In this document: positions 1 through 64,000 of the stretch, in pieces
How the letters are laid out: each line of letters opens with the position of its first letter
Numbering within the stretch: the stretch's first letter is position 1
Assembly (NCBI GenBank): GCA_043228905.1
Contig: JBHGNT010000010.1
Coordinates: 10,850,001-10,914,000 of the forward strand
Direction of reading: 5' to 3'
DNA length: 64,000 nt
Source: Azolla caroliniana
Lineage: Eukaryota > Plantae > Polypodiophyta
The notes under the pieces: model-generated
Seen by the model: the letters and a program-made list of their open reading frames with translations, nothing else
Databases searched by the model: none
What the model was told of the DNA's origin: nothing
Position numbers and translations under genes: made by a program

Positions 1-86
1 AACGCCTGGCGGTACAAAGCCGGCAATTCTGTTTATTACGAGACACGTTATACCACAAAGGTGCGGACGGTATATGGCAACGAGCG

Positions 87-1397
87 GTGCGCAACGACGA
101 GAAAGAGGTAATACTACGGGAAGCACACTACGGGGTTGTGGGAGGCCATTATGCCGAGGATGCTACGGCAAGGAAGATATGGCAAAGTGGCCTATGGTGG
201 CCGACTACATTGAAAGACGCAGTCCGGTACGCGAAAGAGTGTGATCTATGCCAGCCAATGGGCCAGCCAACGAAACAAGCTAGGATGTCGCACCAGCCAG
301 TACTACCGCTAGAACCATTTCAAAAATGGGGACTGGATTTTGTTGGACCATTTAAACCACCGGCAATGAGAACTGGCAACCGGTATGTGATCGTCGCGAT
401 GGACTTTTGCACTAAATGGGTGGAAGCCAAAGCCCTACGAGACAACACCGCGGCGTTGACGGCAAAATTCTTATACGAATACATTTGGTGCCGGTACGGA
501 TGCCCCATAGAGCTGATAAGCGACCAAGGAGGGCACTTTCTTGGACAAGTAGTGGAGAGCTTGACGTCATTCTATGCGGTAGTACATAAACGGAGCACCC
601 CGTACTACCCACAAGCCAACGGATTAGCTGAGTCAACAAAAAAAACGCTACAGAATATTCTGCGCAAGATCGTCAATGAAAATCGGATAGATTGGGGCAC
701 GAAGCTGCACAGTGCGCTTTGGGCTTACCGGACAGCGTACAAAACAAGCATCCGAACAACGTCGTTCCGGTTAGCATTCGGATTAGAGGCAGTCATGCTG
801 GTTGAGTTCCAGGTACCGAGCTTACGAATCCAGATTCGGGAACGACTTAATGAAAAGGAATCGAAGGCAATTCGGTTAAAGGCTCTGTGTGAACTAGAAG
901 AACACCGACTGGCGAGCATCATGCACCTGGAATTGGAACAACGGCGACGGAAAGCGTTTGTAGATCGGCACCGGAAGGGAAACGAAAAGATGTTCGAAAT
1001 CGCCAAGCCGGTACTAGTGTTCCAGACCTGGATGGGTAAAATGCCAGGCAAACTACCGTTTAGATGGACCGGACCGTACTGGATCACACGCGGGTTCAAT
1101 GGGTCTTACCAGTTAGGGACACTTGCCGGCGAGGTGCTGGGTAAATGGGTCAACGGATTTGGACTAAAGCCATACAAAGGACCTATGCCCAAGAACCCAT
1201 TTGAACGAAGGGCCGCCACCGAATCAAAAGCCAGCAGGCCAACCACGACGGCAACCCGTGAGGAAAACAGCTACCACCAAGCCGGTAACGAGGAGCACGA
1301 GTCAGTAACCGGGGAAAGCATAACGATTGCAAACCGTCAAGAGGCCGGCAAGGTGCGCGTTTCGGGTAAGGGTCCGACAGGACCGGACAAAAATTAA
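87..1397 (+). CDS. Gypsy integrase (C-terminal part of Pol)
   Basis: HHCC zinc finger (AHYGVVGGH...CDLCQ), rve core (WGLDFVGP...LISDQGGHF...PQANGLAES), GPY/F motif (RWTGPYWI), no chromodomain. The frame is open upstream of 87. Confidence 0.92.
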   Translation: MRNDEKEVILREAHYGVVGGHYAEDATARKIWQSGLWWPTTLKDAVRYAKECDLCQPMGQPTKQARMSHQPVLPLEPFQKWGLDFVGPFKPPAMRTGNRYVIVAMDFCTKWVEAKALRDNTAALTAKFLYEYIWCRYGCPIELISDQGGHFLGQVVESLTSFYAVVHKRSTPYYPQANGLAESTKKTLQNILRKIVNENRIDWGTKLHSALWAYRTAYKTSIRTTSFRLAFGLEAVMLVEFQVPSLRIQIRERLNEKESKAIRLKALCELEEHRLASIMHLELEQRRRKAFVDRHRKGNEKMFEIAKPVLVFQTWMGKMPGKLPFRWTGPYWITRGFNGSYQLGTLAGEVLGKWVNGFGLKPYKGPMPKNPFERRAATESKASRPTTTATREENSYHQAGNEEHESVTGESITIANRQEAGKVRVSGKGPTGPDKN

Positions 1398-1813
1398 CCA
1401 CACAATTAATTTTACAAAAAAATAAATAAATAAATAAATAAAAGAAGCGAATCAAAGAAATCATGGAAAGGAGTGGTGGAAACGGCCATGCAAACGAGGA
1501 GTAAAGAGGCACGTCGAAAAGGTACGAGGAGGCTATGAATAGGACATTAAACCACCGCCACATGGCACACAATACTATTATAGTACACGACCTGCACATG
1601 CGGAGGCTCGAAAAAGGCGCCAAGATGCAAAGAGAAAAACCCCCACGCATCGAGACCTTCTCCTTTCGCGAACCAAGGAGAATAGACGCAGACAAACGCG
1701 TGAAGATCAATCGAAGAGAGCTCACGCACAGAGAACCCCCTCACTCAGAACTTTCTCTCTCACACTCTCCCCACCATCAAACCTCGCCAACGCTCTCCGA
1801 CCTCGACGTAGAG

Positions 1814-4576
1814 ATGGACTGCCAAACACTGTCTGAAGCCACCAAGAAATGGTTACGGCAACATGGACTGGAGGGTTTCTTGACGATCATGGAGGCGGCG
1901 CCACACAAGGAGGCCAAAAAGATTATCAAAGAAATCGACATAGAGGTGATCACGGAGGAGGCGATCCGTGTGTTAACAGGCCTTCCGGAGGAGGGCATCT
2001 ACACGATCGACAATCCTACCTCCGAGCAGCTCATCAAATATTTCGGTGAGTATTCTCTCGCCAGCAAAGGCTACAAGACACAAGGCGGCGAAGACATTTT
2101 ATTCCGCGAAATTGCCCATGTACTCCATGAGTTCTGCCACGTATACCCTCCACCCCCCATTATGCCTCAGAACCGAGCAGGCTTGATTATCGCGATGTAC
2201 GAAGGGGTCAAGGTGGATTGGTCGGTGCTGATCGCCGACGGGTTGTGTACAGCTATTGATATCGTAAGAGGAAAGGATGGCAGGGAAGGCCGGAAAATAT
2301 GGCATGCGGTGATGCAATGGCTCACCCTATTGGCGCCACCGGTCGAGCCCGTCTAGACCAAGAAGTGGGGAAGAGCAACGGACGGCACCCCGAAACCTGC
2401 TTCGAAACGGCAACAGTTATTGGCCTCCAAGGCCATTAAGGGGAAGACGGCCGACGCAGAGAAGGCGGCAAAGGAGCGCGCCAGCCGGAAGCGGCCGACG
2501 GACGCACATGAGGAGACACCGGCACGGCCCCTGAAGTGCCCACTCCACCGACCGGTGCAGCAAGAAACAGACACCCTGGCGGCAAGAATGAATGTCGGGA
2601 CTCAAGCGGAGGAAATGGAGGAAGAACCCATGGAGCACCTCCAACTGCGGCCGGTGAAGAGCACCGCTGAATCAGCCAAGAAGCGTTCGGACCCACAGAA
2701 GGATGGAACGCCTGCAACCCACACTGAGCATCCCACGCCAAGGGAGGCACCGGAACCGGTTCGGATGGAATCGATCACAAAAGTCCCTGCACAATAGGCA
2801 ACACCGGCAAGCCTCGTAACTCAAGAGCCGGTTATACAAGGGCCAACCTCCTCAGCCAGCCAAGAACAATAAGACAAGGGGCGGCTAGCCGGATCACACC
2901 TAGAGTTGGAACGGCAAAGTGGTCAGCAGGCAAAACCAGAAGTGCAGCTCAACGCAGTAAGGCGGGACCAACCACCGGCAAGTGAACCCATCAGCCAACC
3001 CGCCGTGCAGACGCAACAATAGTGCATCGGCAACCAATGGCTCCGGTGGATAGGAGAACAAATTACCGGAGTAGTCGGATGCATAGAGGCGGAAGAAAGA
3101 GCGCAAACGGAATGGTTGCTCGTCACAACCGATGAACTGGAGACGGCCCGGTCAAGGATTTGGTGCCTCGAACAAGACTTGGATCGGATCACAGGAGACA
3201 TGGCCAAAATGGCCTTAACCGCAACGCAAATCCAAGCACCGGTGACTTTGGTTGATGTACATATGAATAAGACCCCGGAGACAGAAACTGTCCCGGAGAA
3301 AGATGCGGCGCAAGCCCAAGAGCTTGCGGAATTACGTGACGAACTTGCCGCACAAGAAGCATTACGGAGCCGCGAACGCAACTTGAAGAAGGCGGCCGAA
3401 GAAGAATTAAAGAAGACTGTTGAGAACCTCCGCCGGGCAGAGGAAAACCTGTGTAAAGGACATCACGCGTACGACCGACTAAAGGAGGAAAAAGAGAAAT
3501 TGTTGCAGGAGAAAGACAAGCTACGACGGATGGCGGAGATGGAAATCGAAAGTCTGAAGGAAGAACTCCGTCAACAGAAGGACCGGGAGGACCGCGCGCG
3601 CTGGCAGATCAACCAGAGGCTGAAGCAGAAGACCGATGATTTTGATCATCTGCACCAGGACTACAAGCAGCTGGAGACGGAGTATAAGCAACAACAGGAA
3701 CGGATGGCCGAGCTCCGGCAAGAAGTTGATAGGGCCACAACGGCACTCGCCGACGAACGAGCTGAGAGTTCCAAGCTATTGGAGGAAGCGGCGATGGACC
3801 GAATGGAGCTCCACAAGCAGAACCATGAAGAAAAGGAAAGGGCGACAATGGTGTTACAGAGGTTGCAAACAACCTATCAAAGTCAATTGTCGCATTATAG
3901 GGAGCAGGAGACGGACACGGTCCGAATCATCAAGCAATTGAAAGAGGAGCGACAAGCCGCAGAGAACAAATCACGGATGGGAACCGAACGGATCCAGTGC
4001 ATCCTCCGGTCATGGCTCACCAAGACCAAAAGCTTGATTGACGAGAGCTCTGTGTGATGGTGGACGAAATGGGCGCAGAATACGAGGGAACTCCAATTGC
4101 TCAGGGCGGACGTGGAAAACCGGTAGAAGGAGGGTGACGACTGTTATACGCTAACATCGGAGGACTTCACCGCCATAAGGGATGAGCTGGCCGAAGATTT
4201 CACAGCCCTGGCGGATGAACAATTGGTGCAGGTCCGACAGCTCATAGCTCAACTGGACGACGATCGGCTGGAGGCTCAAATCCAGTTTGAGATCTATGAG
4301 CGGTCCCGACTTCGGGAAGAAAAAGCGAGGAAGGCGGCAACGGTCAACCTTAGTGATGAGGAACCGTCGCCGGTACAAGGACCAAACGGGGACTAGGCCG
4401 TGGTCAGTCAGCCAGAGACAACTCCGACGGAGGAACCAACGAAGGAAACGTTGGTGCCAGAGCGACAAACGGAGCCGCAGCCCCAAACGGAGCAGCCACA
4501 ACAGCAACAACAGATTCCCAATGAGCCATTGGAAATTCTAAAGCAAAGCATTCTGGACATTTTGGACGAAGCGTAA
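1814..4576 (+). pseudogene. Extra (env-position) ORF of E1, about 920 codons: N-terminal globular domain, Pro/Glu linker, long coiled coil
   Basis: ORF pieces 1535-2356, 2420-2797 and 3116-4057 and the final TAA at 4574-4576 are all in one frame, broken only by point stops. ATG at 1814. Homologous copies at 5088-7510 and 43210-45297. Confidence 0.8.
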
Positions 4577-4630
4577 AAGGGCCAAATAATGGGTTCAACG
4601 TACAAGGTATTGTCCCACGGGCATGCCATG

Positions 4631-5087
4631 TGTTACCCGTCTGGCAAGAAGGCTTAAGGAGGTCCAAACCAAAGTGTGAAAGGAATAGTTTATTCGGGAA
4701 CTGTTGTAATTAGTATTCTTAATATATATTAATATATGAGAAGATGTGGACGGACGGACCGGAATCGGTATGCCGATCCGGATCCGGACCGATCCCAAAA
4801 AGGTGCCAGTTGGCACCGTTTTGTACTTTGCACCGGAGACCTATATAAAGGCCCGGTTACAATGTAATCGACAGCGGATAATTAATAGAACTTATTGCCT
4901 TAATCTTTCAGTATTGATTACCGTTCTGTACTCATTGTTATATCTTACGCGTGTTAATGATGTGTGCTAAGTAATCGATTAAGGTCTAATTAAACGTTGT
5001 GTCGTAAGTCATCCTGCCGTAACACCCTTTGGTGAAGTGTCTTAAGTGGACACCCTGTGTTAGGTTGTCTGGCCCCTAGGATTAACA
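4631..5087 (+). repeat. 3' LTR of E1 (457 bp)
   Basis: TGTTA...TAACA termini, + strand TATA (CTATATAAAGG), similar to the E2 and E3 LTRs. Confidence 0.85.
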
Positions 5088-8059
5088 GTTTCATTATTGC
5101 TCTCATACACAGGGGTGCAAGTGGATTGGTCGGTAATCATCGCCGATTGCTTGCGGACAACGATAGAATCAGTGCAGAACGGCAAGAAATTATGGACGGT
5201 CGTGGCTCAATGGATGACTCTCTTGGCGCCACCGGTGGAGCCGATAAGACTAAGAAGCGGGTTCAAGTAACGAAGACCACGCCCCACAAACCTTCAAAGC
5301 GGCAGCAACTCCTAGCCAAGCACACGCCCTGATGGAAAGAGGGCAGTACCTCGCAGCAATGGAAAGAACAGCCTAGCCGGAAGAGGCAAGCAGAGACAGC
5401 GACACCAGTGGAGCCACCAGTAAGGCCGCTTAAAATCAAGTTGCGCCGACAGGAATAAGAGCTGAACCACTTGACAACGAAGATCAATATGCTTCTAGTG
5501 ACATAGGAGGAGACGGAGGAAGACCCTGTCGATAACCTCCTACGTCACTAGAAGCATAGTGACGAAGTGCAAAAGGGGGACGAATCGGGTCCAGTGAAGC
5601 ACATCGCACCGACACCCCGTTCCGTAGGACTGGAGCCAAGGAAGGAGGCGGAACTGGTTCAACCAGAACCGATGAAAGAGTTACCTGTGCGGCAAGAAGC
5701 AACAATGCCGGTGGTCCAAGAACCGGTAATCGAATTGCCTACCTCACCGAGACAGCAGGCATAGCAAGAGCAAGAGTTGTCGCTGCAATCAACAATCCAA
5801 AAAGGGCTTCCGGTGAGAACAGAGGCCACACCACAACCAGAACCGGCACGACAAAAAGGCATCTGCAGTCAATGGCTACGGTGGATTGGCGAGTAGGTGG
5901 CCGGGGTCGTGTGCCAAATAGAAATGGAGGAGAGAGCACAGGGGAACCGGTTGTTCTCCACAACCGAAGAACTTGAGAAGGCCCGGTCGAGGATCCGGAG
6001 CAAAGCAGAGGCGACTAAGCAGGTCATAGAAGGACCAATACTACCAGAACCGGTGGCTCTGGTGAATGAACAAACCAATAAGACGCCGATAATTGAAATA
6101 GCACCGGATACGAATAAGGCACAAGAATAAGAACTTGCCACTCTCAGAGAGGAATTAGCAGCCCAAGAGGCCTTAAGGGCTAGAGAACGAGACCTAAAGA
6201 AGGCGACGGAGGAAGAACAACGGAAAACGGCAGAGAACCTCCGAAAAGCTGAGGACAACCTACGGAAGGGTCATCAAGCATATGACCGATTGAAGGAAGA
6301 AAAAGAAAAGTTGTTGCAAGAAAAGGACAAACTCCGGCGATCGACGGAAGTCGAGATCGAGCGGCTCCAAGAAGAACTCCGGCAACAGAAGGACTGTGAG
6401 GACCGGGCCTAACACCAACTCAATCAGAGGCTGAAATAGAAAACGGAGGATTTTGACAGGTTGCACGGGATCACAAGCACCTAGAGGTGGAACACAAGAA
6501 ATTGATGGCAGAAGGTGACCGGCAGCAAGAGAAGATGCGGGAACTCCGAGATGAAGTCAACAGGACAGCAACGACATTGGCGGAAGAAAGGACCAAGGGA
6601 GTCGAAGCGGAAAAGATGCTGGCAGAAGCAACAAAGGACAGAATGGAGCTTACCTGGCAGCATCATGAGGAGATGGAACGAGCAAAGATGGCTCTGAACA
6701 GAGTTCAGACGACTTATCAAACGCAACTGATGCAGTATCAGGGACAAGCTAAGGCAACCGTGATCCTCATAAAGAAATTAAAGGATGAAAAGCAAGCCGC
6801 AAAGGAGAAGTCAAATATGGGACTTGGCCGTATTCGAGACATTGTACTGACATGGAAGGGACCAAACGAAGAGGTTAGTTGAAAGAAATTCAGTACAGTG
6901 GTGGTCCAAATGGGCAAAGCAGGCAGCCGAGTTGTAGGTCCTGCGAGCGGATGCGGAGAACCGGCAAAAGGACGGCGATAACTTCTACAAACTAGACGAG
7001 GAAAGCGTTATGACCATACAGGAAGAGTTATCGGATGACGTCCTGTCCTTGGCTGAAGAGCAACTGGTGGCGGTGGGCCAGCTGGTGGAACAACTGGATG
7101 ACGACCAGCTAGATACCCAACTCTAGTTCGAGCGATACGAACGGGAACGGAGACAACAAATGGTGACTAGAAGAACGATGACAATTAACATTAGTGACGA
7201 AGAGCAATCTCCGGAGCAGACGCCGAATGCAGCAGAAATCAGAGGAAGCCAGCTAAATGTAACTCAAGTGGAATAGTCGAACCAGCAAGAGCTAGTGCAA
7301 GCCGGACGTCGGGAGCAAGAGGAGCCCAGAACAGATGAGTCGAAGAGGGAAGCCTGGAAGGGACTAGAGCCGGAAGGGTCAGGAGCCAGAAAGGAGGAGC
7401 AGGCTGGAGAGCAACAGCAACAACAGGCACCACAACAAACGGAGCAACTACCCGAAGAACCTCTAGAACCCTTGGACCAAAGCATTCTGGACATTTTGAC
7501 GGACGATTGAAAAGGGCTAACTGTGGGTTCAACATACAATGTGTTGTCCCACGGGCGTGCCATGTGTTGGCCGGCAAGACCAAAGGGTCGGTTAGAGTCC
7601 AAACTGTGAAAGGGGTATTTAATTAGGGATAGGGAGTTGTTATTAATCAATATTATGTTATTTTGAGAAGCTAAATATTATGTTATTTTGAGAGGCGGGC
7701 GGACGGACCGGAATCGATATGCAGATTCGGATCTGGACTTGATCGTTGCCAGTTGCTGGTTGGCACTGGTTTGTAACTTAGCCGAAGACCTATAAAAGGA
7801 CCCGGCAAGAATGTAATCAAAGACAGATAATTAATAGAAGGGTTGCTATTTTACATATTGTTTAGTGTCTATTTGATTACCGTTCTGTGCTTAATATAAT
7901 TAATCTTACGCGTGTGTTACGATCATTAACAGTGTTGGTTAGAAACCGGTTAAGACCCATTCGATATCGCGGTCCATCCATATCTCACCGTACCACCCTT
8001 TGGTGAAGTGTTCCATAAGGACACCCTGTGTTAGGGCTTGTCCAGCCTAAAGGATAACA
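5088..8059 (+). mobile_element. Related Gypsy element E2, 3' part: degraded extra ORF (5088-7510) and 3' LTR (7565-8059)
   Basis: Starts mid-ORF directly after the E1 LTR, in the region homologous to GVKVDWSVLIAD. Ends in EPLDQSILDILTDD*. LTR TGTTGG...ATAACA. Confidence 0.85.
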
Positions 8060-10100
8060 ACAAGACAGATGTTGGGAATGTACATCATCCGGGACCAGTC
8101 GAAGAAGTTGTTGTGATTGTCGTAGGAAAAGTACGTGACAAAGGTACTCCAAAGGTTCAACATGTCGGAGGTGAAACCGGTCGGATCGACACTTCCGGCA
8201 AACTGCAAGCTATCCAGAAAACAAAGCCCGAGGACAAAGATCCGAAATGGACTTGATTCACAAGAATCAGACATGGGAGTTGGTCGAACTACCAGCTGGA
8301 AGAAAGTCGCTACCTTGCAAATGGGTTTTCTGATACAAGTATGTATCTGACTCAGACAAACCCAAGTACAAAGCGTTGCTCATCGAAAAAGGATTCAAAC
8401 AAGAATATGGGGTCGACTACGACGAGATATTCTCACCAGTAGTGAAGATGACCACCCTCCAACTCCTACTAGGAGCTGTAGAAACAAAAGACCTAGAGCT
8501 CGAGCAAATGGACGTCAAGACGACATTCCTACATGGAGATCTGGAAGAAGACATTTACATGTTTCGACCGACAGGCTTCACGGCGACAGGGGAGGAGAGT
8601 CACCTCGTATGTCGACTGAAGAAAAGCCTCTATGTTATGAAACAAGCGCCAAGGATGTGGTACCAGAAGTTCGACTCCTACATCAGGCAACTTTCAGACA
8701 AACCCAAGTACAAAGCTCTGCTCATCGAAAAAGGATTCAAACAAGAATATGGGGTCGACTACGACGAGATATTCTCACCAGTAGTGAAGATGACCACCCT
8801 CCAACTCCTACTAGGAGTTGTAGCGACAAAAGACCTAGAGCTCGAGCAAATGGACGTCAAGACGACATTCCTACATGGAGATATGGAAGAAGACATTTAC
8901 ATGTTTCAACCAGCAGGCTTCACGGCGACGGGGGAGGAGAGTCACCTCGTATGTCGACTGAAGAAAAGCCTCTATGTCTTGAAACAAGCGCCAAGGATGT
9001 GGTACAAGAACTTCGACTCCTACATCAAGCAACTTGGATACCGCCGATCAGACTTCGACCCATGTATGTACATTCAACAATTGGCCGACGAGTCTAGGAT
9101 TTACCTGATCCTATACGTCGATGACATGCTGATTGCAGGAAGCAATGAAACATAGATCGGAAAGCTGAAGCGGAGCCTTCATGACAAGTTTGCAATGAAG
9201 GAACTCGGACAAGCCCGTCACATATTGGGCATGAGGATAGAGCGAAATCGAATGACCAAGAGTCTCTGACTCTCCTAGTCTAACTATATCCGAAAGGTGT
9301 TGAAGCGCTTCAACATGGAGAATGTGAAGCCAACACCAACACCGCTTCCGACATCGATCTGACTATCGGACAGAGGCTCTCCTTCAACGGACAAGAAGAG
9401 AGAGCTTAATGGAAAGATGCCTTGCACATCGGCCATAGGAAGTATCATGTACGCAATGGTGGCGACCCAACCTGACCTAGCTTATGTCGTAGGGGTGGTT
9501 AGCCGGTACATGTCAAATCCAGGATGGAAGCATTGGGAGGTCGTCAAGCACATTTTCAAGTACCTGAGAGGGACCGCAGATACACAATTGATTTTTGGTT
9601 TGACAACCCTAGCCAAAGTTGAAGGCTACACTAACTTCGACTATGCCGGAAATACAGACAATCAGAAGTCAACATCAGGCTATATTTTCACCTATGGTGG
9701 CGAGCGATATCATGGAGGTCAAAGCTTCAAGAGTGCACGGCCCTATCGACCACAAAGGCCGAGTACATAGCAGCATCGAAGGCAGTGAAGGAAGCGATCT
9801 GGTTGCACTGACTGTCTGTCGACTTCTCATCTACAAGCCGAATTGACCGACCATCACCGACCATCTATTGCGACTCACAGAGCGCAATTCACCTCATTAA
9901 CAATCCCGTCTATCACGCAAAGACAAAGCACATTGAGGTGCGGTATCATCACATCCGGGAGCTCATAACCAAGAAGAAGCTCAAAGTCCGGAAGATCGAC
10001 ACCGAGGTGAACATCGTCGATTGCCTGATGAAGCCACTCCCAGATCAACGCTTCGGAGCACTAAGGAGAAAGATGGGACTACGACAAGTGACCGAGTAGA
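8060..10100 (+). pseudogene. Degraded Ty1/Copia RT-RNase H fragments
   Basis: GVDYDEIFSPVVKMTT, QMDVKTTFLHG, LKKSLYVLKQAPRMWY, LYVDDMLIAG and RNase H KHIEVRYHHIRE-type motifs. A first short fragment (8060-~8350) is not collinear with the rest. Confidence 0.9.
8352..9035 (+). repeat. In-frame 342-bp tandem duplication inside Copia RT
   Basis: TCAGACAAACCCAAGTACAAAGC recurs at 8352 and 8694; the peptide is duplicated in ORF 8376-9155. Confidence 0.9.
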
Positions 10101-10672
10101 AGAAAGGCGAACGAGGAGCAGAAGGTAAGAGTCGACCAAACCAATCATGATAATGCGCCATGCTAGGCTCGACACGGACCTCACCTTTGCCGACTCGACT
10201 ATATGTCGACCGGCCTAGTGTGAAATCGTCCATATAGTTAGGGCTTATTATATCAACAATAACCTAATGTTGTAAAAAAAAACCTTGATCATTCTCGTAT
10301 AGAGTCTCTGAGAGAGAGAGAGAATGTAATAACGAAGCTTCCATTAAAGCTTAAACCGTGTATAGCTTCTATCTATTCTCTTGTCTTCCTTCTCTGTTGT
10401 TTGCTAAGCACATACAACAGGTCCTCCCATACACTTTTGCACGCACATTGGATCATCAAGTCATTTGTCTATAAGCTTCCACGTCTTACTTTTTACATGG
10501 TATTAGAGCACGAGGGTTAGAAGAATCCTCAGCTTTCTAACACAGACCAAGCAACCGACATCTAGACACAAAAAAAGACAGGAACATGGACAAAGGTATG
10601 GGAAGCACTCTGTTGGCGAAAAAGTTAGACAAAAGCAACTACACATCTTGGAAATACAAGATGCATCAATAT

Positions 10673-11118
10673 TGTTACCCCGTACGAAATGTACGGAGAG
10701 TCAAGTGTGATGAGCTAGGGTCGAATGTTATCATGATGTTGTTGTGTATGTGTAAGGGGCATAAATGTAATTGTGAGTCGATACATATGTGAACACATGC
10801 ACACGTGTGTGCGTGTGGATGGATACAAGGAGGTGTGAGTGAGTGTCCAGTATGAATGCTCGAGGGGGCTTACACCCCTATGTATCTACCCCCCTCCTGT
10901 ACTATTTAACCCCCTTATGGGGAATGAATGGAAAAGGAATGAACATTTCTCTCTCAATCTCTCTCTCTCTTCCCTTTCCCTTACGTTGAACCCCCTTGGG
11001 AGGGGGTTGGAGCCATTCTAGGCACTACTACCCCCCACCCCACAATGCTTCTCTATGCTTCTCTATATGATCTCTCTCACCATCATACTCTCCATCACTA
11101 ACCCTAAAACCTACAACG
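10673..11118. mobile_element. Solo LTR inserted in Copia gag
   Basis: TGTTAC...CAACG (CA mutated to CG), flanked by AATAT/AATAC. The gag frame resumes after removal. Confidence 0.7.
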
Positions 11119-11227
11119 AATACTTGCTTGGACACGAGTACTGGAGTTCTATAGATGGAGTGAACAATGAAGCACTAGGGTCGACAAACAAGAATTTTTC
11201 AGCTTGAGACTAGGTGGCAAGCAGAGT

Positions 11228-11696
11228 TGTTAAAGCTAGATCCTAATGTAAGCATATGATAAGGATATAATAGATAGATAGAAAATAAAGGAGAGAGAGA
11301 AAGAAAGAAGGGTGTTTATCCACCTGACCACCCCCGAGAGAAGGGATCGAGACAAACTCGAGTCTTCATTGGCGTCCCATACCACCGCCATGGCGTCGAG
11401 TCGTACCTAGGACTGGCACACTCACTTACAAGATTTTGATCACCACTTAAGTAGAGTCTCGATGTAGTCAAATGATGTGTGAAATGAGAGTACCTAGGCT
11501 TCATATTTATGGCCAGAACTAAGGCCCCCAGGCAAGTTCACACTTGGCCTTAATGAGTTGTCTCAATCCCAAGGATTAAAAGTAATCCTTCCCTTCCCTT
11601 CTTTACACTCTCCTTTAACCCTCACACTTTATCCACATGTATAGAATACTACGGTACAATCTTACCACGGGATATTATATGGTCATTCCCATAACA
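11228..11696 (-). mobile_element. Solo LTR (same family as 28232-28687)
   Basis: TGTTA...TAACA, TSD AGAGT/AAAGT, clear similarity to 28232-28687. Confidence 0.8.
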
Positions 11697-12849
11697 AAAG
11701 TCTTGTACTATTTGCGTCTTATGGACTAGATGCTAGGTTACGTCAAGGGCGCAAAGACGCCGAAAGAGGCCTGGCAAAATCTGAAGAAGATTTTCACTAT
11801 GAGTACCACAACCCACAAGTTGCAACTTTGCAAGTAGCTCAACAATATCAAGCAAGCGGATATGACAATGAATGACTACACCATGAAGATCAAGGAAATC
11901 TGCAACACCTTAGGGTCCATCAATGTGACGGTGGACAAGGATGAAATGGTGCAAATCGGTCTTGGTGGTCTAGCGTCGAGGTACGGGCCGATTAGAATGG
12001 GCTATCTGCACAAGGGAGAAGCCATCATCTTTCTTCGACTTACAGTTGATGCTCTTAGTCAAAGAGAACCATGCAGGTGCATTGAGGAGCACACACTCTG
12101 ACAACCAGATGTTGTACACAGATACTTGATTTGAACATCCATGAGCGTATCATGTGACTTAGGGGATTCTACCACGATCACTGCTAGGGGCTTAGTCTTG
12201 TTATATTTGACAACACTCATTCCCCCCATGTCAATTGGTGTTGCCTTTTGTATTGACTAGGAATGAAATTGGTCAATTAGTGCTTTTAAGTATGCACTAG
12301 CAATGCCCCCCCATGTAATGCCAACACTGTCTCCTCCATTTTTCTTTTGTCTTTTTGAATAAAGATTCACCTTGATATTAATGGAAAGATGCCCAAAGGC
12401 TACAAAAAACTCACAGTAAAATATAACCCTCATACCCATCTCAACCAACATGTCAAGTAGCAAAAGCCCTCATGCATGGTCCTTCCAAGACGGGGGGCGG
12501 AAAAAGCCATCTTGGTGGAACATATATCCACTTTATTCTCTCCCCTATAAGAGGTGAATACCTTTTCCTTTTTCCAAATTTCTCAAAAGTGTTGTTGCTT
12601 ACAAAACACAACCTCAGTCTCACTAGTTATTGCCTCATATTTTTCTACCTAACTTACTTCAAGATTATTAGATGATGCCTTAAGGTAGATTACACTCACA
12701 TTTCCTATCATGAGTTGACTCTTCATGTGCCTCCATGCGTTAAGATTGAGAGGTGCACTCGGAAATGTGCTCAGCAATGTCCGTGGCCTCAAATCCCTCA
12801 CATGGCCTCATTATAATCTATGATTTGGTAAGCAAATAGACACGTCGTT

Positions 12850-12982
12850 CATACATACATACTGTAAATACATACATACATATATACATACTATACATAA
12901 AATACATACATACTGATACTATACATAAAATACATACATACATACTATATGTACATAAAATACATACACTACATACATACAC
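12850..12982. repeat. Degenerate (TACA)n microsatellite just upstream of the RPC4 start codon
   Basis: Runs of ATACATACAT. Confidence 0.85.
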
Positions 12983-13013
12983 ATTTGTAACCAGCTCGAA
13001 TTCTTGTGCAGGC

Positions 13014-13268
13014 ATGGAAGCTCCACCTCCTGCTGCCGCACCCATGAAGCGAGACAAGGTATCGATAGAATGGAGCCAAAGAAAATCATCTTTTCCACTG
13101 TTGTTATGGATTTCTCCTTTATCATCATTGAAGGACACAGATGAACCTGTGCAGGTGAAGCAAGAGCCCGTGGAGGAAGGAAAAGATGGGAACGTTCTGG
13201 CTGCAGAGGACTTCACGCATGGAGGTGTCCGAAAGGTTCCCCTCCTCATCTGTGTTTTCTCTTTTTCT

Positions 13269-13317
<49 letters not shown>

Positions 13318-16300
13318 GATGATGATGGTGATGTTGAATATAGTATTTGTTCTATCCATCTTGGTATGCTTGGCAAACCTCGCTTGTTATGAAAGACCAT
13401 TATTGTAGTGTTACTAAATATGTGGCGTATACCATGGAGTTTGCATTTGATGCAGTGTCCTGATGTTTGATGATGCCGTTTTGATTATGTATTACAATAT
13501 ACTTTGAGATGATGAAAACCTTTGGCCTATGGATTTTGAATGTTCCACTTAGGGTTGAAACCTATCTTTGTGGAAAAGTAAAGGTTTTGATTTTATGCTC
13601 AATGATATTGTCCACTACCTCAATGGCATGTCTATGATAATCAAATATAGGGTGATTATCAGTTTATTGATGCCAATGATCATTATTTTTGTCTTGATGA
13701 CCAAATTTACAGTGAGATCACAACACTTACAAAAACCATGTATTCTGTCAAGCAATTTCTGTAGTGTTTGCAGCTTGTAGGCCACATAACTTCATTCACA
13801 GAAATCAATAATAGGATTGTGAAGAATTTTCTGTTCTTGCCCCCCAAGTGCGCCATGTATGATCTCCTCCACTTGATCAATACATAAAGAAAAAAGAAAA
13901 CGGACAGCCTTGTTTTACACCCCAGTGCTCATGAATTGATTGGAGAAAGAGTCATTGCTTTTTAATTGACATCTCACTCAAGCTAGGCTACCATTGTTCT
14001 CAGGTGGAGTGAGTCTTGCAGGTGATCCTTTCTAATCCATACTTTTTCTCTTAGCACAATATCAAAGACCTTATCAAAGCAACTATACAATGGCTGGAAA
14101 ATCTGCTACCTGGATAACAATTTATCTAACCTGCTTGTTGAGAAAAGTATACAACCATTTTTATGATGGTTCCTGTTCATTTGAACATTTTGGGGCAGAG
14201 GTTGTAACCATATGCATCTCTAATGAGACATTGAACATGGGCTGGGAGATGTAAAAATATTCCATATACTTGGTGGTCAGTTATGCTGCCTAGCAATTTG
14301 GCCATGCATGATCCTGACATGATGGTGCAGTGCTTGGTAAGTAGGCTATGTATTCTGTATCATAGAACGTAATATTCGTGTTCGTGCAAGCATTCAAACG
14401 TTTGGAAACGAACACGTTTGAAAAGGGAAAGATACATGCTCCTTTTTTTTTCATTTTTTTCATTTATTGTCATTACAAATTCAGCTCACCCTAGTGGTAA
14501 GGAGTCATGCTATTGCTGTCTATGTCTTGGGTTCGATTCCCAATTTTCTCATCTCTCTCTCATTAGTACCATGTCAAAATTTTATGTTAGTGTTATAATA
14601 CTTTTTCTTTTCTTTTCTTATTATTAGAACTAAGCACAACCTAGTGGTAAGTTGCTGTGCTACTATTACTTGTGTCTTGGGTTCAATTCCCAACTTTCTC
14701 ATATCCTCTTGTTAGTGTCATGGCAAAATTTTATGTTACTGTCATGTTCCTTTTTCTTCTTTTTCTTTCTTTCTTTGTTATTAGAAATTAGCTCACCCTA
14801 GTGGTAAGTTGTTATGCTACTACTGCCTATGTCATGGCAAAATTTTATGTTAGTGTCATGTTCCTTTTTCTTTCTTTGTTATTAGAAATTAGGTCACCTT
14901 AGTGGTAAGTTGTTATGCTACTACTGCCTATGTCATGGCAAAATTTTATGTTAGTGTCATGTTCCTTTTTCTTTCTTTGTTATTAGAAATTAGGTCACCT
15001 TAGTGGTAAGTTGTTATGCTACTACTGCCTATGTCATGTTTTCTTCATATTCTCGAATATACATTTTATGAGTTTTTGATCGTTTCTTTTTTCTTCTTCT
15101 TTTTTCTTTCTTTTTTTATTAGAAATTAGCTCATCCTAGGTGGTAAGTCATTATGCTACTACTGCCCATGTCATGTTTTCTTCATATTCTCGAATATACG
15201 TTTTATGAGTTTTTGAACGTTTGATTATAATTTATAATGAAATATTTTGATTCAATCTATATAGTTCATACTCTTTTGTAAAGTTCTAAAGTGAGGATGA
15301 TAGAGATGTCTTGATTCTTAAGAAGCATCCCAAAAGTATGCATGTGATACAATGCAAATATTGCAACCATACTTATGTTGGTGGTTCACAATGGATTAGA
15401 GTCCACTTATTGGGATTGAGTGTGAATCAATATATAATATAGACCATAGTCAATCCAATCCAACTTTGAGATGATTTACCATACACCTTTGATTGAATCA
15501 TTCTCGAATGCGAATGCACGTATGCTACGTATGGTTCATTCTATGTTCTGTATTATACATCTATTTTTGTGGTGGCTCCTGTTCGTTTAAACATTTTGGA
15601 GCGGAGGAGACATTGATCATTGTCTAGGAGATCTAAAAAATTCCATATAGCTGAGCCTGTCTTCCGTGTTAAAATTCCCTTGTCTTTTCAGAAAGCCTAT
15701 ACATCTTGAATTTCGTTTCTTTCTTATATAGTGTCTTGTTTCTTCATTTGAGATTGTTGTATTCGTTGGCTAGGGCTAACCATTCATCATTTAACTCCCG
15801 GGCCAGGTTCAATCTCTTGTTTGCTTCCCTAGTTCATATGCAACCCAACATTATTTGGTAATCCTTTCACATCATGCACTGTGCTACTGAGACATATTGT
15901 ATGTGTGATCACTATGTATTGTATTCTTGAACAAAATCTATGACTTTGCTACGTTATGGGACATGGTATTTTGTAAGAGTAGTTCTTCAAAACTCGTGAC
16001 TACTCCATGGAGGGCTTTGGCATTCATGACAAAACAATTATTGCGATAAACTTTCTTCTTGCCTTTCCTTCAAGCTTATATGATAAAATTGTTTTGTTTG
16101 GTCAACATGCATCTTTGTCAAGCCATCATCCAGGAAGATGGGGGGACATTCATGAGTCATGCTAGTTCAAGTTCATGTAATCTAGCTCGGCTCCTGCATT
16201 GTGCAAGGTAAAGACTAGTCCATCTGCCCTTGATGTGACTGCCAGAAAAGCTAAACTCGAATAGCTTTATTGATGTGCAAAGGATTGCTTAACCTGCCTT

Positions 16301-19300
16301 CAACTAAATAGGGTCATACGCTTTAAGTCACGATGAGTTTTTTTATATATTGATATCCATATGGATGGGGAGTAGCAATTGAAGTCTTGCACACATCATT
16401 CATGCAGCTTGAAGGATACTCTCTTGTCTAACGTTTTGTCAAAGGTGCTGAAGGCAGTTTGATCAGGCCACAAGGATTGAGGTGAAAGTTCTCAACTACA
16501 ATTGCACATTTATAAGGTTCCCAAGAGATCTTAAGTTTTGATCGATGATTATATGTCATGTTCTTTATTCCTCTTCACTAGGGCTCGACCATTTGCAATA
16601 ACCACGTTGTGGATGAAAGCTCAATTATGGACCTGTTGCTTAATTGGCATTATCTAGGGCCCTAACTGTTAGGAACACTCCCCCATGCCATGTAGCATAT
16701 TTAATATTATTAGCTTTTGTTTTTTCTAGTAGCTGCCATAATTCTTTTTCTTGTAATCAACATTTCTTTGTAATAAGAATAGTAGAAAGGGTAGAGAGCT
16801 ATAACATCCATTTATTCATGTACCGTTCTGAAAACAGTATCTAGATCTTTGTTTTTGAGATCCTAATTTTCTGTGTTATTGTTGGGAAGAATTATAGAAG
16901 GTGATGATGGTGTTGGTAGTAGTATGATTCTAAGGAAGTAGTCACCCATTCAGTTATAATATGCATGTATAAGGGAGTTGATCACCATAAATAGCACTTG
17001 TAAGATTTTAGCAACTAATAACATTGTCCTTGCATTTTAATTGGAGGAAGTGGTCACGTTTGCTGGATCCTTTCTGACTCAATAATATAGAGTTTACACT
17101 GAAACAGAGGTTCCATAAACTCATTTAAAGCTCCCTTCTTAATTTCCTTATAAATATATATTCTCTTTATCTTGATTTTCAGGCAAAATTTGCTCCCAAA
17201 GTACCAACAAGGAGACTTAAAAAATTATCATCTCTGAAGAGGTATCTTTCTATGTATCTTTAAGGCACTCAATCTGGCTATCATTATGTGTGCATGTGTT
17301 AGAATTTCCTTAACTTGCAACCTTGAAAAATAGTGAATCAGGAGAGGGAACTGAAGCAGAGCTTTCTAGTGAACTCCTGAAGCTTGTGAAGGTAAAGTTT
17401 TCATCTTGCTTCATTATCATGTTATGTTTTCTCATTTGGTTATTTTGAATTTGCTAGCAATCTCAAGAAGATGCTGCCTCTCGGGGTGGAAGACGAACTG
17501 ATATAAGAGGTTAGAAGAATGGTTAAGCTAGTTTTCTTCAGGTGTTTCTGTAAGTATGTTATGAAATAACTAACAAATGAAAACTCTGTTTCCATCAATT
17601 TGCAGCTCCTACACGTGTAGCCTTTGGGGCTGGTAGTTCAGTTGCTGCAAGAGCAGCTGCAAGCTTTAGCAAAAGTGGTGGTTCTGGGGGTGGGGGCAGT
17701 GGCAGTGGCAGTGCAGGAGATAAGAAATCTTCGAAGTCATCACATGGTACTGTCTTTTAGGCTGAAGCGTTGCATGTTCAAATTCATGATTACAGATTAC
17801 AGAGTTTCCTTTTTTCAAGATCATATATTTTACAATGTACATTTCAACAATGTATTTATATCAACAATGTCTTTGCAGTGCTCTAAATAAATGTGTGGTA
17901 CATCAAGTCACTATGCATGAACTCCATGTGCAATGTTAATTCATGTTGAGGGTCCCTTCACATATAATGGAAGGGATGCCTTTAGGTACCATCCTCCTTG
18001 GGCACTTTAATGTGAATGTATTTGCAGATAATTCATCCAAGGACATCCTTCTAGGTGGTGATGTGATTAAAATTTTTTCTATGATGCATGCGTGCATTAT
18101 ATATCAAAGCTCAATTGAAAATAATTTCATTAACTGCCGACAATAGTTTTGGGAGCCTAAGCTGTATCCTTTTATATTTTCATATCGTCACTGAAGAATA
18201 ATTTCCATTTGCAGGTGGTATTGAGAGTGGAATACTTTTGGATGAGAAGGAGGAGGGCCCGAAGAAAAGTACATGGGTATGTGACCTTTTCAGATTCAGC
18301 TGATTGAGGTTTCTTCTGTGGCTTTTTAGTTTTACTGGGTATGATTTTCTTTTGTATTTATTCATGCATCTTATCCAAATATTCAAAAAATGCTACTGTC
18401 AATGTTGCTCAGGATATTATCGTGCTGGTATTACCAAAATGACTTAATTATTGATTATATTCCCATCTGTTTGAAAGTCTCTCACAGGCTGATGTTATAT
18501 GGACTGAAAATTCTCGTGAATGTTTTTCCAGTCCTAAATACTATTTTGACCTCTTTATATTTCTTTTAAATTCTCTCACAGTTATCATTGAATGGTGTAT
18601 GAATCAATATTCTCATATTGTTTCCTAGTCTGATATAGCTATTTTAGCCTTCTTAGATTTCTTTCAAAGTCTGTCACAGATCACTTTGAATTATATCTGA
18701 ACCGAAAAGGCTTATAACTTTTTTGTAGCCTTTTATGCAAAATTTGCCACTGTAGATTTCTTTATGCTACATTTGTTTGACTGCTAAGACCTGTGTGGGC
18801 CAGGTAGTTAAATAAGATTACTCTCCAAAATTGCACTTAACGTTGAAGAACACAAAGAATGCCATGTTTGCATCATATACACAAGATTTGTTAAATCTTG
18901 TACTTCTTTATGTCTCCCTATGTATGAACTATATATATAATACATTGTGTAACAAGCTTAAGTTGGCTTTCTGTTTTCTTCTGGTACAGGATCTATCCAA
19001 GTACTATCCTGTAACATTGCCGTTGCAAAAACCTGGCAATGCAGGTATAATAATATCTATGACTGATTCTGCATAAAATCTTTGCATGTTTTTTTCTCAT
19101 GTACCGTTTCTTACATATTATCTTTTCTTGTCATATTGAAACCATCGATTCCTTGTCCAGGTGGACCCTTAACTTCAATCATGCATATTTTCAGCTTATT
19201 CTTGGTCTCAAACTCCATTTACATTTGATGTTCAAAATTTAAAAAGAAATTGTTATATACCACCATGAACCCTTGTTGGATCAATTTATACACAAAGTAT

Positions 19301-22300
19301 ATGACCTCACTTCCACTCCTTCGACATGCTTGACCCCTGAATTTGCCTTGCCTATTTGAGCAATGGTGGATGTTTTCTTTCTTTATTATTTTTGTTTGCA
19401 GATCTGCTCGTGTTACCTGTCTTGACAATCTTTAATCATCTTCACCACCATCGTTCGTTTTGCAATATATTAATGTAAATATAATTGGCGAATGGGAGTT
19501 GCTGTTGAGTCAGTTCTTAGAAAATGACATGTCAGTTTGCTCTTACCTTATGCCTGTGATCTTTTCTACATATCGTGCTTGGTCCAGAAAATGCCTGATA
19601 AGAATGGAATGGTAGTTGATAGCGCAGTACTGGAGATCAACACAGTTCAGCACACATTACACAGAATCAGATTGATAGAGCACTGAAATTGTATTGCACT
19701 AATACACTGAACTCGATCAACAGTTGATCGACAATCACATGTTACAATTGCGCACTTGGATATCTTAAATATGTGACACAGTGAGTACTATCCTGCTGTT
19801 CATCTTTAAAATGTTTTATCCATTGGGTGCCTGACCAGTGGTTCTGATTATGCTAAAAATAGCCCTATAACCTAATGAAGTACGCTTCTATTATTTTACA
19901 GTCTGGCCTTCTGACCATTTCATACCTGCTGAACAGCCAACTATGGACACCAAATGTCTAGCCATTTCACATGATCCTAGTTTTTGTTTCAAAAACTCTA
20001 AATTGTGTCCAAATTTCAGATTCCTTTTTCTATCTTATTTTTCTCTCTTCTCTAATTCTGCCATCAAGGAGTGGAATCTGAAGAACACTATGTTTGTCAC
20101 TGTAGTGTCTTTTATGAAATCAGAGGGAGATACCATTGCCTCTTTAAACAAGGCTTTGGCCCACTACACAAGGTAATGGAATATGAGGACCAATGGTGCC
20201 TAGGACTTTTCTTGCTAGAACTCAAGAGACATAGGGAAATTGTTGAAGGACTATAATACAGCCACACAAGCTCATCCACAAAGGACATTCACAACTTTCT
20301 TTAGCCCCATCACTCCTACTAATGCTATGAGTCAATAAAGGGATACACAAATGGGCTCCCGACCAGGACATAGCAAAGGGGTTACAATTGATTGGGCAAT
20401 AGCAATTTGTCGTGCACGTAGGCCCCGGCCCCATGGACCACATCCGCAACACCATTGTCATCGACAGATAAAGGCCATTATCTCCCGCCATTGCAGGTGC
20501 TTACCTTGCTTCGGAGACCTCTCCATTCTGGATTGGCCTATGCTTGAGATATTTTGAAGACAAAAGTTACAATATATCTAACTTCAGAATCTCACATGTG
20601 CCGAAAACCAGATTCCCTCGTCTGTTTTTATCTTATTTGCTTTTATATTTACTGAGTAATACTTATTCTATTTTGATTTGTTGTTCTCAAAGAAGAGACA
20701 ACACTTAAGATGTAATCTCTGTTTGGTCTTATAGGCCATTTTGGCCTCTTAAAAGACGTTAACATATCTTTCTCCTTTCTCTCTTTCTAATCTTTGTTTG
20801 GTCTCATAGTCTGTTATGGTCACAGAGATGTTTTTTTATCTTGCTTTGAAGGCCTATAACCATTACGAAAAGTGTGGGTTTTCAGAAAATTTTAGAAATA
20901 AAATCTGAAATCAATGGAATTAGGACAGTGCAGACCCAACTTTCATAATAAATGAAGCTCCAACCATATCACAAAACGTATATAATAATATCCCATATAT
21001 CCTATGTACAAAGTACTCTTTTATATATGTGAATCAGCTTGTGAATGTTAATTTTTAAATAAAACATTGTCTTGATGATTCATGAGTCTTTTTCCTTCAG
21101 AGCTGCTAGAAGATGATCAGTTGGGGGAATTTGAAGAGAATACTGCGCCTGTTGCAGATGAGCTTGAATTAGTGGTAATTGAGTTATGAATATATTTTTG
21201 GATAATTTTATTTTGATCTGAATTTACTTGTGCTGTGCAAATGTGACGTGCTTCTTGTGCTTTGCATAGCAAGTGAGTGACGAGGATCAGATTTTGTTTT
21301 TCCAACTTCCATCTTTCCTGCCATTGACAAAAGCAGCTCTAACTGCACCTGTAAAAACATCTGAAGGGGGTTCCATCACAAGTATTGGCAAAAGTTCTAC
21401 TAAAACTGACCACACAGGATCTGCAACTTGGTTGGAAAACATGCCTCCTGGACATATGGGAAAGCTTCTTGTTTATAGTAGTGGTGCTGTGAAATTGCGT
21501 CTAGGGGATACTCTTTATGAGGTGATCTACTATTTTGCGTTTTTGTATACCAGTGTCATTTCTTTTTGTGTGCTTTTTGAAAAAGAACCTTAGTATATAT
21601 AGATGTGCAGCTAACATCATCTCGAGTATGGTGATGTGTCATTGTGAAAGACTCATATAATTGATATGGATGATCTCTTAGTGTTCAATCTCATATAGTT
21701 GTGTTTTTTTATTCTTGGACCAATTCCATTTTTACCTCTTGTATATGGTAAAAGGATGGAAATACCAAATAGAACTCAAAATTATAACTGTGTTTTTGTA
21801 TGTTTGCTATGGATTAGCTCATAGAGTTGTCTTTTTTTACTTGGACCAAATGCTTTTTGTACCTCTTTTAGATAGTAAAGAGATGGAGATACCAAATAGA
21901 ACTCACAATGTTTTCATATTTTTGATTCAATTAGTGCCTAAAGAGATAAAAATGGGGTCTCTACACTGAAGTATTTATTTAAGCCAATAGTTTAAACTTA
22001 ACATGGTGATAATTACCTATATGTACATATTTCTAGACAGCTTTAGGGCGTTTCCTAATTCTGATGTAGTATCTTTTCTTGGAATAAAAAATGGGGTCTC
22101 TATTCTCATTTTTCCAACGAAGTAATTTGTTCTTTCATTTAAAACAAAAGACGCCGATTTAATTCTTGTGGTCTTCCTTTTATCTGATTTTTCATACAGA
22201 TGTAGAGGCGTGAGAGTTTGAGCTAATAGTTAAGATTGTTGGTCATGTATCTTTTTTGCAGGCTGTAACGGGATCAGAATGTGTTTTTGCCCAAGAATTG

Positions 22301-22420
22301 GTTGGTGTCAACTCCACCTCACAGCATTGCTGTTTTCTAGGAGATATGACCAAAAAAGTGATTGTTGTACCATGTTTGGATGAATTCCTAGAGACAGGGT
22401 CAAATAAACAACAAAAATAG
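13014..22420 (+). CDS. RPC4: DNA-directed RNA polymerase III subunit RPC4 (NRPC4/POLR3D homolog), 11 coding exons, 345 aa
   Basis: GT-AG exons with consistent phase: 13014-13058, 13155-13235, 17183-17241, 17334-17391, 17458-17509, 17606-17746, 18215-18276, 18990-19044, 21101-21174, 21270-21521, 22262-22420 (1038 nt including stop). Plant RPC4 motifs: RKAKFAPKVPTRR, RVAFG, WDLSKYYPVTLPL, ILFFQLPSFLP, GHMGKLLVYSSGAVKLRLGDTLYE, CVFAQELVGVN...CCFLG...KVIVVP. The first two exons are less certain. Confidence 0.9.
13271..13312. repeat. (GA)n microsatellite in RPC4 intron 2
   Basis: Pure AG run. Confidence 0.95.
14361..15545 (+). mobile_element. Non-autonomous hAT DNA transposon in RPC4 intron 2
   Basis: Short TIR CATAGAA...TTCTATG, perfect 8-bp TSD TTCTGTAT (14353-14360 and 15546-15553), BED-finger remnant IQCKYCNHTYVGGSQWIRVHLLG at ~15345-15416. 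Confidence 0.85.
14478..15180 (+). repeat. Tandem array of about six tRNA-like units inside the hAT element
   Basis: Recurrent AGCTCACCCTAGTGGTAAG. The first two units also carry GGGTTCGATTCCC / GGGTTCAATTCCC. Unit length is about 100-150 bp. Confidence 0.8.
20065..20680 (+). mobile_element. 5'-truncated LINE remnant in RPC4 intron 8
   Basis: VESEEHYVCHCSVFYEIR resembles the C-terminal E-x-E-x-H-x-x-x-x-C zinc-binding tail of non-LTR ORF2. Boundaries are approximate. Confidence 0.55.
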
Positions 22421-24879
22421 AGCAATGATAAAGGGAAGTTCCTGATGTGTAAAATTTGAAGTAATGCTTCAAAGTTTTCCTTTTGGTAAGTTGATTTAAA
22501 GAAAATGGGCAACTGAAAAGGCTGCAAAAATGGGAGCCTTTTTTGGTAAAGAATATGCGTAAGGTTATCAGTAGAAAATTTAACCTTGTATTCTGGAGAG
22601 GAGGTACAGTAAGTAGTCTTGCTATAATCTTGCCAGCATAGCAGGTAGAGCTTTATAGGTTTTGTGCGGACATTAACTTTGAACTTCGATGGTCAATTAA
22701 TTAAATTAAAGCCTGCTATTGTTCTCTTTGAAGGACTGCAATGAGAATCGTGGATAAGCTCAAAATCCATGATAAGCAGATGGTGGTAAACCGTTATTTT
22801 TACAATGATTATAATGAAGGAAAGGAAATGCATTTCTTTTTGTCATCTTATGCCATCTGTGATTATTATGGATTTGGACTAGACACTAGTTCTGTATTGT
22901 TAAATATGAAACCTGTGTGATACTTAGAATTTAAGACAAGGGTGTTGGAGTTGCATTAAAGGTGGCTTCACCATTGTGCTTGATGCAACACATGCAGATT
23001 ATGTGTAATGGAAACAAGTTTCAATATACATTGTGTCGTCATATTAAGTGCATGCCCAATCACATGCTTGGCTATATATGGACTGGGAAGAAAAAAAGGG
23101 AACATGAGAAAAGTTAAAAGAAAATCTATGTTGCTAGCATAGTCACATGGAAGCATCAACTTGGGCAAAAGTTGAATGGCATTTAATAAAAGGATGTATA
23201 CCCATTAGTGATCACACCCTTGAAATCAAGACATTGTCTAGTTCTCTTGCATCTATTCATGTGCCAGTCAACAGGGACAATGTGCTTAGTGTTGATGTGT
23301 CACAATGTGCTTGTCCAATGTTTTTTATATTTCATAAATGATTATTATCGTCATTAGAGAAACATTGCCTCATTCTTCAACCTCCAATCAAACTGTAGAG
23401 TCAATGTTTTAGCATAAAGAGCACAAACTCTAAAAGGCAAAAGCTCTAGTTGCACTTTGATGTGGGCACGATACTCCAATAGGAAAAGATGATGAAGAAA
23501 CTTGTAAAATGGCTAGAAAAGACACTTTCAAATTATAAGACTCAAAACACACAATAAGGAAGTTAGAGTGGAAGAAGAAATGACAAGAAGCGAGGGGGGT
23601 ATGAACAAGTTAGGAATGTTGGTATGAGAGCAAAGCCTAGCCACATTGACATAGAACTTTGACTTTGCCACTTATTGAAAAATGTTAGTGATGAGTCATA
23701 GACTAAGTCTATATGATAGGATGTTAACATTAGAGAGTATGGCATATGGCCTTGGTAATTGGTGGTTATGTGGCCTAGCCAACCAACTCATCTATGTGGA
23801 GAAGACTCTTATATGGTGTGAAAGGCTAATAGTATAATATCTTCTAAATAGGTTGTACATGGGCTAAAAAAATGTGATGAAATTGTTTTTATGCTGTCAA
23901 AAACATTTGTGTATGTTCTATTTTCTTTTTTTTGACTCAGGTAAAAAACAACTACTCAACCGCTTTGTCCTTATTACAATAGTGGTATCAAAGTGACAAG
24001 AATTGGCCAAGAGATAGTAGAATTTGTTTTTTCATTTTTTGCGTATGTTGTTCGTGCATAGATAGACAAGGCAACATCATTGTCCTCAACCAAGTGAGGT
24101 AACCCTTACCACATTCTTGCTACTACAAGAACTCTTCATCCACATTTTAGACATCTCGAGGGGTATTTTCTCTCATTCTTTGAACAATAAATACATATTT
24201 ACCTATTCCGAGATTACAAATAGGAGTTTTTGCCTATGTGCACTAGCTTTGTGACTTAGAAGTTGCATCTTAAATGCAGGCTCACTTGATGTAAGATTGT
24301 GAAATGGAAGTTGCATGTTAGTGGCTCTCCATTTATCCTTGGCTAATATATGAATGAAGTGTTGCTTTTGGGGACATACATAGTTTTGACCCACTGTGAT
24401 TGTTGTGCATATGTAGTTTTTGGTCCGCGGTGATAGTTGTGCTTGAGATCGGCTAGCGAGTAGTGTTCCAACTATTGTTCTTGTAATGTGGGGAGTGCCT
24501 AGGTGGAATCAAGTTAAACTAGGAATATATCAAAGGTTGAAGGATAGGGCAAGGGTACGATAAGAAGGAGAAGCATGAGTTGCAGTTAAACACAATAAAA
24601 ATGTTTAACTCAATTGGTAAGAGCTTGTTTTATGAGTCTTGTTTGGACGAATGAAGGAATGATGAACATTATGATCAGATTTTTGCTAGCATCAAGTGCT
24701 ATAGAAAAAGTAGTCCATGTAAGTGGAAAAAAGCGAGTTGCATGCTAAATAACAACAAAAACACCCCTTATTTTTATTTGCAAAAGAGGCCGTCTCAAAC
24801 CCTATAAAACGGTGAAGAGAGATAGTTATATTTGGGGAATTTTGGGGGAAGGAAAGCTTTCGCGCTATAGAAATGCAAA

Positions 24880-25872
24880 TGATTATCATTCCTTGGCCCA
24901 ACTCCACTCCATGAAAATAGCGAAGCTATTAGACAAATTCAGGGATGATTAGTTTCAACTCGCTCTCGAGTTAGAAGCATACGAGGCCGAACAAATTCAG
25001 AGGGAAGGAGAACAGAAGAAAGGCCAGAAAATGGAACACATCCAACTCCTCGACAACAAATCGAGTGGGAATTCCCAGGAATTGGCCAACAACGCAACAG
25101 AGCAAGCCAAACAGGCTGAGGTGGTCAAAGCCAATGACTAGCCGATTGAGACCCAGCAAGACTTCGCCACCCGATAGTCGGACGAGCACGACACTCACGT
25201 CGAATCACCCCGAAAAATAGACCATGAGAATCTGAATAACGAAGGGGTGATTGACGAAATGCTAGCGACTATGACGACAGAGGAGGAACGAATAGAGGAC
25301 GCCCCGACACCACCTCGGCATCGATGAGTTGGCTCAGTCCGGAGCCGACCATTTTGCATATTTTTGACAATGACTAGTAGGGTCCCACAAGCGTGCCAGG
25401 TGTTGGCCGGCCAAGACGGCCCAAGTGTGAAAAGGCCACGGACGGTTACGGGTAGGATCAAAGACAGGCGGGGCCGGACAAGGAGCTAGGAAAACGTCTA
25501 TAACGTAATTAGTGGAAATGGTAGCGGTTCACGTCGAGACTTAACCACCCATGCTCCCTATAAAAAGGGACATGGAAAGATGTAAAAAGAGAGTGTTATC
25601 AGTGTATTAAGTCTATGTCTCATAATAGAATATGTGTTTGCTTATACTATGTCCCTTTGTTGAGAACATAATGTGTGTTGAGCGTCTCTAGTCTTTTACT
25701 ATGTATTGTATTGCACATTACCAGTTAGTTGTCGCCAGCTCGGATCATAGTCTCCATAGTCACTACCACTCGACTCGTAAACCACGTAGGTGTTGCACCT
25801 CATTCGTATCATCGGCGTCTCTCCGACAATCCGTCTACGTCTCCCTACCACAAGACCTTGAGTCGGATAACA
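24880..25872 (+). mobile_element. Divergent E1-family remnant E4: C-terminus of the extra ORF and 3' LTR (25401-25872)
   Basis: FQLALELEAYE...PTILHIFDND* resembles AQIQFEIYE...QSILDILDEA*. LTR TGTTGGCCGG...GATAACA has termini like E2. Confidence 0.7.
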
Positions 25873-25949
25873 AAGGAGCAAGTATCCGACACCGTGTTAC
25901 TCTAAGCCAGTACCAGTTAGGGCTTAACTATATATAGCCCAACTAAGTC

Positions 25950-25954
<5 letters not shown>

Positions 25955-26014
<60 letters not shown>
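25955..26014. repeat. (GA)n microsatellite within a Copia-type LTR remnant
   Basis: Pure AG run following TTAGGGCTTAACTATATATAG. Confidence 0.9.
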
Positions 26015-26020
<6 letters not shown>

Positions 26021-28231
26021 GGAGGGAATAACAAAGTTTGTCATTGAGCTAACTTTCAGTGTAAATGTTTCTCGGTGTCATCCCCTCGATTCTATTTACA
26101 ATGTACATATTTGCTTAGCTAGTATACTATGTTGTTTGCTTGACACTAACCTACAAGCCCTTATCATTCCGTTGCATATCTCCATCATTCATCACTCTAG
26201 TGGAAGAAGTTGTCGAATACGGGTGTATAATGGCCGTATTCACATTGTCCCATTGGACACACAAGGTTTAGGTTATTTCTGTAAATAGTGGGAAGGGCAG
26301 TTGCCCTAAGTCAGTTAGTATTTAAACCGACTCTTGTAACCTAGTGTTAAGTTAGTTGTTGCCTCCATTTTTATTGTAACTTTGAGTTCAAATAATATAG
26401 TTACATATTGTGTGCCTCTCTCTCTCTCTCTCTCTCTCTCATTCTATCTTCTTGATCATGCTATACTATGTTAACTTGGTGATCTTTAGCAAAGGTGTTG
26501 TTCTTGTTTCTGGACTGACAGTCTTATATTCCAACATTTGGTATCAAAGCGAGGTTATTCAACTCGCTGCAGGCTGTCATCTATTTTCAACACCATTCTT
26601 GCCCCTCTCTTCCTGAAACCCTGAGTTCAAGATCTCATCTTGAGAAGAGAAAGAAAACTGAAGATTTGCACTCTACTGAGCTAGATCACTCTTAAGGTAA
26701 ACTGGTCCGCTGTACCTTGCTTCTGTGATTGCAATTGCTTAGAGTGGAATCTCTATCAAATCGGCCTCAAGCGTGCTTCATTAGGTTAGACGGAAATCGA
26801 ATAGGTCATTTGATGTTATTCACTCGCTTGTTGTAACCACTCGTAGCAGATTGAGTTCCAGGGCACAACCCCTATCCGTGCTTCATTCGGCTAAATGACA
26901 TTCGGCAGGACCCGTCGTCTCCGTCCCTCTCATCATTGTGGTCATTCGAAGCTGGATCGGCTTGGAAAAGCAACACATAGTCTGTGATTGGTATCTTGAA
27001 ATCGGCACTCGGAATCAAATTGGCAATTAATTGTGCTCAACACGACTAGGCGATATTCGAGAAGACCAATCAGTGTTGTCCCTCTACTCACAGTAGCCAC
27101 TTCGACCAATCGGCGCATTCGTGTTCAATTCGGCTAAGTTGTTTGACTGTAGCCACTTCGGACAGAACCTGCCAATAATCGGATTCGACTCGTGTCCAAA
27201 TTTGACTAGAATGATATCGGGTGAGCTAGTTGGTTGCGTCCCACCATTGTTCATAGTCAACTCCAGACAGAGTTTAGTAAGCCGACACAAATGGCATCAA
27301 CATCCGGCTCATCAAAGATGAGTCTAAGGAAGTTCGATGGGTCGAACTTCAACTTTTGGAAGGAGGAAATGCAGGACTATCTAATAGTCAAGGGTCCCAT
27401 TGACCCAATCGAAATTGAAAATGCTCCAAAAGGATACAAGCCGAATGAGTGGTAGAAGCTGGATAGAATCGTCCGTGCCACAATTCGGATGCACTTGTCG
27501 GAGTTAGTGTACTTCATAGTGCAATCATGTTTGATTGCCTTCCAACTATGGAAGACACTCTCGGATACTTACAAGAAGAAGGTCGCCGCCACAAAGATAT
27601 ATTTGATTCGGTATTTCTACAATCTTCAAATGAAAGAATCTGATTCGGTCTAGGAACACCTGAACGAGTATGAAAGTCTAAGCTCCCAGATTTCGGCTTA
27701 GGGGACGACAATCGAAGACGAATTCAAAGATATGTTGCTCATGAGTACTCTCCCCCCTACTTGGGAAACTGTGTGCAATGCGTCGATTGCAGTAGTAAAA
27801 TACTCTGAAGTCGCAAGCGCAATCTTGACTGAAGTAGGTCAAAGGAAATTGTTTGCAAACGATTTAGCTAGTTACGCCTATGTAGTACAAAGTTCGACCG
27901 ACTGATCGAACAATCATGGAAGAAGTTCTTCCTGACTGCCGAACAACACGCGAAGTCGAAGCAAATCTCGGGATAATCAAATATGCAATTACTGCAAGAA
28001 ACCCGTACATATCAAAGCCGATTGCCACACACTCAAAGCCAAGAACAATAAAGCTCAACGAGATTATCATAAGAGTGACCGAACTATGTTGTTTCATCAG
28101 CTGAAGTTTTGATGAACGACATGAACATTCTGTTCATCGAACACGGAGTCGAATCAGAAGTTCTGCTTACGATTGAAGAGTCAATCACTTGGCTCCTTGA
28201 TTCAGACGTTTCATACCATGTGATCCCTCAC

Positions 28232-28687
28232 TATTATAGATCTAGGTACTAAAGTAAGCTTAAGATAAGGATAAAGTAATGATAGATAGAAAGGAGAAAG
28301 AGAAAGAAGGGTGCCGATCCACCCGACCACCCCCGAGCGAAGGGATCGAGACAGACTCGAGCCTCGATCGGCGTCCCATACCACCGCCGTGGCGTCAAGT
28401 CGTACCTGGTGCTGGTGCGCTCGCTACAAGAGTTGACCCACCACAAGAGCAGAGTTTCGATGTAGTCCAAAAGATGATCAAATGAGGGTAGCTAGGCCTC
28501 TTATTTATAGCGATACCCAAGGCCCCCAGGCAAGTTCACACTTGACCTAATGGGTTGTCTCAATCCCGAGGATTAAAAGTAATCCTCCACTTCTTTACAG
28601 TCTCGTTTAACCCTCACACTTATCCACGTGTATAGAATACTACGGTAAATTCTCACCACGGGATATTATATGGTCATGCCCGTAACA
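28232..28687 (-). mobile_element. Solo LTR inserted in the Copia protease region
   Basis: Perfect TSD CTCAC (28227-28231 and 28688-28692), TA(TG)...CA termini, same family as 11228-11696. Confidence 0.85.
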
Positions 28688-29110
28688 CTCACATATCCCA
28701 AATTTCACAATATTTGGCCTGACATTTCGACGCAGTCCAAGTTGGAAATTTGCAGCACTACACTATAATTAGAATCGGCACATTAGAGCTTAACCTTCCG
28801 GGTGGCTCTACACTAGTACTACACGATGTTCGACATGTACCTGAGCTCTTGTGGCCATTGAACTCAGTCGAATAGCTAGATGAAGACGACATCCGTGCTA
28901 GCTTCTCTTCAAGAGGGTTGACACTTCACAAGGGAAACATCCAGCTTGCTCGAGGTCCAAAAGTACATTCTTTGTACTTGTTATATGTCACGCTCAAAGA
29001 GGGTGACTTGTTTCTGGTCAATATTCCCGTGTCATCCAATAGGGCATGGACGAGTCAGACACCTCAACAAGGCCGACATCACGCATTTATTTAGAGCCGG
29101 ATATATCCTC

Positions 29111-29486
29111 AAACTCTCCTTCTTGGATCACCAGTTCTGCAAGCATTATCAATATGGCAAGCAGGTCACAATCTCACACTTGATGACATCACCAAGAGAA
29201 TCGAATCCACTCGATTTAGTCCATTCGGTCATTTGTGGCCCGATGCCACATTAGTCCCTTGGTGGCGCTTCCTACTTCGTCAGCTTTATTAACAACTCAA
29301 ACTCTCCTTCTTGGATCACCAGTTCTGCAAGCATTATCAATATGGCAAGAAGGCCACAGTCTCACACTTGATGACATCACCAAGAGAATCGAAACCACTC
29401 GATTTAGTCCATTCGGTCATTTGTGGCCCGATGCCACATTAGTCCCTTGGTGGCGCTTCCTACTTCGTCGACTTTATTAACAACTC
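29111..29486 (+). repeat. 188-bp tandem duplication in Copia integrase
   Basis: AAACTCTCCTTCTTGGATCACC recurs at 29111 and 29299. Confidence 0.9.
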
Positions 29487-30891
29487 AACCAGGAAAGTGT
29501 GGGCATACCCGGCTAGAACTGAAGATCAAGTTTTCTCGATCTTCCAGGAATGGCTTGCCATGGTGGAGAACCAATCAGATCGGAAGCTAAAATGCTTGCG
29601 GTCTGATAATGGAGGAGAGTATAAGTCAGAGGAATTTGTCAGATTTTGCCGACAACACGACATTCGACGTGACTATACGACACCATACAGTTCGGAGTAG
29701 AACCGAATTGCCAAACGGATGAATCAGATGATTCAAGAACGAATCATTGTTATGCTCCAACACTCTAGACTGTCAGATGGCTTCTGGGCAGAGGCCCTAC
29801 TTATGGTAGTACACATAATCAATATGTCGCAGAGTAGGCCTCTAGAACTTTGAGTACCTCAGGAAATATGGACCAGCAGCAAGCTGAATTATGACAACCT
29901 AAGGAATTTCAAATGCAAGGCATGTGCCCTCATACCGAAAGACGACCACCGCAAACTTGAACCGAGGTCCAAGAAATGTATTTTCCTCAGCTATGGACTA
30001 GACAGCGAGATCAGATATTGACTCTGCCACCCCGAGAACAGACAAATCGTCTGAAGTTCAGAGGTTGTGTTCAACATGTTGGCTATGCAAAAGACGACTG
30101 AAAGGCCTATTGAAGTCCAAAAAATAACTTTCTCGGAAGTGTCGGCCCTTCATGACGGCCTTGTTGCGAAGGCACTACGGCTAGCTTGCTTCTCAACAGG
30201 GCCAACCCATAACACGAGGTCGGCTTTATAGGTAGCCGAAACCTCTAGCACCAAATCAACTTATTTAACACAGCCAAATGCTTTGGCTCCAGATCATTGG
30301 AACCGGACACCTGCTCAGGCTAGCCTAGTCATACCAAGAAGATCCGAAAGACTATCGCGACCTTCGGAGAGGTACTCTCCCAGAATCTTCTTCACGGATG
30401 TTGGCAAACCAACCTCATCCGAAGAAGCATCAACATGCGCTGATTTGGCCACCTGGCATTTGCCGATGGAATCCGAGATTAACTCCATTAGGCCCAATAA
30501 GAAATGGGACTTAGTCGAACTACCGAAACACCAACATGCTCTTCCGTGCAGACGGGTTTATCGGCTCAAAGAGACGTCGGATTCTGCATGTCCCAAGTAT
30601 AGGGCCAAATTAGTCAAGAAGGGTTTCCGATGGCAATATGGGGTCGAATTCGATGAGATTTTTTCACCAGTGGTGAAAATGACCACCCTTCGATTTCTAC
30701 TTAGTGTAGTGGCAACCGAGGACTTGGAGCTTATACAGTTAAATGTAAAGACGACCTTCTTCCATTGCGACCTAGAGGAGGAAGTTTACATGGCGCAACT
30801 AAAAGGCTTCATTGCAGCTGACCAAGAGCATCTAGTCTGTCGACTCAAGAAGAGTTTTTATGGCCTAAAGCAAACATCCTGGTAGTGGTAT

Positions 30892-31296
30892 TGTCATGAT
30901 ATAGCATGGTATGGCTTCAAAAGGATTTGAACCCGTGACCTTGTGTCACATGGTTTGAAGCCTTACCATTAAGCTATACATTGTAATACGAAGAATTTTA
31001 TTTCCATTTATTATTTCACTTAGGAAATCCATGTATATTCTTGAGAACATTCTAGAAATATCAAGAGTATTCCTAAGCCACTATAAAAAGAGGCACATGG
31101 CATTATTGAGAACCAAATCAGTTCAACGCCAATCTTAAGCCTCCTAGCTATTCTTGTATATTCTCTTCATATAATATATATCTTTTGTTATCATCGTTCT
31201 CTCTCTCTCTCTCTCCCGAGAGTTGTACACCCCTCTTAATACTAATCCACACCTTTTAGTACTAATTCCCTCTCTGTCTTAGTACTATTCTTGACA
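30892..31296 (+). repeat. LTR of family A (405 bp)
   Basis: TGTCA...TGACA, homologous to 61916-62192, flanked by GGTAT on both sides. Confidence 0.9.
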
Positions 31297-32597
31297 GGTA
31301 TAAGAAGTTTTTGTCCTTCCGTCTATCTTCTACTTATCCTTCCTTTCTCTAATACTATGGCAACTGTTAGAGCTCAAGAATATCAATCCGTTTTCTCAGA
31401 GTTGCAATGCTTGAAAGAGAAGTTTCTCCCATTGGAACAAGAAAATCAACGGTTGTTGGGGGATCTTCAACAAATCTCCTTAGAAAAGCAGCAAACGCAA
31501 CAACAACATGGGGAACTAGCGTTACGCGTGCAACAACTTGAAGCAATCATTGTAGTGTTGCAACAACAAGGACCAAGTACCCAAGGAATTCATAAGGAAC
31601 CCAAGATCGGCCTTCCTATGAAATTCGATGGAACGCGATCACAGTTTAGAGGATTCCTTAATAAGGTACCATTAGTCATTCAAATGCATCCTTCTTGATA
31701 TCCCACCGATGCATCACGAATGGGTCTAGTAGGCACGTTGCTAAGTGGCTTAGCTTTGGCATGGTTCGTTGTGTTGTTAGAAAAGGAATCTCCATTACTA
31801 CCATTACTAAATAATTTTGAGGAGTTTATAACAAAGTGTAAGAAGTAACGTGCGGAAGCAAGTATGAAGACCGAACAGAAGGAAGAAAACTCAGGTTTAG
31901 TGGAGAGCTTGAGCTTACACAATATACGCGGGAGAGACAGAGAGAGTGAGAGAGAAAACACAAGAACTATATTCAACAAAAGATCTCGATTCACTACTCT
32001 ATACATATGTGTGTTCCATGAACACTTTTATACAAGTCCTCGAAGGACTGACCGTACTTCAATGCTCTTTAAGAGCTCCTACACTAACTCCCAAATATAT
32101 TCCTCACGGAATATCTTTCCTAACGGCCTCCCGGTTTACGCACTCGGCCTAACCGATCGGTCCCAACCGATCCGGTCCTCGGCTTCTTCAGCCGATCCGG
32201 CCGATGTTGAGCTTGTCTCTCAACACTCCCCCTCAAGCTCAACTCGAGGCTCTTCGGGATCCTCAGGCTCACAGCTCCGGTTCCTCCTGGCTTCACGCCT
32301 CGCTCGCGCTCCTCGACCTGTTCAACTCCGCGCGCTTCGACCCTTCCGGTCGGCTTGTCTGCTCATGCGGCTCTTATCAGCTCTTCTGCTATTGCGGTGT
32401 TGACACTTCTCCTGCTGCCTTTTCTTCCGCTTGGGCCTCGGTTGATTCAGCGTATCTGAATCAAACATCTGAACCGACTCGGCTACCTCTGATCGGTTTT
32501 CGCTCCCGTCCCAGTTGGCTGTCTCCAACTCTTCTTCGGTCTTCTCGCCCTTGGTGGCGTCATCTTCCCCATGCGTGGTTGGCTTCGGCTCTCTCCT

Positions 32598-34112
32598 TCA
32601 GCTGCTTCCCTTCTGTCCGCTTTCGGACTTTTCCGCGGGTCCGCCCTCGGCTTCTTCAGCCGATCCGAAGTCGAACTCGACAACTGAGTCAACGGCTGAG
32701 TCAACCGACTCGGTGTCGCGGCCTCCGCTCCTTTCCTGCTGCTTTGCTTGGTCGTTCGGGACTGTTCTACCCCTCAAGTTTGGCATGTCGAGGTGACGCA
32801 ATCCGAGCGCACCGGAGAATTGCTGCAACTTGTCCAGACCAAGGGGCTTAGTGAAGATGTCGGCAGTCTGCCGATCCGTCGGAACGTACTGAAGTTCGAC
32901 TTCTCCGGAAAGGACACGCTCACGGACGAAATGGTAGTGCACCTCAATGTGCTTGGTCCGTGCGTGGAAAACGGGGTTTTTTGCGAGCTGGATGCTGCTG
33001 AGGTTGTTGCAGTAGATCGTCGTCGGATCTGACACCTCCTCTTGCAAGTCCTTAAGTAGCCGCTTCAACCATATGGCTTCGCATGTTGCGGCAACTGCTC
33101 CTCGGTACTCAAATTCGGTGCTCGACAGTGCAACTGTCGGCTGCTTCTTACTGCTCCACGCGATCGCAGCACTCCCGAGGGAGAACGCGTATCCGGACGT
33201 GGATCGGCGATCGGCGGTGTTGCCAGCCCAATCAGCATCGATGTAGCCGACTAACTGCGCGGCTGCACCGGTCCGATATAGCAGTCCCCGGTCCTTAGTG
33301 CCGTTGACATACCGAAGTATGCCTTGCGCACACTGAAGGTGCTCCTCGGTAGGTCGCGCCATGAACTGACTGATCACTCCAACCGGATAACTGAGGTCAG
33401 GTCGGGTGATGGTCAAGTATATGAGGCTTCCGACAATTTGTCGGAACCTCTTCGGGTTGCATACCGTTCTCGTATCGGGACGAAGCTTGACGGTTCTGTC
33501 CAGAGGAGTCGAGACGGACTTACAGTCGGCCATCCCGAATTTGAAGAGCATACTCAGCACGTAGTGACGTTGGCTGATCAATATGCCTTCGGGGGTACGG
33601 ATCACTTCGATCCTGAGGAAGTAATGAAGGTCCCCCAGATCCTTCATGTCGAACGATGCCGCAAGCTGGAGCTTCACGCGGTCGATTTCACGTAGGTCGG
33701 CGCCGGTGATGACCAAGTCATCAACATATAGTAAAATACTAACTGGTCCAAGTCGACCTTTCCAGATGAACAGGGAAGAGTCCGATTTTGACTTGACGAA
33801 GCCCATCCGATGCAGTTGTTGCGTGATCTTCGCGTTCCAGGCACGCGGGGCTTGCTTCAGTCCGTAAAGGGACTTCTTCAGTTGGCATACTGCCGAGGAG
33901 TTCGTTCGAGAATGAAATCCGGGGGGCTGTACCATGTACACCTGTTCCTCAAGGTCACCTTGCAGGAACGCATTCTTTACATCCATTTGATGTAAGTGCC
34001 ACCCCTTCACCATAGCTACTGCGAGCAAAACACGGACAGTCGTCATTTTCGCGACCGGCGCAAACGTCTCATCATAGTCGATGCCGTGTTTCGGCGCGTA
34101 GCCCTTTGCCAC
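32598..34112 (-). CDS. Copia reverse transcriptase and RNase H
   Basis: GIDYDETFAPVAKMTT, QMDVKNAFLQG, LLYVDDLVITG, DADWAG...RRSTSG, HARTKHIEVHYHFVRE. Confidence 0.93.
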   Translation of the reverse strand: MAKGYAPKHGIDYDETFAPVAKMTTVRVLLAVAMVKGWHLHQMDVKNAFLQGDLEEQVYMVQPPGFHSRTNSSAVCQLKKSLYGLKQAPRAWNAKITQQLHRMGFVKSKSDSSLFIWKGRLGPVSILLYVDDLVITGADLREIDRVKLQLAASFDMKDLGDLHYFLRIEVIRTPEGILISQRHYVLSMLFKFGMADCKSVSTPLDRTVKLRPDTRTVCNPKRFRQIVGSLIYLTITRPDLSYPVGVISQFMARPTEEHLQCAQGILRYVNGTKDRGLLYRTGAAAQLVGYIDADWAGNTADRRSTSGYAFSLGSAAIAWSSKKQPTVALSSTEFEYRGAVAATCEAIWLKRLLKDLQEEVSDPTTIYCNNLSSIQLAKNPVFHARTKHIEVHYHFVRERVLSGEVELQYVPTDRQTADIFTKPLGLDKLQQFSGALGLRHLDMPNLRGRTVPNDQAKQQERSGGRDTESVDSAVDSVVEFDFGSAEEAEGGPAEKSESGQKGSS

Positions 34113-34217
34113 TAGCTGAGCCTTGTACCGGTTGACCGAGCCATCGGCGTTGTACTTGACCCTTTACACCCACCTACACCCGATCGGTTTTACCCCTCTT
34201 GGTGCGTCAACCAGGTC

Positions 34218-35660
34218 CTAGGTCTCGTTCTCCGCCAATGCGTGCATCTCTTCCTCCATCGCGGCACGCCAATTCGCGTCTTTAGCTGCTTCTGCGTAGC
34301 TCTCTGGCTCACGCACTTCCGCTACACGGGTCATGTATGCATAATGATGCGCCATGTACTCATTGTATCCAAACCGCATAACAGGATTCTTCTGGCGGGT
34401 AGATCGGCGTAATCTCACATTAGCCGATGTCGAGGCCTTCTCGGTCGACGCGGTCTTCACCTTTAAAGACCCATCACTGGTTCCCTCGGAGTCGGACTCG
34501 CGTCGGTCTGACTCGTTCCTATCCGTGCCGGAATCAGACACCTTCTTCTTCCCTTTCTCGTTGCGCGTAAGCCGTCTCCTCGGCTTCCTGTGCGGGGAAT
34601 GCACGGCCGAGTCTCCACTACTCGCCGGCTCTTCATCGGACTGGTCGTACCGACTTAGTCGTCCAATCAGTCCACTTAAACGGAGTGAAATCGGACTCTC
34701 TTCGCGGGTCTCGATTTCGGGCTCATCCGGAGGCATCTCGGCCTCGCTGACCTCATCGTCAGAGCTCGGATTGGAGTCGGGGTTCGGAGTCGGGGGCTGG
34801 TACCAAGACGCGGACTCGTCAAACACAACGTCGCGGCTAACACGCGCTTGTTTGGTGCGAGGGTTATAGCACTTATAACCCTTCTGCTCATCCGAGTAAC
34901 CGACCAAGATGCATTTCTCGGCCTTTGCGTCCAGCTTCCTCCTTTTCTCCTTCGGTACATGCACATACGCAATGCTACTGAACACCTTCAAGTGTCGCAA
35001 GTTCGGCTTCGTTCCGAAATACAGCTCGTGCGCTGACACTTTGTCTCCGATCCGGTTCTGGATGTATACCGCGGTCCTTACCGCCTCGGCCCAATAGAAC
35101 TTGGGCAAGCTCTTCTCTTCCAACATTGCCCGTGCCGCTTCCACAACTAACCGATTCTTCCTCTCGGCCACGCCGTTCTGCTCTGGCGTGTATCTACAAC
35201 TGAATTCGCGCCGAATTCCCATTTGTTGTAGATAACCGTTGAATTGACCAGAAAAGTACTCTTTCCCGCCATCCGACCGCAGGCACTTGATCTTTCGTCC
35301 CGTTTCCGTTTCCACGAACCCTTTGAGGTCCCGGAAACAGTCGAAGAATTCGCTCTTCCTCTCAACGAGGTAGATCCACGTGTGCCGCATGTGGTCGTCG
35401 ATGAAGGAGACGAAATATCGGCTCCCGCCAAGACTAACGTTTTGTGCCGGCCCCCATACATCGGAGTGTATAAGGTCGAGCTTATTCCGGCTCCGGTTTT
35501 GCTCGTTGGGGAAAGGAAGTCGGTGTTGCTTCCCGAGCTGGCAGGCTTCACAAATTTGTGCCTTTCGGCCACTAAATTTGGGCAATCCGAACACTACCTG
35601 TTTCGATTGCAGATCTTGAAGCCGCTGGTAGTTGACGTGGCCTATCCGCTTGTGCCACAA
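34218..35660 (-). CDS. Copia integrase (GAG-pre-integrase, rve core) and linker
   Basis: WHKRIGH...CEACQLGK, IHSDVWGP, KCLRSDGGKEY, PEQNGVAERKNR. Confidence 0.93.
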   Translation of the reverse strand: MWHKRIGHVNYQRLQDLQSKQVVFGLPKFSGRKAQICEACQLGKQHRLPFPNEQNRSRNKLDLIHSDVWGPAQNVSLGGSRYFVSFIDDHMRHTWIYLVERKSEFFDCFRDLKGFVETETGRKIKCLRSDGGKEYFSGQFNGYLQQMGIRREFSCRYTPEQNGVAERKNRLVVEAARAMLEEKSLPKFYWAEAVRTAVYIQNRIGDKVSAHELYFGTKPNLRHLKVFSSIAYVHVPKEKRRKLDAKAEKCILVGYSDEQKGYKCYNPRTKQARVSRDVVFDESASWYQPPTPNPDSNPSSDDEVSEAEMPPDEPEIETREESPISLRLSGLIGRLSRYDQSDEEPASSGDSAVHSPHRKPRRRLTRNEKGKKKVSDSGTDRNESDRRESDSEGTSDGSLKVKTASTEKASTSANVRLRRSTRQKNPVMRFGYNEYMAHHYAYMTRVAEVREPESYAEAAKDANWRAAMEEEMHALAENET

Positions 35661-37919
35661 GTCGATGTCTGACTCGGTTTTCTTCCCTTCGCGAACATTG
35701 CGGTGCCATCGTCAGTGGAGTCGAGGATGAACATCCTCCCGTCTCTGCGCCCTTGCGCAATCACACGACCTTCTTCCTCAATGAAGCACCCGAGGTGTGT
35801 AAACCGAACCTCCATCCCTTGGTCGACGATCTGTCCGACCAAGACCAAGTTCTTCGTGATTGTCGGAACATGCAACACGTTCATGAGTTTCCCTTTCTGC
35901 CCGACATGGCTAAGGGGAACTTCTCCGACATTCACGATCGGATGCGGAGTGTCGTCTCCAGTTGCGACTACTCTAGGTTGTATCGGTTTTTCAAGGTACG
36001 AGAACCACTCCTTATGACTCCGAAGGGTGCGTGGGAAAATCTGAAGAAGATCTTCGCCGCGAGCACCACAGCCAGGAAGCTTCAGCTCCGACAGGAGTTG
36101 AGCAACCTACGACAACGCAACTTGTCGGTGGCGGATTATACCTCAAAGATCAAGGATATCTGCGACTCCCTCGCCTCCATAGAGGTGAACATCGAGGAGA
36201 GTCGCACCAAATCGATTATGTCTCTATTGCGGAGGGCCAGGGCATATCGGAGTAAACTGTCCACATAGGCCAAGAAGACAGGTAAATGAAGTAGTGGGTT
36301 GTACTAAACCCGAGTCTATTTCATTAGAAAATTCTAATAGTTCTAATAGTACTAATAGCCCAAATCTATCGAACAAATTTGAAGTCCTTAGTCAATTAAA
36401 AGAAGGGTTAAACGACTAAGTCCAGCCAAAATAGGAACCATTTGGTTAGACAGTCCTAGATTTGTGCAGCCCATTAGTGGTTCCATTCCCTCTAAGCAAG
36501 TTAGCAATGTGTTTTTAGCTCAAGTAATGGTTAGTACTAAAAGTACTCCTCCAGTACATGTCTTAGCACAATGACTGGTACCAACAAACCCAAGGACCTA
36601 CTCATAGGATTGCAACCATTTCGCTACATCAATTTTGTGAAGGAGGATGCAAGGAAGCAATGTTTGTCTTCGCAGTATTAGTAATACATTCCAACACCAC
36701 TAAAGAGGAATATACAATTCAACTTCCAGAGAAGTATTGTCATTATGCCGACGTGTTCGATAAGGTACAAGCTAGTATGCTTCCTCAGCACTGATTGTAT
36801 GATTGTCCCATTGATTTACAACCGGGAAAAGAACCACCATGAGGACCGATCTACAACTTGTCACCAACCGAGCTAGAAGTCCTTCGAGTCTACATAGAGG
36901 AGAATTTGGCAAACGGTTTTATTCGACATTCGAAATCTCTAGCCGGCGTACCCATTTTCTTTGTCAAGAAAAAGGATGGATCACTTCGTCTCGTCGTAGA
37001 TTATTGTGGCTTGAATAAGGTCACCATCAGGAATAGGTATGCACTTCCCCTTATCTCAAGTCTTTTAGAACAGATCAATGGTGCAAAGTTCTTCACAAAG
37101 ATCGACATATGAGAAGCATATAACCTTGTATGGATCTGACCAAGAGATGAATGGAAGACCTCGTTTCGCACCAGATATGGGCACTTCGAGTATACGGTTA
37201 TGCAATTCGGTCTCACTCATACGCCAACAGTCTTCCATTACATTGCAAATGATATATTCTGAGATCTCTTGGATATTTGTTTGATCATCTATTTGGATGA
37301 GCTACTGGTTTATTCGAAGACTCAAGAAGAACATGATTCTCATGTACTATTAGTACTAAAACGACTTCGAGAACATGGTCTTTATGCAAAACTAGAAAAA
37401 TGTAGTTTCGAGTGCAACCAGGTGGAATTTCTAGGCTATATCATCTTCTCGGAAGGCATCTCTATGGATCCAGCTTAGGTCAAAACTGTGGTAGAGTGGC
37501 AGAATCCACGTTCGTTGTGACAGTTTGAATCCCTTCCAACTGGAAGCACCACCTGTCCTCGTCATCGTCTTTGCATCTAGAGTTACCATCATCATCGTTC
37601 TTGCTTCTGGAGTTACCATCATCAACATCCTTGTCTTCTACGTCATCATTTTCAACACCTCTTCGCCCAACCATCGTCTTCATCAACACTACTTGTCATC
37701 ATGTTTAGGTATCATTTTGCATCACGGTTTCAATCACTCACCTTCTAGTTTCAATGGGGGTCACTATCGCTCACTTTCCTAGTGGGGATCGCATGGGTTT
37801 CTCGCTAGCGCTGCCGTTTGTGTTGTGTTTTGGGTCAACCTTGACTATTTACCCTCTCATAATAGAAGAAGTCAAGTCAGCCGCTTCACTTGCACTCCTT
37901 CACCCATTCATGTAATAGT

Positions 37920-38572
37920 TCCCAATGAGGACCGCATGGTCACTCACTCCTGTTCATGTTCTAGTTCTCAGTGAGGACCACATGGTCACTCACATCATTC
38001 GTGTTCCAGTTCCCGGTGAGGGCCGCATGGTCGCTCACTCCCGTTCATGTTCTAGTTCTCTGTGAGACCTCATGGTCGCTCACATCGTTAGTATTCTAGT
38101 TCCCGGTGAGCATCCCATGGTCGCTCACTCCCATTCGTGTTCTGCTTCTCGGTGAGGACCGAATGGTCTCTCACATCGTTCGTGTTCTAGTTCCCGGTGA
38201 GGGCCGCATGGTCGCTCACTCTCTTTCATGTTCCAGTTTTCGGTGTGGACAACATGGTTGCTCACTCCCTTTCATGTTCCAGTTCTTGATGAGGACCGCA
38301 TGGTCACTCACACCCGTTCGTGTTTCTGATGAGGACCGCACATGGTCGCTCACGTTCCGATTCCCAGTGAGTCCCACACATGGTTGCTCACGCCCACTCG
38401 TGTTCAAGTTCTCGGTGAGAACCGCATGGTCACTCACTCTCGTTCATGTTCTAGTTCCCGTTGAGGGCCGCATGGTCGCATACTCCCGTTCGTGATCCAG
38501 TTCTCTCACTCTCGTTCATGTTCCAGTTCTCGGTGAGGACCGTATGGTCACTCACGACCGTTCATGTTCCCA
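37920..38572. repeat. Minisatellite, about 14 units of 45-46 bp
   Basis: CATGGTC(A/G)CTCAC-like core at about 37935, 37981, 38026, 38071, 38116, 38162, 38207, 38253, 38299 and onward. Confidence 0.9.
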
Positions 38573-39057
38573 GGTACGGACTATCGATAATTCGAATGTC
38601 ATGATGGATTACTATTCTTTAAGAAACTCTTGTATGTTCCTAATGGTTCTTGTTGCCTTCGAGTAGTCCAAAATTGTCATGAAACATATATAACGGGGCA
38701 TTTCGGTAGTACTAAAACGTTGGATTTAGTACAACGATCATTCTGGTGGCCTTATATGCGACGATTTGTCAAAGACTATGTTCGGACATGTGATACATGA
38801 TGTAGAGCAAAGATGCCAAGACATCATCCATATGGTTTATTGGAACCATTACCAATTCCAAGCAAGCCGTGGCAATCCATTTCTCTAGATTTCATCACAG
38901 ATCTTCTAGTTTCAAAGGGATTCAATGCGATCTTAACAATAGTAGATCAATATATGAAGGTAGCACATTTTCTGCCTTGTACTAAGGAAATCATTAGTGA
39001 AGAAACTGTCATGCGTGAGGTATGTCGGCATCATGGCCTCCACGATAGTATCATCAA

Positions 39058-39897
39058 CATGGTTGTTTACGTACTCGTATTTAACGTTTAAATACGTATA
39101 GTACCTCATAATTTGTATAGTACGTACTATACCTCAATGTTGTTCAGTCAAATATCATGTACATTTGTCCAATACGGTATTTAATGTACATTTGAAAAAA
39201 CAGGTATAATATGTATTTCTAAAAAAATGTAAGTAAAACCCCAACAAAAAGCAGAAGAAAAAAAAAAGATTTTAGTAAAAAAGAAGAGATGATGACGACG
39301 ATGAAGAAGAAGAAGAAGAGAGAAAAGACGACCGAAACCTGTCTCGACTCTGACTGTGATAATCACACAAGATAGAAGAAGAAGATGAAGAAGAGAGAAA
39401 GGAAGCTAGTAACCTATCCTGAGTGTGATAATCGTAGACGATTCCTCAATCTATGAAGCCATAATCATAAATAATTACAATTTGAAATAGAACATCATGA
39501 TACACACTTACACTGATTTATAGAATAAGTGAATGTTGACATCCATATTATACGTATTTTAGGATGTGAAATGTTCAAATGTCTTATATGCATTTTAGGA
39601 TGTAGAACTATAATGTACATCACAAAATTGTGTAAACATAGATGTTTTTTACAACATTACAAATATTTTTAGAAAGGTAAATAATTTTCAAATTCTAGAA
39701 GTATTTAACGTACTATACGTAAAATACGTATTTAACGTATTTTATAAGTATTTAATGTATTAAAAAATGTATTTAACGTATTTTATAAGTATTTAACATA
39801 TTAAAAACGTATTTTTAAATTGGGAGGTACTATACTTGTATTAATACGTTATATACGTATGGTATCCGTACCATATGTAACGTACTTAACAACCTTG
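39058..39897. mobile_element. hAT-type MITE / non-autonomous DNA transposon in the integrase of A
   Basis: TIR CATGGTTGTTTACGTAC versus CAAGGTTGTTAAGTAC (reverse complement of the right end); 8-bp TSD ATCATCAA/ATCATTAG with 2 mismatches; AT-rich with many TACGT subterminal motifs; integrase 'IISDRGPQF' resumes after it. Confidence 0.8.
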
Positions 39898-41472
39898 ATC
39901 ATTAGCGACCGTGGACCCCAATTCGTCTCGAAATTCTAGAAGCATCTCTTCAAAATGCTCAAGGTCACTTGTAACCACTCATCCGACTACCACTTGCAAA
40001 CAAATGGACAAGAAGAACGAACAAATCAAACGTTGGAACAATATCTTCAGTGTTTTCTAAGCTATCAACAAGATGACTAGGCATATATTCTCCACTTTAC
40101 CGAATTTGCATATAATAACTTTGTCCACTCATCAACTAGGGTTACACCATTTTATGCTTATACAAGCTATCATCCTCGGTGGTGTGTATTCGAAACTCCA
40201 GAGTTACCCACAAATCCTTGTGCAGAGAATCGTTTGGAGCGGCTACACAAGATACAAGCAGACTTATCTACTCATTTACAACAAGCTAAACAAACACAAA
40301 AGGATTTGTTGGGAAATCGGTCCCTTCGGATGGGATCTGATTATGAATGAAGAGGACCCGGTGAGAACCGGAAGAGAAGACATATTTGTAAATATGTTTT
40401 GAGTAAGCCTATTGAGGCTATATTTGTAAATAGCCCTAAGTTCATATAAGTATAAATATGACTTAGGGCAATCACTCTATAAGTGTTTTTGGTGTTGTCA
40501 TATTGTTGTATGTGCATAACTGTTGTATAGACTAAGGGAGGGAGAGAGAGAGAGAACGAGGGAGTAGCTACGAGCACTTTCTGTTGTAACCACCGTCTGG
40601 CGAAGATCACGAGCATGAGGTCGTTGCCTCTGTGACTCCACTTTGTATTTTCCTCTCATATAGTGATAGTTCGGAGTCTGCGGGCTCCCGTGGTTTTTCC
40701 CTATTAGGGTTTTCCACGTAAACATCTTGTGTACTCTCTATAGTTCGTGTGTGTACGTGCGTTCACTCCCTACTTCCCATTTCTGTGTTTGATTCTCATT
40801 GAAGTGATTCAAGACTCGGTTGTGGCCAAGCAATATTCCGCGTCATTACTCTTCAAACTAGTATCAAAGCGAACAACACATGAAATGGAAGAATCGTTCG
40901 GCGGCATGTTCAATCTCACCGGCTCCAACTACTTAATGTGGAAGTCAAAGATGAGGGATATGCTGGTGGTTAAAGATCTTTGGTTGCCAGTTCAATTCAG
41001 GGACAAGAGATCGGATAAGATCGGCGCCCTAGTGTGGAAGGTGACGCACATGAAGATGACGACATACATTCGGTGCTTCATCGACATGAGCCTATACAAC
41101 AACTTCAATGAAGAGAGCAAGGCTCATGAACTCTAGGAGAAGATCGGCATCATGTTCCAGAACAAGAATGTCGTTAATCGGGTTTCGGTATTCCGGAAGG
41201 TAGTGAGGCTCCGGTACCAGGACGACTCCAGTATGGTAGAGCACATGAATCCCTTCTAGGGGCTGATACATCAAGCCACCTCATTGGAAGTACCTATCGT
41301 CGATGAGGTACTCACATTACTCCTGCTCGGTTCCCTCCCGGATAGTTGGGAGACGCTAGTTGTCACGTTGGGCAACGCCGAGCCGGAAGGAAAACAATTG
41401 TCCCTAGCAAGGGTAAAATCAAGCTTGCTAGATGAAGAAACTCGTCGGAAGGACTGGGAGTCCAAAACCGAT

Positions 41473-44400
41473 TGTTACCGGCCGACAAAGGAGTCCAAAG
41501 TGGGAAACGGAGAGCTAATTAAGTAGTAGGAATGTGGTTGTAATTAAGCTATGAGTGTGGACGGACGGACCGGAAGCGGTATGCCATTCCGGATCCGGAC
41601 CGATCCCGAACAGGTGCGGATGGCACCGTTTTGTAATACAGACCGGAAACCTATTTAAAGGCCCGGATACAATGTAATAGTAAGCGGTTAATTAATGAAA
41701 GCTTAAGTGTTGTTATATCTCTGTGTTAATTGCCGTTCTGTCTTAATTGTTATATCTTACGCGTGTTATGAAGACGATCCTAATAAGTAACTTGATTAAG
41801 TCGGATTAAGCGTTGAAGTCTAATCCGGTTGCCGTAACACCCTTTGGTGAAGTGTCTCCCGTAGACACCCTGTGTTAGGCCATTGTCCGGCCCGAAGAGT
41901 TAACACAGTTTTTTGCGACCACGATTCCTGTTTTTTGTAGCGAACGACGGCACGAATGGATGTCTAGATCAACGCACGACCTGGTTACAGATCGAACTCG
42001 ACGCCTCGCCGAAAGGCAAAGGAGACGCGAGGCTTTCTAGCAAGCGGCGCAGGAAATTAGAGCGGATCGCTCGTTTTCCAACGTAATCCGGAGAGTAGCG
42101 GAGGACTCCCTCTGGTTACAGCAAACATCGCACCCGGATGACGGCAGTAGCCTAAGCAACCTCCGGGAAACCGAATCCCTTCTCCACGCGTTGGCAAACG
42201 GAGAAGGCAAAGCAGAGGCCTTTTCAGCATATGAATCGGACTCCGAAGGGGAATACAGCGTGCACAGGAACTACCGTAGCAGCAACGAAACCCCGGGCGG
42301 ACCGGAGGACGAAGGATCAGATACCTTACCGACACCGGAATCAGAACTGGAAGTGCTAACGCTGGAACCCCCGGAACCAGCAGAAGAAGAACGACCTCCG
42401 ACACCGGAAGTCGAGGAGGAGAGGCCTCCGTCACCAAAGGAAGAGAAACAACCGACACCGGAATCAAATCAGGAAAGACCACCGACACCGGAGAAAATTC
42501 CGGAACGAGCACCAACACTACCAGCCCGCGCACCGATACCAGACGACGACATGCCGTTCCAGTACTCCAAGTATAGAGATGATCCGGACGCAGAAGCTCA
42601 TGTGCACGCATTTGAACAGACATGGGAAGCCAACCATGTGTCCCAGCGACTGACACCGGAGGAAGAAGAACGCTCTAAGATAGCAGAGTTTGGCGTCACA
42701 TTGGAGGGACCGGCAGCAAGATGGCGCCGGACGCAGGACCCGTCTACCATCAACACCTTTGCAGATTTAAAAGCTAAATTCATGCATTTTTTTCAAAAGG
42801 AGGTGGACCAGACCGTAATGGTAGGCTTATTTTATACCATCCGGCAAGAGGCAAGGGAGAGCATTCCCCAATTTGTCATCCGGTTTCAACGGATGCATAG
42901 TCAGCTTACCCGTGCACCCCCGGAGGAGGAATTACGGACGATATTCCTAAACGCGCTCCAGGAACCCCTACGCACGGTTTGCACAGTAATCGATTTCCGC
43001 ACAAGTACCATCGACCAGGTCATTGACCGGGTGAAAGAGATGGAAAAGACAAGCTCCTGGCTCACACTGGGCGCACTTCAACGGGCGTTACCGTCCGATA
43101 AAGACCTCCGGTTTCGGCAAGCAATACAGTGCACAACCTGCTTGAATTCCGGACACTCGGCTCTAGAATGCACTATGAGGACGCAATGTGTAATCTGTCA
43201 ATCCAAGAGCCGCCCAACGGAGGCGCAAGAGGAACCACCGGCACGGCCCGTAAAGGTCACACTCCGCCGACCGGTGAATCGCGAAGTGGACCCCTTGGCG
43301 GCAAAACTCAATGCCGGAGCTCAGGAGGAGGAAATAGAGGAGGAGCCTACGGAGCACCTCCAGCGATGGTCGTCGGCAAGGACCGTTGAGACAGCCGGGA
43401 AACGTTCGGACCCTCAGACGGAGGGAACACCGGCTCCCCATATTGAGACTCCTACGCCAAGGAAGGAACCGGAACCGGTGCAGATGGCACCGGAAACAGA
43501 AGCCCCGGCACCACCGGCAACACCGGCAAGTCCCATCCCGCCAGAGCCGGAAAGGTCACTGCAGCCTCCCTCGGTCAGCCAAGAAGAAGCGCAAGGGGAC
43601 CAAGGACAACATGATGGTCCACGGGCAGAAACGGAACTGCAACTCGGCGCAACCAGGCGGGACCACCCCTCTACAAGTGAGCCCATCTATCAAACCTCCG
43701 TGCAAGCACAACAAGGCACCGGTAGCCTGTGGCTCCGGTGGATAGGGGAACAGATAGCCGGAGCAGTGGGGTATATAGAGGCGGAAGAAAGAGCGCAAAG
43801 CGAACGGTTGCTCGTCACAACCGAACAACTAGAGATGGCCCGGTCCAGAATCCGGTGCCTTGAAAAAGATTTGGATCAGGTCACGACAGAGATGGCCAAA
43901 ATACGGATCCAATCACCGGTGACTCCGGTAAGTGTACAAAATAATGAAACGGAACGACCTGTACATAGGAATAAGACCCCGGCAACGGAAACCGTTCCGG
44001 CGAGAGATGCAGCGTAAGCTCAGGAGCTTGCGGAATTGAGAGATGAACTTGCCGCACAAGAAGCGCTAAGGAGCCGGGAACGAGAATTGAAGACGGCGGC
44101 CGAAGCCGAATTAAAGAAGGCTGCTGAGAACCTCCGCCGGGCAGAGGAGAGCCTCCGGAAAGGCCATCAAGCGTACGACCGGCTAAAGGAGGAGAAAGAC
44201 AAAGTGCTGCAGGAAAAGGACAAGCTGCGAAAAACGGCGGAAACGGAGATTGAACGGCTAAAGGAAGAGCTCCGCCAGCAGAAGGACCGCGAGGACCGGG
44301 CCCGTCGTCAGATCAACGCACGGCTCAAGCAAAAGACGGATGATTTTGAGCACCTGCACCGGGACTACAAACGGCTGGAAATGGAGCATAAAGAACGGAT

Positions 44401-45784
44401 GGCCGAGCTCCAGCAGGCAGTTGATCGGGCCGCGACGGCGATCGCCGACAAACGGGCGGAAAATACAAGACGCTTGGAAGAGGCGGAGAAGGTCCGGATG
44501 GAGCTCTAGAGGCAGCAACAAGAAGACAAAGAGAGAGCGTCAACAGTATTGCAGAAATTACAAAGTACATATCAAAGGCAATTGACGCATTACAAGGCGC
44601 AGGCGGAGGACAACGTAAAAATCATCAAACAACTGAAGGAGGAACGGCAAGCGGCGGAAACCAAATCGCAATTGGGAACGAGCCGGATTCAGTCCATCCT
44701 CCGAGCATGGCTGAATCAGACGAAGCACTTGATTGATGAAAGCTCCGTAAAATGGTGGACAAAGTGGGCACAAAACGCGACGGAACTCCAGTTGCTACGG
44801 GCGGATGTGGCAAACCGGCGGAAGGAAGGAGATGACTATTATACGTTGACTTCCGAGGACTTCATCGCCATACAGGACGAGCTGGCCGACGACTTCCAAG
44901 TCCTGGCAGATGAACAGCTGGCGCAGGTCAGGCAGCTCGTAGCTCAGCTGGACGATGATAGGCTGGACGCTCAATTTAGTTTGAAAGCTACGAGCAGTCC
45001 CGGGTACGGGAAGAAAAAGCACAGGAAGCGACAACGGTTAACCTTAGTGATGAGGAACCGTCGTCGGCTGAGGGCCAGCCGGGAACCAGTCAACCGGAGA
45101 CCACCACGACGCAGGGAGCAACGACGGAGACGCCGGTGTCAGAGCCACAAACGGAGGAGCAGCCGCAACAACCACCAACGGACCCGCCGCAGCAGACAAC
45201 AACAGAGCAGCAACAGCAGCAGCAACAACAACCACTTCTAGATGAACCATTGGAGCCTCTCGAACAGAGCATTCTGGACATTTTGGACGAAGAATAGCAA
45301 GGGTCGGTTGTGGATTCGACATACAAGGTACTGTCCCATGGGCGTGCCATGTGTTACCGGCCGGCAAAGGAGTCCAGAGTGGGAAACGGAGAGCTAATTA
45401 AGTAGTAGGAATGTGGTTGTAATTAAGCTATGAGTGTGGACGGACGGACCGGAAGCGGTATGCCGTTCCGGATCCGGACCGATCCCGAACAGGTGCGGAT
45501 GGCACCGTTTTGTAATACAGACCGGAAACCTATTTAAAGGCCCGGATACAATGTAATAGTTAGCGGTTAATTAATGAAAGCTTAAGCGTTGTTATATCTC
45601 TGTGTTAATTGCCGTTCTGTCTTAATTGTTATATCTTACGCGTGTTATGAAGACGATCCTAATAAGTAACTTGATTAAGTCGGATTAAGCGTTGAAGTCT
45701 AATCCGGTTGCCGTAACACCCTTTGGTGAAGTGTCTCCCGTAGACACCCTGTGTTAGGCCATTGTCAGGCCCGAAGAGTTAACA
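41473..45784 (+). mobile_element. Structurally complete non-autonomous E1-family element E3 (4312 bp)
   Basis: 433-bp LTRs at 41473-41905 and 45352-45784 (about 6 mismatches by eye), perfect TSD CCGAT, no pol domains. Confidence 0.95.
41960..45297 (+). pseudogene. Gag::extra-ORF in-frame fusion of E3 (longest open piece 42191-44017, 608 aa)
   Basis: Retrotransposon gag core (FGVTLEGPAARW...IRQEARESIPQFVIRF), CCHC knuckle CTTCLNSGHSALEC and half of a second one, then a switch at ~43210 to RPTEAQEEPPARP, which matches E1 RPTDAHEETPARP. Several point stops and one late frameshift. Confidence 0.85.
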
Positions 45785-48700
45785 CCGATCCGAAGGCCTT
45801 GATCACGAAAGATGACCACAACCGGGGAAGAGGCCGGTATCGGAGTCCCCAAAACCGGGACAAATCGGGGACGAGGTCGAAGTCAATGGCTCCGGAGGCC
45901 TACTTGCTTCTATTGTGGGAGGCCGGGGCACTTCCAGAAGAACTGTCGGCATTTCCGGAAAGAGAAAGAAACTGGCACTACCGATTCGACGAAGAGTTCG
46001 GACCGAAACGGTTCGGACCGGAGAGGCCCGGATCGGAAGGGAACGTCGGCAATCGTGACAAGTGAGGAAGAATTGATGCTCATTACCAAGGAGAATGAGT
46101 TAAACCTTGTCGGCGACGAGACAATGTGGGTTGTCGATTCCGGAACGTCGTTCCACTTGACACCGGACCGGAGATGCTTCTCATCCTACATAGCCGGAGA
46201 TCATGGTTGTGTCTGGATGGGGAATGAAAGGACCTGCCGAATTGTCAGCATAGGAGATGTGTTGTTGACAACATCAACCGGATGCAAGTTGCTGCTGAAG
46301 GATGTCTGACACGTTCCAGAGCTTCTACTAAACCTGATATCAGTCGGTCGGCTAGATGATGAAGGCTACACAGGTAACATCCGGAATGGAGTTATGAAGT
46401 TCAGCAAAGGGAGCCTAATAGTGGCTAGAGCCTGGAAGGTCAGCACACTGTACTTGATGAATGCCCAGATATGCAGAGAAGAATTGAACGTAGCATCCGA
46501 CACTACCGGTGAGTTGTGGCAGAAGAGGTTGTGTCACATGAGTCAAAAGGGGATGAAGAGACTTGTCGAAGACAATCTCATTCCAGTGAAGGACGTGCAA
46601 CTTAAGAAGTGCACCGATTGCCTGGCCGACAAGCAAAACCGAACCTCCTTCCTGTCAAGACCACCGATGAGACAGAATGCACCACTGGAGCTAGTACATA
46701 CTGATGTGTGTCAAGTGGACACGAAGTCTCATGCGGGATTGCAGTACTTCGTGACGTTCATAGATGACCACAACTGGAAGCTGTGGGTCTCACCGTTGAA
46801 GACGAAGGATCAGGTGCTATCCGTCTTCAACGAACTCCACGCGAGAGTGGAAAGAGAAACCGGCCGGAAGCTGAAGGTGGTTTGAGCAGATAACGGAGGA
46901 GAATACCGGGGGCAGTTCGAGGAGTACTACCGGTCGAAAGGAATCCAGCTTGAATTCACCGTGCCGAAGACGTCGTAATTGAACGTTGTTGTGGAGAAAA
47001 CCGTCCCTAGGTGGAATGGGAGAATGATGTGCATGAACCGGCCCTTACATGCGGGCACAAGTTTTGTTGTAATGTACATATTTATTTAGGTACAAGTCGG
47101 CTGATGTGAATATCCTAGGTTGCACAGATTTGATAGGTAGGAAATCGAGGCATATCTCTATCCGAAAGGACAGAGAGAATAAAGAGCATGTAACAAGTTG
47201 TAACGGCCTCCCTTCTTGGGCTATAAAAGAGAGGGAGAGGAATCGTAAAAGGGATCGCTTTTGTCGAGGAAGAAGTGCTGTCAGACTAGGACGAGGTTCT
47301 TCTCCTCCGTCTTGCTCTGTGCAGGTTTTCGGGAGGCTGACTCTGCTCCGCGGAACGCCTGAGTGCTTCCGGCAGAGTCTCCATCTCACTCTTCTGTGTG
47401 CGTGTGCGTAGCCGTAGGAGTTTTGTTGCTCACCGGCCTACCGGTTATAACCTTTCTTTTCATCAGAATATATACATACATATACGCGTTCGTCTCGTTT
47501 CTGTTGTTTCATTCAGTTGCGGTTTTTGTGTATCTGCGTGCATGTGTGTGGAAGCACAACCGTCGTCTCTCTTGCTCCTACTCCTTTTCGATTATTCCTC
47601 GGTCCAAGACCCCCGTGGTCCTGCCTCATTCTATATGCACTCGCGTAGCAACGTGACATATTTGGTGAACCCGACGTGAAAGGCGGTAGAGGAATAGAAA
47701 GATGAGGGGATCAGAGCTTGTAGAAGCCATGGCTGCAGCTGTGGATCGGATAGTGAGTGCGCGTGAAGGCATTGAAGCGATCGTCGGCACGATAGGCCGG
47801 TTCGGTGGAAAGGACACCACGAGCTATTTGGAGGCCTACCGAGCCGAAATGGTGGTGAGGGACATTCCGGAGGACAGGCGACTGGCCGGATTCCCTCGGG
47901 TGGCAATGCCAGGCATCCACGTAGAGGTGCTCGAGGTACAGGCTGAGAGCCGGACCGGGGAAGAGTTTGAAGGTCGCCCCCTTGAGAAATACGGGCTTGA
48001 TGATGCGCTTCGGCTATCGAAGCGGGACTTCATGGAATGGGTGGAGACCCCCAAAAAGGGGAGAAACACGTCGGTGCTCCTCCGGGAGTTTGAAGAATGC
48101 TTCGCATGTCTTTCGTCACTAGACTAGACCGTACAGGACACAAGTCATGTCCTATTGTTCGTTAAATCGGTGGATGTGAGGGACCGGGAGCAAGTGGGCC
48201 TCCTGCTAAAGACCGAGGACGGGCTGACGGCCGACTGGGCCGTGGTGAAGAGAGTCTGCGGCCGTTTCGACAAACGGTGAGAGTGGGTCGATAAAGGCTC
48301 GACGGGGGCATGCTCTGTTGCGGCAAGGAAGCTCAAGGTATCCCCACCGGCGCGAAGGGAGGAGACTTGAGATCGGCTCGACTTCGACCAGCGTGGTCAA
48401 GGGGCCGTCCGGAGGTGCGACTCTAGAGGAGCTGAATCAGATGGTGAGGGACCTCTAGATTGCCCAAACATGGAGGGATGGTGGTGAACAAGCCTGCGAC
48501 CGAAGGCCTCCGGCTGGGCATCAGTGCTTGTGGTGTGACGTGGTCAGCCACGCCTGGAAGGACTACGGGGAATTCGCCGAAGCAATAAGGTCTAATGTGC
48601 TGTACCTGTGGAACGGGCGAGTACACGTTAGCGAAACCAGGAGGGCCCTGGAACTGAACGTCAGACGAAGGGGAATGAAGCGGCTAATGGAAGAAGCGGT

Positions 48701-49496
48701 GGCTCGCCACGCGGAGACTGTCCACTACTCGGCGTCGGCAGGAATCGGGGTCGGGAGCGACAAAGTCCGGAAGACGAAGGACTCCGGGTTCTGGCCGTTG
48801 ATGCTAGAAGGCTTCGCCGGTGTACGATTGAAGAAAGAGGAAGCAGACCGCGCGGAAAGACGGGTCTGAGAGGTAATCGGGTGGAGTGACCCGGTCGAAG
48901 AGAAGACGAGCTTCGTGGAAGCTGCGTGCCAGAACTACGAGGTTTTGGTGGAAAAAAAGCAAGGGGGAAAGACCTCTCACAACGGTATGAGACCCGGTTT
49001 GGGGCGAAGCAGAATGATGTCGGTGCATCCGGTGCACCGGACAAGGCCAAGAGGGCTGGTTACCGGTTGAGCACAGAGATCGAAAGGACCACGGACCTAC
49101 GAAAGGTCCTAGAGGAACGGATCCTCAATAACAAAGTGGAGCTGTAGCTGAGGGAGGTGCTCGGGATCGCCAAGAAGGAGTTCCACGACTCCATCGTAGA
49201 CTTGGTTAAGCGGAAAAGGCTTTCGACGGAGCCAGAGCCTGAGAAGCCGGTGGAGGTGCGAACGACGCACCTAGAAGACATGGCCCTGGAAGACGAGTTG
49301 GCGGAAAGCTACTATTCGAGGCTACATTAGGCTAGAGCCACTATGGAGACCCCCGTTAAGATCGGAGATGTCCAGGAGCTGGTAGTGGTGCTAGTAGACC
49401 ACGGTTTGGAAATCAACTTGATGTCCATGGACTTTTACAAGAAGGGCAAGTGGCCGATCAACACCAAGCACGGGTGGAAAATACGAGCGGTGACGC

Positions 49497-50285
49497 TGTC
49501 GTAGTGTATTTCGTACACTACGTGAAAAAGTAAAAATAATATAACCGATTTAATTACATATAAATAAATAAAATAAGAATATCAAAATATTTATCACGTG
49601 CATAGGGCAAGATTCAAACCCTGTACCTTCATATAGCCAAACCTCAACTTTACCATTATGCTACCTTATCGTTAGTATTCTACAAATAGATTTAATAACT
49701 ATAAGTGCTTTATTTGAGCCTACCTTTATTAAAAGGTAAATCATGCATTTTTAGAGTGCGTGAATATTTTATAGAAAAACGCAAGCAACTAAAAAAGTGA
49801 CTCATGCACATCTAGCGTGCATGAGCACTATATTTAGCAAATAAAAGCAAGGATTAGAAAGGCATCACATGCACATTTAGTGTGCATGAACATATTAGAA
49901 AAAAAAGCATGTGGCTATGCTTAGTCTCTCCCATCACGACATAAGGATGGGGAGCACAATGTAATAGGTGTGAAATATTTGGAAATTGGATATATTTCCG
50001 AAAACACCAACCGATTAATATAATCGTGGGATTCACGAAAATAATATAATCTATACTTGTGGGATTCACAAGTTTCTTATATCTTTCTTTCAATCTAAAT
50101 ACATATTCTTATCTAAATATTGATTAATCGAATACAATACACTCGTGGGATTCACGAAATTTCTATCTCTCTTTCTAATAATCTATTCATTACTAGCCTC
50201 ATCTCATATTCTTCTTTCTCCTAGTCCAAAACCTTAGTGGTTCCCACCCGACTCACGCAACGATCCGGCGCCGAAAGGCACGACA
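49497..50285. mobile_element. Solo-LTR-like insertion (789 bp) with 4-bp TSD in the protease region of D
   Basis: TGTCGT...ACGACA termini, ACGC on both sides; the D frame KIRAVT|RATEE resumes. Confidence 0.8.
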
Positions 50286-51885
50286 ACGCGCGCCACGGAG
50301 GAGCTACACAGAGCCTGCCCGAATGTACGAGTGAAAATCGGTGATGTCGAGATCGATCAACACTTCTTTGTGCAGGAGACATCCTCGCATCAGGAGACAT
50401 ACTCGGGGAACCGTACATCATAGCGGCACGAATGGAGACAAAGGTGCTGGACAACGGTTCGGCGTACGCGTGAGTCAAGAGCTAGGACGGGTGTCACTCT
50501 GTCCAGTTTCTGACGGTACGACTAAACCATGAACGGAATCGAAAGACCCTCGGCGGCGAAAGCCGAGGGGATTTTTAGAGAGGGCTATCAAGGCGTGGGG
50601 ATGCGATAGTCCGGACACTCCGGAAAAACCCCACACATGTACGGTAGGCAGAAGAACCTATAACATAGGTAGGAAGTTTTGGTTCTCCGACAACAGACGT
50701 TGTACAATAACCGGCGTTGTTGACCAGGAGAAGAAGCGGGCGGAAGCGTGACTCAGGGCATGCGGAGTCCTCGGCCCCAGAGAGGAAATCAATGGAGCCG
50801 TGGAGGCGGTCTCTTTTGACGACAGCTTGGGGAAGCTACGGGAGGTGTTCAGAGAGGGCCTTAGTGAAGCCCGGACGATTCCGGTAAGTTGGGAAAAGAT
50901 GTACGAAGTTATCGCCGACTTTGGTAGAGGACTCGAGTCGGATCAGACAGCCCGAGTGGATACGAAGTACAAGACTGTGGACTGGAAGATGAGGCCAGTC
51001 ACGGCACCCTTGCCGGAGGGCAACGAGTTACGGATGAAAGGGGTCGCGTCGGACCCGAGTTTACGGGATCCGGCCGGCATAGGACACCGGTTCACCGACA
51101 TAACGCTACGAGAGCTCAAGGTCGTTGGGGGTGGCTTTCTACTACCGGCGGAAGAGGACCGGTTTCGGAGAATGCTCGGGAGGCACGGAAAGGCCTTCAC
51201 ATTCTCGCCAGAGGAGATCGGGTGCGTAGACCCGACGATTGTAGAACCAATGGTGATCTTCACAGTACCGCATGTACCGTGGAACCTCAAACTGATTCCA
51301 GTACCTAGAGCTCACATCCCGAAGCTGATGGAGATGCTGAAACAGAAGGTGGATATGGGCGTCCTCGAACCGTCGAATTCCCTGTATTCTAATCGGTGGT
51401 TTACTGTGCCCAAGAAGAACGGCACGCTGCGCTTCATTCAGGACCTGCAACCGGTCAACAAGGTGACCATTCAGAACGTAGGAATCGGACCGACCATAGA
51501 CGAGTTCACGGAGGCATTCGCCGGAAGGTCAATTTACTCGGTCGGTGATCTGTACTCGGGATACGACCAGTTCTAGCTAGCCGTGGAGAGTAGGGGCATT
51601 ACGACGATGCGGACTCCTCTCGACCTAGTATGGATGTGTACCCTTCCGCAAGGAGGGATGAACTCGGTAGCCCACATGGTGAACGCAATGAACAAAGTGC
51701 AAAGGGATTGTATCCCGGACATCAACATGCCATTCTTAGACGACATCCCGATCAAAGGATGCCCGGTGTCAGAACCAAGGATAAAAGATAGAGTGATGGA
51801 AGAAGGATATTAGAGAACACGAGCAGAAAGGAACGAAATACTAAGAGAAGAATGGATGTATAAGATAGAGAAAGAAAGAGGATGG

Positions 51886-53769
51886 AACACCGGGTCATTT
51901 GAAACAGGTAATATGTCGTATTCTCTTTTGGCATAGTTGGCCAGATGTAGAAAAGTACCCTATTTTAGCCCGATATCGAAAATATATGATGCATGCGTAC
52001 CCTTTTTGCGACTTGATGGTTAAACATAGAACAAAAAAAACCTAGCAATTATTAAATTGTATATGTGTCCACATTCGTGTCAATTTGCATATCATGGAGC
52101 ACAATTGAAGACTTGGTTCAATATAAAGTTCTAAAATTGGTATCCATATTCAAATTGTAGAGTAAAACTACATAAACCGTAATTATAAATATGTGGTTTT
52201 GGGTTTAGGAATAAAGTAGTACCCCACTTGTTGGACGGGTATATCGATAGTTTCATTGTATAATGTCATATAGTTCATGACAATGTAATTGGTAAGAGTA
52301 ACAACTACGTACGACATTCATTTATACTATGTGGAACCAGTAGACTTGAACCGTAGGTAACTAAAAACCTCTTATTATCAAAAGCATTCGCCTTTTCATA
52401 TACAGTCATGCTAACGGAAATGAGAAATTACAATATCATGTTAATATCTCAAACTGAAGAAGAGCATGGTGACCAATTATATGTAAATACAAACTACGGT
52501 TCCAATAATGATTAACAAGGGAAATTATGAACAGGTGAATTTAATTAAACGATAAACAATTACAGATGTTCTCATATACAAATATAATATGAAGTGATGG
52601 TGAACATTATGCCTCAAAATCCCCGTCCGATTTTGTTGTTATCAATAACAGCACCCCATCCTCCTCGACATAGGAGAGACACCATTCAAGTTCGGGGTAA
52701 TCCTTATATTTCACCTCAACCGTTTTTTCCTCTTGCGTACTACCTTTGTTGATTTTGGTAGTAGCCACAAATGACTTGGATCCTCCTTCCCCCGTGGAGT
52801 CAAATAAAATCTTTTTACTCGTGTCCTTGATGAAGGAGCCAGAATCTCGTTTTGTCGGAGATCGAATCTTCAATCTAAATGAAGGAACTTTTTGTCTGGG
52901 TTCACTGAAATTAAAAACGTTGGTGAAAACATAGAAACAACGTACAATTTTATCTAAATCACGCAAATTATCATCTAAATTACGTCAATTTTATTGTCCC
53001 ATGCTATAGTTTTTTATCGCAAAAACAACATTTTTTTCAACGCAAATCCGTTGCACTGCATCGGAATTGCGTTGAAAGTCATGCCTTTCAACCAAAATCC
53101 GCTGCACTGCATCGGATTTGCATGACTTTCAACCAAAATCCGATGCAGTGCATCGGATTTTGGTTGAAGGTCCTGCCTTTCATAATTTCTTTCCAAGTTC
53201 GTTGTACAAAAAAAATAAAAAATTCTATGTGTTGAGGAAAGGAATCTTTAAGGAATCTTTAAGGAATGTTTAAGGAGAAAATCCCAAACATGGTGTCAAA
53301 CGAAATACAGAGAATAACCAGAAGCAATTCTCATAACCACAAAGATCTTGGGTTGGAATTGGATGAGGATAATGCTTTGATTGCCACTAATGATGAGGAT
53401 GAGACGTCAGAATGCTCTTCTAGTCCATCAGACATGTCTTAACATATTGGTTTGGTTCAAGTTGGGGATTGTTTTACTACATGTTCGGAAATTTTGTAAA
53501 TTTGTTTTGGATGTAAACTCACGAATATGTATAATTGTAACTGGTAGACATGTTGTACATTATTTTGTAATTTTGGTGATGTATTTTTGGAGGCATTTTA
53601 CTTATGCCTCAAAGTGGTAGTCATGTTGAAATTCAATATATTTTGCCACCTTTTCTGAAAAGCTTTACGCATGCGTCATGTCTTTTTGAAAACTGTGTGC
53701 TTTTGTGCCCTTTTTTGACGTAGTGTTCTCATAATGCGACATATTACCTGTTTCAAATGACCTGGTGTT
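51886..53769. mobile_element. Unclassified non-autonomous TIR DNA transposon (1884 bp) inside the 3' LTR of B
   Basis: About 37-bp TIR AACACC(G/A)GGTCATTTGAAACAGGTAATATGTCG(T/C)ATT, 4-bp TSD ATGG. The empty site is visible in the sister LTR near 57561. Confidence 0.88.
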
Positions 53770-54066
53770 ATGGATACAAGATATGTAATGAGAGCTAAAG
53801 ACAGGTGTTGATTCGAATTGATTTGAGAATACATGTATGCCCTTATTTATAGGTTCCTATAGAATAACTTAGAGATTTCTAGAATGTTCTAGAATGCTCT
53901 AGGACATTCTAGAAGATTCTAGAATAATCTAGAGGTTTTACAATAATCAATGTAATACAAGAAGTGGCTTTTATTGTTTCATATAATAATAAGCTATCTT
54001 AATGGGTGAGGTTTTCAAGTATGGATTACAAGGTTCGAGGTTCAAGTCCGGGCGATGCCATAATGG

Positions 54067-55373
54067 TCATGTGTTCATGACACTATCCCTCCTTCGAGAA
54101 CGTCGAGTGGAAGTCGGCGTTAACATTGTTGGGCCAGGCTTGTTTGGATAATGACGATGGAAGTCGTTGACCAGAGCTTCATCATTACAAACGTTATCGA
54201 TGGGTTCCCAAGTGCGATCACTCGGAGGATAACCAAGCCAATCAACTAGATAATAAAGCTTATTGCGCACAATCTTAGAATCGAGAATAGCAGCTACCTC
54301 GTATTCGGGGCCGTCCACAAGTTGTACAGAGGGCGGTGGTGGCACGACACGATTAGGAATTAAAGAGCTGCGGCAAGGTTCCAAAAGAGAGCTATGAAAG
54401 ACAGGGTGAAGCCGCATATGTGCAGGAAGGTTAAGACGAAATGTTGCATCATTAATCTGCGCCATGTGACAAAAGGACCTAAGCGTTGATAGTCAAGCTT
54501 AGCACACGGTCGGGTAGTCTTGATGTGACGACGAAGCAACCATACACGGTCACCAACCTTAAACGAAGACTTAAGACGATGTCGATCGGCATTGGTCTTA
54601 TGGTGTGCTTGCGCTTTCTGAAGATGTGATGATAACTCGAACTGGATTTGTTGTAGTCGGTGGAGGTGATGCGCCACACTAGGGTTTCGTGACACCTCAG
54701 GAAGATCCAATATACACCATCGAGGGTGGTTGCCAGTGTAGGCAAAGAAAGGTGTAACTTTGGTAGAAGAGTGGACCGTGTTGTTGTATGCAAACTCGGC
54801 AAGATGTAAAATATTACTCCAATCATCTTGTTGATAACTAATGAAACATCGAAGATATTGCTCGAGCGTTTGATTTGTGCGCTCTGTTTGTTCGTCAGTT
54901 TGTGGATGATAAGCCGAAGAGAGTTTGCAAGAGATTTTGAGGCCTGCCCATAGGTGCTTCCAAAAGTGTGAGATAAATTGAGGACCTCGATCGCTAATAA
55001 TATCATTCGGGAGACCATGATGGCGAAACACTTCACGCATAATGAGATATGCAGTTTCTTCACTATTGATGGTCTTTACACATGGTACAAAATGTGCCAT
55101 CTTGGTGAACTGATCCACTACTGTTAAAATAGTATCCATAATGAAATCCATAGAAATAGACTGCCATGGCTTGTTGGGAGGGGGTAATGGTTGTAGTAAG
55201 CCATAAGGGTGATGCCGAGGTATTTTGGCGCAACCACAAGAGTCACAAGTGCGAACATAATCTTCGACAAATTTTTGCAAGTGAGGCCACCAAAACGAAC
55301 GTTTCACCAGCTCAATGGTCTTGGAAATACCAAAATGTCCAGCCATGGGGGCATCATGACAATGTTCCAACAC
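54067..55373 (-). pseudogene. Integrase and chromodomain of element B (frameshifted)
   Basis: CHDAPMAGHFG...CDSC, WQSISMDFI, IISDRGPQF, LGPF, PEYEVAAILDSK...YLVDWLGYPPSDRTWEP. Confidence 0.9.
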
Positions 55374-56231
55374 TTGAAGTCGGGGTGATCCGTCGGGGAC
55401 GTAAAGGAGATTCTTGTAGAAGAGTAAGCCATCTTGCCACTTGAAGTCCTAATAATGTTGAGATGACCTTGGCAATGTGGAGCAAGATGGACGACTTGAA
55501 CCACAATGGATGACCGATGCTTTGGAAGAACACTAGCTTTGACTTTGTCAAAAACATCAGCATAGTCTTGATATTTTTTGGGAATTTGGATGTCTGAATT
55601 CCCTTGAGTGACACTAGAAGGTGTCATTGATACTGCAAATAAGAAAAGGTCCTCCTTGCCTCCCACTTGGCACAATTGTTGCAATGTGATGGCGGAAATT
55701 TGATGAGAAGGATATGGTGCATCGGTAGAACTATATACTTTAGGAGGATAATCCTGAGTTCGATCCTTGACAATGATATTTTCTGCTAAAGGGCACCTAA
55801 TTTCTCGCTTCCTCCAATCGATTCTAGGGTTATGTAGCTCGAACCATGGCAAACCGAGGACAATTGGATGCTCAGGACTACGGATTATGTTAAAGGAAAC
55901 TACACATCCAATCACCCAAGAGTATGTGTATTGGCTCAGACTCTTCAAATATCTTCCCGGAAGCTATGGGGCATCCATCAATCACTACTATGGGAAACTA
56001 GACAAGGAAGTGTATGCAAGGATATTTGGTGTTTTTGGGCAAAATTTCTATCCATGAAACAAGACTTGGCTCCAATATCTAAGAGGACTTGGACTTGAAG
56101 TTGACAACTGGGTGTCCTAACTTGTACTAGGGCTGAGAAGACTCTACTAACATGCTTGGAAGAAATGGAACCCACACTAGGTTGTACATATCTAGGGTTG
56201 TCCAACTAAATGGCTCCTATTTTGGCCGGAC

Positions 56232-57371
56232 TTATTCGTTTGAATCCTCTTCTAATTGGCTTAGAACTTCAAATTTATTGGACAAGGGTGGATTATTCAT
56301 AATATTAGATTCACTAACTACTTCTAAAATGTTGGACTCATTTTTATTGTCATAGTGAATTTGATTTACCTGACGTCTCGGCCTACGGGAGCAATGAATG
56401 GCTATATGTCCTGGACCTCCACAATATAAGCATAGATGGTTTGCTCGACGACGTCGCTTCTCTTCGTCTGACAATGGTCCTCGTCGTTGAGTCATATCGA
56501 TCTCCATGGGTGCAGGAGTATCCATTGGGACTGGACTACGTGTTTGCCTTGGAGTTGGAGCGGGGCTATACATTTGTCTTGGGGACGATTGCGCCGTTAC
56601 TGATGCATAAGTTGGTGTGAATCTTGATCTTGTTATTTGTTGTTGTCGCTCACATTGACGCTCAAAAAGGCGATTATAACACCGTATTGCTCGACTAATA
56701 GCTTCTGTAAGTGACCTTGGATCCTCGGGGAAGGTAAGAAGTAAGTCTTTGACATCACTACGAAGGCCTGAACGGAATTGCTCCATTAGGGCTTGTTCAT
56801 CCCAAGGAATATCGCTTGTGATGAGATGGAAATTGGCAGCATATGTCGAAGCTGGTTGATCACCTTGACAAAGTGTACGAATCTTGTTAATAGTTGTTCT
56901 CGCCCCATCAGTATCTCCGAAACAAGCCTTAAATTCCTTGATAAATTCCTCGAAATTATTTAGTAGAGGAGAATTGGTCTCTAGTAATGGCGCAAACCAC
57001 GACAATGCTATGCCAGTCAATAAGGTGCCCACTAGCCCGACTCGTGATGCATCTGTTGGATAATGCGCGGGATGCATTTGAATCACCAACCGTACTTGAT
57101 TCAAGAAACCTCGGAAATGCGCCCTCGACCCATCAAATTTAGCTGGGAGTCCCTGACCTTCAACCCTTTGTTGTTGTAACACTACGATTGTGGACTCTAA
57201 CTGTTGCACTCATCGCGTGAAATCCTCTTGTTGTTGTTGCTTCTCTACAGTAACCTTTTGTAGATCCCCAAGTAGACGTTGATTCTCCACTTCAAGAGAT
57301 GCGAACTTGGATTTAAGGTTCTCCATTTCTGCAACAAGAGTGAGATATTCTTCTGAGTTAATGGCAGCCAT
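56232..57371 (-). pseudogene. Gag of element B (one frameshift near 57210)
   Basis: PAKFDGSR...LLTGIALSWF...PAPMEID...LCLYCGGPGHIAIHC. Confidence 0.88.
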
Positions 57372-57396
57372 GGTTTCAGGATAGTTACGAAGGAGG

Positions 57397-57431
<35 letters not shown>

Positions 57432-57436
<5 letters not shown>

Positions 57437-57443
57437 GAATCAA
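57432..57443 (-). promoter_or_regulatory. Self-priming (Tf1-type) primer-binding site of element B
   Basis: 12-nt exact inverted complement of LTR segment 57599-57610, which starts about 32 nt downstream of the minus-strand TATA (CCTATAAATA, 57635-57644). No TGG tRNA-type PBS is present. Confidence 0.75.
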
Positions 57444-60400
57444 ACTATCAGAACCAAGGATAAAAGATAGAGTGATGGAAGAAGGATATTAGAGAACACG
57501 AGCAGAAAGGAACGAAATACTAAGAGAAGAGCGGATGTATAAGATAGAGAAAGAAAGAGAATGGATACAAGATATGTAATGAGAGCTAAAGACTGGTGTT
57601 GATTCGAATTGATTTGAGAATACATGTATGCCCGTATTTATAGGTTCCTATAGAATAACTTAGAGATTTCTAGAATGTTCTAGACCTAGAATGCTCTAGG
57701 ACATTCTAGAACATTCTAGAATAATCTAGAGGTTTTACAATAATCGATGTAATACAAGAAGTAGCTTTTATTGTTTCATATAACAATAAGCTATCTTAAT
57801 GGTTGAGGTTTTCAAGTATGGATTACAAGGTTCGAGGTTCAAGTCCGGGTGATGCCATAATGGTCATGTGTTCATGACACCCGGTGGAGGATAAGGACGA
57901 GATAATCGGACCGGACGGATGCTGGAAATTTGTGGTGGACCACGTCGATGATTGCGAGAAGGTGTTGCGAAGACTAGAGGGCGCGAGGCTCACCTTCTCC
58001 GGGGAAAAATCGGCTTTTGGGCAATCGTAGATCATGGTCGTCGGACACCTATGCAGGCCATTCGGTCGGAAATCGTCGCTGGCCAAGGTAGAGTCCATCT
58101 CCGTGATCAAGCGCGACTGCAATTCGGTTACAGAAGTCCGGAGATTCCTTGGACCATGCTCGTTCCACCATATCTGGATCCCGCATTATGCCCACGTCAC
58201 GAAGCTGCTCTATGGATTGCTGAAGAAAGGGCGTAAATTCGAGTGGAGAGAGGAGCATACGGAGTCGGTCCGGAAAATGAAAGAAGCACTCGCTACGGCG
58301 TTGGCACTCCGGAAAGCGGTCTACGGTAAAGACATTCCGATTTATGTGACCGTAGACACGAGTCCAACCAGAATCGGATAGGTGATCAGCCAGGAGGATG
58401 AAAATGGCACGAGGCTCCCCATCCGGTTTGGTGCGAAAGTACTCAGTGAACGATAACGAGGGTACGCCCAGGTTAAACGTGAACTCTGGGGTATCGTTTC
58501 GATGGTCAAGGCCGACAAAGACTACCTGATTAGGATGGAGGTGATAATTGAGACAGACTACCTACCGATCCTCGATATGGTTTCCGGATGCGCGACACCG
58601 GACCTGGCAATGCTCAAGTGGATAGCGTACATCAAGTCCCTGAATCCGGAAATTCGACACATTTCCGGAAAAGACAACGCCATGGCCGACATGCTTTCGA
58701 GGACGAGATTCGATGAAGAGGGCGACATGGTTTCGGAGGACGAGGAAGTCGACGTGGACTTCTTCGAGACGGCTTACATAACGACAGGGGAGGGGAGCAC
58801 TCCGGCGCTTAACAAGTTCGATGAGAGCAAGTAGGACAGGGAGTGGCTCCAGATTGGTGGGTTCCTGAAGACAATGACACCGGATGCGGCGTGGACGAAG
58901 GAAGAGGCCAACCGGATTCGGAAGAAAGCGTACTGATTCTTCCTATGGGATGGGGGCATCTAGAAACACCCGACGAAGAGAAACGGCGTTCCGTTCCGGG
59001 TGGTGGCGAAGAAAGAGGAACAGGAGGAATTGTTGGCAGCGTACCACGAAAGTCCCTGGGCTGGAGGACACCGCAGGACGTGGGTCACATTCGAGAAGCT
59101 AAAGGGGAAGTATTGGTGGCCGGGACTATACCAGGACGTGCATCGGTTCATGACGACTTGCGAAAGCTATCAGATGCACTCCACAATCTGACATCGGGAC
59201 GAGCTTCACCCAACCTACCCTCCGATTGTCCACTTCAAGTGGATGGTGGATCTAGTGACGATGCTGATGCGATATCTGGTGCTGGCTCGAGAGGACCTGA
59301 CGAACCAGGTGAAAGGGCGAGCATTGCCGAACAAAACGACTGCGGTCGTGTGCCGATTTCTGATCGAAGAAGTGGTATGCCGGTACGGGTGTGTAGGAAA
59401 GATCATAGCCGACCGCGGAGATTTGGACGCACAAGAGGCTGAAGAGCTGTTTGACTGGCTAGGGGTTAAACTCTCGCTCACCACGGCGTACAATCCCGAG
59501 GCGAACAGGAAGGTGGAACGCGGACACGGGCCGATCGTCAAAGCGTTAGTGCGGGCATGTGGCAGCCAAGTCGGAAACTGGTCGTGGCTCTTACCCTATG
59601 CGTTGTGGGCCGACCGAACTACGCACAGTTCGGTAACCGGGTTCATGCTGGCGGAGCTAATGTACGGGCAAAAGCCGGTCATGCCAATGGAGCGAACGAT
59701 CTCCTCATGGGCCACGATGGACTGGAGAGACGAGATGACCTAGGAGGAGTTGTTAGCGGCACGGATCCGATAGCTCGAGCGAAGACCGGAGGATGTGGAA
59801 CGAGCCGTGGAAAAGTTGCAGGCCGCGAGGGTAAAGAACAAGGAACGATTCGACCGGACTCACCGACTAAGGTCGAAGAAAATCTAGGAAGGCGACTGGG
59901 TTCTAGTATATGACAGTAGCCTTGACAACCAACACAAGGTGATGCAGAAGTTCGCAAGGAGGTGGTTCGGGCCTTACGTGGTGACAAGCGCTAACGACAA
60001 CGGAACCTAGCATCTCGCGGAGCTTGACGGGACGAGGATGGTAGTACCGGTGGCCGGTAAAAGGATCAAAGCGTTCAAAAAGCGGCACGAGGATGAACCG
60101 AACCTGGACGACCGGTTCGGAGCGAATGGCGATCTAGAGGACGAAGGGTAAGCGCGGGCCGGTCTTCTCAGACAAGAGTCTATTTTGGCGCATACCGGTG
60201 GATGCGCGGTTAGGTGGGGGCGGATGTCGTGGAGAAAACCGTCCCTAGGCGGAATCGGAGAATGATGTGCACGAACCGGCCCTTACATGCGGGCACAAGT
60301 TTTGTTGTAATGTACATATTTAAGTACAAGTCGGTTGATGTGAATATCCTAGGTCGCACAGATTTGATAGGTAGGAAATTGAGGCATATCTCTGTCCGAA

Positions 60401-62192
60401 AGGACAGAGAATAAAGAGGATGTAACAAGTTGTAAAGGCCTCCCTCCTTGGGCTATAAAAGAGAGGGAGAGGAATCGTAAAAGGGATCGCTTTTGTCGAG
60501 GACGAAGTGCTGTCGGACTAGGACGAAGCTCTTCTCCTCCGTCTTGCTCTATATTTGCTCTGTGTAGGTTACATGGTCGTTGTGGAAGCCGGCAAGGAGA
60601 TAATCTAGATGAAGGACTTCTTCGGAGAGCTAGGGATCCAACAGGAGGAATACCGACTCTATTGCGACAGTCAAAGTGCCATCTACCTTGCAAAGAACGC
60701 GGCCTACCATTCCCGGATGAAACATATCCAGCGAAGGTACCACTGGATCCGGGAAAGAGTAGAAGATCAAGAGTTCATGCTGACCAAGATCCACACGGAG
60801 GAGAACGGGTTGGATATGTTGACCAAAGTGTTAACAACCGGATGGGATCTGGTTATGAATGAAGAGGACCCAGTGAGAACCGGAAGAGATCCGGAAACCG
60901 GATCGGATGGACCCGGTGAGAACCGAAAGAGAAGACATATTTGTAAATATGTTTTGAGTAAGCCAATTGAGGCTATATTTGTAAATAGCCCTAAGTTCAC
61001 ATAAGTATAAATATGACTTAGGGCAATGATCACTCTGTAAGTGTTGGAGGTGTTGTCATATTGTTGTATGTGCATAACTGTTATATAGACTAAGAGAGGG
61101 GGAGAGAGAGTAGCTACGAGCGCTTTCTGTTGTAACTGCCGTCTGGCGAAGATCGCGAGCACGAGGTTGTTGCCTTTGTGTCTCCACTTTGTATTTCCTC
61201 TCATATAGTGATAGTTCGGAGTCTGTGGGCTTCCGTGGTTTTTCCCTATTAGGGTTTTCCACGTAAACATCATGTGTACTCTCTATAGTTCATGTGTGTA
61301 CATGCGTTCACTCCCTACTTCCCATTTCTGTGTTTGATTTTCATTGAAGTGATTCAAGACTCGGCTGTGGCCAAGCAATATTCCGTGTCATTACTCTTCA
61401 GGATTATGCAGATCGTCATCGGCTTCCATTCAGTTTTAACATTGGAGATCAGGTATGGCTATTACGATGACACATCAAGACTACTCGCCCATGCGATAAA
61501 TTGGACTATTGATGATTAAGTCCTTTTCGGATTATTGGAAAAATTAATGATGTCGCTTTTTGTCTCAATCTACCTCCGCAACTACGGAATCCAGATACAT
61601 CTCATTTTTCATAGTTCTCTTCTCGAACCGTATCAAGACAACACTATTCCAAATCGTATTACAGCACTTCCACCCCCGATCAAGCTTGAAGCAGGACCGG
61701 AGTACGAAGTAGCTGGCATCCTCGATTCCAAGATTGTTCGCAACAACCTCTACTATTTGGTCGATTGGCTAGGCTATAGTCCAAGCGAGTGTACTTGGGA
61801 ACCAGTCGAGAATGTGGTAAAGGCTGGAGCTCTTGTTGAGGACTTTCATTGACAATATCCCAACAAGCCAGGTCCTCCATCTAAGATAACACTCGTCATC
61901 TTAAGGGGCGGGTAGTGTCATGGCATTGCATGGTATGGCTTCAAAAGGAGTTGAACACATGACCTTGTGTCACATGGGTTTAGGGTTTAGGGTAATACAA
62001 AAAAATTTATTTCCATTTATTATTTCACATAGGAAATCCATGTATTTTCTAGATTTCTCTCGAACATTCTAGAAATGTCAAAAGTATTCCTAAGCCACTA
62101 TAAAAAGAGACACATGGCATTATTGAGAACCAAATCGGTTCAACGCCAATCTTAAGCCTCCTAGCTATTCCTATATATTCTCTTCATATAAT

Positions 62193-64000
62193 TGTTGGCA
62201 TAAAAGGTCGACTCCTTCCAACTTGTATCCATCCGAGTGTGAACTCGTCCACATAGTTAGGACTTAGTATATAAGCAATAACCTAATGTTGTAAACAACA
62301 ACGAACAAAAACACATTGTATCAAGTCTCTAAGTGAGAGAGAGAGAGAGAGAGAAAGAGAGAAAGAGAACGTAATAATGCTTTCCATTAAAGCTCGTTTC
62401 TATCTAAGTCTCTGCCTTCCTCCCTTTTTGTGTTGTTTTCTGAGTCAATAAACAGGTTCTCATACGCTTCCGCATACACACACACCTACCAACTTTCCAC
62501 AACTGGTATCAGAGTAACCTTGTTGTTTGGCGGCAACAAACAGAAGAAGCTCAAAAGAAAAAGACGAGGTCAGTAAAAATCTCACTTTTCATAGAAGAAT
62601 ATGGCTTCAACATCCGGAACAGGAGTTGAAATCAGAAAGTTCGATGGCAAAAAATTTGCACTTTGGAAGGAGATTAATCGGCAGAAGCCCATCAATCGAT
62701 CGAGTCGTTCGACCGACAGAGTCGTACGAGAGAACACACCGATAGAACCGGTCGGAATATCAACCGACCAAAAACGAGGGGAGACCGACAACGGTCGAAC
62801 TCGAGAACAGGCCGATCAGGCAAATTCTACACACACTGCAGAAAACCTGGCCATAATGTTTCCAACTATTGTTCAATCAAGAGGAAAGAGAGTGCTCGGC
62901 GATCCGAGCGGAATCGAGGAAGACCCGACTCGGACCACTCTCCAGTCGGCAACCAAATCAACGTTGTCGACTCCCGATCAGGAGAAGTTCTCTCCTTAGA
63001 GCATTCAGTGATCGAAGAAGTCCTCTACAATGCACAGGATGCACACACATGGCTACTGGATTTCGGTGCCACATTCCATGTGACCCCCAACATTGAATGG
63101 TTTTCGGACTATTTAGCCGATGCCAGTGGCACAGTCCGTATAGGCAATGGCAAGGAGTGCAGAATTGCAGGGACCAGAGAGGTTCCTATCCGATTACCAA
63201 ATGGCAACACAATAACCCTGCATCGAGTTTGGCATGTACCGGATCTGAAAAGGAGTCTGGTCTTCATCGGCATGCTAGTCGAAGACGGGTACAAAACGAC
63301 TCTAAGTGAGTCAGTATGGATGATCAGCCGAGGAAACTTGAAAATAGGAGGCGGGCACAAGTACAACAACCTGTACCCATCAATGGCGATAAATCCAGAA
63401 GGGGTCGTGAACTTAGCCGAAAAGACCGACCCAAACTTATGGCATGGCCGACTCGGTCACATGTCTCAAGCTGGACTTGATCGGTTGATGGCGGTAGGCT
63501 ACATCCCGAAACTCGAAGCAAAAACGGACTCCTGTGAGCATTGTGGATATGGGAAACAGACCCGTAGTCCGCACACTCTCGACTACGGGACGTTACGACA
63601 ACCCCTAGAGCTCATGCACACAGATATATGTGGGCCCATGCCAAAGCGATCATTAGGAGGCTCTCAGTACTTAATCACCTTTGCAAATGACTGTACACGG
63701 AAGGTCTGGGCCTACTCAACCAGGTCCAAAGACGAAGCACTCGAAGTCTTCACTTTGTGGATATCTGAAGTGGAGAACCGGTCGAGACACAGAGTGAAGG
63801 CACTCAGATCCGACAATGGAGGTGAGTACCCGTCCAGAGCCTTCAAATAGTACCTGTCCAACAAAGGGATCTGACATCAAAAGACCATTCCCTACACACC
63901 CATGCAAAATGGAGTGATAGAACGGATCAACAGAACGATCCAAGAGATGGTGATGGCAATGCTTCAACAAGTCGGACTCCAGCAGGAATTCTAGGTAGAA
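62193..64000 (+). mobile_element. Copia element inserted in the 3' LTR of A: 5' LTR 62193-62501, Met PBS, truncated gag, PR-INT
   Basis: TGTTGG...CCACA, TGGTATCAGAG at 62504, MASTSGTGVEIRKFDG, ORF 63008-63850 with WLLDFGA, WHGRLGH, CEHC, ALRSDNGGEY. Runs off the window. Confidence 0.9.

Follow-up and report, generated by a model that had tools for sequence, protein, structure and literature searches.

How is the second DNA strand of an LTR retrotransposon started when no polypurine tract (PPT) lies where one is expected? Plus-strand priming by an RNase H-resistant PPT is treated as general for LTR retrotransposons and retroviruses, and the variety of primers known from the text of the same sources (whole tRNA, half tRNA, self-priming) concerns only the first strand (PMC6317226, PMC5371799). 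The question is raised by a 64,000-nt stretch of the Azolla caroliniana genome, hereafter the window (GCA_043228905.1, contig JBHGNT010000010.1, positions 10,850,001-10,914,000, forward strand), in which an initial annotation had placed a tRNA-like motif directly before the 3' LTRs of four Gypsy elements, at 45308-45349 in element E3 and at corresponding junctions in E1, E2 and E4. All four motifs are present, each on the plus strand (Table 1).

E3 is the only copy with both flanks. Its 433-nt LTRs differ at 6 of 432 aligned positions and are enclosed by a CCGAT target site duplication, so that the LTR edge can be placed without using the motif; the CCA at the end of the motif therefore stops exactly 2 nt before the LTR, as the annotation had stated. 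Within E3, gag is joined in frame to the back half of an extra sense ORF and all of pol is absent, which makes the element non-autonomous. The insertion (41473-45784) is a gag-extra-ORF fusion without pol that lies in a Copia-type coding region. The segment before its 3' LTR, which we call the cassette, is made up of a T-arm block, an insert and a 17-nt core that is one base shorter than the corresponding part of a cloverleaf; the minus-strand complement of this core would form a tRNA-matching primer binding site (PBS). Gag and integrase point in the same direction as the cassette, with matches to PF03732 and to PF00665/PF17921 on the plus strand. The claim that the LTR TATA boxes also point this way holds for E1 and E3, while the box of E2 was missed by our strict pattern; the same pattern found no TATA-like box on the minus strand of E1-E3.

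Table 1. Coordinates of the family's features in the window.
Feature	Positions	Strand	Remarks
E1 integrase, end of pol	3..1397	+	PF00665, PF17921
E1 extra sense ORF between pol and cassette	1814..4576	+	stops present; no Pfam family
E1 tRNA-sense cassette	4587..4628	+	core 4612-4628
E1 3' LTR	4631..5087	+	
E2 tRNA-sense cassette	7521..7562	+	core 7546-7562
E2 3' LTR	7565..8059	+	
E4 17-nt core only	25382..25398	+	followed by GG and an LTR-like start at 25401
E3 left target site duplication, CCGAT	41468..41472	+	inside Copia-type coding region
E3 5' LTR	41473..41905	+	LTR pair
E3 spacer CAGTTTT, 7 nt, 5' LTR to PBS	41906..41912	+	
E3 plus-strand PBS	41913..41925	+	family start TGG; private T at 41914 in E3
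E3 gag	41960..43205 (end approximate)	+	PF03732 at ~42695-42961, zinc knuckle, one early stop
E3 extra sense ORF, 3' part	43206..45297 (start approximate)	+	coiled coil, acidic tail, stops
E3 T-arm block (tRNA 5' T-stem strand and T-loop to position 58)	45308..45319	+	7/8 of last nt as in proxy tRNA L054
E3 13-nt insert with 4-bp hairpin	45320..45332	+	would loop out between two tRNA-pairing blocks
E3 17-nt core, tRNA 3' end through CCA	45333..45349	+	at the expected place of the PPT
E3 spacer TG, 2 nt, CCA to 3' LTR	45350..45351	+	
E3 3' LTR, TG...CA	45352..45784	+	TATA-like box on + at LTR position 179
E3 right target site duplication, CCGAT	45785..45789	+	

The remaining copies are less complete. 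E1 has integrase, extra ORF, motif and LTR in sequence, and E2 is a 5'-truncated copy with an extra-ORF remnant at ca. 5100-7511. The likeness of E4 to the other copies is confined to its junction, the body being otherwise unrelated; E4 has no T-arm/T-loop block, which corrects the initial annotation. The extra ORF (1814-4576 in E1; 4020-7007 in metagenome locus L018) runs to about 900 codons, has a coiled coil and ends in a conserved acidic tail just before the cassette; it matches no Pfam family above cut-off, and E4 has only a similar tail in common with it. After the stop of this ORF, ca. 50 nt before the CCA, an AAGGG(C) run is seen in E2 (7510-7524), E1, L022, L028 and L039. In E2 it resembles a worn PPT followed by TG, and may possibly be an old tract with the cassette inserted behind it.

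To collect further copies, we scanned a metagenome collection with an 18-nt stretch of the LTR, a selection that is independent of the motif. This produced 47 loci, of which 29 were assigned to the family by LTR similarity and 18 were discarded as chance matches; the loci come from few samples, probably of the same or a close host, and window and loci are thus not independent. Nine of them reach from the extra ORF up to the LTR. Eight of these junctions carry the full cassette followed by CCA, TG and LTR, and the ninth (L024) carries a cassette with an internal deletion and likewise no purine tract. A PPT is consequently found at none of 13 3' junctions (four in the window and nine loci), which bears out the earlier claim: across the 12 complete junctions, the last 15 nt before the LTR are only 40-47% purine, and purines stand in runs of at most 3-4 within the last 30 nt of every copy. 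Ordinary purine tracts do occur elsewhere in the window, before a minus-strand Gypsy LTR at 54083 and before an LTR at 60225. The spacer between CCA and LTR is TG in 11 of 12 copies and GG in E4. Because the same LTR start follows unrelated flanking DNA at five loci (L014, L020, L040, L042 and L045), and because of the target duplication of E3, the CCA lies 2 nt from the true LTR edge. Among the metagenome loci, none holds a whole autonomous element with both LTRs in one contig, and the domain order was pieced together from relatives; three loci (L018, L028, L039) show the order motif-LTR-PBS and may be collapsed assemblies. A scan of viral contigs found neither an integrase relative nor the motif.

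The cassette is conserved well beyond its surroundings. Its blocks have a mean ungapped pairwise identity of 0.85-0.89 (11 copies, E4 omitted); the same copies reach 0.37 in the upstream spacer and 0.43 over LTR positions 8-40. Over 28 pairs from eight copies, identity is 0.71-1.00 for the 38-nt cassette versus 0.56-0.91 for the whole LTR. In the window, a degenerate 17-nt pattern built from the four copies occurs exactly four times, with no mismatch in any of them and even when three are allowed; shuffles give a mean of 0.96 matches, with 0 of 100 reaching four. As the pattern derives from the copies themselves, this shows only that the window has no further ones. To examine conservation in depth, we aligned the contigs of four DNA runs (organisms A-D, three studies; 541-1427 contigs per run) on positions 45180-45480. 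Contig depth is greatest at 45334-45344, over the core, in all four runs, and differences at 8% or more are listed within 45315-45355 only at 45321 and 45339, where E3 has private bases from which 96-99% of the depth differs. Thus, in contigs from four runs and four organisms, no part of the region is better conserved than the motif, a statement about motif-bearing copies only, as the threshold of 80% likeness keeps copies with a normal tract from aligning on the motif.

One rival reading gives the cassette no part in priming: it could serve in RNA packaging, tRNA-mediated dimerization or as a tRNA-fragment decoy, with the plus strand started at a cryptic purine run such as the AAGGG ca. 50 nt upstream. 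A short purine run does follow the extra-ORF stop in most copies, and the PPT of Ty3 is itself short (12 nt), unlike retroviral tracts (PMC5371799). We nevertheless regard this explanation as very improbable: the AAGGG run is poorly conserved (it lies in the spacer of low identity noted above), a DNA end made by priming there should be longer by ca. 45 bases, yet the insertions start precisely with the TG 2 nt after the CCA, and purine runs within the LTR cannot set its left edge.

Neither the window nor the 29 family loci contain a tRNA recognized by ARAGORN. When the two blocks of the cassette were joined into a single pattern, nine loci in viral and prokaryotic contigs matched, five of which ARAGORN called as tRNA-Arg(TCT) and one as an odd tRNA-Asp, with three left without a call. 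The tRNA-Arg identity proposed earlier is therefore supported by these proxies, mostly Arg(TCT), although prokaryotic and viral tRNAs may differ from that of the host. The match is bipartite, again as proposed, with the two blocks on either side of the insert corresponding to a natural tRNA-Arg(TCT) proxy. Read from the CCA, the cassettes agree with one such proxy (L054) over 5-11 unbroken nucleotides, lack one base, and then agree at 5-7 of 7 positions; all 12 are one base short of a tRNA in this way. Beyond the 13-nt insert, which falls between tRNA positions 58 and 59, the T-arm match is 6-8 of 8 in 11 copies and 2 of 8 in E4. Calculated duplexes between proxy and cassette minus strand reach -36 to -53 kcal/mol, against -17.7 +/- 5.5 for 11,630 44-mers of the window, a comparison that is partly circular (the proxy was found by a motif-derived pattern) and uses RNA/RNA parameters. 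G-to-A changes do not separate wobble-tolerated changes from methylation decay, as both predict them. The insert itself has a hairpin in which 97.5% of 40 cells are paired and two of the four pairs have changes on both sides, but the signal is weak, with 19 of 500 shuffles scoring equally high.

The other end of the element also has a tRNA-matching site. In all eight readable 5' junctions of metagenome relatives, the 5' LTR is followed by an ordinary plus-strand PBS, TGGCGACCAC, with TGGCGACCAY standing 7 nt past the LTR; of two further junctions, one is on a contig that stops inside the spacer and the other has a deletion across the site. Position 41914 is G in 98.9-99.8% of contig depth across the four runs. 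The private T of E3 at this position explains why the initial annotation missed this PBS. Most copies fit a tRNA end for only ca. 13 nt, while L046 carries a full 18-nt tRNA complement with cloverleaf spacing, to which five of seven other copies match over 13 nt. A strict pattern for the corresponding tRNA found no locus; a looser one found 71, of which 40 received an ARAGORN call (29 Arg, 5 Trp, 4 Asp, 1 Ser and 1 Glu), all viral tRNAs whose isotype may differ from the host's. In the window (41926-41946) and in L002, L012, L018, L028 and L032, a 4-5 bp hairpin comes after the PBS, with CGAAC behind it. This CGAAC could pair with a T-loop, in a split design like that of the 3' cassette. T-rich spacers before the PBS occur in Athila-type elements.

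The family is thus one with two inward-facing tRNA-matching sites and a purine tract at neither end, whichever strand is packaged. Short derivatives retain both sites: E3, which lacks pol, and L046, which has ca. 470 nt inside. L046 (1055 nt, minus strand) is a mini element consisting of LTR, PBS, an extra-ORF tail, cassette and LTR. Cassette and PBS correspond to different tRNA ends, and pairing between them is weak (-11.5 to -15.3 kcal/mol at four loci), which rules out both self-priming between the two and an origin of the cassette as a simple mirror copy of the PBS.

Three readings had been offered for the cassette: a host tRNA that primes the plus strand on minus-strand DNA, a primer cut from the element's own RNA, or a packaged genome antisense to gag-pol. 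The first fits our data best, the second is less likely, and the third is weakened by the conserved PBS that follows the 5' LTR on the strand coding for gag-pol. Were the packaged RNA antisense, first-strand priming would take place on the complement of the cassette and second-strand priming at the opposite site; a purine tract would still be missing at both ends. The cassette lies at the textbook distance of 2 nt from its LTR and has the longer tRNA match, the plus-strand PBS standing at 7 nt with a fit of ca. 13 nt, and five A's are found near the LTR when the 5' junction is read antisense. We consider an antisense genome quite improbable. The plus strand carries gag-pol, the extra ORF and the TATA-like box, with no minus-strand box found in E1-E3, and the TGG-starting PBS is kept at all eight junctions and in about 99% of contig depth. 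That every cassette is one base short of a tRNA, and that L046 has its full, cloverleaf-spaced PBS on the plus strand, are weak arguments in the same direction, since the PBSs of Ty1 and Ty3 are not copied from tRNA (PMC5371799). A variant in which an A-run behind the 5' LTR acts as the PPT of an antisense genome was rejected, being based on E3 alone; relatives read TGG there.

The 3' end of the plus-strand primer determines where the linear DNA begins on its left, and in this family that point is the CCA; a primer with this end is either a tRNA paired to the minus-strand DNA or the element's own RNA. From the arrangement of the sites, it is probable that host tRNAs prime both DNA strands and that no PPT is used. 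In such a cycle, plus-sense RNA would be packaged and a first tRNA would prime minus-strand DNA at the PBS. After strand transfer, reverse transcriptase would copy the cassette, and RNase H would clear the RNA, exposing the cassette complement as a PBS on DNA. There a tRNA of the tRNA-Arg(UCU) type would pair in two blocks, its acceptor end over ca. 17 bp with one bulged base and its T-arm over 8-12 bp. Between them, where positions 58 and 59 meet, the 13-nt hairpin would loop out, an arrangement comparable to the split PBS of Ty1. From the CCA, reverse transcriptase would write first TG and then the LTR, which would leave two extra bases at the left end of the linear molecule; integrase would be expected to trim these, and RNase H would finally remove the tRNA.

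The alternative at this step is that the tRNA-like stretch of the element's own RNA survives RNase H on the minus-strand DNA, is cut after the CCA and is extended like a PPT, which we think unlikely; it is likewise doubtful that the tRNA likeness is a recognition signal rather than a binding site. RNase H cuts at the CCA end of tRNA primers, and an own-RNA primer would produce an identical end without the need for a second trans factor. The plus strand folds a T-stem hairpin in several copies, E4 retains the 17-nt core alone, and in vitro, without nucleocapsid, RNAs other than the PPT are able to prime (PMC2665208). However, folds of the 44-nt motif have no acceptor stem, the T-loop shape is interrupted by the 13-nt insert, no more than 40-47% of the bases are purines, and an Rfam search over 45200-45450 gave no match at E up to 10. 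Conservation (0.85) extends to the T-loop letters, which lie 30-40 nt from the cut, and pairing is the simpler account of this. Priming by a tRNA is therefore favoured over the element's own RNA, because the two conserved tRNA-matching blocks flank an insert that would destroy a tRNA shape but can be looped out of a duplex. Consistent with tRNA priming of both strands, the insert folds by itself, as expected of a looped-out segment, the relatives keep their acidic RNase H motifs, and the short derivatives keep both sites. Against it, RNase H also accepts a DNA-annealed tRNA as a substrate, and the scheme gives no account of why the plus-strand PBS is 7 nt, not 2 nt, from its LTR. Nucleocapsid acts with RNase H in HIV-1 to suppress the use of RNAs other than the PPT as primers (PMC2665208), which counts against any primer other than a PPT. 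Finally, as E4 lacks the T-arm block and four copies have an extra A in it, this block is not indispensable.

To place the family, we compared its domains and integrase with those of known lineages. It shows Ty3/gypsy features: direct LTRs of the form TG...CA, a target duplication (E3, CCGAT) and the order gag-PR-RT-RH-INT, seen as LTR-PBS-gag-to-RT within one ORF in L032 and as RT-RH-INT in the relatives P0128, P0151 and P0001. In L032, gag, protease and the start of RT come after the PBS in a single plus-strand frame, and the LTR is 94% identical to that of E1. The pol of L018 has 26% identity to P0001 and its own purine tract and LTR at its end; it was assigned to another element and left out. 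As for priming sites, the PBS typical of Ty3/gypsy elements is present at eight of eight readable 5' junctions and the PPT at none of 13 3' junctions. All four acidic RNase H motifs are kept in four of five proteins from relatives. The aRH domain (PF13456) is absent from the listed domains of full-length P0128 and P0151, and scans of P0001, L032 and the E1 integrase were negative; the label "Tat lineage" given earlier is accordingly not sustained, as relatives with full gag-pol lack this domain. No chromodomain was detected in the E1 integrase or P0001, and none is among the listed domains of P0128 and P0151. The family is thus a non-chromovirus Ty3/gypsy lineage without the Tat aRH domain.

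Among named integrases, the nearest come from the fern Adiantum nelumboides and the liverworts Calypogeia and Riccia, which suggests a non-seed plant host. In a quick tree of 47 integrase rows, E1 stands beside the P0128/P0151 relatives and apart from four PF13456-bearing rows; the tree omits 3 of 49 database rows for short coverage, includes no reference lineages and has an open fork near the fern rows. The 5-bp duplication and lack of aRH would fit Athila, although the tree holds no labelled Athila rows, and the duplication of E3 (5 bp, not 4) does not fit Phygy or Selgy. As the groups are described in the text of PMC6317226, the family fits none of them cleanly and fails the Tat test.

The plant non-chromovirus Ty3/gypsy elements of Neumann et al. 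2019 (PMC6317226), namely the OTA groups (Athila, TatI-III, Ogre, Retand) together with Phygy and Selgy, have in common with the Azolla family a single Gag-PR-RT-RH-INT ORF. Further shared features are the lack of a chromodomain, a 5-bp duplication, a non-Met tRNA PBS and an extra ORF in the 3' part. In contrast to these elements, the Azolla family has a tRNA-sense cassette instead of a PPT and, unlike Tat, no aRH. In Athila the PBS is predominantly for tRNA-Asp/Asn (also Ala), whereas the proxies of the Azolla family point to Arg; Phygy and Selgy have 4-bp duplications, in contrast to the 5 bp of E3, and PBSs for tRNA-Trp or -Ala (PMC6317226). The word "fern" is absent from the main text of that paper.

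Split PBSs are known from Ty1 and Ty3, where they engage the acceptor stem and T-arm (PMC5371799). The Azolla cassette resembles them in its two blocks for acceptor stem and T-arm, which in Ty1 are parted by a small internal loop. In Ty1 and Ty3, however, the blocks are complementary to the tRNA in genomic RNA and serve first-strand priming, and a PPT starts the plus strand (PMC5371799); the Azolla 3' site is tRNA-sense in RNA, so that only its DNA complement would be able to bind a tRNA. Helenus (TRIMp3; Kojima 2024, PMC10886601) is likewise an LTR element with tRNA-derived sequence. As described in the available text of that paper, its tRNA-like promoter lies inside the LTRs, PBS and PPT are present and the element is non-coding. 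The Azolla family is unlike it in every tested respect, having a tRNA 3' half outside the LTR, no intact B box, no PPT and coding capacity. A B box is intact in 0 of 12 cassette copies, which rules out a Pol III promoter as in Helenus; an A-box-like match occurs in E4 only.

A search of the open-licence PMC and bioRxiv literature found no description of a tRNA site that replaces the PPT. The architecture is real, is conserved in a high-copy family in the runs of at least four organisms, and has no earlier description in the literature that could be searched; the priming step is what we infer from it. On balance, it seems rather probable that a successful LTR retrotransposon clade of plants has abandoned the PPT and that two different host tRNAs prime its two strands, the second on a split, hairpin-containing site in minus-strand DNA. 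With two inward-facing sites such an element would be nearly symmetric, and RNA of either polarity could in principle be reverse transcribed. If so, a recently mobile, high-copy family with a tRNA site in place of the tract would be a natural exception to PPT priming, the choice of the second-strand primer by RT and RNase H would become testable, and tRNA supply and tRNA fragments would be able to act on the element at a second point. Annotation software that takes orientation from the PBS and PPT can put the family on the wrong strand or call it defective.

The window has several other features. A 342-nt tandem duplication (8352-9035, 96% identical) lies inside a Copia reverse transcriptase remnant, an array of ca. 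45-46-nt units (37903-38595) is apparently within a retroelement region, and nested inverted repeats at 53036-53182 have arms of 47-49 nt that are 88-89% complementary. Exons of a host gene lie at ca. 19500-22400; the product translated from them is similar to the RNA polymerase III subunit RPC4.
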